In this document: piece by piece, positions 1-54,949 of the stretch
Position numbering within the stretch: position 1 is the stretch's first letter
How the letters are laid out: the number at the start of each line of letters is the position of its first letter
NCBI GenBank assembly: GCA_029935075.1
Contig: JAOZKZ010000001.1
Span: 1 to 54,949 of the forward strand
Length of the DNA stretch: 54,949 nt
Source of the DNA: Campylobacterales bacterium
Lineage (GTDB): Bacteria; Campylobacterota; Campylobacteria; Campylobacterales; QNZT01
Direction of reading: 5' to 3'
Program-made: the position numbers and the translations under genes
The notes under the pieces: model-generated
Seen by the model: only the letters and a program-made list of their open reading frames with translations
What the model was told of the DNA's origin: nothing
The model's database searches: none

Positions 1-25
1 TTGCCGAGTATGTTAGTTGACTTAG

Positions 26-33
26 TATAAATA
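26..33 (+). promoter_or_regulatory. candidate T4-type late promoter box TATAAATA
   Basis: Exact TATAAATA in non-coding DNA, inside the 48-bp repeat. Confidence 0.4.
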
Positions 34-42
34 TTTAACCAC

Positions 43-67
43 TTTTTAAGCAAAAGTGTGGTATAAT
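43..67 (+). promoter_or_regulatory. early sigma70-type promoter cassette (TTTTTAAG box + extended -10 TGTGGTATAAT)
   Basis: tttttaagcaaaagtgtggtataat, with TATAAT at 62-67 preceded by TGn. The same cassette recurs at least 13 more times in the window. Confidence 0.7.
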
Positions 68-91
68 ATGACATATTTAAAAAGGATTAGC

Positions 92-379
92 ATGTTCAAA
101 GAAATATTTCAAGAAAAGTACAAAATACCAAAGGACGATGGTCCTCTTATAAGAGCCAATGAGTTCATAGTATCAGTAAATGGTAAAGAAAAATTTCATT
201 ACAAAGGTGGTAAAACATCTTACTGGAAAAGATCAGAGAAATACGCTTCCAGTACCAGTACTGGACCCGAGTGGGAGAAATTCGCTAAAAATAGCAGCAC
301 TGATGCCAATGCTAAAATGATAGTTCAGTGGTTAATGGATGATGGGTTTGATGTTTCTGATGTTGATATAAAAAGTTAG
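92..379 (+). CDS. hypothetical protein (start revised from ORF-track 56)
   Basis: The track start GTG 56 and the ATG at 68 lie inside or at the -10 hexamer, so they would not be transcribed from it. ATG 92 follows AAAGGA with the window-typical 5-6 nt spacing. The protein begins MFKEIFQE (leader-like). Confidence 0.6.
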   Translation: MFKEIFQEKYKIPKDDGPLIRANEFIVSVNGKEKFHYKGGKTSYWKRSEKYASSTSTGPEWEKFAKNSSTDANAKMIVQWLMDDGFDVSDVDIKS

Positions 380-387
380 TATAAATA
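380..387 (+). promoter_or_regulatory. candidate T4-type late promoter box TATAAATA
   Basis: Exact TATAAATA in the gap upstream of rnlA. Confidence 0.4.
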
Positions 388-396
388 TTTAACCAC

Positions 397-421
397 TTTT
401 TAAGCAAAAGTGTGGTATAAT
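397..421 (+). promoter_or_regulatory. early promoter cassette
   Basis: tttttaagcaaaagtgtggtataat, with TATAAT at 416-421. Confidence 0.7.
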
Positions 422-440
422 ATATTCATAAAGGATAAAA

Positions 441-1514
441 ATGACTAAAGAAAAAGCAGATTATTTCGTACAAAAATACGAGACTTTTTATAGAAAAGAA
501 ATCAACATCAATGATACTGATTTATACTTGTATAATTACATCCTCAGTGATTACGATGCATTTCAAGAAGATCCCCTAAGCAGAGAATTGAGAGGGCTAG
601 TAATAATCAAGGAAACACAAGAAGTATTCCTAAGTGTTCCTAAATTTTTCAACTACAACGAAATCCCTGAGACCCTTGAGCAAAACACCAAGCACCTTAA
701 GATTAAAAAAGTCCAGAAAAAATTAGACGGCTCTTTGATAACACCTGTTGTTATAAACAGTGAAATTATAACCAAATCTAAGGCATCTTTTGAATCCGAT
801 CAGGCTAAATTAGCCCAGGAGATTATCGACAATGACCCTGAGTTGTCTTTTGCTATCTTGGATTGTTATAGTAACGGTTTTCAACCATTTTTTGAACTAA
901 TAGGAAACGATAACCGACATGTAATAGACTACAACCAGGATAACAAATTAGTCCTGATTATGATGCGTGATCATAATGGCGAGTTCATTGATATTAATAA
1001 GTTCGATTATTTATTCAGTGATATAGCGGAATCTTATGACTATAATTTAGAAGAGCTTATACACTTACAACAAACAGCCAAGGGCATAGAAGGGTTCGTG
1101 ACCAAGTTCACAAACAACCAGATAATGAAGTTCAAGACCAAAGAGTTTTTTGAGCTTCATAAGATAGTACAAGAATCAGATTCTTATAAGATAATTCTGG
1201 AGCGTGTTTTAGATGAAAATATGGACGATATCCTTTCACAGGTCCCAGAAAACAGAAGAGAAAACCTAAGAAAGATTATGAAAGCCTTGAGCAATTATGT
1301 GGTTTCTTTTGTTATCGAGATAGAGGGTATTATTAAAAAAGAGAAGAAAAAAACAAGAAAAGAAATAGCCCTTAAATACCGAAACCATTTGTATTTTGGG
1401 GTTATAATGGAAGCACTGACCAAAGACAACACCAAAGAAGCCTTGATAAGGACTATTAAAAACAGACATAAAAAAGAAAAAACCGCAGAGAGTTTTATCA
1501 AGGTTCTTATTTAA
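441..1514 (+). CDS. rnlA: RNA ligase 1 (T4 RnlA-like)
   Basis: Motif-by-motif match to T4 Rnl1 as I recall it: ELRGLVI/ECRGIMF, PKFFNYNE/EKFFNLNE, adenylylation motif KKLDGSLI/TKEDGSLV, KSKASFESDQA/KSKGSIKSEQA, FELIGNDNRHVIDY/FEFVAPTNRIVLAY, IEGFV...KFKTKEF/IEGYV...KIKSDWY. RBS is aaaggataaaaATG. Confidence 0.85.
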   Translation: MTKEKADYFVQKYETFYRKEININDTDLYLYNYILSDYDAFQEDPLSRELRGLVIIKETQEVFLSVPKFFNYNEIPETLEQNTKHLKIKKVQKKLDGSLITPVVINSEIITKSKASFESDQAKLAQEIIDNDPELSFAILDCYSNGFQPFFELIGNDNRHVIDYNQDNKLVLIMMRDHNGEFIDINKFDYLFSDIAESYDYNLEELIHLQQTAKGIEGFVTKFTNNQIMKFKTKEFFELHKIVQESDSYKIILERVLDENMDDILSQVPENRRENLRKIMKALSNYVVSFVIEIEGIIKKEKKKTRKEIALKYRNHLYFGVIMEALTKDNTKEALIRTIKNRHKKEKTAESFIKVLI

Positions 1515-1542
1515 GGTTATTTTAAAGAAAAAATAGTATAAT
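1511..1542 (+). promoter_or_regulatory. early promoter, weaker variant (no TGn)
   Basis: ttaaggttattttaaagaaaaaatagtataat, with TATAAT at 1537-1542. Confidence 0.45.
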
Positions 1543-1560
1543 ACACTATAGGAAAAAGAT

Positions 1561-1767
1561 ATGGATATGGATATACAAAAAGGAATGATCATCAAGACAA
1601 TGTTCAATGATATACTTATTGTTACTGATGTTCTACCAGAGGAAATCCACCCTATCAAGGTCATACATATATCTAAGTTCAGAAAGGGCAAGATTAACGG
1701 ATACAGCAGAACTCATATTAAAGAAATCATAGGCACCGCAGAAACACACCCTGAGTACATGCTCTAA
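1561..1767 (+). CDS. small hypothetical protein with C-terminal HPEYML tail
   Basis: ORF with an upstream aggaaaaag. It ends ETHPEYML. Confidence 0.6.
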   Translation: MDMDIQKGMIIKTMFNDILIVTDVLPEEIHPIKVIHISKFRKGKINGYSRTHIKEIIGTAETHPEYML

Positions 1768-1782
1768 AAAGAAAGGAAAGAA

Positions 1783-2127
1783 ATGAGTCAAACAGAAACC
1801 CACTTTGGTACGATGGTACAAATCCACCCTGAACTTACCCCAGAGGAGATATGTAAAATAATCGTTCAACACGATATAGATGATATAAATGAAGTTTTTA
1901 AGTACTACGATTCTTATCAAGAGTATATTGAATCGGAGTCAGAGGAATACCTTATAAGAGACAATAAGGTTTATGTAATAGATAACACGGAAACAGAGAC
2001 AGATATAGGTGAAACTTGGGTAAATCAAGACAAAAGCATAGGTTATGTTGTATCATTTTATAATGGTAGTTGTGGATTTAAAGAAGCCTTGAATGATGCC
2101 TTGGATAATACTTTGGATGACTCATGA
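1783..2127 (+). CDS. hypothetical acidic protein
   Basis: ORF preceded by aaagaaaggaaagaaATG. Confidence 0.65.
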   Translation: MSQTETHFGTMVQIHPELTPEEICKIIVQHDIDDINEVFKYYDSYQEYIESESEEYLIRDNKVYVIDNTETETDIGETWVNQDKSIGYVVSFYNGSCGFKEALNDALDNTLDDS

Positions 2128-2378
2128 CAGAACTTCAACAAGCGGGCGAAACAGTCCATGATATGGGCATAAGTTTGGGGGACACACTCGACAAAACTAT
2201 CCTGGGTATGTTAAATACACAACCAAATATTACTGATACAAGTGGTTCTTATGTATATGAACTCACGGATGATGATGTAAAAGAGCGGTTTGATGAATAC
2301 CTGGCAAGGAAAAAACTCCCTTGTTTTGAAAAAATACTTGAGGTGTTTTATGAACACAATCCAGAGTATATGCTCTAA
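2124..2378 (+). CDS. small hypothetical protein with C-terminal NPEYML tail
   Basis: ATGA overlap with the preceding gene. It ends HNPEYML. Confidence 0.6.
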   Translation: MTELQQAGETVHDMGISLGDTLDKTILGMLNTQPNITDTSGSYVYELTDDDVKERFDEYLARKKLPCFEKILEVFYEHNPEYML

Positions 2379-2401
2379 TGCTCTAAAAAGAAAGGAAAAT
2401 A

Positions 2402-2836
2402 ATGGAAGAATTTAGTGAAGTAAGAGAAGGAGACCAAGTATACGGTCTTGTTTTTGGCAAAGGAATCGTAAGAACAGTATTCAATGGGTTTTATAAATTC
2501 GAGGTGGAATACGAAAACGACCAGATAGTGCCTTATTCGGTAGAAGGAATTCCAGGGTGGAACCCTTTGCTGGATATGCAGACAGTGTTTTATGCGGATT
2601 GTATAGACCTGATGAAGTTCAATATAGCCCCTGGGGATACTAACCTTAAGCCCAAAGAAATTATTAAGCTGAGGAGGAAAGGACTCCTTTCCATTAAATG
2701 CCCTTCTGGAATATGGCTTGATATTAATATGTGCCCTGAGTATATAAGAGAAGAATACCTGGAGAATAAAAAGTTCTATTTATTCAGAAGAAAAACACCA
2801 GAGTCTTTTCAGCAATTTAAGAAGAAAATTAACTAA
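2402..2836 (+). CDS. hypothetical protein
   Basis: ORF preceded by aaagaaaggaaaataATG, the same junction as upstream of 1783. Confidence 0.65.
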   Translation: MEEFSEVREGDQVYGLVFGKGIVRTVFNGFYKFEVEYENDQIVPYSVEGIPGWNPLLDMQTVFYADCIDLMKFNIAPGDTNLKPKEIIKLRRKGLLSIKCPSGIWLDINMCPEYIREEYLENKKFYLFRRKTPESFQQFKKKIN

Positions 2837-2849
2837 CCAAAGGAAAAAA

Positions 2850-3227
2850 ATGAAACCGATAAGACTGTCAGAAGCAGAACAAAAGATAGATTTCGATAAT
2901 TTAGAGAACTCATGGATGGACCTAGACGAGTTCGTGTGCTTAAAGGATACTTTTATAGCAAGAACCCTCCCACAGAACACGAAAAAAGAAACCGAAAGTG
3001 GTCTGATTTTATCCACCCAGGCTGATTCAGTGGTAAATGATCGTCCTGATGCAGGGGTGGTGGTATCAGTAGGACCAGAAGCCGAGTTCAGGGTAGGTGA
3101 GTACATTTTCATACAGAAGGGGCATGGATATGACCTAGCCAATATAAGGAAAGACCCAAAAGCAGATTATAACTACTTGTTATTATATACAGATGCTGTA
3201 ATAGGTAAGAAAAGCCCAAAGGAATAA
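2850..3227 (+). CDS. GroES/gp31-like co-chaperonin (candidate)
   Basis: Size (125 aa) and motif order resemble Cpn10: KKETESGLILS (mobile-loop region, cf. ETKSAGGIVL), AGVVVSVGP (cf. GEVLAVG), VGEYIFI (cf. VGDIVIF), YLLLYTDAVIGKK (cf. VLIMSESDILAIV). Confidence 0.5.
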   Translation: MKPIRLSEAEQKIDFDNLENSWMDLDEFVCLKDTFIARTLPQNTKKETESGLILSTQADSVVNDRPDAGVVVSVGPEAEFRVGEYIFIQKGHGYDLANIRKDPKADYNYLLLYTDAVIGKKSPKE

Positions 3228-3228
3228 T

Positions 3229-3852
3229 ATGAAAGAAATGGCAAGGGATACTGGTATTCACCACAGCGGTGCTTTTGGAGGGGTAGGTGATTGGGAGTAT
3301 TACCAAAAACACCCAGAGTTTATTGTATTGGTTAATGATAAAATAAGTTCAAAAAATTACAGTATATATAAAACAAAAGGACAAAGTTACTGTACTTATT
3401 ACCTTGTCCAAGGGGATACATACAAAGGGAAGATTTCAGGAGGGATTGATAAAAATACCTTTACTATAAAAGAAACTGATTCTAAACTAAAAAGAGGGTT
3501 TTATGAAATTATGTTTTTGGTATTGTTGACCATGTATAACAAACTATTATCAGACACATCATTAAGCACACAAGCAATAAATAGTTATACCAAATTGAAT
3601 AAAAATAAAACCAAAAAGTTCAGCATAGGTGTACAAACCACCCAAGGGGATGAGGAGTTTTCTAAAGAACTTTTACTAAAAGCTGATTCAAACAGAGTGA
3701 TTATACAGGGTGATCAAAAATATCTTAATGAGTTCTTTGATGATTACTACAAAAGAATCAATCAAACGGAAAATGACAGACCATCAGCATTTAGAAAAAT
3801 GTTCTTAAATAAAGACGAAACACTAGATAGACATATGTTTGGTGTAAATTAA
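3229..3852 (+). CDS. hypothetical protein, paralog of 4132-4776
   Basis: Shares GDWEY, LVNDK.SSK.Y..YKT, GFY.IMF, LSTQAI.SY.KL and YYKRI.QTEN..PS.F.KMF with 4132-4776. Confidence 0.7.
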   Translation: MKEMARDTGIHHSGAFGGVGDWEYYQKHPEFIVLVNDKISSKNYSIYKTKGQSYCTYYLVQGDTYKGKISGGIDKNTFTIKETDSKLKRGFYEIMFLVLLTMYNKLLSDTSLSTQAINSYTKLNKNKTKKFSIGVQTTQGDEEFSKELLLKADSNRVIIQGDQKYLNEFFDDYYKRINQTENDRPSAFRKMFLNKDETLDRHMFGVN

Positions 3853-3871
3853 AAGGAATAAAAGGAATAAT

Positions 3872-4132
3872 ATGAAAGAAACAAGACAAGAAAGAAAAGC
3901 CCGAAAAAAAGCATTCATGAGCCTGACGAAGTATTACACATTGGTACAAAACGACAGGACGGGTTATGTTCAACTAACACCAAGAGAAAAGGCATTTCAG
4001 ATGATACACGGTGTAATGGAACTTGGTTACAGGGTAAACAACCTCAAAGACATATACAAAGAAGTCCAGAACCCCAGGTCAAGAAAGAGAAACCACAACT
4101 ATACCTACCCAGAAACAGGAAATAAAAAATAA
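3872..4132 (+). CDS. small basic hypothetical protein
   Basis: ORF with an aaggaataataATG RBS, lying between the two paralogs. Confidence 0.55.
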   Translation: MKETRQERKARKKAFMSLTKYYTLVQNDRTGYVQLTPREKAFQMIHGVMELGYRVNNLKDIYKEVQNPRSRKRNHNYTYPETGNKK

Positions 4133-4776
4133 TGCTAAAGGAAATGGCAGTACAGACTGGTATTTCAGGTGACGGGGCTCATGAAGGCAAGGGAGACTGG
4201 GAATATAATAAAAAGTATAATTTCATCAAACTTGTGAATGATAAATTAGGTTCCAAGTCTTATCAAGTATATAAGACCATTACCCCTGGGATTTTTACTT
4301 ATTTTTTAACCAAAGATGATAATTACAGAGGTAAAATACAAGTACAAGAAGTAAAAAACGGAATACAGATAATAGCATCACACAAAGAAAGCATAAAAGG
4401 ATTTTATCAGATAATGTTTACTATTATGTTGAAAGAATACAAAGAGATTTATTCTGATGTGATGCTTTCTACTCAGGCAATAAAAAGTTATGAAAAGTTA
4501 TCAAAAAAACATACTTTATTTAATATATATGTAAAAGAAAACCAAGAATATATACCATTTAGTAAAGAAGCCTTGTTAAGAGACAAGAACAACACGGTAG
4601 TAATTAAGGTTCAGACCAAGAATGAAAATTTCATCAAAGAACACCTCGATGAATACTATAAAAGAATACAACAAACCGAAAACAACAAACCATCTTCATT
4701 CATGAAAATGTTTATTACTAAAGACCAAGAACTGGATCAATATTTGTTCGGCAATTTAACACAAAAAGGAAAATAA
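4132..4776 (+). CDS. hypothetical protein, paralog of 3229-3852
   Basis: TAATG overlap with the preceding gene. The paralogy blocks are listed under 3229-3852. Confidence 0.7.
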   Translation: MLKEMAVQTGISGDGAHEGKGDWEYNKKYNFIKLVNDKLGSKSYQVYKTITPGIFTYFLTKDDNYRGKIQVQEVKNGIQIIASHKESIKGFYQIMFTIMLKEYKEIYSDVMLSTQAIKSYEKLSKKHTLFNIYVKENQEYIPFSKEALLRDKNNTVVIKVQTKNENFIKEHLDEYYKRIQQTENNKPSSFMKMFITKDQELDQYLFGNLTQKGK

Positions 4777-5021
4777 TGCTTTATTTCATAGAAAGAGAAA
4801 CCCAAGAGCCTTTTGAAGGCTCTATCAGAGAGTGTCAAATCAACACCAAGGTGTACGATATAGTCCCCCAAGGCAGGAATGTGGGGTTAGACAGGATTTC
4901 TGACCATGTTATCAATGACACCAGTTGGACATTTGAGAAAACAGACCCAAGGGAACAACAAATAATAAGAGAATTCGTAGAAGAGAATTTCAACAAGATG
5001 AATGATCTTCTTTTAGGCTAA
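4776..5021 (+). CDS. hypothetical protein
   Basis: TAATG overlap with the upstream gene. Confidence 0.6.
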   Translation: MLYFIERETQEPFEGSIRECQINTKVYDIVPQGRNVGLDRISDHVINDTSWTFEKTDPREQQIIREFVEENFNKMNDLLLG

Positions 5022-5025
5022 AAGA

Positions 5026-5265
5026 ATGAATACACACACAGCATCACTAAGAGTAAAAGAGAAAATGGACTCCTCAAGGATGATAGACCTTTATCAAGAC
5101 AAAGACCATTTGCATCATATGATCCAGGAGATACAAAAAATGGACCTAAGGGTTAAAAAAACAAATGAAAAATCACACAGATGGCTCGGATGGCTTCAGG
5201 CTATGGTAGTAGAACACTCCGAGATGACCCTGGAGATGATGAAAGACATAAACAAAGGCTCTTAA
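5026..5265 (+). CDS. hypothetical protein
   Basis: ORF directly following 4776-5021. Confidence 0.55.
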   Translation: MNTHTASLRVKEKMDSSRMIDLYQDKDHLHHMIQEIQKMDLRVKKTNEKSHRWLGWLQAMVVEHSEMTLEMMKDINKGS

Positions 5266-5534
5266 TGAATATAATAACACTTGGTGGTAAAAGCATCACG
5301 GCTTCTGAATACTACTATGATTGTCCGTTCGACTACTGGGACAACATGCTATACAAGGATGCAATCATTTCAAGGAGAGACAAGGCCTTTGAACTCTACA
5401 TCAGGCTTACCGAAAGTCAGCTTCTCCCTGAGCCTAAAATCCTTGCCCCAGAGGATGAGATAAGAGCCTTTAAAGTAGAAAAAGCATACAAGGATTGTCA
5501 GCAACTTTGTGATGAAAGGGGCTTGATTCTTTGA
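5265..5534 (+). CDS. hypothetical protein (start revised from 5181)
   Basis: ATG 5265 overlaps the stop of the previous gene (TAATG) and follows aaaggc plus 5 nt. The track start at 5181 would overlap 85 nt of the upstream gene. Confidence 0.55.
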   Translation: MNIITLGGKSITASEYYYDCPFDYWDNMLYKDAIISRRDKAFELYIRLTESQLLPEPKILAPEDEIRAFKVEKAYKDCQQLCDERGLIL

Positions 5535-6358
5535 ACCCTGAAACCCCTAAAGAACTAGACCAGTGGTACACCAGCCCTGAGACTGCCAGTATTTGCATAG
5601 GGTTTATGAAGCCTTATATGAAAAAGAATATCCTTGAGCCTTCTTGTGGTACAGGGGTGTTCATCAAGCTGTTGGAATCAATGGGTTATAATATCAAGGG
5701 ATTTGACATAGACCCCAAGACCCCAGAAGGTATAAAGAAGGATTTCTTCTTGGTCAAAAAGGATGACATTTTAAAGGACTCGGTAACCATAGGGAACCCT
5801 CCTTATGGTAAAAAAGGCAAATTAGCCCAAGGGTTTATTAACCATGCCTTGAGTCTCTCTGATACAGTAGGGTTTATTGTGCCTTTGACTTTAAGTACTT
5901 CTTACACTGCCCAGAAACACATCAACGAAAATGCTTCCTTAATCCTTGAGGAACCTCTTCCAAAGAATAGTTTTGTGTTCAAGGGTAAAACAAAGGATGT
6001 AAAAAGTGTTTTTCAAATTTGGAGTTTAGTAACAAACCAAAGAGACCTAAGGCTCAAAAAACCCCAGACACAGCATCCAGATTTTGAGACCAGGATTTAC
6101 AACAAGACCCAAGGTGCCTTGAAATATCTCGATTGGGACTGGGACATTGCTATTAAAAGAAATACAAAAAACGGGGAGTTTATTACCGAAGGGAAAGCCT
6201 CGGCTGATTACCATTGGATGCTCGTTAAGGTAAAGAACAAAGAAATCCTAAAGAGGTTTCTTAAGATAGACTACACCAGGATAAACGATAACAAGATGAC
6301 AGCAGGGATGGGGAAGGCTGATATTGTTAAGGCTTATTTAGAGGTTAAGAAATTTTAA
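5531..6358 (+). CDS. N6-adenine DNA methyltransferase (gamma-class-like)
   Basis: QWYTSPE, motif I EPSCGTGVF, motif IV GNPPYG. The TTG start overlaps the upstream stop (TTGA). The conserved QWYTSPE lies upstream of the first ATG, which supports the TTG start. Confidence 0.8.
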   Translation: MNPETPKELDQWYTSPETASICIGFMKPYMKKNILEPSCGTGVFIKLLESMGYNIKGFDIDPKTPEGIKKDFFLVKKDDILKDSVTIGNPPYGKKGKLAQGFINHALSLSDTVGFIVPLTLSTSYTAQKHINENASLILEEPLPKNSFVFKGKTKDVKSVFQIWSLVTNQRDLRLKKPQTQHPDFETRIYNKTQGALKYLDWDWDIAIKRNTKNGEFITEGKASADYHWMLVKVKNKEILKRFLKIDYTRINDNKMTAGMGKADIVKAYLEVKKF

Positions 6359-7736
6359 CCCATCCTATATTTTCTAAGTTCTTTACATTTTGTACTTTAA
6401 CTGTTGGGTTTAAGCCAAATACACGATTTTGGTATCTTAAATGTAAATCTATCTGGGCATAATTAGGGGAAATAGAAACCTCTTGTGCTTCAGTGGTTAT
6501 TTTTATGGTAAACATAACACCAGCAACACCCTTCCCCATCTTATAGTTTATGTCTGTTTTTTTTACGATTAGCTTATTCTCACTAAATTCATTAGAAGAC
6601 GGGACATAGTATAGTTCTTTTAACGATTGATAAAAATATGGATTATCAGCAATAGCCAGTTTCTGCATAATCTCAGAATTTGTTGAGAACGATTCAAAGA
6701 CCATTTCAGATATATTCTTCGCTAGTGTATTATAAACCAAATCCGATAACTTTTTAAATTCACTGCTATTTTGAATAGCGTAATTTCCAAACACAGCATA
6801 ATGTGGGTTCGTTGTTGCTATATTGGTCTTTTGTTTTAAATTTGTTTCGGTAAATTTGTATTTACCTTCTGGGGTTTTATCGTCATCAGGATCAACTAAT
6901 TTTTCTTTACCTGTCCCTGATTTGTATTTTATATAAAATACTTTTTCTTCTTTATTGTACATTATATAGTAATGAGAATCTTCTGGGGTTTCACTACTAA
7001 ATGTAAATTTTTTCCCAGGTTCTTTTTTTACTAATTTTATAGCACTCGTGACTACCTTTTTTTTCCAATTAAACCAATAAGAATCTCCCGAGGATTGCCC
7101 TGTTTCTCTATCTCGACTATATTTTGATATGGCATCTTCACCTCTGTTTGTTGTTAGTTTTAAAGAATCTGGTGACAGGCTTTTTAATGTTACGGCATTT
7201 ACCGATTTAACAGATATCCCAGCAACAACAGTATCAAACCCTACATCATCTGGTGCTGCTGTGCCACTTGCATTTTGCAACCCTGCCCAAGAAAATTGAC
7301 TAGGTTTGGTTTTTTTAGTTTTTGTTAAATATTCAGTGACTTTTAGTCTAAATGTTTCTGAAATGCCAAAAGATGACATAAATAATTTTTCATCATAAAA
7401 CCCATTTAATGCTTCGGCTATTAGAGAAAGGGTCAACTCAGAGTTGTTTATCTTTTTCTCATCAAAATAATCTTTTAAATACTCCGTTGTGAATATTATA
7501 TCTTTTGATTTTTTAGCTTCTTTTAAGTTGTTTTTTTCAAAACCTTTGAAGTCACCGTTTTGAGCATATGCTAATAAACAAGGAATTTCAGAGTTGTATT
7601 TTGTTTTGTCTGATGTTCCTCCTTCGTTTATACTCTCTTCGTTTATACTCTCTTCGTTTGAACATCCAAAAAAATACTCTGCTAAAAAAACACTCTTATG
7701 TTTACATTCCTCACTTAAATATTCCTTAAACCCCAT
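6345..7736 (-). CDS. hypothetical 463-aa protein, the only convincing minus-strand gene
   Basis: Long ORF. On the minus strand the RBS is aaaggc plus 5 nt before the ATG, and a TATAAATA box lies upstream. The N-terminus MGFKEYLSE matches the shared leader. It carries an in-frame NEESI NEESI NE repeat. Its 3' end overlaps the methyltransferase gene by 14 nt. Confidence 0.75.
   Translation of the reverse strand: MGFKEYLSEECKHKSVFLAEYFFGCSNEESINEESINEGGTSDKTKYNSEIPCLLAYAQNGDFKGFEKNNLKEAKKSKDIIFTTEYLKDYFDEKKINNSELTLSLIAEALNGFYDEKLFMSSFGISETFRLKVTEYLTKTKKTKPSQFSWAGLQNASGTAAPDDVGFDTVVAGISVKSVNAVTLKSLSPDSLKLTTNRGEDAISKYSRDRETGQSSGDSYWFNWKKKVVTSAIKLVKKEPGKKFTFSSETPEDSHYYIMYNKEEKVFYIKYKSGTGKEKLVDPDDDKTPEGKYKFTETNLKQKTNIATTNPHYAVFGNYAIQNSSEFKKLSDLVYNTLAKNISEMVFESFSTNSEIMQKLAIADNPYFYQSLKELYYVPSSNEFSENKLIVKKTDINYKMGKGVAGVMFTIKITTEAQEVSISPNYAQIDLHLRYQNRVFGLNPTVKVQNVKNLENIGWVKIS
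7622..7659. repeat. 15-bp tandem repeat, 2.5 copies (cttcgtttatactct)
   Basis: Read at 7622-7636 and 7637-7651, with a partial copy at 7652-7659. On the minus strand it encodes NEESINEESINE in gene 6345-7736. Confidence 0.9.
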
Positions 7737-7751
7737 CTTGTGCCTTTCTAA

Positions 7752-7759
7752 TATTTATA
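7752..7759 (-). promoter_or_regulatory. candidate late promoter box TATAAATA for the minus-strand gene
   Basis: The plus strand reads tatttata, which is TATAAATA on the minus strand. It lies 15 nt upstream of the minus-strand ATG at 7736. Confidence 0.45.
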
Positions 7760-7763
7760 AATA
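7756..7763 (+). promoter_or_regulatory. candidate late promoter box TATAAATA for the paralog array
   Basis: Exact TATAAATA 15 nt upstream of ATG 7779. It overlaps the minus-strand box by 4 nt. Confidence 0.5.
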
Positions 7764-7778
7764 CTACAAAGGCTAAAA

Positions 7779-16939: not shown

Positions 16940-17379
16940 TGTATAAATTTATCAAAGAGTTAGAAAAAGACATAAGAAGAGAATCTAATATGTATTTTAT
17001 GTTCGAGGACATAAACCAAGAATACAAAGACAACATGACTATTTTGTTCAATTCTTTGATACAAGAGACTATCACCTCAGCAGTGTCTTATAAAATACAA
17101 TCAGAAAAAGTAATAGGTATAAAAGCCAATGAGCAAAAAGAAGCCCTAATAGAGCAATCCAAGGCTAAGTTCAACCAGTTTAATAAACTTGTGTCTTATG
17201 CTTCATTAAGTGGTGTACTAAATGAAATCGAGTTTACCACAGAACAGGATATTATAGAATCAGCAAGGAATTACGAAGATGCTTCTAAAATAGCAAATAA
17301 AGAAGGTGACACCAAGACCAGGGTATTTTTAGAAAGCCTGATGGACGAAGACCTCGAATTTTATGATAAACAAAACTAA
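16939..17379 (+). CDS. hypothetical protein (GTG start)
   Basis: GTG overlaps the upstream TAG by 1 nt and follows gaggag plus 5 nt. Confidence 0.5.
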   Translation: MYKFIKELEKDIRRESNMYFMFEDINQEYKDNMTILFNSLIQETITSAVSYKIQSEKVIGIKANEQKEALIEQSKAKFNQFNKLVSYASLSGVLNEIEFTTEQDIIESARNYEDASKIANKEGDTKTRVFLESLMDEDLEFYDKQN

Positions 17380-17388
17380 AGGAAAATA

Positions 17389-17946
17389 ATGACATTTAAA
17401 GACTACTTAACAGAGGATACAAGAGAAATACAAGAGGATAAAATAGCCGTGCTTTTATGCCTGGCTGAGAATGAGATTCTGACTGAATCTTACATGAGCG
17501 AGGCAGTAATTCTCGAGGGTGTTAAAGATTGGCTCAGTAAAGTGGGACTCAAGGTTCACAAAGGCGATGGTGTTATTGACTATGTTAGACAATTCAGCAC
17601 AGGTGCCGGGAAGCTTATTCTCGCTGCCATAAGAGGTGACAAAGAAGAGGTCAAAAGAATTGCCATGAGCCTTGACAGAGCCAAGGTAGTGGATTTTATT
17701 TTGAAGTTGGATCTCATCTCGCTTCACCTTATAACTGGCCCGATCCACTTTATTGACGGTCTCACGGGACTCGATTTAACAGCTAACCTTAAACATGCCG
17801 CTGAGGGTGCTAAATCAATGCTACAACAGACATGGGATGCACTGGTCCAAGTAAAAAATAACATATCAAGGGTAGTAAAAGGTGACAACCGAAAGGTTAT
17901 CTTTAATCATATCAACAATATAGAAAAAAACCTACCTAAGCCTTAG
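17389..17946 (+). CDS. hypothetical protein
   Basis: MTFKDYLTE leader. RBS is aaaggaaaataATG. Confidence 0.65.
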   Translation: MTFKDYLTEDTREIQEDKIAVLLCLAENEILTESYMSEAVILEGVKDWLSKVGLKVHKGDGVIDYVRQFSTGAGKLILAAIRGDKEEVKRIAMSLDRAKVVDFILKLDLISLHLITGPIHFIDGLTGLDLTANLKHAAEGAKSMLQQTWDALVQVKNNISRVVKGDNRKVIFNHINNIEKNLPKP

Positions 17947-17947
17947 A

Positions 17948-18733
17948 ATGATAGAACAAAAAGCTTGTGTTTACTGGATTACTTACTCAGGGGATAAACA
18001 CCCTAAGAACTATATAGGGTCTGTTTATACAGAGAAAATATCACAAGGATATATGGGTTCTTGTAGTTCTAAAAAATGGGCTGATATAGTCAAAAAAGAA
18101 CAAAAAGAACATCCTTGGTTATACACAGTAAAAATCATACATGAATGCGACACAAGAGAAGATGCCGGTATCATGGAAGGCTTGATACAAAAGATGTATA
18201 ATGTGGTTAACTCAGATGATTTTTGGAATATGTGTATTTCACATAATGGGCATATATATACCTGTAGAAAAGGTATAGAACCTTGGAATAAAGGCAAAAG
18301 AGGAGTTTATTCTGAAAAAACATTAAACCAAATGTCCGAATCGAAAAAGGGTGTGAAATTTCACACACCCGAATCCAAAAAACTACTAAAAGAAATAAAC
18401 ACTGGTGAATTAAATGCTTTTTATGGAAAACATCACACAGAGGAACTTAAAGCTCAATGGAGATTGGACCGTAAAGGTACTCAAAAAGGTGATAAAAATA
18501 GAAATGCCAAGTCAATAAATATATACAACGAAAATGGTGTATTACAGTATAGTTGTTTTGGTAATTTTATAGATACTTGTAAACTGAATAATCTGCCTAG
18601 TGCCGCATTGGGTAAATCATACAGAAACAATGGCGAACCTTTATATCAATCACAATCACCCCAGGCACACATACAAGAGCGATATAAACAATTCAAAGGG
18701 TGGTATGCTGTGTTTACCAAACCTAAGCCTTAA
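17948..18733 (+). CDS. GIY-YIG homing endonuclease (I-TevI/Seg-like) with NUMOD3-type DNA-binding repeats
   Basis: CVYWITYSGDKHPKNYIGS (GIY...YIG); downstream REDAGIMEGLI...N; repeated PWNKGKRG / SESKKG / FYGKHHTEE linker motifs; C-terminal helix-turn-helix-like segment. Confidence 0.85.
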   Translation: MIEQKACVYWITYSGDKHPKNYIGSVYTEKISQGYMGSCSSKKWADIVKKEQKEHPWLYTVKIIHECDTREDAGIMEGLIQKMYNVVNSDDFWNMCISHNGHIYTCRKGIEPWNKGKRGVYSEKTLNQMSESKKGVKFHTPESKKLLKEINTGELNAFYGKHHTEELKAQWRLDRKGTQKGDKNRNAKSINIYNENGVLQYSCFGNFIDTCKLNNLPSAALGKSYRNNGEPLYQSQSPQAHIQERYKQFKGWYAVFTKPKP

Positions 18734-18899
18734 TGAACCCAGGCACCACAAGGGTAACCCCCGAGTGGTGTTACAAAGAGTTATACCAAAAGGGAATAAA
18801 TCACCACCTGAGTAAACATCAATCTAATCTGTATGCCGTGAGGTGTACATGGAAAATGTATATTTACTATACTACTGGGGTGAAACCTAAAGGAAAAAG

Positions 18900-19715
18900 A
18901 TGAAATTTAAAGAATACCTAAAAGACCCTAAAGACCTCAATGAGTACATAAACAACAACTCAATGGAGAAAGAATGGAGTCTTATTCTTAAGGGTTGGAT
19001 TCCATTAAGACCAAGCCTTTTGGACTCTATGGAGATAGACAAGGTGTATCATGTGACTGATATAGCGAACTACGACAACCTAATCAAATATCAAAACCAG
19101 AAAAAGCAAATTTCCACTTTCACTAAAGGTAAAGAATGGCTGGCTTCTGGTGCCCGGACAAGGGGTGGTGTATTGGTAGAACTTAGGGGTAAAACGGTAT
19201 TCGTTTCGCCTAGTGACCTTTTCAGTGCCTTGTCAAGAAATGGTTACAGATGGATACAACCATCATTAGGTATGAAAAGATCAAGGGCTTTTGCCACCAA
19301 GGTTCAAGAAAAAGTATACCAGTATCTAAGAGACCAGACTAATTCCAACAAGATTCCTAAAAAAGTAATGGTAGGTTTGTTGTCAACCGCTGGCATAAAC
19401 CCTTTGTATAACCTTGTAGACGAACTCCCAAAAAATGAAAAAAGAGATTTTATTAAGTTTTACTTTGACCTGATAAAAAAGGAAATGAATAAACAAGTAA
19501 AAGACGATATCTTTAAGGATTTATTAGAACTCCAGGATGGAAATATATCCAATGAGGTGCTTTTGCATGACTACAAAATCATAAAGACATGGAGCATAGA
19601 CCAAGAATACGAAGACGAGAACAACCTTATACATAATTACATAGAAAAGAATGGTATCAATTACCAAGGCATGATAAAAAGAACCGTCCTTAATGACATA
19701 AAGAAGCTAAAATGA
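18900..19715 (+). CDS. divergent relative of the 7779-14439 family (retains His)
   Basis: MKFKEYLKD leader; VYHVTD; KYQNQKKQISTFTKG; GVLVELRGKTV; NGYRWI; FYFDLIKKE; SNEVLLHDYKI. Confidence 0.7.
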   Translation: MKFKEYLKDPKDLNEYINNNSMEKEWSLILKGWIPLRPSLLDSMEIDKVYHVTDIANYDNLIKYQNQKKQISTFTKGKEWLASGARTRGGVLVELRGKTVFVSPSDLFSALSRNGYRWIQPSLGMKRSRAFATKVQEKVYQYLRDQTNSNKIPKKVMVGLLSTAGINPLYNLVDELPKNEKRDFIKFYFDLIKKEMNKQVKDDIFKDLLELQDGNISNEVLLHDYKIIKTWSIDQEYEDENNLIHNYIEKNGINYQGMIKRTVLNDIKKLK

Positions 19716-20287
19716 AATTTAAAGAATACCTGAAACAAGACCTAAAAGACTTAAATGAATCAACCTTGACTATTTACCACGGGGATAATCACGAAACCAA
19801 AAAAATAGACCCTAAGTTGATGATGAACGGTAATGTTCAAGAAGGAATAGGGATATATTTCGGTAACCTTGTGGTAGCCAAATCTTATGGCAAAGATATA
19901 GTCCAGGCTGAGGTGAACCAAAAGGATTTTAAACCAAGCAGAGGAACAGTCAAAAGAAACCTTAAATTAGCATACAATATACTAAGAGACCTTTGGCATA
20001 TTGACCCTGAGAGTATGTATTATCTTATTACCGATTGGGTAGAAATAGTAGAAATAGAAGACATTACTCATGATGACATAAGACTATTAGCCCAAAAAAT
20101 GGGTTCTGATGAGGTCAGGAATTTTCAGATTACCCTTGCTGAGGCATTTGGTGTAGAGAATTTTGTAAAAATATGGAATAAAGTATACCCAAAGAACACA
20201 GGGACTTATGATAAAGATACTGGTTTTTATGCTATAATAAACCCTAAGGTACCTTTAGTTCCTTTTAAGGAACAAGATGAAATTTAA
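19712..20287 (+). CDS. small protein with PARP-like H...Y...Y motif spacing (candidate ART fold)
   Basis: MKFKEYLKQ leader; LTIYHG (His23), GIGIYFG (Tyr49), AKSYG (Tyr59). Confidence 0.65.
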   Translation: MKFKEYLKQDLKDLNESTLTIYHGDNHETKKIDPKLMMNGNVQEGIGIYFGNLVVAKSYGKDIVQAEVNQKDFKPSRGTVKRNLKLAYNILRDLWHIDPESMYYLITDWVEIVEIEDITHDDIRLLAQKMGSDEVRNFQITLAEAFGVENFVKIWNKVYPKNTGTYDKDTGFYAIINPKVPLVPFKEQDEI

Positions 20288-21047
20288 AGAATACCTGAAA
20301 GAGACTGAGATGAATGAGTACACCAAACACAAATTATCCGAGCTTATAAGCCTCAGGGCTATCCCTCTTTCTGAACCTATGATGAAAAGATTAGGATATT
20401 ATTGGGAAGACACCGTGGTGTATCACCTTACTAACTCCAAGAACCTCCCTGGGATGACAAAAGACCAGAACAAAAAAGCCCATATTTCTACATTTTCTAA
20501 GGGTGGTGCCGAGCTTGCCCGTTTACCATCTCAACCTGATGTACTTCTTAGGCTCAAGGGTGACGAGGTAATCCAAGGAAAATCTGATATATGGAGCCTT
20601 ACAGACACTCAGAATAGAAGATGGCTGGATATTAAAACGGATTCCAAAGGCGGTGAAACACTGTATAATTTTCTGAATGGGGTCTTACAGAAAGTCCTCA
20701 ACCAAAATGACTTAAACATAGAGCTTCAAAGAGGGAAGTCATTCGGTGGTGACAGAAACCTTGAGGTAGAGCTTAATAAGCTCACTAAAAAGCAAAGAAG
20801 TAAAATATATGGTATGTATATAGAAGAGGTAGAAAGATTCTTGAACTCTAGCTACAAGTACCTGAATACTTATCTTAATAACCTCAATCAGTTCCATTAC
20901 AATGAAATCATCCTAACGAATTGGGAAATCCTTGATGTAAAAAGCATAGAGATAGAATCCCCTTTGACTGTTAAGATGTGTGCCGAGCTTGGGTTGGTTT
21001 ATTCAGGGGTTATTCCAAGGAAGAGACTCTCTGGTTTGGTGATTTAG
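20277..21047 (+). CDS. divergent relative of the 7779-14439 family (retains His)
   Basis: MKFKEYLKE leader; VYHLTN; DQNKKAHISTFSKG; LLRLKGDEV; NRRWLD; YNEIILTNWEI. Confidence 0.7.
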   Translation: MKFKEYLKETEMNEYTKHKLSELISLRAIPLSEPMMKRLGYYWEDTVVYHLTNSKNLPGMTKDQNKKAHISTFSKGGAELARLPSQPDVLLRLKGDEVIQGKSDIWSLTDTQNRRWLDIKTDSKGGETLYNFLNGVLQKVLNQNDLNIELQRGKSFGGDRNLEVELNKLTKKQRSKIYGMYIEEVERFLNSSYKYLNTYLNNLNQFHYNEIILTNWEILDVKSIEIESPLTVKMCAELGLVYSGVIPRKRLSGLVI

Positions 21048-21090
21048 TTTTAAGGTTAATATGGTATAATATGGTATAATACGGTATAAT
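21048..21090 (+). promoter_or_regulatory. early promoter with three tandem -10 elements
   Basis: ttttaaggttaat followed by atggtataat atggtataat acggtataat (21061-21070, 21071-21080, 21081-21090). Confidence 0.65.
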
Positions 21091-21106
21091 ACAACAAAGG
21101 AAAAAT

Positions 21107-21457
21107 ATGAAAAGATTTAAAGATTTATTTGAAAAAAGAGAGCAATTAGATGTGGAAAAAATAGGTATAGATATAACCAACGATGGTGAAGATATAGATC
21201 AATTTGAAATATACCTAACCGTAGACACTAATGACATAGAAGATTCAGGGGCTGACTATGGTGAAGATGATAGTTATACTTGGGTTTATGATTGGATACC
21301 AAAAGATAAAAGAGCTAAAAGTCTAATAAAAAAATATAAATTAGAAAAACTTATAGATAAACTTGAATTTACTAGTGGTAAATGGTCGCCAAATCGTTTC
21401 AAAGATGACACTACTGCCTGGGTTGATATAGGAACACAAGATAGTAGTATGTATTGA
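21107..21457 (+). CDS. hypothetical acidic protein
   Basis: MKRFKDLFE leader-like start. RBS is aaaggaaaaatATG. Confidence 0.6.
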   Translation: MKRFKDLFEKREQLDVEKIGIDITNDGEDIDQFEIYLTVDTNDIEDSGADYGEDDSYTWVYDWIPKDKRAKSLIKKYKLEKLIDKLEFTSGKWSPNRFKDDTTAWVDIGTQDSSMY

Positions 21458-21807
21458 TGAAACCTAAGCAAATAATAATCATAAGAAAAGACCTCAATAT
21501 GACCAAAGGTAAATTAGTAGCCCAGGGGGCTCATGCTTCACTTTTGGCATTCCTTAAGGCTGATGAAAAAATCAAAGAAGAATGGCTCAATGACGACTAC
21601 ACCAAGATAACCCTTGGGGTCAAGTCCGAAGCCAAATTACTCAGTGTATTCAATATAGCTGTGCTAAAGGGACTCCCGGTGGTATTGATAAGAGACCAAG
21701 GATACACAGAGTTCCCGGAGCCTTGTAATACATGTGTAGGGATAGGTCCAGTATACCCAGATGAACTTAAAGGTGTCACCGATAAGCTACAGACACTAAA
21801 GGACTAA
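21457..21807 (+). CDS. peptidyl-tRNA hydrolase, PTH2 (archaeal/eukaryotic type)
   Basis: Near full-length motif match to PTH2: IIIRKDLNMTKGKLVAQGAHAS, W....TKITLGVKSE..L, LIRDQGYTEF, CVGIGP, VTDKL. ATG 21457 overlaps the upstream stop (TGATG); the track start at 21454 is a TTG. Confidence 0.85.
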   Translation: MKPKQIIIIRKDLNMTKGKLVAQGAHASLLAFLKADEKIKEEWLNDDYTKITLGVKSEAKLLSVFNIAVLKGLPVVLIRDQGYTEFPEPCNTCVGIGPVYPDELKGVTDKLQTLKD

Positions 21808-21808
21808 A

Positions 21809-22786
21809 ATGAATTTTAAAGAATACTTAGAAACAGGAATAGAGAGAACAGAGGTAAAGACAGAGGCGGTTATTACCAAGTTTGAAAAAGACGAACTCAA
21901 GACCATTCAAGAAATCCTTTGTATCATCAAAGACCACAAAGGCAAGCTGACCTATAGAGGGTTCAGTGGCATGAACCAGACCATAGGCACCGTGTCTAAT
22001 AAAAGAAGCAGTTTTTACGGTGCCTTGAGAAAAGAAGTCCATAGTTTCATCAAAGGACCCCTTGGTGTGAAATACCCTACCTTTGCCACCACGGATGAAA
22101 CCCAGGCTATGATGTTCGGGCAGACCTTTATATTCGTGTCCAAAGGGACAGGATATGTTCATACTTATATGAGAGATATTTTATCGGATACCACAGAAGA
22201 TACTAATTTTGAGGGAATGGAGAAAGGTTTCACCAAAGGCGATATAGATGATGTTTCAAAAAGAGCCATGGGTGAAATCATAGTAGACACCCCTGAGTAT
22301 TATCTGATAAATTACAAATACCTGGCAGGGGATTTCAGGTCTAAGTTTTTCAAGCCTAAAAAAGAGGCAAAAGACTGGCAAGATGTCTATGACCTTTTAT
22401 ACAATATACTGAAATATGAAAACTGGAAGATAAAAAACAACAAAAGAGATTCTTTTGAGGTAAACCAGCAAAAGCAAAAGAAAATGAAACTAGACCGTGA
22501 AAATGCCATTATTAATATGTACTCAAAGAAGCAAAGAGACCTAAGACTAAAGACAATAAGACAAGACACATTAAAGCACAAATTGCCTTTAATACAGTCT
22601 CAAAAAGAAATAAACAAAGTCCAACACTTACATAAATCAGACGGCAAGAGCATAACCCTGACATTCAAATACAAAAAAGACCCTAAAGTGATCTTGAAGT
22701 ATTATCAAGACCACGAAGAAAAGTTCAGCTCTGAGAATATGACAAGGTTCATTCGAGTACAAGGGTATGATTTAATTCTGGTTTAG
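21809..22786 (+). CDS. hypothetical protein, possible Arg-type ART-like N-terminal domain plus K-rich tail
   Basis: MNFKEYLET leader; KLTYRGF; about 43 aa later TFATTDETQAMMFG, which can be aligned to STFT....IFWG of the tandem family. No clear ExE motif. Confidence 0.65.
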   Translation: MNFKEYLETGIERTEVKTEAVITKFEKDELKTIQEILCIIKDHKGKLTYRGFSGMNQTIGTVSNKRSSFYGALRKEVHSFIKGPLGVKYPTFATTDETQAMMFGQTFIFVSKGTGYVHTYMRDILSDTTEDTNFEGMEKGFTKGDIDDVSKRAMGEIIVDTPEYYLINYKYLAGDFRSKFFKPKKEAKDWQDVYDLLYNILKYENWKIKNNKRDSFEVNQQKQKKMKLDRENAIINMYSKKQRDLRLKTIRQDTLKHKLPLIQSQKEINKVQHLHKSDGKSITLTFKYKKDPKVILKYYQDHEEKFSSENMTRFIRVQGYDLILV

Positions 22787-22789
22787 CGG

Positions 22790-22822
22790 TTTAAGTTTAT
22801 TTTAATCATTTTGTGGTATAAT
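22790..22822 (+). promoter_or_regulatory. early promoter cassette
   Basis: tttaagtttattttaatcattttgtggtataat, with TATAAT at 22817-22822. Confidence 0.65.
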
Positions 22823-22839
22823 ACCATAAAGGATTAAAA

Positions 22840-23352
22840 ATGGACTCTAGGAAAGTATTATACAACAAAGTAGGGAATGATGAAAATTACACCCCTTTTT
22901 ATGGCGTAGAGCCTATTTTAAAATACATACCCCGGGGTGCGGTAGTTTGGTGTCCCTTTGATACCCCTGAGAGTGAATTTGTCAAACAAATCTCCAATCA
23001 GAATAAAGTAGTCTTTTCTCACATAGACGAGAGTAAGGACTTCTTTGAATACGAACCAGAAAACTGGGATATAATTGTATCCAATCCTCCCTTTAAAAAC
23101 AAAAAGCTATTTTTCCTGAGGGCATTAAGCTTCAATAAACCCTTTGCTCTTTTGATGACCCTTGCATGGCTGAACGACTCGGCACCTAAAAAAATATTCA
23201 AGGATAAAGCCTTGGAGCTTTTGATGTTCGACAAGCGAATAAAATTTACTAATCCAGATGGCAGACCTAACAACAAAATCACATTTTCTAGTGCTTATTA
23301 TTGTCATGATTTTTTGCCCAAGCAAATAATAATGGAAGAACTTAGCACCTAA
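22840..23352 (+). CDS. small N6-adenine methyltransferase-like protein
   Basis: IIVSNPPF (motif IV, [DN]PP[YF]); VVWCPFDTPESEF (motif I-like); NYTP near the N-terminus. Confidence 0.6.
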   Translation: MDSRKVLYNKVGNDENYTPFYGVEPILKYIPRGAVVWCPFDTPESEFVKQISNQNKVVFSHIDESKDFFEYEPENWDIIVSNPPFKNKKLFFLRALSFNKPFALLMTLAWLNDSAPKKIFKDKALELLMFDKRIKFTNPDGRPNNKITFSSAYYCHDFLPKQIIMEELST

Positions 23353-23365
23353 GCACCTAAGCTCC

Positions 23366-23389
23366 TTTTAAGCAAAAGTGTGGTATAAT
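23366..23389 (+). promoter_or_regulatory. early promoter cassette
   Basis: ttttaagcaaaagtgtggtataat, with TATAAT at 23384-23389. Confidence 0.7.
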
Positions 23390-23420
23390 ATGGTATATTC
23401 TGAGAGAGAAAAGGACAAAG

Positions 23421-23621
23421 ATGGAAGTAATAGAATTTAAGTTCAAAAGAGAGCTATGGAAAGTCCAGGTGTACCAAAACAGGATTGATATTTTTGTGGA
23501 TGCTTTGGGTCAGTGGACATTCGTAGACACTCAGAAAACATACTCAAAAGACCCTGTAAAAGATGCTAAAGGGATCATCAGACAATTTAAACAATACAAG
23601 GAGCCTTCTAAAAATGACTAA
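23421..23621 (+). CDS. hypothetical protein
   Basis: First ORF after the promoter. RBS is aaaggacaaagATG. Confidence 0.55.
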   Translation: MEVIEFKFKRELWKVQVYQNRIDIFVDALGQWTFVDTQKTYSKDPVKDAKGIIRQFKQYKEPSKND

Positions 23622-23793
23622 GAAAACAGCCCTTAGTAAATTGTATTCACTGAACCAGCCTCACGAAGACTGTGTTTATATAAAAGATATTAAAGTGCTT
23701 TTGAATGACATCTTCAGAGAATACAAAAAAGATGAAAAAAAGACTCTTAGACTGGTAGACAAAGCACTTAAGCAAATAGAAGGATTAAGATGA
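23614..23793 (+). CDS. hypothetical protein (start revised from 23563)
   Basis: ATG 23614 gives an 8-nt overlap, compared with 59 nt for the track start. Confidence 0.45.
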   Translation: MTKKTALSKLYSLNQPHEDCVYIKDIKVLLNDIFREYKKDEKKTLRLVDKALKQIEGLR

Positions 23794-24191
23794 AAATCAG
23801 CACAGATTTACTAAACACTGTCCTTGGGATTGATTACCAAGGCGAAATAGAAATCAAAGACGAGCAGGTAAAATACGGGCATTATGTCATTAATATGTAT
23901 AAGTTCATGAGCCTTTGTAAAGAATGGGGAGTAGAAAAACATAGAATAGAATTATTTAGCAAAACAAAAGAACATTGGCAAACAACAGGAAAGTTTTATA
24001 AAGGGAAATCAGAAATAGAAATTACAGGATATAGTGGAATATGCATCATAAATCTATCAATATGTTCAGATGTAGAAGATGGAGAAGCTTATCAAAAGTC
24101 CAGATTTGAAAAAATCATAAAAGCAGATTCTGAACCAGAGGCTGTTTTCAAGGCAACAGAATGGATATTAGAAAACAAGGATAATGAATGA
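23790..24191 (+). CDS. hypothetical protein, member 1 of a three-gene paralog run
   Basis: ATGA overlap. Shares with the next two ORFs an N-terminal LL..VLG-type segment, a CKEW/AKEY/CKNW segment and the C-terminal A[VI]FKA.E.I motif. Confidence 0.65.
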   Translation: MKISTDLLNTVLGIDYQGEIEIKDEQVKYGHYVINMYKFMSLCKEWGVEKHRIELFSKTKEHWQTTGKFYKGKSEIEITGYSGICIINLSICSDVEDGEAYQKSRFEKIIKADSEPEAVFKATEWILENKDNE

Positions 24192-24493
24192 AAAAAACCC
24201 TCGAATTACTATTAGGACCGCTTCAAGAGTTTCAAGTCTTGGCTAACACGGTAAGATACCTCAAATTAGGGGACTACGATGACTACAAGTTTATCTATAT
24301 AGTAGAATTACAACAAAAGGCAAAAGAATATGCCCTAAAGAGAAACATAACCCTTGGTTCTTGTATTTTGCTCCAAGGGGCAAGATGTATTTTGGACAAC
24401 CTTGATACAGGAGAGTCCAAGATGTTCACAGCAGACACCGAGGCTGACGCTGTTTTTAAAGCCCTTGAATACATCAGAAAAGGAAAGAGATGA
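24188..24493 (+). CDS. hypothetical protein, member 2 of the paralog run
   Basis: ATGA overlap. It has TADTEADAVFKALEYI. Confidence 0.65.
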   Translation: MKKTLELLLGPLQEFQVLANTVRYLKLGDYDDYKFIYIVELQQKAKEYALKRNITLGSCILLQGARCILDNLDTGESKMFTADTEADAVFKALEYIRKGKR

Positions 24494-24867
24494 TTAAAAA
24501 AGACCCGTTGAGATTAGTCCTGGCAGAGGATGAGTATGTTACTATAACAGAGATAAGCAATAATATGACATACATGCTCAAGAATGGTGAACTAAAGAGT
24601 ATCAATATTTATGAGTTTGCCGATAAGTGTAAGAACTGGGCACTTTTGAAAGATTATGAGATTACTTCTACTAAAGGAGTAATGTGTACAGCCACGGCAC
24701 GAGCCAAAGAGAATGACCTGGTAATGTACAGCTCAAGAGAAACCACTGAACTCAAGGCTATTTTTGTATTAATAGAGTGCATATATAATGAGTTTTACCC
24801 AGTATCTTTTAAAAAGAATAGAAGGAACCCAGATGAAATACAAGAAATTAGAGACATCAGAGTATAA
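24490..24867 (+). CDS. hypothetical protein, member 3 of the paralog run
   Basis: ATGA overlap. It has YEFADKCKNWAL and TTELKAIFVLIECI. Confidence 0.65.
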   Translation: MIKKDPLRLVLAEDEYVTITEISNNMTYMLKNGELKSINIYEFADKCKNWALLKDYEITSTKGVMCTATARAKENDLVMYSSRETTELKAIFVLIECIYNEFYPVSFKKNRRNPDEIQEIRDIRV

Positions 24868-25198
24868 AAAACTCAAGGGTTATTTTGAGGAAAGGGATCT
24901 TGGTTTATCTAATAAAAAATTAGACAACTGTAAATATAAAATTTATAAGATTTTTGATAAAGACACTACCAGAGCTACCAGAGTTGAGTTAATACCATTG
25001 CTAAAGGATTCTAAAAAAGAACTGAAATTTATCCTTAAAAAACTAAGGGAAGAAGACCCCGATAAAAGGAGAGGCTGGGTGACCTATGGATACGATAATA
25101 TTCAAGGTGACTTGGATTACATAAGCGACCGTTGGAATTGTTCTTTCAGGGTTCAGTGGATGTTGGATTTATTTGATAAAAAAGGAGGAGGATTTTGA
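24833..25198 (+). CDS. hypothetical protein (start revised from 24788)
   Basis: ATG 24833 follows gaaggaacccag. No RBS is visible before 24788. Confidence 0.5.
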   Translation: MKYKKLETSEYKKLKGYFEERDLGLSNKKLDNCKYKIYKIFDKDTTRATRVELIPLLKDSKKELKFILKKLREEDPDKRRGWVTYGYDNIQGDLDYISDRWNCSFRVQWMLDLFDKKGGGF

Positions 25199-25560
25199 AA
25201 AGAGAAAACAGAAAGCTAAACCACCACCTGAAAGAGGTAACGGGTTTAAGGACAGAGCTAAAGGATTACCTCGGGGATGAACTCAGGGTTAATGTTTTCG
25301 TTACTAATACCCTTGGTTACAAAGGAAATAAAAGACTAATCCAAGAGGTATATATTAATGATCTTTACCTGAAGCATATTTGGCTCAAGACCGAAAATGT
25401 AGGAAACCTCCAGCACGGATATCAGACCCTTAAGGTGAAAGTAGTAGACTACAAAGACCAGGTGACTAATGAAGTAAAATATGGCTTGTTGTATATAGGC
25501 ACAAAGGGAAAGCAATACACGGATAATACCCTTAAGAAACCAAAGTGGATGAATGTTTAA
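25195..25560 (+). CDS. hypothetical protein (TTG start)
   Basis: TTGA overlap with the upstream stop, following aaaggaggagga. Confidence 0.55.
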   Translation: MKRENRKLNHHLKEVTGLRTELKDYLGDELRVNVFVTNTLGYKGNKRLIQEVYINDLYLKHIWLKTENVGNLQHGYQTLKVKVVDYKDQVTNEVKYGLLYIGTKGKQYTDNTLKKPKWMNV

Positions 25561-25801
25561 CACCGCTTTACCTGATGATTTGACACAAGCTGAACCAATT
25601 TGGGCAAGGTGTTTTGTATTTTTGATTAAAAGTGGTCAGCCTTTCTTACAAACCATAGTATGGATGAATGACAATTTCAGTGATATATATAGACAAAAAG
25701 AGACAGACATAGAAGTATACGAATATATATTTGACCATTTCAAAATACAGTATAAGAAAGACCCTAATATAAATAAAACCAAAGACAAAGGAAAGACATG
25801 A
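25553..25801 (+). CDS. hypothetical protein
   Basis: 8-nt overlap with the upstream gene. Confidence 0.55.
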   Translation: MFNTALPDDLTQAEPIWARCFVFLIKSGQPFLQTIVWMNDNFSDIYRQKETDIEVYEYIFDHFKIQYKKDPNINKTKDKGKT

Positions 25802-25974
25802 AATACCACTACAAGTGTACGAATATACAGTGCGAAAAAAGAAACGAAGAGATAGAGATAGAAAAGGAAATGAAAGACTCCGGTGAACCAGAGTATTGTG
25901 AAAAATGTAAGAAAAACCTCCAGAGAATATTTGGCTCCCCTGGGATCAAAACTAATGATAACTATAAAGGATAA
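25798..25974 (+). CDS. FmdB-like CxxC...CxxC zinc-ribbon protein (58 aa, absent from the ORF track)
   Basis: Translated by hand as MKYHYKCTNIQCEKRNEEIEIEKEMKDSGEPEYCEKCKKNLQRIFGSPGIKTNDNYKG. ATGA overlap with 25553-25801. The pattern Y.YKC..C...E...C..C...L.R.F..PG matches the FmdB zinc-ribbon family. Confidence 0.6.
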   Translation: MKYHYKCTNIQCEKRNEEIEIEKEMKDSGEPEYCEKCKKNLQRIFGSPGIKTNDNYKG

Positions 25975-25984
25975 TTTAAGATTA

Positions 25985-26018
25985 TTTTAAGGGTATTTTA
26001 AGAATAATATGATATACT
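25985..26018 (+). promoter_or_regulatory. early promoter variant (TGATATACT)
   Basis: ttttaagggtattttaagaataatatgatatact, giving an extended -10 with TATACT at 26013-26018. Confidence 0.5.
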
Positions 26019-26044
26019 ATGTTAAACCAACTTAAAGGATTTTA

Positions 26045-26659
26045 ATGAAAAAAATATTTTTGGCTTTGGTGGTGATTACTGCCTTAGGAGCCAGCCACAA
26101 AGTAGACAAATACGAAGGCATTACCTACAAGTCGATAAAAGATGGAAAGATTGTTTTAAAATGCGGTAAGGTTATTACCCAAAAAGGATCAAAGGCAAAG
26201 ACTTTGAAGAAAAACAAAAGGAAAGCAGTAGCACAGGTAACAGAAATAGACTGTAAAGATATATTGTTCAAGACAAAGAACAAAAAGAACTCAAGAAACA
26301 CAAAAGGTGTAATCAAAACTGCCCGGGGATACCTTGGTGTCAAGTACCGATACGGTGGTGTAACCACAAAGGGCATAGACTGCTCGGCATTTGTCCAAAA
26401 AGTATATAAAAAACACGGTAAGCACTTACCAAGAACAAGTACACAGCAAGCGTCAGCAGGGAAGCATATAGACAAGAAGAACCTCAAGACAGGGGACTTG
26501 GTTTTCTTTGGGGCTTATGGCAGGGATATAGGTCATGTTGGTATCTATCTAGGGAATAACAAGTTTATTCATGCCTCTAGTGCTGCCAAGAAAGTAACCA
26601 TTTCAAACCTTGATAAAAAATATTACAAAAAGCATTATAAAGGTGCTAGAAGACTCTAA
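26045..26659 (+). CDS. secreted NlpC/P60-family cell-wall peptidase
   Basis: N-terminal signal peptide MKKIFLALVVITALGAS. Catalytic signature GIDCSAFV ... GHVGIYLG ... FIHAS. Confidence 0.9.
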   Translation: MKKIFLALVVITALGASHKVDKYEGITYKSIKDGKIVLKCGKVITQKGSKAKTLKKNKRKAVAQVTEIDCKDILFKTKNKKNSRNTKGVIKTARGYLGVKYRYGGVTTKGIDCSAFVQKVYKKHGKHLPRTSTQQASAGKHIDKKNLKTGDLVFFGAYGRDIGHVGIYLGNNKFIHASSAAKKVTISNLDKKYYKKHYKGARRL

Positions 26660-26668
26660 AGGAAAGTA

Positions 26669-28273
26669 TTGATAGAATTAGTAGAAGGAAAAGAACACAT
26701 TGTTATAAAAAGGAACGGGACACCAGAGCCTTATAACGAACACAAAATGAAAAAAGTCCTTATGTGGGCTTGTAATGATAAAGAGATGTATGTCAAAGAA
26801 CTCTTAAATGACATAGAACTTAAAGTGTTCAATAAAATATCCATACAGAAATTATTTAACGAGGTGATTGAAACCTGTGCCAATAAGATTTCGGATATGT
26901 ACCCAGTCTGGGACGAGGTAGCAAAACGGTTGTATATCCAAAAGATTTACAAAGAAACCTGGGGTATAAAGAGAACACAATACCCTTATTATGGTGATGT
27001 CCTAAGTAAAGGCACCCAGTACGGGGTGTATGATTCAGATGTTATTGATACCTTTACCGAAGAAGAAATCAAGATGCTGGATGAAGCCATCAAACCAGAA
27101 AGAGATTTTGATCTGACTTACCTAGGCTTAAGGGTTTTTATTGACAAGCAAAGCAAACACTACACGGTTACAAAACCCTTGGAGCTACCTCAACACGGGT
27201 TCATGAGACTGGCTTTATTTGCCTTTTATAAAGAAATTGATCGTATTCCTTTGATTATACAAAGATATAATGACCTGAGCTTATTGATGTATTCAGAAGC
27301 AACACCTAAATGGATGAACTCTTTGTCGAAGAACCCTCAGATGGCTTCGTGCGTGGTCTCGAAGCTACCCGATAACTCATGGGGGATTAATAAGACCATT
27401 TCTAACCTTGGGTTGTTTTCTAAACACGGTGGGGGCTTGGCATGTGATGTATCAAGCATCAGGGCTACTGGCTCAAAAATAGGTAAAAACGGGGTCTCAA
27501 GCGGACCTATTCCATTTATCAAAATGATAGAATCTACCGTGAATGCCTATAACCAAAACGGCTCAAGACCAGGGGCATGTGCTGTTTACTTCTCTTGGTG
27601 GCATTATGATTCACCAGAGATGTTAGAGCTAAAAGAAGAAGGGGGTACAGAAGACCGCAGAGCAAGGAACCTTAAGTATGGCTTAAAGTGGAATGAACTG
27701 TTCACTCAAAGAATACTTGATAACAAAGATATTACTCTTTTTGACCCCAAGGAAACCCCTGAGTTATTGACCACTCACGGGGAAGAGTTCGACAAATGGT
27801 ACTGCTTCTATGAGAACAAAGATCGTATCAAGAAAAGAAAAATGAAAGCAACCGAACTAGCATTTAGCATCACCAAGCAAAGAATAGAAACAGGCAATAT
27901 CTATATATTTTTTGAAGAGAATACCCAGAATCAGAACATCTTTAAAGAGCAGATTTTTAGCTCAAATTTATGTGTATCTGGCGATACTAAAATTAGTATA
28001 GAAACTAATGATGAAATAAAAATGATTGAAATACAAGATTTAGAATATTATATCAATACAGAAGTAAAGGTATTATCAATGAACACAAAAACATCAAAAA
28101 AATCTTATAAAAAGATAACTGATTTTGCTATGACTTCAAAAAAGGCTAAAGTGATTAAAATTACACAAGAAAATAATACTATAACATGTACACCAGAACA
28201 TAAAATATATACAAAAAGAGGTTATATAGAAGCTCAGTTTTTACAAGAAAATGATGAGATAATTTATGAATAA
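26669..28273 (+). CDS. nrdA: ribonucleotide reductase alpha, N-terminal fragment (434-aa N-extein) fused to a 100-aa split-intein N-half
   Basis: TTG start after aaagga plus 5 nt. ATP-cone-like VIKRNGTPEPYNEHKM. The extein ends at SSNL. Cys435 (27971) starts CVSGDTKI (intein block A), followed by TCTPEH (block B), and a stop comes after 100 intein residues. Confidence 0.9.
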   Translation: MIELVEGKEHIVIKRNGTPEPYNEHKMKKVLMWACNDKEMYVKELLNDIELKVFNKISIQKLFNEVIETCANKISDMYPVWDEVAKRLYIQKIYKETWGIKRTQYPYYGDVLSKGTQYGVYDSDVIDTFTEEEIKMLDEAIKPERDFDLTYLGLRVFIDKQSKHYTVTKPLELPQHGFMRLALFAFYKEIDRIPLIIQRYNDLSLLMYSEATPKWMNSLSKNPQMASCVVSKLPDNSWGINKTISNLGLFSKHGGGLACDVSSIRATGSKIGKNGVSSGPIPFIKMIESTVNAYNQNGSRPGACAVYFSWWHYDSPEMLELKEEGGTEDRRARNLKYGLKWNELFTQRILDNKDITLFDPKETPELLTTHGEEFDKWYCFYENKDRIKKRKMKATELAFSITKQRIETGNIYIFFEENTQNQNIFKEQIFSSNLCVSGDTKISIETNDEIKMIEIQDLEYYINTEVKVLSMNTKTSKKSYKKITDFAMTSKKAKVIKITQENNTITCTPEHKIYTKRGYIEAQFLQENDEIIYE

Positions 28274-29157
28274 TTATATGAAAGAAGTCCAAAATATTTG
28301 TTTAACAGCATGGATAAGACCTAAACAAGATGATATAGATTATGAAAAACATCATTATTGTCCTCGGTCTTTAGGAGGATCAGATGATGAAAATAATATA
28401 GTAGATTTGACATTACAAGAGCATTTTAAAGTCCATTTGTTGCTAGCCCAACATTATATTGAAGTAAAAGATAAAAGCAAGTCTGATAGTATGATAAGTG
28501 CTTGCTGGATGATGTCAAACAGAGGTAAATATAATGAAAAATATATGGCAACTCCTGAAGAGTATGAATTTTTAAGAAAAAAACACAAAGCAATAATGAA
28601 AACAAAAATGTCAAAAACAATGACAGGTAAAATGCCTGTATATGATATTAACGATGACGATAGAAAAATTTTTCATGCTTCTGTAAACGACCCTATGGTA
28701 AAAAGTGGAGAGTGGGTACACCATACAAAAGGATCGAAAACATCAAAAGAAACACTAAAAAAATTAAGTGATGCCTTTTCTGGTGTGAAAAATCCAAGAT
28801 ATTCCGGGATAACCGATAACGAAATAATTGAATATAGTTTAGAATTATTTAATATTTTAGGGTTCATTCCTGCATTAAGTAATGTTAGAAGATGGACAAA
28901 ATTAAAATATAATGTTGATATACCTAAACATTTTACTAAATTTAGATTCCCTGATAAATCGTGGAAAGAGCAAATGGAAGAACAAACAAACATGACATAT
29001 AACCGTTATCAACGAGGTAAAAATAGATTAAAAATTAGAGAAGTATTGAAGGAACAAAATGTTAAAAATTGAAATACAAGAAAAAGAAATCCCTGTTTAT
29101 GATATAACGGTTCAAGACAACGAAAACTTTTTTGCTAATAATTTATTAGTTCATAAC
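27971..29157 (+). mobile_element. split mini-intein (Int-N 27971-28270, Int-C 29059-29157) with a free-standing HNH homing endonuclease gene between the halves
   Basis: Blocks A and B are at the end of the first ORF. Blocks F and G (VYDITVQDNENFFANN, LLVHN then +1 Cys at 29158) are at the start of the third ORF. Joining the exteins restores the RNR motif SSNL-CGEISIP. Confidence 0.85.
28266..29072 (+). CDS. HNH homing endonuclease
   Basis: KHHYCPRSLGGSDDENNIVDLTLQEHFKVH (HNH motif). It overlaps both nrdA fragments by a few nucleotides. Confidence 0.8.
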   Translation: MNNYMKEVQNICLTAWIRPKQDDIDYEKHHYCPRSLGGSDDENNIVDLTLQEHFKVHLLLAQHYIEVKDKSKSDSMISACWMMSNRGKYNEKYMATPEEYEFLRKKHKAIMKTKMSKTMTGKMPVYDINDDDRKIFHASVNDPMVKSGEWVHHTKGSKTSKETLKKLSDAFSGVKNPRYSGITDNEIIEYSLELFNILGFIPALSNVRRWTKLKYNVDIPKHFTKFRFPDKSWKEQMEEQTNMTYNRYQRGKNRLKIREVLKEQNVKN

Positions 29158-30108
29158 TGCGGAGAAATATCCATTCCTGCTATTAGTCCAAAAGAACCAA
29201 GGGCAGTCCTTTCCAAAGATTTTGATAATAACATCAAGCTTAAAGAGTCCTTTGACCCAGGGATGATTGCCCTGTGTAACCTGAGTTCAATAAATGTAAT
29301 CAAATGGATAACACTTTCCGATAAAAAGAAAGAAAAAATGACCTATAATCTTTTAAGGGCTTCTGATAATCTCTTGGATTATGCTTTTTATCCGTCCAAA
29401 GAAGGCGAGGTTTTCAATAAAAACTACAGGGCTATAGGGATAGGGATTACTAACTATGCCCAGTTTTTAGCCCAGGGTAAGCTGAAGACCAAAAGCAAAG
29501 AAGCACTTAAAGAGACCAATGACCTCTTGGAGGATATTTACTACTTCTTGATGAAAGGGAGTATAAAATTAGCCAAAGAAAGGGGCAGATATTCGGAGTA
29601 TTTCAGCTCTGAGTATTCCAAAGGAAATCTTATTTTTGACTTGTATCAGGGGCCTTATAATTTTAGGTTAAATAGAGATTGGAAAGAAATAAGAGAAGAC
29701 CTGAAGCAATCGGGAGCAAGGTTCAGCACATTAATGGCTATAGCCCCCACCGCTACGAGTTCACTTATACTAAATTCGACCGAGGGCATAGAGCCACCAC
29801 GGCAATTAGTCTCAATGAAAACAGGGACTTATACATGTAAGCAATTAGTCCCTAATATAAAGAAACTAAGACAAGATTATGAACTAGCCTGGGATATTGA
29901 CTCTTTTGATATGATTAACCTGAGTTCAGCACGGCAAAGGTTCATAGACCAAGGTCAGTCTTTGTCCTTGTATTATAAAGACAGGAACGAGTCTGCCACA
30001 GAGGTACTAAAAGATATTATATATGCCGAGAAAATGGGACTAAAGAGTCTTTATTATGCATTTACATTACAGCAAGATATAGAAGAGTGTTTGTCTTGTT
30101 CAGTTTAG
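29059..30108 (+). CDS. nrdA: 33-aa split-intein C-half fused to ribonucleotide reductase alpha C-terminal fragment (316-aa C-extein)
   Basis: RBS is aaggaacaaaATG. It starts MLKIEIQEKEIPVYDITVQDNENFFANNLLVHN, then CGEISIP. The C-terminal redox pair is ECLSCSV. Confidence 0.9.
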   Translation: MLKIEIQEKEIPVYDITVQDNENFFANNLLVHNCGEISIPAISPKEPRAVLSKDFDNNIKLKESFDPGMIALCNLSSINVIKWITLSDKKKEKMTYNLLRASDNLLDYAFYPSKEGEVFNKNYRAIGIGITNYAQFLAQGKLKTKSKEALKETNDLLEDIYYFLMKGSIKLAKERGRYSEYFSSEYSKGNLIFDLYQGPYNFRLNRDWKEIREDLKQSGARFSTLMAIAPTATSSLILNSTEGIEPPRQLVSMKTGTYTCKQLVPNIKKLRQDYELAWDIDSFDMINLSSARQRFIDQGQSLSLYYKDRNESATEVLKDIIYAEKMGLKSLYYAFTLQQDIEECLSCSV

Positions 30109-30126
30109 ATAAAGAGAAGGATAAAA

Positions 30127-31215
30127 ATGAAGTGTGAAAAAATTATATGTGTAGACGAGTTACCAAAAGAGACCTTTAAGTTATTTTTTGGTGATACTGG
30201 TGGGATGCTTAGGGTAGACAAAACAGATTACCCTGTCTTGATGAACCAATTTAAACAAGGCTTTAGTAAAGTATGGATGTACACGGCAGTGGATTTCAAG
30301 AGTGATATCACAGGCTGGGACAAACTAGACGAGGTATCCCAGAGGATATTCCTTTTGAATAATTCATATCAGTTACTTATGGATGCCGGGGTAGTCAATA
30401 TCTATAATGTCTTGGCTATGCTAAGCACCAATACCGAACTTAAGCTTAACTATCAATATATAGCCCAAAATGAAAGTATACATGCGGCTAGTTATAGTTA
30501 CGGGCTAAGCCAGATGTTTGGTTCAGAAGCAGAGGATAAAACTAATATAGTATATGAAGACGAGTTCATTAAATCAAGAATGAATGATGAAGTAGACTAT
30601 TCAGGTGAGCTTTACCAAAGACTAATCCTTGATAAAGAAGAAGGACCAGAAGCCAAAAAAATACTCTTTAAGGCGATAGTGGCTACTTATGTCCTTGAGC
30701 ATATTAAGTTTCCTTTTAGTTTCTTTGCCACATGGAGCCTAAATAAGACTAATGATAATGCTATTCAAGGGTTCAGTATGCTTCTGAAGTTAATAGCCCA
30801 GGATGAACTAGACTACCATGTACCAGTGAATAAAACAGTCCTTAAAATCCTTAGAGAACCGAGGCAAAACTTCACCGAAGAATGGTCCAAGGAGTTCGTT
30901 TACTGGTATGTAGAAAAGGTAACAAAAGCAGAAAAAGAGTGGAGTGATTATCTTCTCAAGGATGGTGAAGTCCCTGGGTTTAACAAGAAAATTAACAACA
31001 ATTTCATAGAATACTTTGCGGATAAGACCCTAAAAGACCTTGGTTTAGAGCCTTTGTATAATGCCAAGAAAACAGACACGGTAGATTGGTATAATGAATA
31101 CAGGACTATAAACAACCAAAATGCTTCCTTACAAGAAATATCCAATATAAACTACAACAAAGGGGTAGTAAAAGATGACATCCTGAGTAACCTTGGAATG
31201 CTTAGAGAAATATGA
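30127..31215 (+). CDS. nrdB: ribonucleotide reductase beta subunit
   Basis: Diiron ligand motifs QNESIHAASYSY and VLEHIKFPFSFF. It lies adjacent to nrdA. Confidence 0.9.
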   Translation: MKCEKIICVDELPKETFKLFFGDTGGMLRVDKTDYPVLMNQFKQGFSKVWMYTAVDFKSDITGWDKLDEVSQRIFLLNNSYQLLMDAGVVNIYNVLAMLSTNTELKLNYQYIAQNESIHAASYSYGLSQMFGSEAEDKTNIVYEDEFIKSRMNDEVDYSGELYQRLILDKEEGPEAKKILFKAIVATYVLEHIKFPFSFFATWSLNKTNDNAIQGFSMLLKLIAQDELDYHVPVNKTVLKILREPRQNFTEEWSKEFVYWYVEKVTKAEKEWSDYLLKDGEVPGFNKKINNNFIEYFADKTLKDLGLEPLYNAKKTDTVDWYNEYRTINNQNASLQEISNINYNKGVVKDDILSNLGMLREI

Positions 31216-31511
31216 CCCTTTATACCACAAAGGATGTTAAAATAACTACCCAAGAGAGCCAGGATGTATTGGTAGCACAAGTTACCAGGGCAGAGGTGCC
31301 CGAGCTTTTAATGGTATCTGAAAGAGAAGTCAATGTATCCGATGTTCAAAGGCTTACCGCCAGCCCGGTATACGAGAAAAGATACCATATTGATCTTAAG
31401 AACCTTGTGTTAACCTTTACCAATAAAAGGCTCTCTTTGGGGTATTTTGAAATGTTCTGCACGGAGTTCTGGGGCAAGGGTCCAAAAGACTACCCTTGGT
31501 TGTTTCTTTAG
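31212..31511 (+). CDS. hypothetical protein with tail-like C-terminus DYPWLFL
   Basis: ATGA overlap with nrdB. Confidence 0.55.
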   Translation: MTLYTTKDVKITTQESQDVLVAQVTRAEVPELLMVSEREVNVSDVQRLTASPVYEKRYHIDLKNLVLTFTNKRLSLGYFEMFCTEFWGKGPKDYPWLFL

Positions 31512-31524
31512 GGTCTTAATGTCC

Positions 31525-31548
31525 TTTTAAGGATACTTGTGGTATAAT
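31525..31548 (+). promoter_or_regulatory. early promoter cassette
   Basis: ttttaaggatacttgtggtataat, with TATAAT at 31543-31548. Confidence 0.65.
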
Positions 31549-31574
31549 AAGGAACTTTAAAATAAAGGAAAACA

Positions 31575-32240
31575 GTGCTTGAACACATAAACACCCTACT
31601 AAGCATAGATTATACCCAAGTAGGACTAAAAGAAATAGTAAAGATTAAAAGAACCCTTAATGCCTTTAAAAGACAATACGAGAGGTATGAATACAGCGAT
31701 GACTACATATCCTTTGATGAAACCTTAATGAACTACGAGATTTTTCTGATGGTAGCCCTTGGACCATTGAAAGATCAAACCCGTTATAAAATTTCAAGAT
31801 TGAAATATGTAGTGAACGATTTAGTAGTAAATATCACAGAGGAAAGGATACTTGATTATTTCGAGTACACACAAGAACAGCAAAAAAACCTCAAACTTAG
31901 ATTTGGTTCCTTTGGTTATGAGATACCAGAGTTCATAGATATATTATCTTATGCTAAAAAGGAACTGGAGCTTTACTACCTGGATCAGAAAAGCCACTCT
32001 TTGAGGGTAAAGTATCTTCATTTCAAGAAAAACCCAGAGAATGTATTACTATATAAAGACGATTTGTATAAAATTTGTACAAAAGACCAAGACCTTATAG
32101 ATGTAACAGAAGTGACCTTTGATACCAAGTGGGGGATAAGATATAACGAGTATTGGGTAAACCCCTTGGAATATAAAAATAAAAACCCGGAGGAACACCA
32201 GGATATCCTGATGCATTTTAACCCTGAGCTGTTTCTTTAA
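31575..32240 (+). CDS. hypothetical protein (GTG start), ends NPELFL
   Basis: GTG follows aaagga plus 5 nt. Confidence 0.6.
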   Translation: MLEHINTLLSIDYTQVGLKEIVKIKRTLNAFKRQYERYEYSDDYISFDETLMNYEIFLMVALGPLKDQTRYKISRLKYVVNDLVVNITEERILDYFEYTQEQQKNLKLRFGSFGYEIPEFIDILSYAKKELELYYLDQKSHSLRVKYLHFKKNPENVLLYKDDLYKICTKDQDLIDVTEVTFDTKWGIRYNEYWVNPLEYKNKNPEEHQDILMHFNPELFL

Positions 32241-32244
32241 GGTC

Positions 32245-32269
32245 TTTTGAAGCAAAAGTGTGGTATAAT
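32245..32269 (+). promoter_or_regulatory. early promoter cassette
   Basis: ttttgaagcaaaagtgtggtataat, with TATAAT at 32264-32269. Confidence 0.7.
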
Positions 32270-32294
32270 AGGGTATATTTAAAGAGGAGAGAAG

Positions 32295-32627
32295 ATGAAA
32301 TTTAAAGATATGAGCAAGTTTTTTAACATAGGAGATACTATTAAGGTTGGTTCGATTGAAAACCTAACAGATGATGTTTATGCAATGCCTAAAATGATGG
32401 GTAAATTCCTAGGAATTAGTGAAGATAACATACCTGATGTAATGATTTTAACTATTGATTGGTCGGCATTTGACGATATTAATATCCCTTTGGAAAGCCA
32501 TGATTGGTATATTGATACCAATGGAAATCTTGGGACAATGAAAGAAGCCGACATATACCCTATAGATGGGATCGAGACACTTTTTGTTATGAAAGAAGAT
32601 ATTGTTAATTTTTCAAAGGAGAAATAA
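32295..32627 (+). CDS. hypothetical protein
   Basis: RBS is gaggagagaagATG. It starts MKFKDMSKF. Confidence 0.6.
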   Translation: MKFKDMSKFFNIGDTIKVGSIENLTDDVYAMPKMMGKFLGISEDNIPDVMILTIDWSAFDDINIPLESHDWYIDTNGNLGTMKEADIYPIDGIETLFVMKEDIVNFSKEK

Positions 32628-32818
32628 TGAAGGTAAAGGATTTTATAGAATACTTGAAGACACTTGACCCTGAGACGGTGGTCAAGGTAGTGGATGCCGA
32701 TCCTGACAATTCGATTTACCCCAAGTGGGTATACCTTAGTGTTGATAAATTCTCAGAGGTTTGTTATTATGATGATAACAAAGATAAAAAGTCCCTTGAA
32801 CTAGGGTATACAGTTTAA
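32627..32818 (+). CDS. hypothetical protein
   Basis: TAATG overlap. Confidence 0.55.
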   Translation: MKVKDFIEYLKTLDPETVVKVVDADPDNSIYPKWVYLSVDKFSEVCYYDDNKDKKSLELGYTV

Positions 32819-32834
32819 CAAAAAAAGGAAAAAA

Positions 32835-33077
32835 ATGAAAGATTACACGAAAAACGAGTTAACGGGGTTACAAACATTAGGCATGGTTTTGACTATTATA
32901 GGTATTATTTCGGCATCTCTGGGAATGATCTCGAGTCTTGTTTATTTGGTTTACTTGTGGGCACAAGGGATGACATTCCCTCTTGCTTTATGGGCAGGGG
33001 TTAAACTCTGGTTATGGATGGTGCCTGGAGGGGTAGTTACCTTGTTTTCAGGGTTGTTTTTGATGGAAGATTCTTAG
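32835..33077 (+). CDS. small multi-pass membrane protein
   Basis: Two to three hydrophobic helices (LGMVLTIIGIISASLGMISSLVYLVYLW, LALWAGVKLWLWMV, VVTLFSGLFLM). Confidence 0.6.
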   Translation: MKDYTKNELTGLQTLGMVLTIIGIISASLGMISSLVYLVYLWAQGMTFPLALWAGVKLWLWMVPGGVVTLFSGLFLMEDS

Positions 33078-33080
33078 GTT

Positions 33081-33100
33081 CTTTAGGATAGCAGTATAAT
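33081..33100 (+). promoter_or_regulatory. early promoter, weaker variant
   Basis: ctttaggatagcagtataat, with TATAAT at 33095-33100 and no TGn. Confidence 0.4.
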
Positions 33101-33117
33101 TTAAAAAAGGAAAATAA

Positions 33118-33450
33118 ATGAAAAATTTAAACGAAAAAATAAACGATCTAAAAATCAAAGTAATAAAACAAGGGGCTAAAACTCAAACCCAAGAGATAAA
33201 GGATTTTTTAGATGCTTTATTGGGGTTATCATCTGTCATTAAGATTACTAAATACCTAACAGATTTTAAAAATGAAAACCCTGAACTTTATTGGGATTTG
33301 GTAGAAATATCTAAAGTCTACAACAGATCAGAATCGTGGCTAAATTATCATGAAATTTTGTTTAAAAGATCAGGGGTAGTAGCTATTGTTTTAGGTGAAC
33401 TTGGCATTAATATAGACCAAGCCATTGAGATGGAAAAGGAAAATAAATGA
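33118..33450 (+). CDS. hypothetical protein
   Basis: RBS is aaaggaaaataaATG. Confidence 0.6.
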   Translation: MKNLNEKINDLKIKVIKQGAKTQTQEIKDFLDALLGLSSVIKITKYLTDFKNENPELYWDLVEISKVYNRSESWLNYHEILFKRSGVVAIVLGELGINIDQAIEMEKENK

Positions 33451-40296: not shown

Positions 40297-41214
40297 ATGG
40301 CGTATCAGGATATAACATTTGAAATAACACAGCCTTGTATGGTTAACCTAGGTGATGGGAATTACCAATTATATAATGCAGGGGAACATACAGTTACCCC
40401 TTTGGGTTATGTAACTATAGAAAATACAGACACTGTTAATAAATTAGAGCAAATAGATTTTAAATCTAATACTATAAAAGAATTAGACATTCAGAAATGT
40501 GAAGGTTTAATAACGGCTGATAGTATGTGCAAGGGATTAAACTTATTAGAAAAATTCAACCTTCAAGGTGAAAACTTAATAACAGATTTTACTGATATGT
40601 TAAACGGTTGTCAACTAAGATACCTGCCAGAGATATATACCACAAATGGTACTAAATTTGATGGTATGTTAAAAGGCAATAGTAAAATGTATTGTTTGAA
40701 TAACATAGATACTAGGAATCAAGAATCAACTATTGGAATGCTTGATGATACACCTAATTTAGTCAACCCTACTTTATTAGAAAAGGTTCAAATAACATCT
40801 GGTTTAGATTATAATAATAATGATATTTGTGTTCCTTCGAGCACACCAGAAATCATTGCTACTCCTATATTAAATAGTGAAAATTATGCCCCTGATGATT
40901 CAGTAATTATAGTGGATATAGTTAACTATAACTCAGGTCAAGAATATTTTGCTGTGTCAAATACAGGAGATGTTGAAATATTGGATGGTAAAATTTATTG
41001 GGACTTGCCTAATGTAACAAGTGATGCCCCTGTTATATTATCTGTATATGCTACCAATTTTGGGTTAGTGTCAGATACCGCTAATTGGAATTTAGATATA
41101 TTAGATGATGATTATATTTTTTCTGCGGAAATTGTATTGGATCAAGCACAAGCACCTGCATTTAATAATAGTGTGTTAAATAACATCTGGACAGACTTAG
41201 GTCCAACGGTATAA
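40297..41214 (+). CDS. hypothetical structural protein with possible BspA-like leucine-rich repeats
   Basis: Quasi-repeats DSMCKGLNLLEKFNL / FTDMLNGCQLRYLPEIY / FDGMLKGNSKMYCLNNI / TIGMLDDTPNL. Confidence 0.6.
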   Translation: MAYQDITFEITQPCMVNLGDGNYQLYNAGEHTVTPLGYVTIENTDTVNKLEQIDFKSNTIKELDIQKCEGLITADSMCKGLNLLEKFNLQGENLITDFTDMLNGCQLRYLPEIYTTNGTKFDGMLKGNSKMYCLNNIDTRNQESTIGMLDDTPNLVNPTLLEKVQITSGLDYNNNDICVPSSTPEIIATPILNSENYAPDDSVIIVDIVNYNSGQEYFAVSNTGDVEILDGKIYWDLPNVTSDAPVILSVYATNFGLVSDTANWNLDILDDDYIFSAEIVLDQAQAPAFNNSVLNNIWTDLGPTV

Positions 41215-41223
41215 AGGAAATCA

Positions 41224-42969
41224 ATGAAAGCATTAATAGAAAATTCAGTATTTGTATCTGAAATAACACAGGCACCTGGTTTAGACTTCGGTAAATACAA
41301 AGTAGAATGTACATCAATACCAAAAACAGTAAATATCCTTCCTGCTGGTACTATGATTAAGGGTCAAAGCATAGGAGTAGATAAACCAAATATACAGAGT
41401 CTTTATGGTGATTATTGTGCGGTTTATCCCTTAAATTTAACATATAATAACATAGAAATAAATGTATATAAACATACTACTTACTGGGACCTGCAGAATA
41501 CCATAACTACACCCCGAGTAGGTGCTGACCATTTTGTGTGTAATGATGTATCTTTATATGATGATAAACTAATGATATCTACTACACAATGGCTAGGACA
41601 AGAGGATGCCGTTTATAATACTTATTTGTACATTTTAAATGAATCTACTCAAGTCTGGGGCATTACTAATACAATCAATACTGACAACTCAGCATCTATA
41701 AAATTATACAAAGACAAAGCAATTATAGCTCATGGTCAAACAATAGATATAATAACTTATATTGGTACTTGGAATGAGCAAGGAATGGAAACAATAACAG
41801 ACACAGACCTCCCTAATGATAACGCAGTATTTTCTGATATTGATATGACTGATGATACCTTTGCTATTGGTAGTAGCACTAATGGCTCAGGCATAGTAAA
41901 AGTTTATAAACTAGATGGTACATGGGTGTTAAATGAAACTTTAACTCCTGAAATAAACCCTAGCTATAATGAATTTGGGTATTCAGTAAGCCTAAATGGT
42001 TCAAATGAGTGTTTAGTAACCAGCAAATATTCAAATCAAGGCGTTCTTTATCATGCTGGTCTTTATGTATTTAATTATGATACGGAGATAAACACCTGGG
42101 CAGAGACACAGTGGATAGAAGACACAGGGTTATTTAGCCTTGGGACTTTTATATCTGTAGAAAATGACACAGGGGTAACTTCTGGTGAAAGTTTAGTATC
42201 ATTGACCAAGACAGATAAGTGGTATTTATTTACGGTTCCAGATAGTACAGGTATGGGTGATTTGAATCAATGTAATATAGACCCTGTTTATAAAATGACA
42301 GGATGTTCTGATTATAGCAATAATAAAATCCAATTTTTTGACCTGACAGATACCAACACAAAGACAACACTAAGAACTGATGATATTATTGAAATAGGCA
42401 CAAAAGGTTTAATATATGATGGTGTTAGTGTAAAAAAGGGTATTTTTGGAAACACATCAGCAGGGTTTATAGAAATTGTTGATTTTGAATTAGCAGATAT
42501 CCCCCATTTTGCATGGAAAGACCCAGTAATTCTGAGTGTTAGTGTAGAAAATACAGAAAATTACTGTATAGGATATGATAAACCTTTACATATAACTTCA
42601 ATCTTAGAAATGGAAGCAAAGACGACAGAAACTTCATCAGGGTTGTTAAATGCAGGTGATATTATTATTCTGACTATAAATAATTCTAATATTGAGGTGT
42701 TATGTACTGGGGTTTCTGTCGTGGTGGATGGAAGTGATTATAATTACACAATAACCTATGATAGCCTAGGGGTAGTGCCTACCAATATAAAAATAAAATC
42801 ACGAGGTGTTATACAGAACCCTAAGTATAGATATAATACAACAACAGAAATACTCACAGAAGAATATCTAATGATGACAACCGCTGGTAAATATGCTAGT
42901 ATAACAGCACAAGGGAATATAAATAGCGAGATAACATATTTGAAATTAGGATTATATGTCAAAAACTAG
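41224..42969 (+). CDS. structural protein with degenerate FG-GAP-like propeller repeats
   Basis: Segments such as FAIGSSTNGSGIVKVYKLDGTWVLNETL and FGYSVSLNGSNECLVTSKYSNQGVLYHAGLYVFNYD...W resemble the repeat of 52700-54091. Confidence 0.7.
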   Translation: MKALIENSVFVSEITQAPGLDFGKYKVECTSIPKTVNILPAGTMIKGQSIGVDKPNIQSLYGDYCAVYPLNLTYNNIEINVYKHTTYWDLQNTITTPRVGADHFVCNDVSLYDDKLMISTTQWLGQEDAVYNTYLYILNESTQVWGITNTINTDNSASIKLYKDKAIIAHGQTIDIITYIGTWNEQGMETITDTDLPNDNAVFSDIDMTDDTFAIGSSTNGSGIVKVYKLDGTWVLNETLTPEINPSYNEFGYSVSLNGSNECLVTSKYSNQGVLYHAGLYVFNYDTEINTWAETQWIEDTGLFSLGTFISVENDTGVTSGESLVSLTKTDKWYLFTVPDSTGMGDLNQCNIDPVYKMTGCSDYSNNKIQFFDLTDTNTKTTLRTDDIIEIGTKGLIYDGVSVKKGIFGNTSAGFIEIVDFELADIPHFAWKDPVILSVSVENTENYCIGYDKPLHITSILEMEAKTTETSSGLLNAGDIIILTINNSNIEVLCTGVSVVVDGSDYNYTITYDSLGVVPTNIKIKSRGVIQNPKYRYNTTTEILTEEYLMMTTAGKYASITAQGNINSEITYLKLGLYVKN

Positions 42970-42988
42970 TTACTCAGAAAGGAAATAA

Positions 42989-43768
42989 ATGTATAATAGT
43001 ATATATACTGGTGATACTATTGATGGTAATATAACAAAAGTTATCAATAATTCAGATTCTTGGGATAATAAGGAACCTATTTTGGGGAACCCTATTATTA
43101 ATGATTATGTATTAAAGTCTAAAATTGATGGTACTAGATTTTGGGGGATTAACTCTGTTTACTCAGAAACTGATAAGGAAAAGGTAGACCATATTTCGGT
43201 TACTGAGGATATTAACTTAGACTTGCTGAGTTCAGTAGGGCATCAACATCTAAATTTAAATATATTGAATCTAACTGAATCGAGTTTTCTACAAGATCAT
43301 AAAAATAAACTTGATTTTATTACTGTATCAGAATCCGTTGATTTAGGAGATATTTCAACAATAGAAACCAAGACTGATCTCATTACTGTAACGAGTGCTG
43401 TTAATTTAGATGATATTGTTACTGAATTAGAAACCATAACACCAAAAACAGACAAAATGGAAAATCTGGTAAGTTTAACCGATAGTGCCAGTGTTGATAT
43501 TGACATGAACACTGGCAGTACCTTTAGTTTAAATACGACTCAAGATTTTGTACTGAATGCTCCTACTAACTATGTTGCTGGGCAAACTGGTTTTATTTCT
43601 ATATATCAAGATGCGGTTGGTTCAAGGATTGTAACACTGGATAGTATGTATAAGACATCTAATGGATCAGTGGTAGTTTTAACTACCACACCCAATGCTA
43701 CAGATGTATTGAAATTTACTGTTCTAGGGTCTATCATTTTACTAGAATTAATACAAGATATAAAATAA
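42989..43768 (+). CDS. tail-fibre-associated protein
   Basis: Internal repeats DHISVTEDINLDLL / DFITVSESVDLGDI / DLITVTSAVNLDDI. The C-terminal domain is shared with 45210 and 50729. Confidence 0.7.
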   Translation: MYNSIYTGDTIDGNITKVINNSDSWDNKEPILGNPIINDYVLKSKIDGTRFWGINSVYSETDKEKVDHISVTEDINLDLLSSVGHQHLNLNILNLTESSFLQDHKNKLDFITVSESVDLGDISTIETKTDLITVTSAVNLDDIVTELETITPKTDKMENLVSLTDSASVDIDMNTGSTFSLNTTQDFVLNAPTNYVAGQTGFISIYQDAVGSRIVTLDSMYKTSNGSVVVLTTTPNATDVLKFTVLGSIILLELIQDIK

Positions 43769-43783
43769 AAATAAGGAGACAAA

Positions 43784-45148
43784 GTGTCACAAATAATAAA
43801 AATTAAAAGAGGAACCGAGTTAGCAAGAACTACCCTTGCCGCACCAGAGATAGGGGAAATATTATATACTAATGATGATTATGGTATATGGTTTGGTGAT
43901 GGTAGCACCATAGGTGGTATAGAAGCTGGATATTTAAGTACTACTAAAGGTGGTACCGTATCTGGTCCACTTACTGTTACTGGAAACCTGACCGTAAATG
44001 GTGAGGTGACTACTAGTACTTCTAATGATGTTATTATAGGTGATTCTATAATGGTCTTGAATAATAACTCGGCTGCCACCCCATCATGGAATGCTGGTTT
44101 TGAGGTAGAAAGAGGAGACTATACAAATGTTAGCATCCTTTGGCACGAGGGAGATAATGAATGGCAGTTGACCAAAGCCGTTGACGATGCCTCGGCTGGG
44201 GTAGTAAAAAGAATCCTTGATGAGGATGATATTCATACAGCAGGGAGTGGTATTTCCCTTTCTGGGACGGAGATTACTAACTCAGATTTAGGTTCTTCTC
44301 AATTATTCTACAAGACATTTACCGCTGATTCTGGTACTGATGCTGTTGCGAGTGCTAATGAAGATTCTATTGCTATCGTGGGCTCAGGGGATACTACTAC
44401 CGCAAGCACAGCGGATACTATCACTATTACTTCTCCTACTTATACTGCCTCTGGGGGTATAGTAAGAACCTCTGATGAATTTACCCATGCTACCGGGGCT
44501 AGCTGGTATCACCTTACAGATGATGGCGGTTCTGATGGAAGAGTCCTGACTGCTTCTTCTACACCAGGTGCATTTACATGGGAACTTGCTGGTGCGGCTA
44601 CTAATGATGCCGATATTAATCTGACTGGTTCAGGGGACATAACAGTAACGAGTTCATTAGACGGGGTAAACGGGTTGTTTACTACTAACCAAAACACCAA
44701 TGAAGAGTTTACTTTTGCTCATTCTAGTGATGACGGTTCTCTCCATGTTAGTGCTACTAGCACCACAAACAACCTTAAGGTATTGACCGCTGGTGCCTCG
44801 GCTGGAACATTCGATTGGGCTGACCCACAAGATGCGAGTACTAATGTATCTATTGTTAATACTAATGCTGATTATATAACCGTATCTGGGACTAACGACC
44901 AAACACTGACCCTAGAAAAAATAGACTGGGTTGATACCAATTTAGTAGATGGGTCTGGTTTAACAATATCTACTAATACTCTTTCTGTTGATTATGGTAA
45001 TTCTGCTGGGAGTGCTCTTGAAGGTGACTCTGGGTTAGGTGATTTGAGTGATGTTACCTTGACTACCGAGGGTGAAGGCGACCTGATTGTTATGAACGGT
45101 TCTGGTCAATTTGTCAACACTGATACCGTAGATGGTGGTACATTCTAA
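43784..45148 (+). CDS. tail fibre protein (GTG start)
   Basis: RBS is aaggagacaaaGTG. The N-terminus IIKIKRGTELARTTLAAPEIGEILYTNDDYGIWFGDG is the widespread phage-fibre N-terminal motif (Mtd-N-like). The remainder is Ser/Thr/Gly-rich. Confidence 0.8.
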   Translation: MSQIIKIKRGTELARTTLAAPEIGEILYTNDDYGIWFGDGSTIGGIEAGYLSTTKGGTVSGPLTVTGNLTVNGEVTTSTSNDVIIGDSIMVLNNNSAATPSWNAGFEVERGDYTNVSILWHEGDNEWQLTKAVDDASAGVVKRILDEDDIHTAGSGISLSGTEITNSDLGSSQLFYKTFTADSGTDAVASANEDSIAIVGSGDTTTASTADTITITSPTYTASGGIVRTSDEFTHATGASWYHLTDDGGSDGRVLTASSTPGAFTWELAGAATNDADINLTGSGDITVTSSLDGVNGLFTTNQNTNEEFTFAHSSDDGSLHVSATSTTNNLKVLTAGASAGTFDWADPQDASTNVSIVNTNADYITVSGTNDQTLTLEKIDWVDTNLVDGSGLTISTNTLSVDYGNSAGSALEGDSGLGDLSDVTLTTEGEGDLIVMNGSGQFVNTDTVDGGTF

Positions 45149-45151
45149 AAA

Positions 45152-45198
45152 ATTTACTAAGTAAATACCTATATAGGTAAATAAAGGCGTATATACGC
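45152..45198. repeat. three adjacent perfect palindromes in the gap between fibre genes
   Basis: atttactaagtaaat (45152-45166), tacctatataggta (45166-45179) and gcgtatatacgc (45187-45198). Confidence 0.9.
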
Positions 45199-45209
45199 AA
45201 GGATAGAAC

Positions 45210-47039
45210 ATGGCTCAAACTATAAAACTCAAGCGGTCAAATACCGCTGATAATATCCCTGAAACTACACAAGTAGACTTCGGGGAAATGGCTATCAATA
45301 CAAGAGATGGTCTTTTATGGACTATACAAGACACCGATGGTGCAGGGACCAAGGGATTGATCACTGTACTCACCGAGAATAATTCAATACAAGACCTGAG
45401 TGATGTTCACTCAATGTCCCCTAGTGATGGTGATGTTCTGACATATGATGACACTAATGGTTGGCAAGCGGAAACACTCGACTCATCAGGTTCGCCAGTA
45501 GTCACTGTAGTTGATTTTACCGCTGATGCTTCACAGGACACATTTGTTACTAATTATAATACTGATAATGTAGAAGTTTATTCAAGTGGTGTGAAATTAA
45601 GATCAACCGAATACACTGCTACAAATGGCACCTCTGTTGTATTAGATCAAGAGTTAGACATAGACACATGGGTTCAAGTCCGTTCTAATACCGATTCGCC
45701 TGGTGCTACTGTTCCTTGGGGTTCAGTTACTGGAACCCCTGATAATATTTCAGGCTATGGTATTACTGATGCTATGGCTTCGACTGGTGATTTAGCCTTA
45801 GTCACCACAGGAACAATAACCACGGGTACTTGGGAAGCAACCCCTGTAACAGATACTTATATTTCTAGTGCTAGCACATGGAGCAATAAACAAGACCCAG
45901 AAACCACAATCTCGGGTTATGGAATTACTGATGCTTATGACCTTGTTTCGAGTGATAGTGTTTGTGATGTTGATTACAATGCTATGAAAATCGAATATAA
46001 TGTATCTGGTTCTGATGCTTGTACTGGAACACAATATCATAATGGACTTTTGATAGATGTTAATAATAATGCTACTGGTGGTACTGGTGCCAATGAACAC
46101 ATAGTACAGGGCATATGGGTTGATTATAATGGATTAAATAGCACCACTTCAGACAAAGTAAGATGTTTTTATGCAGATTGTAAAAGTAACCAAACCGCAG
46201 GGACTACTGAATACCTTTCAGGGTCTTTTAATAGAATAATAGGAGCAAATACAGGTGGGAATATATCCAATGTTTACGGATGCTATTCAACAAGTATAGA
46301 TCTAAATGAAGGAACAGTGTCGCACCTCGGGGCTGGTCATTTTTTGTGTCAAAAACAATCTACTGGTACCGCTGTTACTGCTACAGCCACAGGGGTACAC
46401 GGTGAAGTACAAATAGATGAAGGAGCAGGGGTAATAACCTCAGCCGTGGCGGTAAATGCTATTATTGATAATAATGTTACTACTTCTCCAGAAGGTGCGA
46501 TAGGGACTGCTTATTTGTTCCAAGGGACTTATGAGGGGACTATTCCTACTAATGCTTATGGGATTTATATAGGCTCTGCTGTTGATAATTACTTAGGTGG
46601 TAATTTAGAAGTCAATACAAATTTAGATATTGGTGGAGATTTATCAGTCACTGGAGAGGTAACAGGGAATTTAGATATTGGTGGAGATTTATCAGTCACT
46701 GGAGAGGTAACAGGGGAAGTTAATTTTGCTGGGGTATCTACATATAATTATACCAGTACCAGCACAAACATTGATTTATCCAATGGTAACAGTTTCTACA
46801 TAAACTGTACTGCTAATCTTACACAAACCTTTAGTAATATACCCTCTTCTGGTAAAACTGTTATTATTACACTAGAATTATATGATGCTGGGGACTTTAC
46901 GATTACATGGGACTCCTCAATAAATTGGGCAAACGGGACAGTGCCTACTTTTACATCAGATGGAACAGATATAGTGACCATGTACACCAGAGATTCTGGG
47001 ACAAACTGGCATGCTTCTGCTCAATTAGGATACGCATGA
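45210..47039 (+). CDS. tail fibre protein
   Basis: N-terminus TIKLKRSNTADNIPETTQVDFGEMAINTRDGLLW. It shares a mid domain with 49198 and 50729 and a C-terminal domain with 42989 and 50729. Confidence 0.8.
   Translation: MAQTIKLKRSNTADNIPETTQVDFGEMAINTRDGLLWTIQDTDGAGTKGLITVLTENNSIQDLSDVHSMSPSDGDVLTYDDTNGWQAETLDSSGSPVVTVVDFTADASQDTFVTNYNTDNVEVYSSGVKLRSTEYTATNGTSVVLDQELDIDTWVQVRSNTDSPGATVPWGSVTGTPDNISGYGITDAMASTGDLALVTTGTITTGTWEATPVTDTYISSASTWSNKQDPETTISGYGITDAYDLVSSDSVCDVDYNAMKIEYNVSGSDACTGTQYHNGLLIDVNNNATGGTGANEHIVQGIWVDYNGLNSTTSDKVRCFYADCKSNQTAGTTEYLSGSFNRIIGANTGGNISNVYGCYSTSIDLNEGTVSHLGAGHFLCQKQSTGTAVTATATGVHGEVQIDEGAGVITSAVAVNAIIDNNVTTSPEGAIGTAYLFQGTYEGTIPTNAYGIYIGSAVDNYLGGNLEVNTNLDIGGDLSVTGEVTGNLDIGGDLSVTGEVTGEVNFAGVSTYNYTSTSTNIDLSNGNSFYINCTANLTQTFSNIPSSGKTVIITLELYDAGDFTITWDSSINWANGTVPTFTSDGTDIVTMYTRDSGTNWHASAQLGYA
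46620..46715 (+). repeat. perfect 48-bp tandem duplication inside fibre gene 45210-47039
   Basis: aatttagatattggtggagatttatcagtcactggagaggtaacaggg occurs at 46620-46667 and again at 46668-46715. It encodes NLDIGGDLSVTGEVTG twice. Confidence 0.95.
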
Positions 47040-48607
47040 TTAATGCTATGATGATATCAGGAAGAGGTGGCATAGAGGGTGCATGGATTCTAAGAAACTT
47101 CAGCACAGGTCAAGAAGAAACAAGCACGGCTAATGTAGACCCTAGTGGATTATATTTTAGCACAGACGGCACTAAGATGTACACATCTGATCAGCAAGAT
47201 TATATTTACCAGTATGATTTAAGTACACCTTGGGATATAATCACTAGCAGTTATAATTCTGTGAATGTTTCTACACAAGATAGTACTGCTCAAGGTTTGA
47301 CTTTTAGTGCAGATGGATCAAAGATGTATGAAATAGGGCAAAATCAAGACAAGATATATCAATACGATTTATCTACAGACTGGGACCTAAGTACGGCTGA
47401 TTATGCTACTAACTCGGTAAATATTAATACCCAAGATGCTACACCGAGGGGTGTGTTTTTTAAACCAGATGGCTCAAGGATGTATGAGACTGGGACTGGG
47501 GGTGATAAGGTTTACCAATACGATTTAGGTACTAATTGGGACTTAAGTACGGCTGACTATGCTACTGACTCGGTAAACATAGTTTGTGCTACCACAGACC
47601 CACAAGACTTATTTTTTAAACCAGATGGCTCAAGAATGTGGACTGTACATACTAATGATTTAATTTACCAGTACGATCTAGGGACTAACTGGGATGTATC
47701 AACGGCTGATTATGCTACTAACTCGGTAAATATTGATGGTATTACTGACAATATTACTGGTTTGTTTTTTAGCCCTGATGGATTTATTCTTTACACAGTA
47801 GATACTACTAATGAAATGGTTTATCAAATTTATCTTAAAACACCATGGGATATAGAGTATTTCTACCCTGGGATGGAAATGGACCCAGAGGGGACAAATG
47901 TTCAAGGTCTTTGGTTTAAACCTGATGGCACAAGAATGTATAGCACAGATATGGATGATGATAATATTTACCAGTATGATTTAAGTACAGCTTGGGATAT
48001 AACTTCGGCTGTTTATAACTCTGTTACTATTTCTACAGCGGCAGGTGGGCATCAAAATATAGTATTTAGCACAGACGGGTCAAAGATGTACTCAATAGAC
48101 AAGGGGGATTACATATATCAATACGATTTAAGTACTAATTGGGACTTAAGTACGGCTGATTATGCTACTAACTCGGTAAAATTAAGCACCGAAAGCTCAG
48201 AGCCCAATGGATTATTTTTTAAACCAGATGGTTCAAGGATGTATATCTCGGATACACTTTCTGATTTGATTTACCAATACGATTTATCTACAGACTGGGA
48301 CTTAAGTACGGCTGATTATGCTACTAACTCGGTAAACAAAGCCACACAAGGCACATTTACGCAACAAATATTTTTTAAACCAGACGGGCTAATAATGTAT
48401 GAAGCAGACTCTGCGTCAGACATGATGCACCAATGGACACTAAGTACACCATGGGACTTAAGTACCGCTTCTATAGATACGGAGTCTGCAGTACCTGTGG
48501 ATAATGCTATACAAAGTCTATTTTTTAAACCTGATGGTTCAGTCATGTATCAATCAGACAACCTAAATAACAAAATATATCAACTTAAAATAAGAGGAAA
48601 AGAATGA
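47036..48607 (+). CDS. beta-propeller repeat protein, about 10 repeats (start revised from 46907)
   Basis: ATGA overlap with the fibre gene. The ~50-aa repeat is GLFFKPDGSRMY....D.IYQYDLST.WDLSTADYATNSVN, where the F[KS]PDG element is PD40/TolB-like. Confidence 0.75.
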   Translation: MINAMMISGRGGIEGAWILRNFSTGQEETSTANVDPSGLYFSTDGTKMYTSDQQDYIYQYDLSTPWDIITSSYNSVNVSTQDSTAQGLTFSADGSKMYEIGQNQDKIYQYDLSTDWDLSTADYATNSVNINTQDATPRGVFFKPDGSRMYETGTGGDKVYQYDLGTNWDLSTADYATDSVNIVCATTDPQDLFFKPDGSRMWTVHTNDLIYQYDLGTNWDVSTADYATNSVNIDGITDNITGLFFSPDGFILYTVDTTNEMVYQIYLKTPWDIEYFYPGMEMDPEGTNVQGLWFKPDGTRMYSTDMDDDNIYQYDLSTAWDITSAVYNSVTISTAAGGHQNIVFSTDGSKMYSIDKGDYIYQYDLSTNWDLSTADYATNSVKLSTESSEPNGLFFKPDGSRMYISDTLSDLIYQYDLSTDWDLSTADYATNSVNKATQGTFTQQIFFKPDGLIMYEADSASDMMHQWTLSTPWDLSTASIDTESAVPVDNAIQSLFFKPDGSVMYQSDNLNNKIYQLKIRGKE

Positions 48608-49185
48608 AATACCAAAACACCGTTACCAAAGAAGTAATTACTTATGCTGTGTTAGTATCAAGATACCCTAATACATCTTTTCCAAAAGATGGGAAAGAAA
48701 CACTATTAGATTGGAACTTAGTATCAGAAACACCCAAACCTGATGTGACTATAAACCAAGTAGTAAAAGAATCCACAATAGATTACACCCAAACATGGGA
48801 GATTCTTGACCTGACACCAGAAGAAAAAGCCCTAAAACTAGAAAAGAATAAAACATTAGCATTGAATAAAATCACTAATGATTTTAAAGGGATAACTAGA
48901 CCTGAAACACAAGTGATATTAGATTCTGGGACGGTTATTCAAGTAGATGCTGGGAGAGATGATAAAGACAACTTTAAAGAAAACTACATATTATTGGATC
49001 GTCTTTCAGAAACCACATCAAGAATAAAAGACTCAAGTAATATTTTACACGATTGCACCAGAGATGATATAGAAAGATGCTACTTAAATATAGTAAATAA
49101 TTTTAATATTATGATGAATTTAAAATGGGATAAAGAACTTAGCATTCAGGCTTGTGTGACTTTAGAACAATTAGAAGCCCTATAG
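48604..49185 (+). CDS. hypothetical protein in the fibre cluster (possible fibre assembly/accessory protein)
   Basis: ATGA overlap. The function guess rests on position only. Confidence 0.55.
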   Translation: MKYQNTVTKEVITYAVLVSRYPNTSFPKDGKETLLDWNLVSETPKPDVTINQVVKESTIDYTQTWEILDLTPEEKALKLEKNKTLALNKITNDFKGITRPETQVILDSGTVIQVDAGRDDKDNFKENYILLDRLSETTSRIKDSSNILHDCTRDDIERCYLNIVNNFNIMMNLKWDKELSIQACVTLEQLEAL

Positions 49186-49197
49186 TAAGGATAAAAA

Positions 49198-50688
49198 ATG
49201 ATTAAAAGACCACTGTATAATTTTGTTGATACATCTGAATTAGGGATTAATTTAGTCCCTTTGAATTCAATAGTTTATATTAACGATGCCGATGGAAACG
49301 GAAATAGTAAGATTATAGTATTAATAAGCAAAAATACTATTACTGGATCAAGTACTATACAAGATTTGTTAGATAATGGTGCATTATACCAAGATTTAAC
49401 CGCTTCAAAAACTACCAAGGTGAATTTTACCGCCACCACGGATCAAACAGAATTTGTAACTGACTATAATACAGAATCAGTAATAGTATTTGTAGGAGGT
49501 ATTAAATTAAGAAGTACAGAATACACAGCAACAAATGGAACCTCTATTATCCTTGAAGCACAAAATGAAGGAACATGGGTACAAGTAATATCAAATTCAG
49601 ATTCCCCTGCTTTGACGGGAAATGGTATAGATAATATAACCAGAACAACTGGTGATGGTTCAGAAGGAACTACTGATACTTATACTATTACTTACACTAA
49701 TACCGAGATTGATACCTTTGATGTTTATCAAGGAAATGATGGAAATAGTATAAATTCGATTACTAGAACAACTGGTGATGGTTCGCCTGGTACTACTGAT
49801 ACTTATACAATAGATTATAATAATATAGCAGATACTTACTTTGATGTTTATCAAGGTGCGGATGGGACACCTACTACATTAACAGCAGGAACAATAACAG
49901 ACACTTCTTATGGGATAACTTCAGATGGTGGTACTGATGATATAATTTTACCCCAGGCTAGCACCACAGAAGCAGGTCTTTTGAGTGCGACTAAATGGAA
50001 TGAGATAGTAGCTAATAATGCTAAAGTTTCATATCCCGGTACTGCTGATGCTACTGAATTAAACATTTTAGATGGAGCTACTTTAAGCACCACTGAATTA
50101 AACACATTAACTGGTATTACTGCTGATGTTGGTGAATTAAACATTTTAGATGGAGTCACAGCTGATGCTAGTGAATTAAATTATGTAGATGGTGTCACTT
50201 CTAGCATACAAGATCAGTTTGATGATTTATCAGTCCCTAAAATAATTAAGTGTATTTCTGCTTCTACGGCTCAAGATGCGGATACTGCACATTATATTTT
50301 CTGGGATACCCCTATTACTGGGATGAATGATACGGATTATTTTACTTATAATCCTAATTCACAAACCGATGTCACCGAAATAAAGGTATTGATCACAGGG
50401 ATTTACAGGGTTTATTACAATTTTGGATATCATAACACACAAACCGGTAGATGTACGGTAGAGGGTTCGGTCAGAATAGGGGCATTAAACCAAGATGAAA
50501 CAATAGCACAAAAATATTCAAGGGGTGCGGCTTATGAAACTTTAATAACGGGCAATAACTCAAGTCTTTTAAGCCTGACTGCTAACGATATAGTATCCAT
50601 TTATATTTACCTGAATAACGCTGATGCCGCTGGAGCAGTCACCAAGACTTATGGTAGTTGTTCAATCTCTATAGAATTTGTGAGATAA
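49198..50688 (+). CDS. tail fibre / receptor-binding protein
   Basis: Its N-terminal anchor is shared with 50729 and 52215. It has a shared mid domain, fibre motifs TTEAGLLSATKWNEI and repeated ELNILDG[AV]T, and a globular C-terminal domain. Confidence 0.8.
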   Translation: MIKRPLYNFVDTSELGINLVPLNSIVYINDADGNGNSKIIVLISKNTITGSSTIQDLLDNGALYQDLTASKTTKVNFTATTDQTEFVTDYNTESVIVFVGGIKLRSTEYTATNGTSIILEAQNEGTWVQVISNSDSPALTGNGIDNITRTTGDGSEGTTDTYTITYTNTEIDTFDVYQGNDGNSINSITRTTGDGSPGTTDTYTIDYNNIADTYFDVYQGADGTPTTLTAGTITDTSYGITSDGGTDDIILPQASTTEAGLLSATKWNEIVANNAKVSYPGTADATELNILDGATLSTTELNTLTGITADVGELNILDGVTADASELNYVDGVTSSIQDQFDDLSVPKIIKCISASTAQDADTAHYIFWDTPITGMNDTDYFTYNPNSQTDVTEIKVLITGIYRVYYNFGYHNTQTGRCTVEGSVRIGALNQDETIAQKYSRGAAYETLITGNNSSLLSLTANDIVSIYIYLNNADAAGAVTKTYGSCSISIEFVR

Positions 50689-50728
50689 ATGAATTAAATC
50701 ACATTAAATAACTAAAATAGGATAAAAA

Positions 50729-54949: not shown

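Follow-up and report, generated by a model that had tools for sequence, protein, structure and literature searches.

The window, a stretch of 54,949 nt, is a fragment of a marine T4-like phage, from a lineage that shares synteny with Kyanoviridae genomes. Between positions 6345 and 22786 it carries a cluster of genes whose products begin with a common leader, M-x-F-K-[DEN]-Y-L-x-E. The sole minus-strand member (6345 to 7736) encodes a 463-aa protein with the leader MGFKEYLSE/E (a slash, here and below, marks the end of the leader), for which no family match was found. On the plus strand, a tandem array of eight paralogs starting M[NTS]F[KR]xY[LM] spans 7779 to 14439 (7779-8645, 8635-9432, 9434-10258, 10260-11039, 11036-11830, 11832-12677, 12695-13540, and 13537-14439). 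It is followed, on the same strand, by a DUF6267 protein with a predicted ligase-like fold (14439-15644; leader MNFKKYMIKRIDE/E, then a conserved THLTHLDD), a cytidylyltransferase-like (HIGH-motif) nucleotidyltransferase (15654-16238; MSFKNYLKTLD), a lysine-rich 136-aa protein (16260-16670; MMFKEYFNE/S, in the exact nine-residue register only with a translation start at 16260), an acidic 86-aa protein (16679-16939; MKFKDYLLE/Q), a ferritin-like 146-aa protein (16939-17379; weak leader (V/M)YKFIKELE, with an ortholog in the relative L002 starting MFNEFLKDLE), and a 185-aa protein (17389-17946; MTFKDYLTE/D). A GIY-YIG/NUMOD3 homing endonuclease (17948-18733, plus strand), a mobile interloper, lacks the leader and served as a negative control. 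Beyond it, still on the plus strand, lie a distant member of the tandem family (18900-19715; MKFKEYLKDPKDLNE/Y), an unrelated 191-aa protein (19712-20287; MKFKEYLKQDLKDLNE/S), a further distant family member (20277-21047; MKFKEYLKE/T) with orthologs in L002 (65% identity) and in a second relative, L013 (43%), and a basic 325-aa protein (21809-22786; MNFKEYLET).

The shared leader is far above chance expectation. Translated in all six frames, the window contains the pentapeptide F[KR][DENK]Y[LMF] 19 times; 18 copies fall at residue 2-3 of ORFs with 84-461 further codons, within 7730-21815, and the 19th lies in a non-coding frame. An earlier note on this DNA had listed 22 leader-bearing N-termini, all of which read as it claimed. 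We graded 18 as strong, those starting at 7736(-), 7779, 8635, 9434, 10260, 11036, 11832, 12695, 13537, 14439, 15654, 16260/16263, 16679, 17389, 18900, 19712, 20277, and 21809, one as intermediate (the ferritin-like 16939), and three as weak, each of the latter downstream of a TGGTATAAT early-type promoter. Two of the weak N-termini are doubtful members, MFKEIFQE/K (92-379, plus strand), which has both TATAAATA (at position 26) and TGGTATAAT (at position 59) upstream, and MKRFKDLFE/K (21107-21457, plus strand), which follows two early-type promoters; MKFKDMSKF (32295-32627, plus strand) has only MKFKD in common with the leader and no [LI]-x-E, and is probably not a member. The leader is also absent from PTH2 which, like the homing endonuclease, lies inside or adjoining the cluster, and from the tail-fibre and early genes of the window.

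The proteins behind the leader had been described as often unrelated, and BLASTP with the first 14 residues trimmed supports this. A single family emerged, comprising the eight tandem genes plus 18900 and 20277; the remaining 9 to 12 or so leader proteins had no similarity to it or to one another in the trimmed comparison. The eight tandem paralogs are 31-52% identical. They are basic (pI ~9), as are most leader-bearing cargo proteins and T4 IPII and IPIII. Elsewhere the family forms 711 clusters at 50% identity. Among 139 representatives that we read, 38 had the leader in the nine-residue register, 35 in the ten-residue register of T4, and 23 in a looser form; F3, K4, and L7 belong to the most strongly conserved columns of the family. 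An AlphaFold2 model of the family (pLDDT 86) found no significant fold match in the PDB or BFVD. The leader is modelled as a short helix, with low confidence, both here and in the DUF6267 protein.

Promoter-like motifs in the cluster agree with what the earlier note had reported. Boxes of TATAAATA, which is the T4 late-promoter consensus, are present at 7756, 12673, and 16241. The first overlaps a mirror copy on the minus strand (7752-7759) that serves the 463-aa gene, so that two divergent boxes (7752-7763) each lie 23 nt upstream of the starts at 7736 (minus) and 7779 (plus); the plus-strand boxes at 12673-12680 and 16241-16248 precede the starts at 12695 and 16260 by 22 and 19 nt, respectively. 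The divergent arrangement recurs in L002 (11470/11473), and across the window, L002, and L013 motif matches to TATAAATA lie 19-26 nt upstream of leader genes; another precedes the tail-fibre module at 39854. Promoter class is weak evidence for the late transcription that would suit prohead assembly: overall TATAAATA is not enriched (12 copies versus about 10 expected), and the repeats reported at IP loci of T-even phages derive from T4 early promoters (PMC2839356). The early-type TGGTATAAT is enriched (15 copies versus 1 expected) and absent from 421 to 21062, a span that takes in most of the intergenic gaps (7779 to 21047) in which the earlier note had seen no early cassette; the 325-aa gene at 21809 has early-type promoters upstream of it, at 21062 and 21072. 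Sigma-70-like sites and terminator-like sites are about as frequent as chance predicts.

The closest known system is that of the T4 internal proteins IPI, IPII, and IPIII and their capsid-targeting sequence, abbreviated CTS (Mullaney & Black 1996; Repoila et al. 1994; Silas et al. 2025). Read directly from NC_000866, T4 ipII and ipIII begin MKTYQEFIAE/A and ipI begins MKTFKEF…ITE/A, and these genes have the same AAAGGAAA ribosome-binding context as the window leaders. In both systems an N-terminal leader (about 10 and up to 19 residues in T4) is all that the otherwise unrelated proteins have in common, it follows the pattern M-K-x-aromatic-x-x-aromatic-[IL]-x-E, the proteins are mostly basic, and the genes sit in variable multi-gene loci; the window form M-x-F-K-E-Y-L-x-E fits the T4 pattern minus one residue. 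Mutagenesis of the T4 CTS assigned targeting to residues 4 and 7 and processing to residues 8 and 10 (PMC9026906). With the register shifted by one, these align with F3/Y6 and L7/E9 here.

Both halves of this pattern can be followed through the cluster. Two aromatics three residues apart, F3 and Y6, are present in 17-18 of the 18 strong leaders. The earlier observation that most leaders contain [LIMF]-x-E also stands, for 16 of the 18 and for 16939, with the motif ending at residue 7-16; among control ORFs, 7 of 54 had [LI]-x-E ending at residue 8-16. Five of the seven window leaders without E9 carry [LI]-x-E a few residues later (ending at residue 12-16), compared with the same 7 of 54 controls. 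No clean [LI]-x-E was found in the strong members 15654 and 21809; in the former, MSFKNYLKTLD retains the targeting half and lacks the [LI]-x-E site, as do its orthologs in L002 and L013.

We therefore favour, with a probability of roughly 70%, the reading that the earlier note had put forward, in which the shared N-terminus is a T4-type CTS on cargo loaded into the head. The leader would be a short propeptide; by binding to the scaffolding core while the prohead assembles, it would bring the protein behind it into the capsid, with F3 and Y6 mediating targeting. A gp21-type (Peptidase S77) prohead protease would cut at [LIM]-x-E, which is either L7-x-E9 or another [LI]-x-E slightly further downstream, and the mature proteins would stay with the DNA inside the head and reach the host cell during infection. 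Region 6345-22786 would thus represent an internal protein locus expanded to about 19 cargo genes, among them a 10-member orphan family, the ligase-like DUF6267 enzyme, the HIGH-motif nucleotidyltransferase, the ferritin-like and lysine-rich proteins, and several orphans. Core binding, cleavage, packaging, injection, and any anti-defence role of the cargo are what we infer from these sequence patterns. Because about 19 neighbouring, mostly unrelated genes start with a T4-type leader, the set of proteins that accompanies the DNA of this phage into the host is probably unusually large. The T4 internal-protein/CTS system is already known, and the locus here appears to be a strongly expanded version of it: about 19 genes in one 15-kb cluster compared with three in T4. 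For all T-even phages together, the number of reported variants ranges from "at least 10" (PMC12373910) to "more than 30" (PMC2839356). Other differences from the T4 internal proteins are a leader with one residue fewer, putative cargo that includes enzyme-like proteins of 190-460 aa as well as a 10-member paralog family, and a marine, Kyanoviridae-like lineage.

Relatives of the window extend the comparison. By tblastn, the 54,949-bp contig holds no portal, protease, scaffold, or capsid gene, so that a gp21-type protease in the phage's own genome is something we infer from its relatives. In the complete relative C48C1, at least five leader genes are present and adjoin DUF6267, and a Peptidase_S77 (gp21-type) protease (E = 1.9e-39) sits beside scaffold and capsid genes in a T4-like head module. 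The C48C1 major capsid protein has FLTE/T about 57 residues from its N-terminus, a candidate propeptide cleavage site. Our literature search turned up no virion proteome for this lineage.

The DUF6267 domain occurs both with and without the leader and is in this sense modular. Among 78 distinct N-termini from the 120 best homologs, 49 had a 10-residue leader in the exact T4 register, for example MLSFKQKLNE/DKNTHLEHLED, a further 6 had the 9-residue register, and most of the others had an aromatic start and a later Glu; Stenotrophomonas phage DLP_6 has MMKFTQFLAE/S. Most of these leaders end directly before the conserved KNTHLEHLED block, which is where the leaderless ortholog of cyanophage P-HM2 begins: its start, MSKNTHLEHLED, falls within one residue of the end of most leaders. 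An AlphaFold2 model predicts a disordered linker behind the leader (residues 12-16, pLDDT below 50), at the predicted cut site. In the domain itself the invariant K59-x-D61-G62 is a candidate for the KxDG motif I, with its lysine, of the covalent nucleotidyltransferase (ligase/capping) superfamily; E371-G372 is conserved, as is K383. No PDB match was found at the sequence level; the top 15 Foldseek matches were all DNA or RNA ligases (E ~0.03, probability at most 0.92).

Whether the leader is conserved as peptide or as DNA bears on the main alternatives. Identity by codon position is 0.71, 0.83, and 0.54 for positions 1, 2, and 3, respectively, Leu7 is written with five codons (TTA, TTG, CTG, CTT, and CTA), from both the TTR and CTN families, DNA identity is 72-75% over 27 nt and about 30% in the flanks, falling to background just before the Shine-Dalgarno sequence and just after codon 9, and the leader follows gene orientation, being the same on the minus-strand gene. 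These features place leader conservation at the protein level, as does the lack of the leader in the homing endonuclease and PTH2. The earlier note had held that synonymous positions are conserved, which is true in part: TTT, AAA, and TAC are favoured, while third positions are the least conserved. Its alternative, a nucleotide-level element as the primary function, finds no support in conservation that is codon-periodic, confined to 27 nt, and tied to gene orientation. A nucleotide-level force of some kind also acts, as seen in a bias of Tyr6 to TAC (15 of 18 window leaders versus 37% background; 8 of 13 in L002 versus 24%) and in the likeness of adjacent leaders, which share 21.1 of 27 nt compared with 20.0 for non-adjacent ones (permutation p = 0.002). 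Two pairs of neighbours that are unrelated, 13537/14439 and 19712/20277, are identical at 24-25 of 27 nt, the 19712 leader being as close to both of its neighbours. These observations would suit a recombination linker or cassette junction for gene duplication, swap, or capture, with the peptide a by-product, as would the conserved C-terminal KKYQK motif of the tandem paralogs, which abuts or overlaps the next Shine-Dalgarno sequence, the different gene that replaces the array in L013, and the repeats associated with T-even IP loci (PMC2839356). We consider such a primarily DNA-level unit very unlikely: besides the codon periodicity and the sharp edges, 27 nt at ~73% identity is a poor recombination substrate, and across deep divergence (T4, DLP_6, C48C1, and hundreds of metagenomic homologs) only the physico-chemical pattern (F/Y, L/I/V, E) is kept, in different DNA. 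A nucleotide-level role survives as a secondary effect, in that adjacent leaders are more alike in DNA, and the 27-nt leader DNA may have served secondarily as microhomology for cassette duplication and shuffling.

More improbable still is that the leader enhances translation initiation, giving strongly expressed genes a start that is A/T-rich, unstructured, and built from favoured codons. The leader is A-rich (ATG AMN TTT AAA GAN TAC), over-uses TTT, AAA, and TAC, and comes at a constant distance after a strong AAAGG Shine-Dalgarno sequence; yet the certainly late, abundant tail-fibre genes lack it, as do early genes, and an enhancer leaves unexplained the invariant aromatic and aliphatic residues and Glu in varied codons, the compensating downstream [LI]-x-E, and the near-identity to the experimentally defined T4 CTS. 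Somewhat less remote, though unlikely, is a protein-level tag for another destination, be it recruitment to some other phage assembly, activation or degradation by proteolysis at a set time, or binding to a shared partner or chaperone. Protein-level conservation fixes no destination, some cargo enzymes are leaderless in cyanophages and there presumably cytoplasmic, and two members lack the cleavage motif. Against this, the T4 CTS is the only experimentally characterised signal with such a pattern, and the lineage is T4-like in its Kyanoviridae synteny, its T4 late-promoter boxes, and the S77 protease of its relatives.

Other known systems offer further parallels. T4 Alt is a packaged ADP-ribosyltransferase (ART) whose propeptides are removed by prohead protease gp21 (PMC9026906). 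The tandem family may resemble it: matches to the PARP/ART fold recur but are weak (PARP domains make up about half of the low-scoring PDB matches to the model, none of them significant), and the family as a whole has an H48…S69-x-F71…E207 pattern, to be set beside the H-Y-E or R-S-E catalytic triad of ARTs. Neither structure nor sequence gave a significant match to any ART (best E above 1), and the consensus His is replaced in the eight tandem copies, although 18900 keeps it (VYHVT). In the giant phages phiKZ and SPN3US, cleavage after Glu, at a short x-X-E motif, affects many proteins of the head interior, paralogous and unrelated ones alike, and a gp21-like protease trims propeptides of ejection proteins whose diverged paralogs keep conserved N-termini (PMC5694885). 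Those propeptides are mostly longer than 100 residues and end in [A/S/G]-x-E, whereas the leader here has 9-16 residues and [L/I/M]-x-E, as in T4. The PeSL cassettes of T4-type phages, non-coding units of an early promoter and a stem-loop (Arbiol et al. 2010; PMC2839356), are likewise short repeats at gene boundaries tied to gene gain, loss, and replacement in plastic regions. A mobile regulatory cassette of this type was rejected for the cluster, which contains no TGGTATAAT and has terminator-like sites at about chance; unlike PeSLs, the repeat here is coding, shows codon periodicity, and belongs to a region that lacks early promoters. Within the tandem family at large, one representative carries the leader MKTYQEYLVE.

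The shared N-terminal leader, M-x-F-K-[DEN]-Y-L-x-E, is real, and all the N-termini listed in the earlier note were found as written there. A six-frame scan of the window for F[KR][DENK]Y[LMF] returned 19 matches, 18 of which lay at residue 2-3 of ORFs continuing for 84-461 codons, all within 7730-21815; the 19th fell in a non-coding frame. One carrier (6345-7736) is on the minus strand, so motif orientation tracks gene orientation. Carriers were graded as 18 strong, one intermediate (16939, ferritin-like by Pfam, with an ortholog in the related contig L002 that starts MFNEFLKDLE), and three weak (92, 21107, and 32295). The weak grade was given on motif grounds only; early promoters were left out as a criterion because repeated elements at T-even internal-protein (IP) loci have been linked to early promoters (PMC2839356).

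The proteins behind the leader are often unrelated, as had been claimed. After trimming of 14 N-terminal residues, BLASTP grouped only the eight tandem genes at 7779-14439 (31-52% mutual identity) and two distant members at 18900 and 20277, here called the tandem family, and the other carriers showed no similarity to this orphan family or to one another. A GIY-YIG/NUMOD3 homing endonuclease (17948-18733), which is a mid-cluster insertion and the sole sizeable leaderless gene there, and a PTH2 gene (21454-21807) inside or beside the cluster both lack the leader, which is therefore not universal to genes of the region.

The window is an entire NCBI contig (54,949 bp) for which megablast of 7000-23000 found no near-identical phage record; a tandem-family member used as tblastn query on phage records also had no match. 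An identical contig of 7.2 kb (L001) is present in sample SRR21545383. It encodes a DUF6267 protein (14439-15644; Pfam E = 6.8e-75), a cytidylyltransferase-like protein (15654-16238), a T4-type RNA ligase 1 (441-1514), an ATP-dependent DNA ligase (33447-34763), an nrdA/nrdB pair, and a tail-fiber module. The tblastn matches to DUF6267 came almost only from T4-like marine phages (cyanophages, Pelagibacter phage HTVC008M, and Kyanoviridae phage C48C1), and the window's gene order near DUF6267 recurs in C48C1, P-HM2, and HTVC008M, and most closely in L013, a 191-kb NCBI contig (GCA_029935755.1, JAPOGX010000003.1).

Read directly, the T4 genes ipII and ipIII start with MKTYQEFIAE|A and ipI with MKTFKEFTSTTTPVSTITE|A (here and below, bars mark actual or putative cleavage points); the ribosome-binding site AAAGGAAA precedes all three, and the window sites are alike. 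The window consensus is the T4 pattern minus one residue, with F3 corresponding to Y/F4, Y6 to F7, L7 to I8, and E9 to E10. For IPIII, the first 10 residues are enough for packaging; targeting by this capsid-targeting sequence (CTS) depends mainly on residues 4 and 7 and processing on residues 8 and 10, and an Asp as residue 10 prevents cleavage while leaving targeting intact (PMC9026906). Ip1-3 are alike solely in this leader, which directs packaging, and at least 10 such leader proteins are known in relatives (PMC12373910), with more than 30 IP variants cited (PMC2839356). We consider it likely, at a probability of about 0.7, that the leader is a T4-type capsid-targeting, protease-processed signal and that the locus is an expanded internal-protein locus, whose products are predicted to be packaged and cleaved. 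T-even phages already provide examples of this kind of system; novel here are its occurrence and extent in a marine T4-like lineage, the enzyme-like nature of the cargo, and the connection with DUF6267 and with a large orphan family. Our literature search found no publication in which either marine T4-like phages or DUF6267 is linked to the CTS.

The earlier note had raised the alternative that the DNA itself is conserved, as a translation-initiation element or recombination linker. DNA identity between carrier pairs was 72-75% in codons 1-9 and about 30% over the following 27 nt, while 5' of the Shine-Dalgarno it was 31-33% for pairs with a non-tandem gene and 43% among tandem paralogs; control genes gave 29-30% on both flanks. 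Identity by codon position within the leader was 0.71, 0.83, and 0.54, and the low conservation of third positions speaks against a DNA element. Five codons are in use for Leu7 and both for Glu9, and a second [LI]-x-E ends at residue 12-16 in five of the seven leaders without E9, versus 7 of 54 control ORFs. We read the drop at the flanks, the codon periodicity, the codon variety, and the compensating [LI]-x-E as signs of peptide-level selection. Part of the alternative stands nonetheless, since Tyr6 is encoded by TAC in 15 of the 18 leaders of the window (background 37%) and in 8 of the 13 of L002 (background 24%), and leader DNA is more alike in adjacent than in non-adjacent genes (p = 0.002); even the unrelated neighbors 13537/14439 and 19712/20277 have 24 and 25 of 27 nt the same, respectively. 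Both features point to an additional nucleotide-level influence. We interpret the adjacent likeness as local homogenization, or as duplication junctions falling in leaders, a reading that fits the array in the window, the similar tandem array in opposite orientation in L002, and the different gene in L013, where one 536-aa Eco57I-like gene (8345-9955) stands in place of the eight-gene array. Beside that gene in L013, a 474-aa minus-strand leader gene is like the window's 463-aa protein in place, size, and orientation, with no BLASTP similarity to it. A signal-peptide or secretion reading of the leader was rejected, as the leader is charged and without a hydrophobic core.

In homologs elsewhere, the leader behaves as a module. 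The 120 best DUF6267 homologs comprise 78 distinct N-termini, 49 of which have the exact 10-residue T4 register (e.g., MLSFKQKLNE|DKNTHLEHLED, MRTFTTFLTE|QKNLH…, and MKKFSTYLKE|EKLTH…) and six the 9-residue register of the window; the remainder mostly have an aromatic start and a later Glu. The leader ends shortly ahead of the conserved block KNTHLEHLED, and the Pfam model begins downstream of it. DLP_6 starts MMKFTQFLAE|S and C48C1 MMLDFKNFITE|Q; the ortholog of cyanophage P-HM2 begins MSKNTHLEHLED and is therefore leaderless. In the AF2 model of the window DUF6267 (pLDDT 88.6), a low-confidence helix spans residues 3-11, disorder follows over residues 12-16, where the IDE|E site is predicted, and the domain runs from about residue 20. 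A profile search with the tandem family recovered 711 clusters at 50% identity; in the 139 representatives examined, the leader takes the 9-residue register in 38, the 10-residue register in 35, and a looser form in 23, with one homolog (P0188) starting MKTYQEYLVE. In an alignment of 120 representatives, the conserved columns include F3 (80%), K4 (73%), and L7 (68%). The leader is retained by the L002 and L013 orthologs of window carriers (27-75% identity), and seven more carriers (e.g., MKTFREYVNE|A and MKTFSEFINE|I) occur in L010, an unrelated IMG/VR contig. The strict DNA pattern including Shine-Dalgarno spacing matched only three contigs.

Queries from C48C1 found no portal, protease, scaffold, or capsid genes in the window contig. 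The T4-like head module of C48C1, a complete relative, includes a Peptidase_S77 protease (E = 1.9e-39), and the major capsid protein of this phage has FLTE|T about 57 residues from the N-terminus. The five leader genes found in C48C1 (125 of 156 kb scanned) are grouped around DUF6267, and six carriers were counted in the 21 kb of L013 examined; against these numbers, the approximately 19 carriers of the window and the at least 12 of L002 represent an expansion. As a separate observation, a 4.6-kb IMG/VR contig (L008) has a leader gene (MNFKDYINE; 995-1351) roughly 2 kb away from the gene (3416-4234) of a T4-like major capsid protein, which is 33% identical to its C48C1 counterpart.

The extended -10 promoter TGGTATAAT occurs in 15 copies versus 1 expected in the window, on the plus strand at 59, 413, 21062, 21072, 22814, 23381, 31087, 31540, 32261, 35414, 36191, 36543, and 39105 and on the minus strand at 46747 and 49383, and probably makes up the phage's set of early promoters. 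Intergenic copies stand ahead of gene blocks. No copy lies between 421 and 21062, in agreement with the reported absence of the early cassette from the leader cluster. The T4 late-promoter consensus TATAAATA was not enriched overall in the window (12 versus about 10 expected), and stands 19-23 nt upstream of 7736(-), 7779, 12695, and 16260 and 25 nt upstream of 39854, the first gene of the tail-fiber module. In L002 and L013 it precedes leader genes at like spacing, including one divergent pair. Scanning the cluster for generic sigma-70 promoters and terminators gave matches at about chance level.

Most carriers are basic (pI about 9). DUF6267 has an invariant K59-x-D61-G62 and conserved E371-G372 and K383; its top 15 Foldseek matches were all DNA or RNA ligases, at only E about 0.03, and a profile search against PDB sequences gave nothing significant. 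"Ligase-like" is thus far only a plausible label for this protein. The tandem-family model is confident (pLDDT 86), and PARP domains made up about half of its weak PDB matches; because Foldseek against PDB and BFVD gave nothing below E = 0.03, the ART reading is a hint only, and a profile search against PDB sequences likewise returned nothing significant. The wider family conserves H48, S69, F71, R121, W122, and E207, with His48 in 80% of 120 representatives. His48 is retained at 18900-19715 and 20277-21047 (VYHVT and VYHLT), and the eight copies at 7779-14439 have C-F-[VIKR]-[SA] in place of this motif and may be catalytically altered. Two long homologs of the tandem family are fusions, P0171 (1353 aa) of a cytidylyltransferase-like domain with four tandem-family repeats and P0242 (649 aa) with a poly(A)-polymerase/CCA-type RNA-binding segment; these may reflect a functional link to RNA nucleotidyltransferases or gene-call fusions. 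No cargo protein matched PADLOC models, and searches of Pfam, PHROGs, and PADLOC left the 463-aa protein, the tandem family, 16263, 17389, 19712, and 21809 without any match.

In T-even coliphages leader proteins enter with the DNA, and Ip1, Ip2, and Ip3 of T4 each inhibit a distinct GmrSD-type restriction enzyme of the host (PMC12373910), so the leader is a proven marker of early-acting counter-defense proteins. It is found here far beyond the T-evens, on the widespread DUF6267 enzyme, on a 711-cluster orphan family, and about 19 times in one marine locus, suggesting an ancient origin for this targeting system within the T4 superfamily. Both uncharacterized families gain a first functional context, and the leader becomes a simple, testable predictor of injected proteins in uncultured ocean phages; one enzyme with the leader in some lineages and without it in cyanophages offers a natural experiment. 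A bolder and tentative reading, against which we judge the odds to lie somewhat, is that the leader marks a large unrecognized injected-protein set in uncultured marine T4-like phages, in which DUF6267, its partner nucleotidyltransferase, and the orphan family would be capsid-delivered ready-made and the approximately 19 carriers here would be diversifying effectors. If so, about a quarter of the contig would be given over to an injected-effector arsenal, which might include RNA-repair-type or ART-like enzymes directed at host defenses, and the leader could act as a sequence tag to mine metagenomes for anti-defense candidates.

Other features were observed in the window. Many small ORFs (1561-1767, 2124-2378, 31575-32240, 37403-37645, 37642-37905, 37902-38165, and 39052-39300; also in L013) share a C-terminal motif, …[HN]PE[YML][YFML][LF], with variants ETHPEYML, HNPEYML, FNPELFL, THPEMFL, THPEYFL, DYPELYL, and NYPEDLL, and their stop abuts or overlaps the following ATG. 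The gene boundaries thus carry another repeated motif besides the leader, at the opposite end of the protein; in L013 a CCGGAGTAYT… junction lies ahead of several gene starts, as in these ORFs. Paralog pairs outside the leader cluster are 3229-3852/4132-4776 (207/214 aa, starting M[KL]KEMA…TGI…G) and 37642-37905/37902-38165 (87 aa each, starting M[IK]PKVGDYIRIKSKEHWNIKSYDEIYVDG). At 26669-30108, nrdA is split into two ORFs, with the N-terminal block of an intein (CVSGDTKISIE…) at the end of the first, the C-terminal block (…LLVHNC) at the start of the second, and a separate HNH-type ORF between them in another frame (28266-29072); the arrangement resembles the published one of a fractured gene or split intein with a free-standing endonuclease. 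The tail-fiber-like genes 49198-50688, 50729-51736, and 52215-52703 (also 43784 and 45210) have a common N-terminal module, MIK[RK]PL[YF]xF…VPL[NY]S[IV]…D[AS]DG[NS]G, and 46907-48607 and 52688-54091 are built of internal repeats (…IYQYDLST[DN]WDLSTADYATNSVN… and …SVYIYTRSGTTWSLEQEI[HN]NPSPTADD…).

Follow-up and report, generated by a model that had tools for sequence, protein, structure and literature searches.

What do four neighbouring open reading frames (ORFs) that begin with nearly identical residues have in common? The genes at 18900-19715, 19712-20287, 20277-21047 and 21809-22786 of the window (the whole 54,949-nucleotide stretch of contig JAOZKZ010000001.1 analysed here) all start with MKFKEYL or MNFKEYL, and lie near a core array of eight tandem paralogs (7779..14439, plus strand). 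A preliminary description, whose ORFs, coordinates and motifs we recovered for all four genes, had read them as divergent relatives of this array, giving about 12 genes that could have a single ADP-ribosyltransferase (ART) fold in common. Our analysis points elsewhere: rather than being copies of a single enzyme, the four share solely a short N-terminal tag. We consider it fairly probable that they are cargo genes, which an uncultured T4-like phage carries in an enlarged locus of 16.5 kb (6345-22786) whose products are packaged in the head, trimmed by a protease and injected.

Family relationships of the four genes

Two of the four belong with the array. A hidden Markov model (HMM) of the core array, stripped of its first 12 residues, detects 18900-19715 (plus strand, 271 aa; E 1.3e-18) and 20277-21047 (plus strand, 256 aa; E 6e-16, and 1.3e-64 with the A4 HMM), but misses 19712-20287 (E 3.2) and 21809-22786 (E 1e+02). 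For the latter two, hhalign against the array family covered the leader only (probability 13%) and eight leader residues (1.8%), respectively; the proposed kinship thus holds for the first pair and fails for the second. Judged by these profiles, 18900 and 20277 are genuine, though diverged, paralogs of the array copies. The former carries the leader MKFKEYLKD, an L-N-E site at residues 13-15, and the motifs KVYHVTD, QNQKKQISTFTKG, VELRGK, GYRWI and SNEVLL; the latter has MKFKEYLKE with VVYHLTN, QNKKAHISTFSKG, LRLKGD, NRRWL and YNEIIL. Orthologs of 18900 (P0018-P0022) are 35-45% identical to it, and 20277 has a close homolog in contig L008 (2e-99). The family numbers about 750 cluster representatives, and we found no Pfam or PHROG annotation for it.

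Both genes do retain, as had been claimed, a His that is absent from the array, whose eight copies (each with an MxF[KR]xY[LM] leader) read C-F-x-[SA] there. Of 158 family sequences, 100 have His here and 18 have Arg; nearly all sequences with neither fall in the C-F-x-[AS] clade that includes the array, the remainder being gaps in fragments and one Ser. Since the position is mostly His or Arg, alignment of the family identifies 18900 and 20277 as the typical form and the core array as a derived clade in which the His/Arg has disappeared.

The 19712-20287 gene (plus strand, 191 aa, leader MKFKEYLKQDLKDLNE) very likely encodes an ADP-ribosyltransferase, as first suggested: a stand-alone protein of ART-PolyVal/AcrIF11 type with a predicted His-Tyr active site. 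Its motifs are LTIYHG (H23), GIGIYFG (Y49) and AKSYG (Y59), and in a family with 73 homologs H23 and Y59 never vary, while Y49 is kept in at least 90%. Foldseek matched the AF2 model (pLDDT 92.5) best to AcrIF11 (PDB 6KYF; probability 1.0, E 1.9e-4), with weak matches to PARP and Tpt1. The protein itself has no Pfam match, and 28 of 58 homologs match PF18760 (ART-PolyVal) below threshold (26-27 bits against a cut-off of 31.2). Position 167, which bears on the acidic catalytic residue, is mostly Asn in the family and counts against the assignment.

The H-Y-D site of this type of ART, to which we assign 19712, has been described previously (PMC5512222). ART-PolyVal (PF18760, Tox-ART-HYD2 clade) resembles 19712 in having a His in strand 1 and a Tyr in strand 2, in the sub-threshold matches of half of the 19712 family and, within phage polyvalent proteins, in being predicted to be virion-packaged and injected. 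However, ART-PolyVal is a domain of giant polyvalent proteins, whereas 19712 is a single domain behind a capsid-targeting-type leader, scores below the Pfam cut-off, and has no identified counterpart of the strand-5 Asp. AcrIF11, an anti-CRISPR ADP-ribosyltransferase, is likewise a small ART with a helical insert, and the H20/Y46 spacing in AcrIF11_Pae2 equals that of H23/Y49; yet identity is 12% and the TM-score just 0.36-0.47, and AcrIF11 is expressed after entry, in temperate phages and plasmids, with no known packaging.

The fourth gene, 21809-22786 (plus strand, 325 aa), is an orphan for which Pfam, PHROG, NCBIfam and PDB searches returned no match. Its motifs, KLTYRGF (R50) and TFATTDETQAMMFG (T91-G104) with no ExE, suggest an Arg-type reading; they are retained in its sole homolog (P0097, 42% identity, leader MKFKDFILE), and the conserved blocks are YRGF, PTFATTD and GEIIVDT. 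No canonical [LI]-x-E follows its leader.

We weighed the view that the array and the four ORFs descend from one ancestor by duplication and divergence and have one ART fold, the His/Arg-bearing ones active and the leader inherited from that ancestor, and find it unlikely, although 18900 and 20277 are indeed array paralogs and 19712 is very likely an ART. Motifs in the array family do resemble those of ARTs: strand 1 holds [HR]51 with a Thr after it, strand 2 holds S72-x-F74, and a strand opens with an invariant [ND]-E219-[IV]-[LIV]. In addition, 12 of its 17 PDB Foldseek matches with E<1 are ART-fold chains, drawn from three ART families (KptA, diphtheria/chelona toxin and TreTu). None of these structural matches is significant, however: for the AF2 model of 18900-19715 (pLDDT 82.8) the best sub-threshold matches are ART-fold proteins, with a best E of 0.13 and a probability of at most 0.33. 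Moreover, hhalign of the family against E. coli KptA gives a probability of 0.15%, 0 of 108 family members match a Pfam ART family, and beyond the leader the family has no profile relationship with 19712 or 21809. One fold for about 12 genes is thus unproven.

A leader carried by unrelated genes

Nor does common ancestry fit the distribution of the leader. An ORF scan of the window found M-x-F-[KR]-x-Y-[LMF] at the N-terminus of 18 ORFs, all within 6345-22786, and on 0 of the 52 other real ORFs, well-expressed genes included, so that the start common to the four, although present as described, is not theirs alone. The carriers span unrelated families, among them a DUF6267 protein (14439..15644, plus strand, leader MNFKKYM, K-V-D-G motif; PF19782 E 6.8e-75, phrog_455); a cytidylyltransferase/NMNAT-like protein (15654..16238, plus strand, leader MSFKNYL without [LI]-x-E; phrog_3041 E 3e-34, and TIGR00482 below cut-off at E 8e-5); and an unrelated 463-aa protein with no family match (6345..7736, minus strand, divergent from the array, leader MGFKEYLSE). 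The ORF and leader scan adds three small proteins on the plus strand (16260-16670, 16679-16939 and 17389-17946), with a ferritin-like ORF (16939-17379) between them; region 16260-17946 has homologs in L008 and L006. A P-loop kinase bears the leader too.

The leader varies by phage lineage, not by protein family, and in other phages it is swapped wholesale. Contig L011 holds the same family-ART-family triad as the window, all three genes beginning MIREA[IL], and in the jumbo contig L003 a run of 16 consecutive genes begins M[RK]A[IY]EL[YF]E, including a bona fide ART-PolyVal protein, which thus carries the local leader, and a homolog of the window's cytidylyltransferase.

Selection on the leader, to judge from three patterns, works at the level of the peptide (consensus M-x-F-K-x-Y-L-x-E). 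Leu7 is encoded by five codons from both Leu codon families, both Phe and both Tyr codons are used, and position 4 is Lys or Arg. Nucleotide identity among leader genes is 0.77 over codons 1-7 and 0.37 over codons 8-16; upstream it is 0.33 from -30 to -16 and 0.53 in the last 15 nt, which contain an AAAGG ribosome-binding site. Finally, [LI]-x-E occurs within residues 5-18 of 14/18 leader genes compared with 8/52 other ORFs; the four exceptions (13537, 15654, 16260 and 21809) count against a cleavage reading.

This codon variety argues against a nucleic-acid or translation feature devoid of peptide role, whether a ribosome-binding site with an AT-rich 5' coding cassette or a PeSL-like gene-shuffling recombination cassette, which we hold to be quite improbable. 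The AAAGG precedes the start by 6-8 nt and AT-rich codons (AAA TTT AAA) occupy positions 2-4, as such a feature would have it, and in T4-type phages the shuffling of modules by way of conserved regulatory cassettes is on record (PMC2839356, PMC4122927). Against it, the aromatic-x-x-aromatic-aliphatic-x-Glu pattern is preserved across dissimilar lineages (MKSFQEFINE, MKRFKEYLNE), the differently patterned MIREAI and MRAIELYE leaders still end in an aliphatic-x-Glu site, the other window genes lack the leader, and a Met-less internal copy is retained between two fused domains in P0122.

Likeness to the T4 capsid targeting sequence

MKTYQEFIAE, the capsid targeting sequence (CTS) of T4, is cleaved once, residues 4 and 7 being needed for targeting and 8 and 10 for processing, and gp21 cleaves after L/I-X-E (PMC8442874, PMC9026906). 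As aligned, F3, Y6, L7 and E9 of the window leader fall in the same register, one residue shorter, a close match at all four functionally mapped positions, and homologs include the intermediates MKTFKEYINE, MKTYKEILME and MKSFQEFINE. As with the T4 internal proteins, a leader of about ten residues with two aromatics three apart and then aliphatic-x-Glu sits on otherwise unrelated proteins, in a T4-like background where the cargo set differs from phage to phage. In T4, IPI* has an anti-defence role. Several differences count against the comparison or qualify it: the T4 leader has 10 residues and the window's 9; T4 has three CTS-bearing internal proteins (IPI-III), which are small and basic, whereas the locus has 18 tagged genes, with 190-460 aa enzymes and a ten-member paralog family, and 18 cargo species including 400-aa enzymes would far exceed T4's known packaging; and for the window packaging and cleavage are predicted by analogy.

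In related contigs, leader-bearing and family genes are linked to genes of the T4-type head. An ART homolog in L009 lies 3 kb from Portal_T4, Peptidase_S77, T4_CASP and Gp23, with a tagged 94-aa gene placed between those for the protease and the scaffold; in L006, which has three genes in common with the window, an ART homolog directly follows terminase and T4 neck protein genes; and in L016 a His-type family gene follows Phage_T4_gp2. Against the cargo proposal, genes for the head, scaffold and prohead protease are all absent from the window, so T4-type morphogenesis of its phage is deduced from these related contigs only.

That the peptide signals some process besides capsid loading (cytoplasmic chaperone or protease recognition, a non-virion complex or timed degradation) seems to us a long shot. 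In its favour, packaging is a prediction, the cytidylyltransferase and 21809 lack the cleavage motif, and fusions of cytidylyltransferase, family domains and DUF6267 (P0127 and P0137, in both of which DUF6267 is joined to family domains) together with conserved synteny suggest a common, possibly cytoplasmic, pathway, but against this stand the match to the experimentally defined T4 CTS, the genomic proximity of genes for portal, protease, scaffold, capsid, neck, gp2 and terminase, and the precedents that Alt and polyvalent proteins set for ARTs packaged in the head (PMC5512222, PMC9503650).

A candidate cargo locus

In the favoured cargo reading, modelled on T4 internal proteins and Alt, the tag would dock each protein onto the prohead scaffolding core, a gp21-type prohead protease would then cleave behind the Glu of [LI]-x-E, and the mature protein would stay in the DNA-filled head to be injected together with the genome; its action on the host would therefore precede all phage gene expression. 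The 19712-20287 ART would probably modify a host protein, as Alt does RNA polymerase and AcrIF11 does Cas8f. Within the new family, which flanks a 19712-type ART in at least two phages, the 18900-19715 and 20277-21047 products represent the conserved form, with the His in place, and the eight-gene array is a lineage-specific expansion in which His/Arg was lost; 21809-22786 would be an unrelated orphan cargo.

T4 Alt is likewise a head-packaged, injected ART: it is loaded by way of an N-terminal propeptide and trimmed by the protease of the prohead, as proposed for 19712. It is, however, a 682-aa R-S-E enzyme of the Alt/VIP2 clade, whereas 19712 is a 191-aa His-Tyr enzyme of another ART clade with no detectable sequence similarity to Alt. 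The ejection (E) proteins of phiKZ-like and SPN3US jumbo phages are also numerous and head-internal, and they reach the host after a gp21-related protease has cut them behind Glu, but their cleavage motif is S/A/G-x-E and they belong to other protein families; to our knowledge, the literature describes no short N-terminal tag that they have in common.

Across the window the motif TATAAATA is not enriched (12 found, about 10 expected), and its association with leader genes is weak (11/67 versus 28/302). Its placement is nonetheless suggestive: overlapping copies on both strands at 7752..7763 precede the starts at 7779 (plus) and 7736 (minus) by 16 nt, and with further copies at 12673-12680 and 16241-16248 the motif sits 12-16 nt ahead of the genes that open the leader operons.

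Relationship of the four ORFs to the upstream array

The preliminary description had grouped four plus-strand ORFs, 18900-19715 (271 aa), 19712-20287 (191 aa), 20277-21047 (256 aa) and 21809-22786 (325 aa), here named by their start coordinates, as divergent relatives of the core array of eight tandem paralogs upstream. Each of the motifs quoted for them was found where it had been placed, but the proposed kinship held for only 18900 and 20277. An HMM built from the eight paralogs (7779-14439), with the first 12 residues left out, picked up 18900 (E 1.3e-18) and 20277 (E 6e-16) but not 19712 (E 3.2) or 21809 (E 1e+02), whose scores were no better than those of unrelated neighbours. The same division was seen with A4, a profile of the array family, which gave E values of 5.5e-72 for 18900 and 1.3e-64 for 20277 and did not detect 19712 or 21809. 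When profiles were aligned with one another (hhalign), the array family and the 19712 family shared the N-terminal leader only (probability 13%), and the alignment with 21809 comprised eight leader residues (probability 1.8%). Together, these searches rule out a single family comprising all four. Neither the four ORFs nor the array members matched any family significantly in Pfam, PHROGs or NCBIfam.

A new family counts 18900 and 20277 among its canonical members, and both keep all of its blocks (Q-[NG]-x-K-K-x-I-S-x-F, L-x-G, D106, G-R-R-W and [ND]-E219). Only 22 relatives came out of a word-indexed search; in a full profile search, 756 of 1.84 billion cluster representatives matched at E up to 1e-3. 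Across 108 members no Pfam family recurred, and PHROGs contributed a single stray match; no family gene was present in 50,697 GenBank phage records, and sequence searches of the PDB with A4, as with the profiles A3 and A5, yielded nothing relevant. The position that is His in 18900 and 20277 is His in 100 and Arg in 18 of 158 family sequences. Apart from fragment gaps and one Ser, the sequences with neither residue form one C-F-x-[AS] clade, which includes the eight-gene array of the window; D106, R117-W118, S72-x-F74 and E219 are common to both forms. This distribution indicates that 18900 and 20277 represent the widespread form, and that the core array is a derived expansion in which the His/Arg was lost. 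Such a His-less paralog array resembles arms-race diversification and is a lead in its own right.

An ART-like (ADP-ribosyltransferase-like) core in this family is plausible, though we hold it at slightly below even odds. The AF2 model of 18900 (pLDDT 82.8, pTM 0.79) had no significant Foldseek neighbour in the PDB or BFVD. Of the 17 PDB matches with E < 1, 12 were ART-fold chains (KptA, diphtheria/chelona toxin, TreTu), all at probability 0.33 or less, and these chains were also the best matches (E 0.16-0.9). The family carries an ART-like pattern, with [HR]51 in strand 1, S72-x-F74 in strand 2 and an invariant [ND]-E219 at the start of a strand. Alignment of A4 with E. coli KptA was null (hhalign probability 0.15%), and nonetheless paired VYHVT with LYHGT.

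Some metagenomic homologs are fusions: in P0127 (1353 aa) and P0137 (1218 aa), a single chain holds two array-family domains and a C-terminal DUF6267-like K-x-D-G domain, and P0127 has in addition an N-terminal cytidylyltransferase-like domain (Pfam E 1.2e-5); a Pfam scan of P0137 gave no match. Read-through during gene calling was ruled out for both, as neither internal leaders nor Met starts occur at the domain borders; another homolog, P0122, retains an internal FKEYLKE. The three families fused in P0127 are encoded by neighbouring genes in the window and in the related contig L008, and the fusions indicate that the neighbours in the window are functionally tied. The array family is a second lead, being large, unannotated, genetically tied to an ART and fused elsewhere to nucleotidyltransferase-type domains.

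The predicted ADP-ribosyltransferase 19712 and the orphan 21809

The earlier reading of 19712 as a His-Tyr-Tyr ART was borne out at the level of the fold, but not as a statement about an array member. We consider it highly probable that 19712 adopts the fold of an ART-PolyVal/AcrIF11-type ADP-ribosyltransferase. Its AF2 model (pLDDT 92.5, pTM 0.86) found AcrIF11 (6KYF), a diphtheria-toxin-like ART, as its top Foldseek match (E 1.9e-4, probability 1.0), followed by a chain of the cyanophage A4 pre-ejectosome (9k3a_B, E 7.8e-3), for which the corresponding paper describes no ART domain, and then by weak matches to PARP1, PARP16 and Tpt1. AcrIF11_Pae2, a homolog of 6KYF, requires H20 and Y46 for activity, and the spacing of these residues equals that of H23 and Y49 in 19712.

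The 73 homologs of 19712, all of them metagenomic, share invariant H23, N41, G45, G47, F50, A56, Y59, G60, R136, W155 and G164, and Y49 is at least 90% conserved. Pfam had no match for 19712 itself at E up to 1; among 58 family members, 28 matched ART-PolyVal (PF18760) at E up to 0.1 (best 6.6e-6), and the next Pfam family was matched by only four. None reached the PF18760 gathering cut-off of 31.2 bits, the best homologs scoring 25.6-27.4 bits. Aligned by hhalign with a bona fide ART-PolyVal protein from the related contig L003, the family gave a probability of only 35% (E 4e-4), with YHG, GI[YF]F and YG in register. In ART-PolyVal domains, strands 1, 2 and 5 supply a His, a Tyr and an Asp, respectively (PMC5512222). 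In the model of 19712, H23 (strand 18-25) and Y49 (strand 48-51) lie in the first two predicted strands; no conserved Asp falls within a predicted strand, the candidates being D108 (at least 90% conserved) and D167/D169. A search for contigs with the window's own 19712 protein returned none encoding it. As a small, stand-alone predicted ART related to an anti-CRISPR enzyme, 19712 is a further lead.

The fourth ORF, 21809, is an orphan. Its sole homolog, P0097 (42% identity, leader MKFKDFILE), shares YRGF, PTFATTD and GEIIVDT with it, and searches of Pfam, PHROG, NCBIfam, the PDB (profile A5) and GenBank phages (tblastn) found no match for it. Across these two sequences YRGF and F-A-T-T-D are kept, with a G-E-I-I-V block where ExE would be expected, so that an Arg-type (R-S-E) ART is a candidate assignment at the level of motifs only.

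A shared leader and its counterparts in related phage contigs

The four ORFs lie in a locus (6345-22786) in which 18 ORFs begin M-x-F-[KR]-x-Y-[LMF]: ten family paralogs, 19712, 21809, a DUF6267 protein (Pfam E 7e-75), a cytidylyltransferase, three small proteins and a 463-aa protein on the minus strand. Outside the locus, the strict pattern occurs in 0 of 52 plus-strand ORFs. The leader is conserved at the level of the peptide. Nucleotide identity among the leader genes is 0.77 over codons 1-7, 0.37 over codons 8-16, 0.53 in the 15 nt directly 5' of the start, which include an AAAGG ribosome-binding site, and 0.33 at -30 to -16; Leu7 is encoded by TTG, CTG, CTT, TTA and CTA.

Taken alone, the leader is probably a capsid tag. 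The T4 capsid targeting sequence is MKTYQEFIAE (PMC8442874), in which residues 4 and 7 serve targeting and residues 8 and 10 processing, gp21 cleaving after L/I-X-E (PMC9026906). The leader matches this pattern through F3, Y6, L7 and E9, shifted one residue earlier, and homologs on other contigs begin MKTFKEYINE, MKTYKEILME or MKSFQEFINE. Of the 18 leader genes, 14 contain an [LI]-x-E in the stretch of residues 5-18, compared with 8 of 52 other ORFs; three of the four ORFs under study, 21809 being the exception, have one no more than 16 residues from the start.

The motif TATAAATA, which is the T4 late-promoter consensus, occurs at 7752-7763, 12673-12680 and 16241-16248, preceding the leading genes of tagged operons by 12-16 nt (starts at 7779, 12695 and 16260, and at 7736 on the minus strand). 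The copy at 7752-7763, a palindrome, serves the divergent pair at 7736 (minus) and 7779 (plus). It also precedes tagged operons in the related contigs L008, L009, L013 and L018. The motif shows no overall enrichment, and its tie to the leader genes is weak.

On related contigs, tagged genes stand beside genes of the T4-type head. L009 encodes Phage_T4_gp13, Portal_T4, Peptidase_S77, a 94-aa protein starting MKSFNEFLNE, T4_CASP and Gp23, followed by two MKSFQEF[IL]NE genes and an ART homolog (MITFKNYLNE), and thus places the S77 protease and scaffold genes alongside a 19712 homolog with a leader of the window type. In L006, which has three genes in common with the window, the ART homolog lies directly 3' of the terminase and T4 neck protein genes. 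In L016 (1012-2481), a Phage_T4_gp2 homolog is immediately followed by a His-type array-family gene whose leader is MKFKEYL; T4 gp2 is a DNA-end protector that is packaged in the head and injected.

L008 is syntenic with the window, with a family gene, DUF6267, the cytidylyltransferase and an eight-gene family array, every one tagged, and IMG/VR loci hold further MKRFKEYLNE arrays together with a tagged P-loop kinase. L011 repeats the family-ART-family triad of 18900/19712/20277, with all three genes starting MIREA[IL]. L003 (the 362.9-kb JGI contig Ga0222664_1000004) carries 16 consecutive genes starting M[RK]A[IY]EL[YF]E at 3947-16005, among them a true ART-PolyVal protein, an AAA_33 kinase, a second protein reading KFYHGT and a cytidylyltransferase homologous to that at 15654 in the window (6e-23). 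Since the same families appear under different leaders in L011 and L003, the tag follows the phage rather than the protein family. Such behaviour would be expected of a virion-address signal, and shared ancestry of the proteins does not readily account for it.

A candidate injected proteome and its phage setting

The four ORFs are, on balance, likely to belong to an enlarged locus of capsid-targeted, protease-trimmed and injected proteins in a T4-like phage, a reading we hold slightly less firmly than that of the leader as a tag. Leader-bearing proteins would be packaged in the head, cleaved and injected; we infer packaging, cleavage and injection as well as substrates. ART-PolyVal domains have been described as packaged in the virion and injected (PMC5512222; PMC9503650). 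Injected proteins act ahead of phage gene expression, which makes them prime candidates for action against host defences, and recognising them is difficult unless virion proteomics is at hand. Should the leader serve as a tag for capsid loading, it would yield 18 candidate injected proteins from one phage, and a rule for metagenomic phages, by which unrelated neighbours sharing a phage-specific N-terminal tag that ends in aliphatic-x-Glu would be injected.

More speculatively, and with the odds somewhat against it, uncultured T4-like and jumbo phages might load a large, modular "first-strike" proteome via short lineage-specific N-terminal tags (MxFKEYLxE, MIREAIxxxE, MRAIELYE), with the array family an unrecognised [HR]-S-E ART clade and its eight His/Arg-less copies perhaps binders or decoys. 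The cargo recurring under different tags may comprise a solo ART-PolyVal-type ART, a DUF6267 K-x-D-G enzyme, an NMNAT-like cytidylyltransferase, a P-loop kinase and the new family of ~750 clusters. Were this so, the shared tag would allow the injected proteins of uncultured phages to be recognised directly from sequence.

The window, a fragment of a large uncultured phage, codes for a gp63-type RNA ligase, NrdB, a DNA ligase, tail-fibre proteins and a NrdA split by a homing endonuclease (N-terminal part 26669-28273, C-terminal part 29059-30108, endonuclease ORF 28266-29072, phrog_655). It has no near relative among the 50,697 GenBank phage records, against which megablast of the region and tblastn of 18900, 19712 and 21809 gave nothing except a chance match (E = 6). 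The window holds no head genes, and neither a gp21-type (S77) prohead protease nor a gp22-type scaffold gene lies within its 55 kb. A scan of 6000-23500 for sigma-70 promoters and terminators gave nothing usefully above background.

Within the locus, the tagged 136-aa protein at 16260-16670 has a basic, Lys/Ala/Gly-rich C-terminal half, which recalls the small basic internal proteins of T4. The DUF6267 protein (14439-15644) has a K-V-D-G motif typical of ligase/capping nucleotidyltransferases, and the adjoining cytidylyltransferase (15654-16238) weakly matches NMN adenylyltransferase (TIGR00482, E 8e-5); a link of the two genes to the ART-like genes through NAD+ or RNA repair is possible. ORFs in the locus that have no leader include a GIY-YIG/group-I-intron-type endonuclease (17948-18733; TIGR01453 E 3e-4, below cut-off), with a homolog in L006 (1e-20), and a PTH2-type peptidyl-tRNA hydrolase with a TTG start (21454-21807; Pfam E 1e-28), between 20277-21047 and 21809-22786. 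The ORF adjoining the latter (21107-21457) starts MKRFKDLFE, a degenerate leader-like sequence.

The tagged locus is flanked on both sides by ORFs with NPPY/NPPF-type motifs (IGNPPYG and VSNPPFK; 5531-6358 and 22840-23352), which are suggestive of DNA methyltransferases; neither matches Pfam at E up to 1e-3. Elsewhere, the window encodes a Cpn10/GroES-like ORF (2850-3227; 20.8 bits, just below the Pfam cut-off of 21.1) and, amid the tail-fibre genes, an FG-GAP repeat protein (52688-54091; Pfam E 3e-90).

Follow-up and report, generated by a model that had tools for sequence, protein, structure and literature searches.

How can a phage make a ribonucleotide reductase (RNR) from an nrdA gene that is interrupted in front of the codon for its thiyl-radical cysteine? 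This question is raised by a locus in a 54,949-nt stretch of DNA (hereafter the window), in which two parts of nrdA flank an endonuclease gene and are followed by nrdB (Table 1). We consider it very likely that an uncultivated phage, low in GC and myovirus-like, here has a fractured class Ia nrdA, and that the two NrdA fragments encoded on either side of a free-standing MobE-like HNH gene are joined by protein trans-splicing.

Table 1. Coordinates of the features of the fractured nrdA locus in the window
Feature	Position	Strand	Description
nrdA-N ORF	26669-28273	+	534 aa; stop TAA 28271-28273
nrdA N-extein	26669..27970	+	434 aa; ends ...FSSNL, Asn = E. coli N437
Intein N-part	27971..28270	+	100 aa; TIGR01445, Pfam Intein_splicing
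Endonuclease ORF	28266-29072	+	268 aa
Shine-Dalgarno GAAGGA for nrdA-C	29048..29053	+	within the 3'-terminal part of the endonuclease ORF; read from the sequence
nrdA-C ORF	29059-30108	+	349 aa
Intein C-part	29059..29157	+	33 aa; TIGR01443, Pfam Intein_splicing
nrdA C-extein	29158..30108	+	316 aa plus stop; +1 Cys = TGC 29158-29160, then GEISIP
nrdB, RNR small subunit	30127..31215	+	Pfam Ribonuc_red_sm 1.1e-31

nrdA is interrupted at its catalytic cysteine

Two neighboring plus-strand ORFs jointly cover the Pfam Ribonuc_red_lgC model (positions 1 to 213 and 223 to 522). The first segment belongs to the N-extein, which also matches the Pfam ATP-cone and Ribonuc_red_lgN models and comprises the ATP-cone, the all-alpha domain, and the initial half of the ten-stranded RNR barrel. 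When aligned with E. coli R1, it harbors the equivalent of C225 in the motif QMASCVV. The second segment lies in the C-extein, which starts with the +1 cysteine corresponding to the thiyl-radical cysteine of E. coli (C439), followed by a glycine and a glutamate (E441). The C-extein further holds the equivalents of C462 and Y730/Y731 as well as the C-terminal CLSC pair, the product ending in ...ECLSCSV.

Splicing in silico gave a product of exactly 750 aa and 86.9 kDa, a slight correction to the initial annotation of the locus, which had expected about 750 aa and ~85 kDa. Residues 11 to 744 of this product align with residues 6 to 740 of E. coli R1 (1RLR; E 1.9e-97), with C225, N437, C439, E441, C462, and YY730/731 all aligned. 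At the junction, SSNL-CGEISIP aligns to QSNL-C439-LEIALPT, which places the intein immediately N-terminal to the thiyl-radical cysteine and bears out the proposal that nrdA is broken exactly there. As judged from its sequence, the rebuilt protein has the features of NrdA, the alpha subunit of a class Ia RNR, and nrdB adjoins it, with its start 18 nt beyond nrdA-C in the same orientation.

Neither extein half is truncated or contains a stop, every catalytic residue is kept, and nrdB is intact. All this argues against a decaying pseudogene, that is, an nrdA destroyed by the cassette in a phage using the RNR of its host. Such decay has precedents, since the nrdA gene of Campylobacter phage CPt10 is annotated as disrupted in GenBank and degeneration has been suggested for it (Dwivedi et al. 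2013, PMC3653736). In addition, one relative (L097) is frameshifted and lacks both the cassette and about 13 extein codons, including those for SSNL. However, the fracture persists in lineages with intact exteins that have diverged to 21 to 71% identity, which indicates purifying selection after fracture, and we regard decay as unlikely.

The three genes are read in three frames

An AT-rich cassette of 1,187 bp separates the codon for Leu438 from that for Cys439 (numbered as in E. coli). The endonuclease ORF is free-standing and overlaps both neighbors, as initially described, by 8 nt with nrdA-N (the overlap of its start with the nrdA-N stop reads ATGAATAA) and by 14 nt with nrdA-C. The ribosome-binding site attributed to nrdA-C was also recovered, with 5 nt between GAAGGA and the ATG, and rereading the ORFs and the sequence showed all earlier coordinates and sequences to be correct.

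A sequencing or assembly artefact was considered, in which the real gene would encode either an uninterrupted intein containing an HNH domain in frame or a mini-intein. In its favor, the source is one contig of 54,949 bp, and databases hold no second copy. The layout speaks strongly against this. The nrdA-N, endonuclease, and nrdA-C ORFs lie in frames 2, 0, and 1, respectively, and extending the nrdA-N frame beyond the stop at 28271 leads at once into more stops, so that one sequencing error would be insufficient to account for the arrangement. Moreover, the endonuclease and nrdA-C each have a start of their own, the latter an ATG preceded by a Shine-Dalgarno sequence, and the identical organization is found in independently sequenced phages and contigs. 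An artefact, including an error at the stop at 28271 that had been singled out beforehand, is therefore highly improbable.

The same arrangement bears on whether the endonuclease gene could sit in a group I intron within the intein coding sequence, with RNA splicing restoring a contiguous mini-intein. Phage RNR genes often have such introns with HNH endonucleases, as in T4 nrdB/I-TevIII. Here, the endonuclease ORF fills the whole interval from the nrdA-N stop to the nrdA-C start, so that an intron core could not be accommodated. Furthermore, no Rfam match was found at E <= 1 in 27500-29600, nor any at the gathering score in the whole window. We give an intron next to no credence.

The nrdA fragments carry the two halves of a class 1 intein

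The intein N-part (CVSGDTKISIE...TCTPEH...IIYE) begins with Cys1 in block A and contains C-T74-P-E-H77 in block B. The C-part, formed by residues 1 to 33 of nrdA-C (MLKIEIQEKEIPVYDITVQDNENFFANNLLVHN), comprises block F (VYDITVQDNENFFAN) and block G (NLLVHN) and ends with His32-Asn33. Against the curated NCBIfam cut-offs of 24.5 bits for TIGR01445 (intein_Nterm) and 15.6 bits for TIGR01443 (intein_Cterm), the N-part scored 36.8 bits and the C-part 29.4 bits. The Pfam Intein_splicing model was matched at positions 6 to 93 by the N-part and 125 to 155 by the C-part. The proposed halves of 100 and 33 residues are thus both recognized as intein sequences beyond what chance would give, and the split falls at the canonical endonuclease-insertion position.

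All residues of a class 1 intein are there, namely, C1, T74-x-x-H77, D15 in block F of the C-part, H32-N33, and the +1 cysteine. They are also conserved, as a comparison of 21 distinct N-parts and of 19 distinct C-parts showed. The motif C-T-x-x-H is present in all 20 other distinct N-parts that were aligned, and cysteine comes first wherever the N terminus is intact. At the other end, the C-parts of 19 distinct relatives finish with HN/C in 18 cases and with HN/S in one.

A comparison with known split inteins had been recommended, and the joined intein indeed matched the NrdJ-1 split intein best (PDB 8UBS; E 7e-11). Further matches by sequence were gp41-1 (PDB 6QAZ; E 2.7e-5) and the solved inteins 7CFV and 1MI8. 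Taken together, these four matches indirectly support a HINT fold for the joined halves; the single-sequence AlphaFold model of the joined intein had a pLDDT of 31. The net charges of the N-part (-1) and the C-part (-4) do not show the simple opposite charges known from some split inteins. The likeness to NrdJ-1 and gp41-1 extends to class 1 chemistry, a similar split position, and the C terminus ...NFFAN(D/N)(I/L)LVHN. They differ from the window intein in host protein or insertion register, NrdJ-1 being inserted one residue further downstream, and few positions are identical other than in blocks B, F, and G.

The gene between the halves encodes a MobE-like HNH endonuclease

The endonuclease has an HNH core at residues 27 to 57 (nt 28344-28436), followed by a second conserved module (GKMPV...SGEWVHHTKG...NPRYSGIT), and it matched the homing endonuclease family phrog_655 (7.5e-25). 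Residues E27, H29, H30, P33, G37, N44, E52, H53, and H57 are invariant in 13 relatives. In a structural model, residues 26 to 30 and 45 to 49 form strands and residues 50 to 66 a helix (pLDDT 85 to 92). The family profile matched the HNH motifs of Cas8f-HNH, a group II intron maturase, and McrA in the PDB (1.8e-4 to 3.9e-3). A Pfam search of the window endonuclease gave no match to a Pfam HNH family; at the equivalent position, the endonuclease of one relative (L098) passes PF01844 (29.5 bits vs 21.4). When the model was compared with the PDB by Foldseek, the best E value was 0.28 and HNH proteins appeared only among the weak matches.

Homology to T4 MobE was found both by hhalign (99.8%, E 2.3e-27, 101 columns) and by BLASTP (47% over 59 aa, E 4e-14). 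The gene product is thus a MobE-like HNH enzyme by sequence, its HNH nature, already assigned in the initial annotation, following from the profile comparisons. T4 MobE shares with it the homologous HNH domain and an association with the nrdA-nrdB region. In contrast, T4 MobE has 141 aa, is intergenic, lies outside any intein, and lacks the C-terminal modules.

The arrangement corresponds to published fractured genes

The "fractured gene" layout was published by Dassa et al. in 2009 for the GOS metagenome loci NrdA-1 to NrdA-7 (PMC2677866). The window locus shares with these seven loci a class I RNR alpha subunit with the integration point directly N-terminal to the thiyl-radical cysteine, an intein divided where endonucleases are usually inserted, an endonuclease gene that stands free between the two parts, and a phage origin. 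The 3' end of the endonuclease gene also overlaps the downstream gene and supplies its start, here over 14 nt that include the Shine-Dalgarno sequence. The assignment of the locus to this class is therefore sound: two ORFs, intein parts, an intervening endonuclease, and the 3' overlap are all as described in 2009.

Two differences were observed. The endonucleases of the 2009 set were only GIY-YIG or Vsr-like, whereas that of the window is a MobE-like HNH enzyme, a type that Dassa et al. had predicted yet did not find in their set (PMC2677866). In addition, 15 of the 16 Dassa loci have a hairpin and/or a late-promoter motif upstream of the endonuclease, a frequent but non-defining feature (PMC2677866). 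Unlike most of them, the present locus has neither: no hairpin was found upstream of the endonuclease start (fold z-score 0.58), and no late-promoter motif lies nearby, the closest being TATAAATA at 25768. An HNH homing-endonuclease gene that stands free between split-intein halves is known from PolB of the Pseudomonas jumbo phage MIJ3 (PMC6892783). There, by description, the host gene is DNA polymerase B, and the intein begins with Ser and has a +1 Ser. Fractured nrdA genes have thus been known since 2009 and an HNH gene between intein halves from MIJ3; the arrangement is already published and common in public data, and the window adds one more example.

The layout is also very similar to that of nrdA-a / mobE / nrdA-b in Aeromonas phage Aeh1. 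The gene order is the same, a MobE-family HNH gene splits nrdA near the active site and overlaps the downstream fragment by 14 nt, and the N-terminal HNH domains of Aeh1 MobE and the window endonuclease are homologous (31% over 97 aa). In Aeh1, the split NrdA functions as two separate chains that need short charged tails (Friedrich 2007; Crona 2011, PMC3045599). The window fragments might then likewise assemble non-covalently, with the intein halves as unspliced interaction tails. However, the Aeh1 gene is intein-less, it is broken about 10 residues C-terminal to the catalytic cysteine, its tails gave no match to intein profiles (about 0 bits), and its MobE lacks the SGEWVHHTKG module. Furthermore, all splicing residues are kept across about 20 diverged relatives of the window locus, which would not be expected if binding alone mattered. 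An unspliced HINT domain of 133 residues would, as suggested by the R1 structure, occupy the radical-cysteine loop in the middle of the barrel. Non-covalent assembly is thus very unlikely.

Relatives that splice point instead to trans-splicing. For the NrdA-2 split intein, with the junction SNL/CNE, experiments have shown splicing both in cis and in trans (Pinto et al. 2020, PMC7090010). From NrdA-2, NrdJ-1 (8UBS), and the intact catalytic residues, we infer that the window NrdA is trans-spliced and that the phage RNR depends on this reaction. In our model, nrdA-N, the endonuclease gene, nrdA-C, and nrdB would be four genes on a common transcript, and translation of nrdA-C would start from its own Shine-Dalgarno sequence and ATG, both of which the endonuclease gene furnishes at its 3' end. 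The intein halves would bring the 62-kDa and 40-kDa precursors together and fold as a HINT domain. An N-S acyl shift at Cys1 would be followed by attack of the +1 cysteine, the future thiyl-radical cysteine, then by cyclization of Asn33 and formation of the peptide bond. The end product would be a seamless NrdA of 750 aa and 86.9 kDa, the partner of NrdB. The endonuclease would have no role in splicing.

The cassette recurs and shows signs of mobility

Among the best 80 IMG/VR loci encoding relatives of the endonuclease, 18 harbor the tripartite cassette at the identical site, and it is also present in several metagenome contigs (L004, L006, L007, L094, L098, and L101). An intein match was found in about 60 of the 120 nrdA-C relatives listed from protein database clusters, mostly of about 350 aa. 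The M-L/I-K-I start of the C-part recurs in independently sequenced phages and contigs, and an overlap of likewise 14 nt occurs in two relatives.

The cassette has a GC content of 0.23 to 0.29 (0.233 in the intein N-part and 0.242 in the C-part), compared to 0.38 to 0.39 in the exteins (0.386 in the extein with which the N-part was compared). In addition, a relative from the same lineage (L095) has an empty site, ...YSSNLCAEIML. Finally, the window endonuclease is 46% and 42% identical to those of loci whose exteins are 24 to 43% identical, but just 27 to 30% identical to those of loci whose exteins are 58 to 71% identical. The low GC content, the empty site, and the opposite trends of endonuclease and extein similarity support a foreign origin and mobility of the cassette. 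The most likely targets of the endonuclease are nrdA alleles without an endonuclease gene in relatives that infect the same cell, and repair after cleavage would then copy its gene, with or without the intein, into those alleles.

The discordance between endonuclease and extein identities, together with an HNH endonuclease that has another C-terminal domain in the same split intein of L098, raises a further possibility, which we put forward tentatively and hold to be somewhat doubtful. The split intein at the thiyl-radical cysteine may have served over long periods as a landing pad, with one free-standing HNH endonuclease gene repeatedly replacing another. The homing targets would then be endonuclease-free or differently occupied split or mini-inteins rather than intein-less nrdA, and the SGEWVHHTKG module would serve to bind DNA, as a domain specialized for the intein/RNR junction. 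If so, intein and endonuclease would be two separable selfish elements that collaborate.

The tripartite cassette is also found at this site in Yersinia phage vB_YenM_TG1 (NC_028820), with an N-part of 101 aa, a MobE-like HNH endonuclease harboring the SGEW(V/I)HHTKG module, a C-part of 33 aa, and the junction SNL/C...HN/CAEI. Compared to the window, identity is 40% for the N-part, 58% for the C-part, and 27 to 29% for the endonucleases. The exteins are merely 31 to 37% identical, TG1 belongs to another phage lineage (Tevenvirinae), and its endonuclease gene does not overlap nrdA-N. Our literature search found no paper on the TG1 nrdA locus or the TG1 split intein; its annotation lists two genes for RNR and one for a homing endonuclease.

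Organization of the split nrdA locus

The ORF map and the raw sequence reproduced exactly the layout, coordinates, and residues of the initial annotation. The large-subunit gene of a class Ia ribonucleotide reductase (RNR) is divided into two ORFs (nrdA-N and nrdA-C), each carrying one intein half (N-part and C-part), with an endonuclease gene between them and the small-subunit gene nrdB downstream. The GAAGGA ahead of nrdA-C bears out the separate ribosome-binding site ascribed to that ORF.

Features of the split nrdA locus
Feature	Position	Strand	Description
nrdA-N	26669-28273	+	534 aa; RNR portion ends ...KEQIFSSNL at 27970
Intein N-part	from 27971	+	CVSGDTKISIE...ITCTPEHKIYTKRGYIEAQFLQENDEIIYE, 100 residues; stop TAA at 28271-28273
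Endonuclease ORF	28266-29072	+	268 aa; starts within the last nrdA-N codons (ATGAATAA); ends 14 nt into nrdA-C
nrdA-C	29059-30108	+	349 aa; GAAGGA 5 nt upstream of ATG
Intein C-part	start of nrdA-C	+	MLKIEIQEKEIPVYDITVQDNENFFANNLLVHN, 33 residues, then CGEISIP
nrdB	30127-31215	+	begins 18 nt past nrdA-C

A sequencing or assembly error at the stop at 28271, named earlier as a possible source of the split, was excluded: nrdA-N, the endonuclease ORF, and nrdA-C occupy three frames (2, 0, and 1, respectively), they have separate translation signals, and the layout recurs independently. Translation past this stop reaches the next one 16 codons on.

The host gene is an otherwise intact class Ia nrdA

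Joining the RNR portions (exteins) gave a protein of 750 aa and 86.9 kDa, in line with the predicted length of about 750 aa. Its residues 11 to 744 aligned with residues 6 to 740 of E. coli R1 (1RLR; E = 1.9e-97). At the junction, fSSNL-CGEISIP aligned with rQSNL-C439-LEIALPT of R1; therefore, the +1 cysteine is the thiyl-radical cysteine, and the Asn and Glu correspond to N437 and E441. The gene is thus broken at its catalytic cysteine, as had been proposed. Equivalents of C225 (QMASCVV), C462 (IALCNLSS), and Y730/Y731 (KSLYYAF) were kept, and a C-terminal cysteine pair (ECLSCSV) was present. Given the end-to-end alignment and the catalytic residues in place, the gene is in all other respects an intact class Ia nrdA. 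The junction peptide spliced in silico reads ...IFSSNLCGEISIPAISPK.

The intein halves carry a full set of splicing residues

The NCBIfam models TIGR01445 (intein_Nterm) and TIGR01443 (intein_Cterm) matched residues 435 to 515 of nrdA-N (36.8 bits; cutoff, 24.5) and residues 12 to 34 of nrdA-C (29.4 bits; cutoff, 15.6), respectively, and the first and second halves matched positions 6 to 93 and 125 to 155 of the Pfam Intein_splicing model. We joined the 133-residue intein in silico and compared it by sequence with solved inteins. This comparison with split-intein families, which the initial annotation had called for, returned the natural split intein NrdJ-1 as the closest (8UBS; E = 7e-11), with further matches to Spl DnaX, Ssp DnaB, and gp41-1 (6QAZ). 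Both NrdJ-1 and gp41-1 rank with the fastest trans-splicing inteins known. The NrdA-2 split intein, from a fractured nrdA of the GOS metagenome set with the junction SNL/CNE, showed about 75 to 98% splicing in cis and was functional in trans (PMC7090010).

The 100- plus 33-residue pair is among the shortest within its family and has the full catalytic set, namely, Cys1, T74-P-E-H77 of block B, the block F Asp in VYDITV, His32-Asn33, and the +1 Cys. Across 21 distinct N-parts, Cys came first in every one with an intact N terminus, and C-T-x-x-H was found in all; all 19 distinct C-parts ended in HN, followed by Cys (18) or Ser (1). Searching an index of 5.8 billion proteins with the N-part gave one match only, because this search relies on shared words; relatives were recovered much more effectively by profile searches of the fetched loci. 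The AlphaFold model of the joined intein, computed without an alignment, had a pLDDT of 31, too low for the model to be used.

We infer that the window locus undergoes splicing, which is favored by the conservation of every splicing residue. The nrdA-N, endonuclease, nrdA-C, and nrdB genes would lie on one transcript, because they overlap or are closely spaced on one strand and sigma-70-like promoters and terminators showed no excess over chance at the locus. The endonuclease may be translated by coupling to nrdA-N termination. The two precursors (nrdA-N, 62.3 kDa; nrdA-C, 40.2 kDa) would then pair via their intein halves, and the Leu and the catalytic Cys would be linked by standard class-1 splicing. 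Splicing does not involve the endonuclease, which probably drives its own spread in co-infection.

Alternatively, the two NrdA fragments might assemble noncovalently, as in Aeromonas phage Aeh1. However, the split in the Aeh1 nrdA-A/mobE/nrdA-B genes lies about 10 residues past the Cys, the Aeh1 tails show no similarity to intein profiles, and Aeh1 MobE has only the HNH domain in common with the window endonuclease. Together with the splicing residues conserved throughout the window's intein family, this argues against such an assembly and in favor of trans-splicing. Crona et al. speculated that Aeh1 mobE and the tails might derive from such a split intein (PMC3045599); we considered the tails as degenerate remnants of the window's intein family and rejected this, no similarity being detectable.

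The gene between the halves encodes a predicted HNH endonuclease

While Pfam gave only a sub-threshold NUMOD3 match for the 268-aa protein, PHROGs assigned it to phrog_655 ("homing endonuclease"; 7.5e-25) and to two more HNH or homing-endonuclease families. Residues E27, H29, H30, P33, G37, N44, E52, H53, and H57 were invariant in 13 relatives, and the profile of this alignment matched the HNH motifs of Cas8f-HNH (1.8e-4), a group II intron maturase (2.2e-4), and McrA (3.9e-3). T4 MobE matched with an hhalign probability of 99.8% (E = 2.3e-27) and was 47% identical in the core by BLASTP. Taken together, these results assign the protein to the HNH family, in agreement with the free-standing HNH gene first described. 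The AlphaFold model had a confident N-terminal domain (pLDDT, 85 to 92) with a strand-strand-helix unit at residues 26 to 66; Foldseek found no significant structural match to it in the PDB. A second conserved module (GKMPV..D...SGEWVHHTKG...NPRYSGIT), C-terminal to the HNH domain, is common to the closer relatives. Among 1.84 billion cluster representatives, relatives numbered 6673 (E <= 1e-3), 149 (<= 1e-10), and 5 (<= 1e-30).

Dassa et al. (2009) found that a hairpin and late-promoter elements precede most endonuclease genes of their loci (PMC2677866), whereas we detected neither a hairpin before the window endonuclease gene nor a late-promoter motif near it. The endonuclease ORF overlaps the nrdA fragment downstream of it by precisely 14 nt in three loci that have otherwise diverged, i.e., the window (29059-29072), the comparison locus L101 (4261-4274), and the intein-less Aeh1 (42447-42460). 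A group I intron holding the endonuclease gene was rejected, as Rfam gave no match in the window and there is no space beside the ORF.

The cassette recurs in phages and metagenomes

A tblastn search of GenBank phages with the extein-intein junction identified Yersinia phage vB_YenM_TG1 (TG1), whose genes are annotated as "ribonucleotide reductase large subunit," "homing endonuclease," and "NrdA-like...large subunit." The translated upstream half reads ...KQSNL^CLSGES...ICTPDHKIYTE...DILVEV-stop (caret, junction); an HNH gene with SGEWIHHTKG follows the N-part, and then comes VLKIEQLPLTIEVYDITVEDTHCFFADDILVHN^CAEIAIPT. Judged from these translations, the TG1 cassette (N-part, endonuclease gene, and C-part) is the same as that of the window, with endonucleases 27% identical (E = 1e-13).

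Related split inteins were found at or next to the window's site in Campylobacter phage CPt10 and Klebsiella phage KP13-7. In CPt10 (2493-6560), the split intein lies one residue downstream (TNLC^CLAGDT...VHN^CEISVP). Its halves are separated by two hypothetical ORFs lacking a recognizable endonuclease motif, and another mini-intein, which is contiguous, occurs further along. The CPt10 nrdA is annotated as a disrupted pseudogene and may be functional rather than degenerate. In KP13-7, a split intein occupies the window's site, and the nrdA around it is annotated in several pieces.

We scanned IMG/VR with the endonuclease-subfamily alignment and profile-searched the ORFs of the best 80 loci. 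The endonuclease was directly flanked by an upstream N-part and/or a downstream C-part in 18 of these 80 (about 13 distinct sequences), with the junctions ...SNL^C...(96 to 119 aa)-stop and M(L/I)(K/T)I...VHN^C(x)EI. The register was shifted one residue downstream in three of the 18 (L059, L063, and L090), giving N(L/I)C^C...HN^(C/S)EI. Further copies were found in L004, L006, L007, L094, L098, L101, and one MAG contig binned as Prevotella. When nrdA-C was compared with a large protein collection, about 60 of the 120 relatives listed had an intein match, mostly at about 350 aa, the size expected for intein-bearing nrdA-C fragments; the seven nearest among those listed were 58 to 61% identical.

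The RNR large-subunit gene of L093 (MAG contig DMYZ01000221.1, Prevotella sp. bin) is broken at two sites, its middle fragment having an intein C-part at the start and an N-part at the end. The 10-kb contig of L007 (ENA ERZ22277477 NODE_2136) has two fractured genes (1-2394 and 3726-6570), the first for a UvsW-like helicase interrupted by a split intein whose halves flank a 264-aa HNH-type ORF and the second for an RNR large subunit with the MobE-like cassette.

Probable foreign origin and mobility of the cassette

Base composition and comparisons with other loci point to a foreign, mobile cassette. The cassette had a GC content of 0.233 (N-part), 0.290 (endonuclease), and 0.242 (C-part), against 0.386 and 0.380 in the exteins. 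Compared with four loci, endonuclease similarity ran opposite to host-gene similarity. In distant loci (TG1, L004, L006, L007, and CPt10), identity was 33 to 47% for the N-part and 53 to 64% for the C-part but lower for the exteins (24 to 40%).

Identity of four comparison loci to the window
Locus	Endonuclease	N-extein	C-extein
L101	46%	43%	36%
L006	42%	24%	33%
L094	30%	71%	58%
L098	27%	68%	58%

L094, L098, and L095/L096 belong to the same phage lineage as the window (proteins begin MIELVEG...; N-exteins 68 to 71% identical). The L094 cassette has a 321-aa MobE-like endonuclease. In L098 (3497-4471), the site of the window's cassette is occupied by the same split intein, with an HNH endonuclease (Pfam HNH, 29.5 bits) that differs in its C-terminal region, carries repeated I-HmuI NUMOD-like motifs there, and has only the HNH core in common with the window endonuclease, suggesting that the endonuclease was replaced within a resident split intein. 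In L095/L096, the thiyl-Cys site is empty (...KIYSSNLCAEIMLST...); an intein-less site modeled on that of L095 would read ...TCAAGTAATCTA^TGCGCAGAGATA....

The L095 (GCA_029935855.1, JAPOGU010000006.1; 290-kb contig, 2636-6288) and L096 nrdA genes are broken about 120 residues upstream of that site (AYNQNG^CVSRNTY... and ...FYVIHN^SRPGA). The L095 N-fragment has about 300 extra residues without a Pfam match and with only phrog_22677 (no known function), and the C-fragment has about 140 intein-like residues; this break resembles a split intein that is atypical in form and carries a fused insert.

The same-lineage nrdA of L097 (JGI 3300033146; 43-kb contig, 3243-5472) has neither intein nor endonuclease, lacks the essential SSNL along with other extein codons (about 13 in total), and is frameshifted (...FFEESVQV-stop/VCKCNEIYL...), reflecting either an imprecise cassette deletion or an assembly artifact. 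If the former, loss can be destructive, as would be expected were the split nrdA a pseudogene; however, the exteins are intact across diverged lineages, which argues against a pseudogene.

Relation to known fractured genes

The window layout is a "fractured gene" as described by Dassa et al. (2009), who reported seven NrdA loci with exactly this integration point (PMC2677866), which supports the initial interpretation. The locus fits their published model of split-intein origin, in which a mini-intein is invaded by a free-standing endonuclease that is the source of the stop and start signals (PMC2677866). Their endonucleases were GIY-YIG and Vsr-like only, with HNH enzymes predicted to be capable of the same (PMC2677866), whereas the window endonuclease is of the MobE-type HNH class. 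Phage MIJ3 has a split PolB intein with an HNH gene between the halves (PMC6892783). We found no description of a MobE-like cassette in nrdA in the literature searched, and it is present in deposited genomes such as TG1. To the endonucleases of fractured nrdA genes, our analysis adds a third class, the MobE-type HNH genes. Their cassette is widespread, being present in TG1, in 18 of the 80 examined IMG/VR loci, and on several contigs from metagenomes.

In this well-preserved locus, an intein and a homing-endonuclease gene, both selfish elements, are nested within the gene of an essential phage enzyme, at its most conserved codon. The comparison covered roughly 25 loci; the empty site, the exchanged endonuclease, and the doubly fractured RNRs among them could be used for studying intein and endonuclease turnover. 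The relatives NrdJ-1, gp41-1, and NrdA-2 already serve as orthogonal split inteins for protein ligation or were screened as such, and the 100- plus 33-residue pair could be screened as another.

Genomic context

The window encodes an RnlA-like RNA ligase and tail-fiber attachment protein, an ATP-dependent DNA ligase, a tail-fiber-like protein, a DUF6267 protein, and, immediately upstream of nrdA, an NlpC/P60 peptidase. The window thus belongs to a phage genome, probably that of a myovirus. Its GC content is about 35%, and no tRNAs were found in it. Positions 26669 to 30108 had no blastn match among GenBank phages, IMG/VR held no close relative of the C-extein, and the exact window proteins occurred a single time in NCBI and Logan.

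Eight consecutive head-to-tail paralogous ORFs (259 to 300 aa; 31 to 53% identity; E, 1e-35 to 1e-96) occupy 7779-14439 (+), with two more distant paralogues downstream (18900-19715 and 20277-21047); three members had no match in Pfam and two had none in PHROGs. Two long ORFs of 609 and 566 aa, at 45210-47039 and 46907-48607 (+), overlap by 133 nt, the former having a tail-fiber-like C terminus; the overlap may be genuine or may reflect a frameshift, whether programmed or erroneous.
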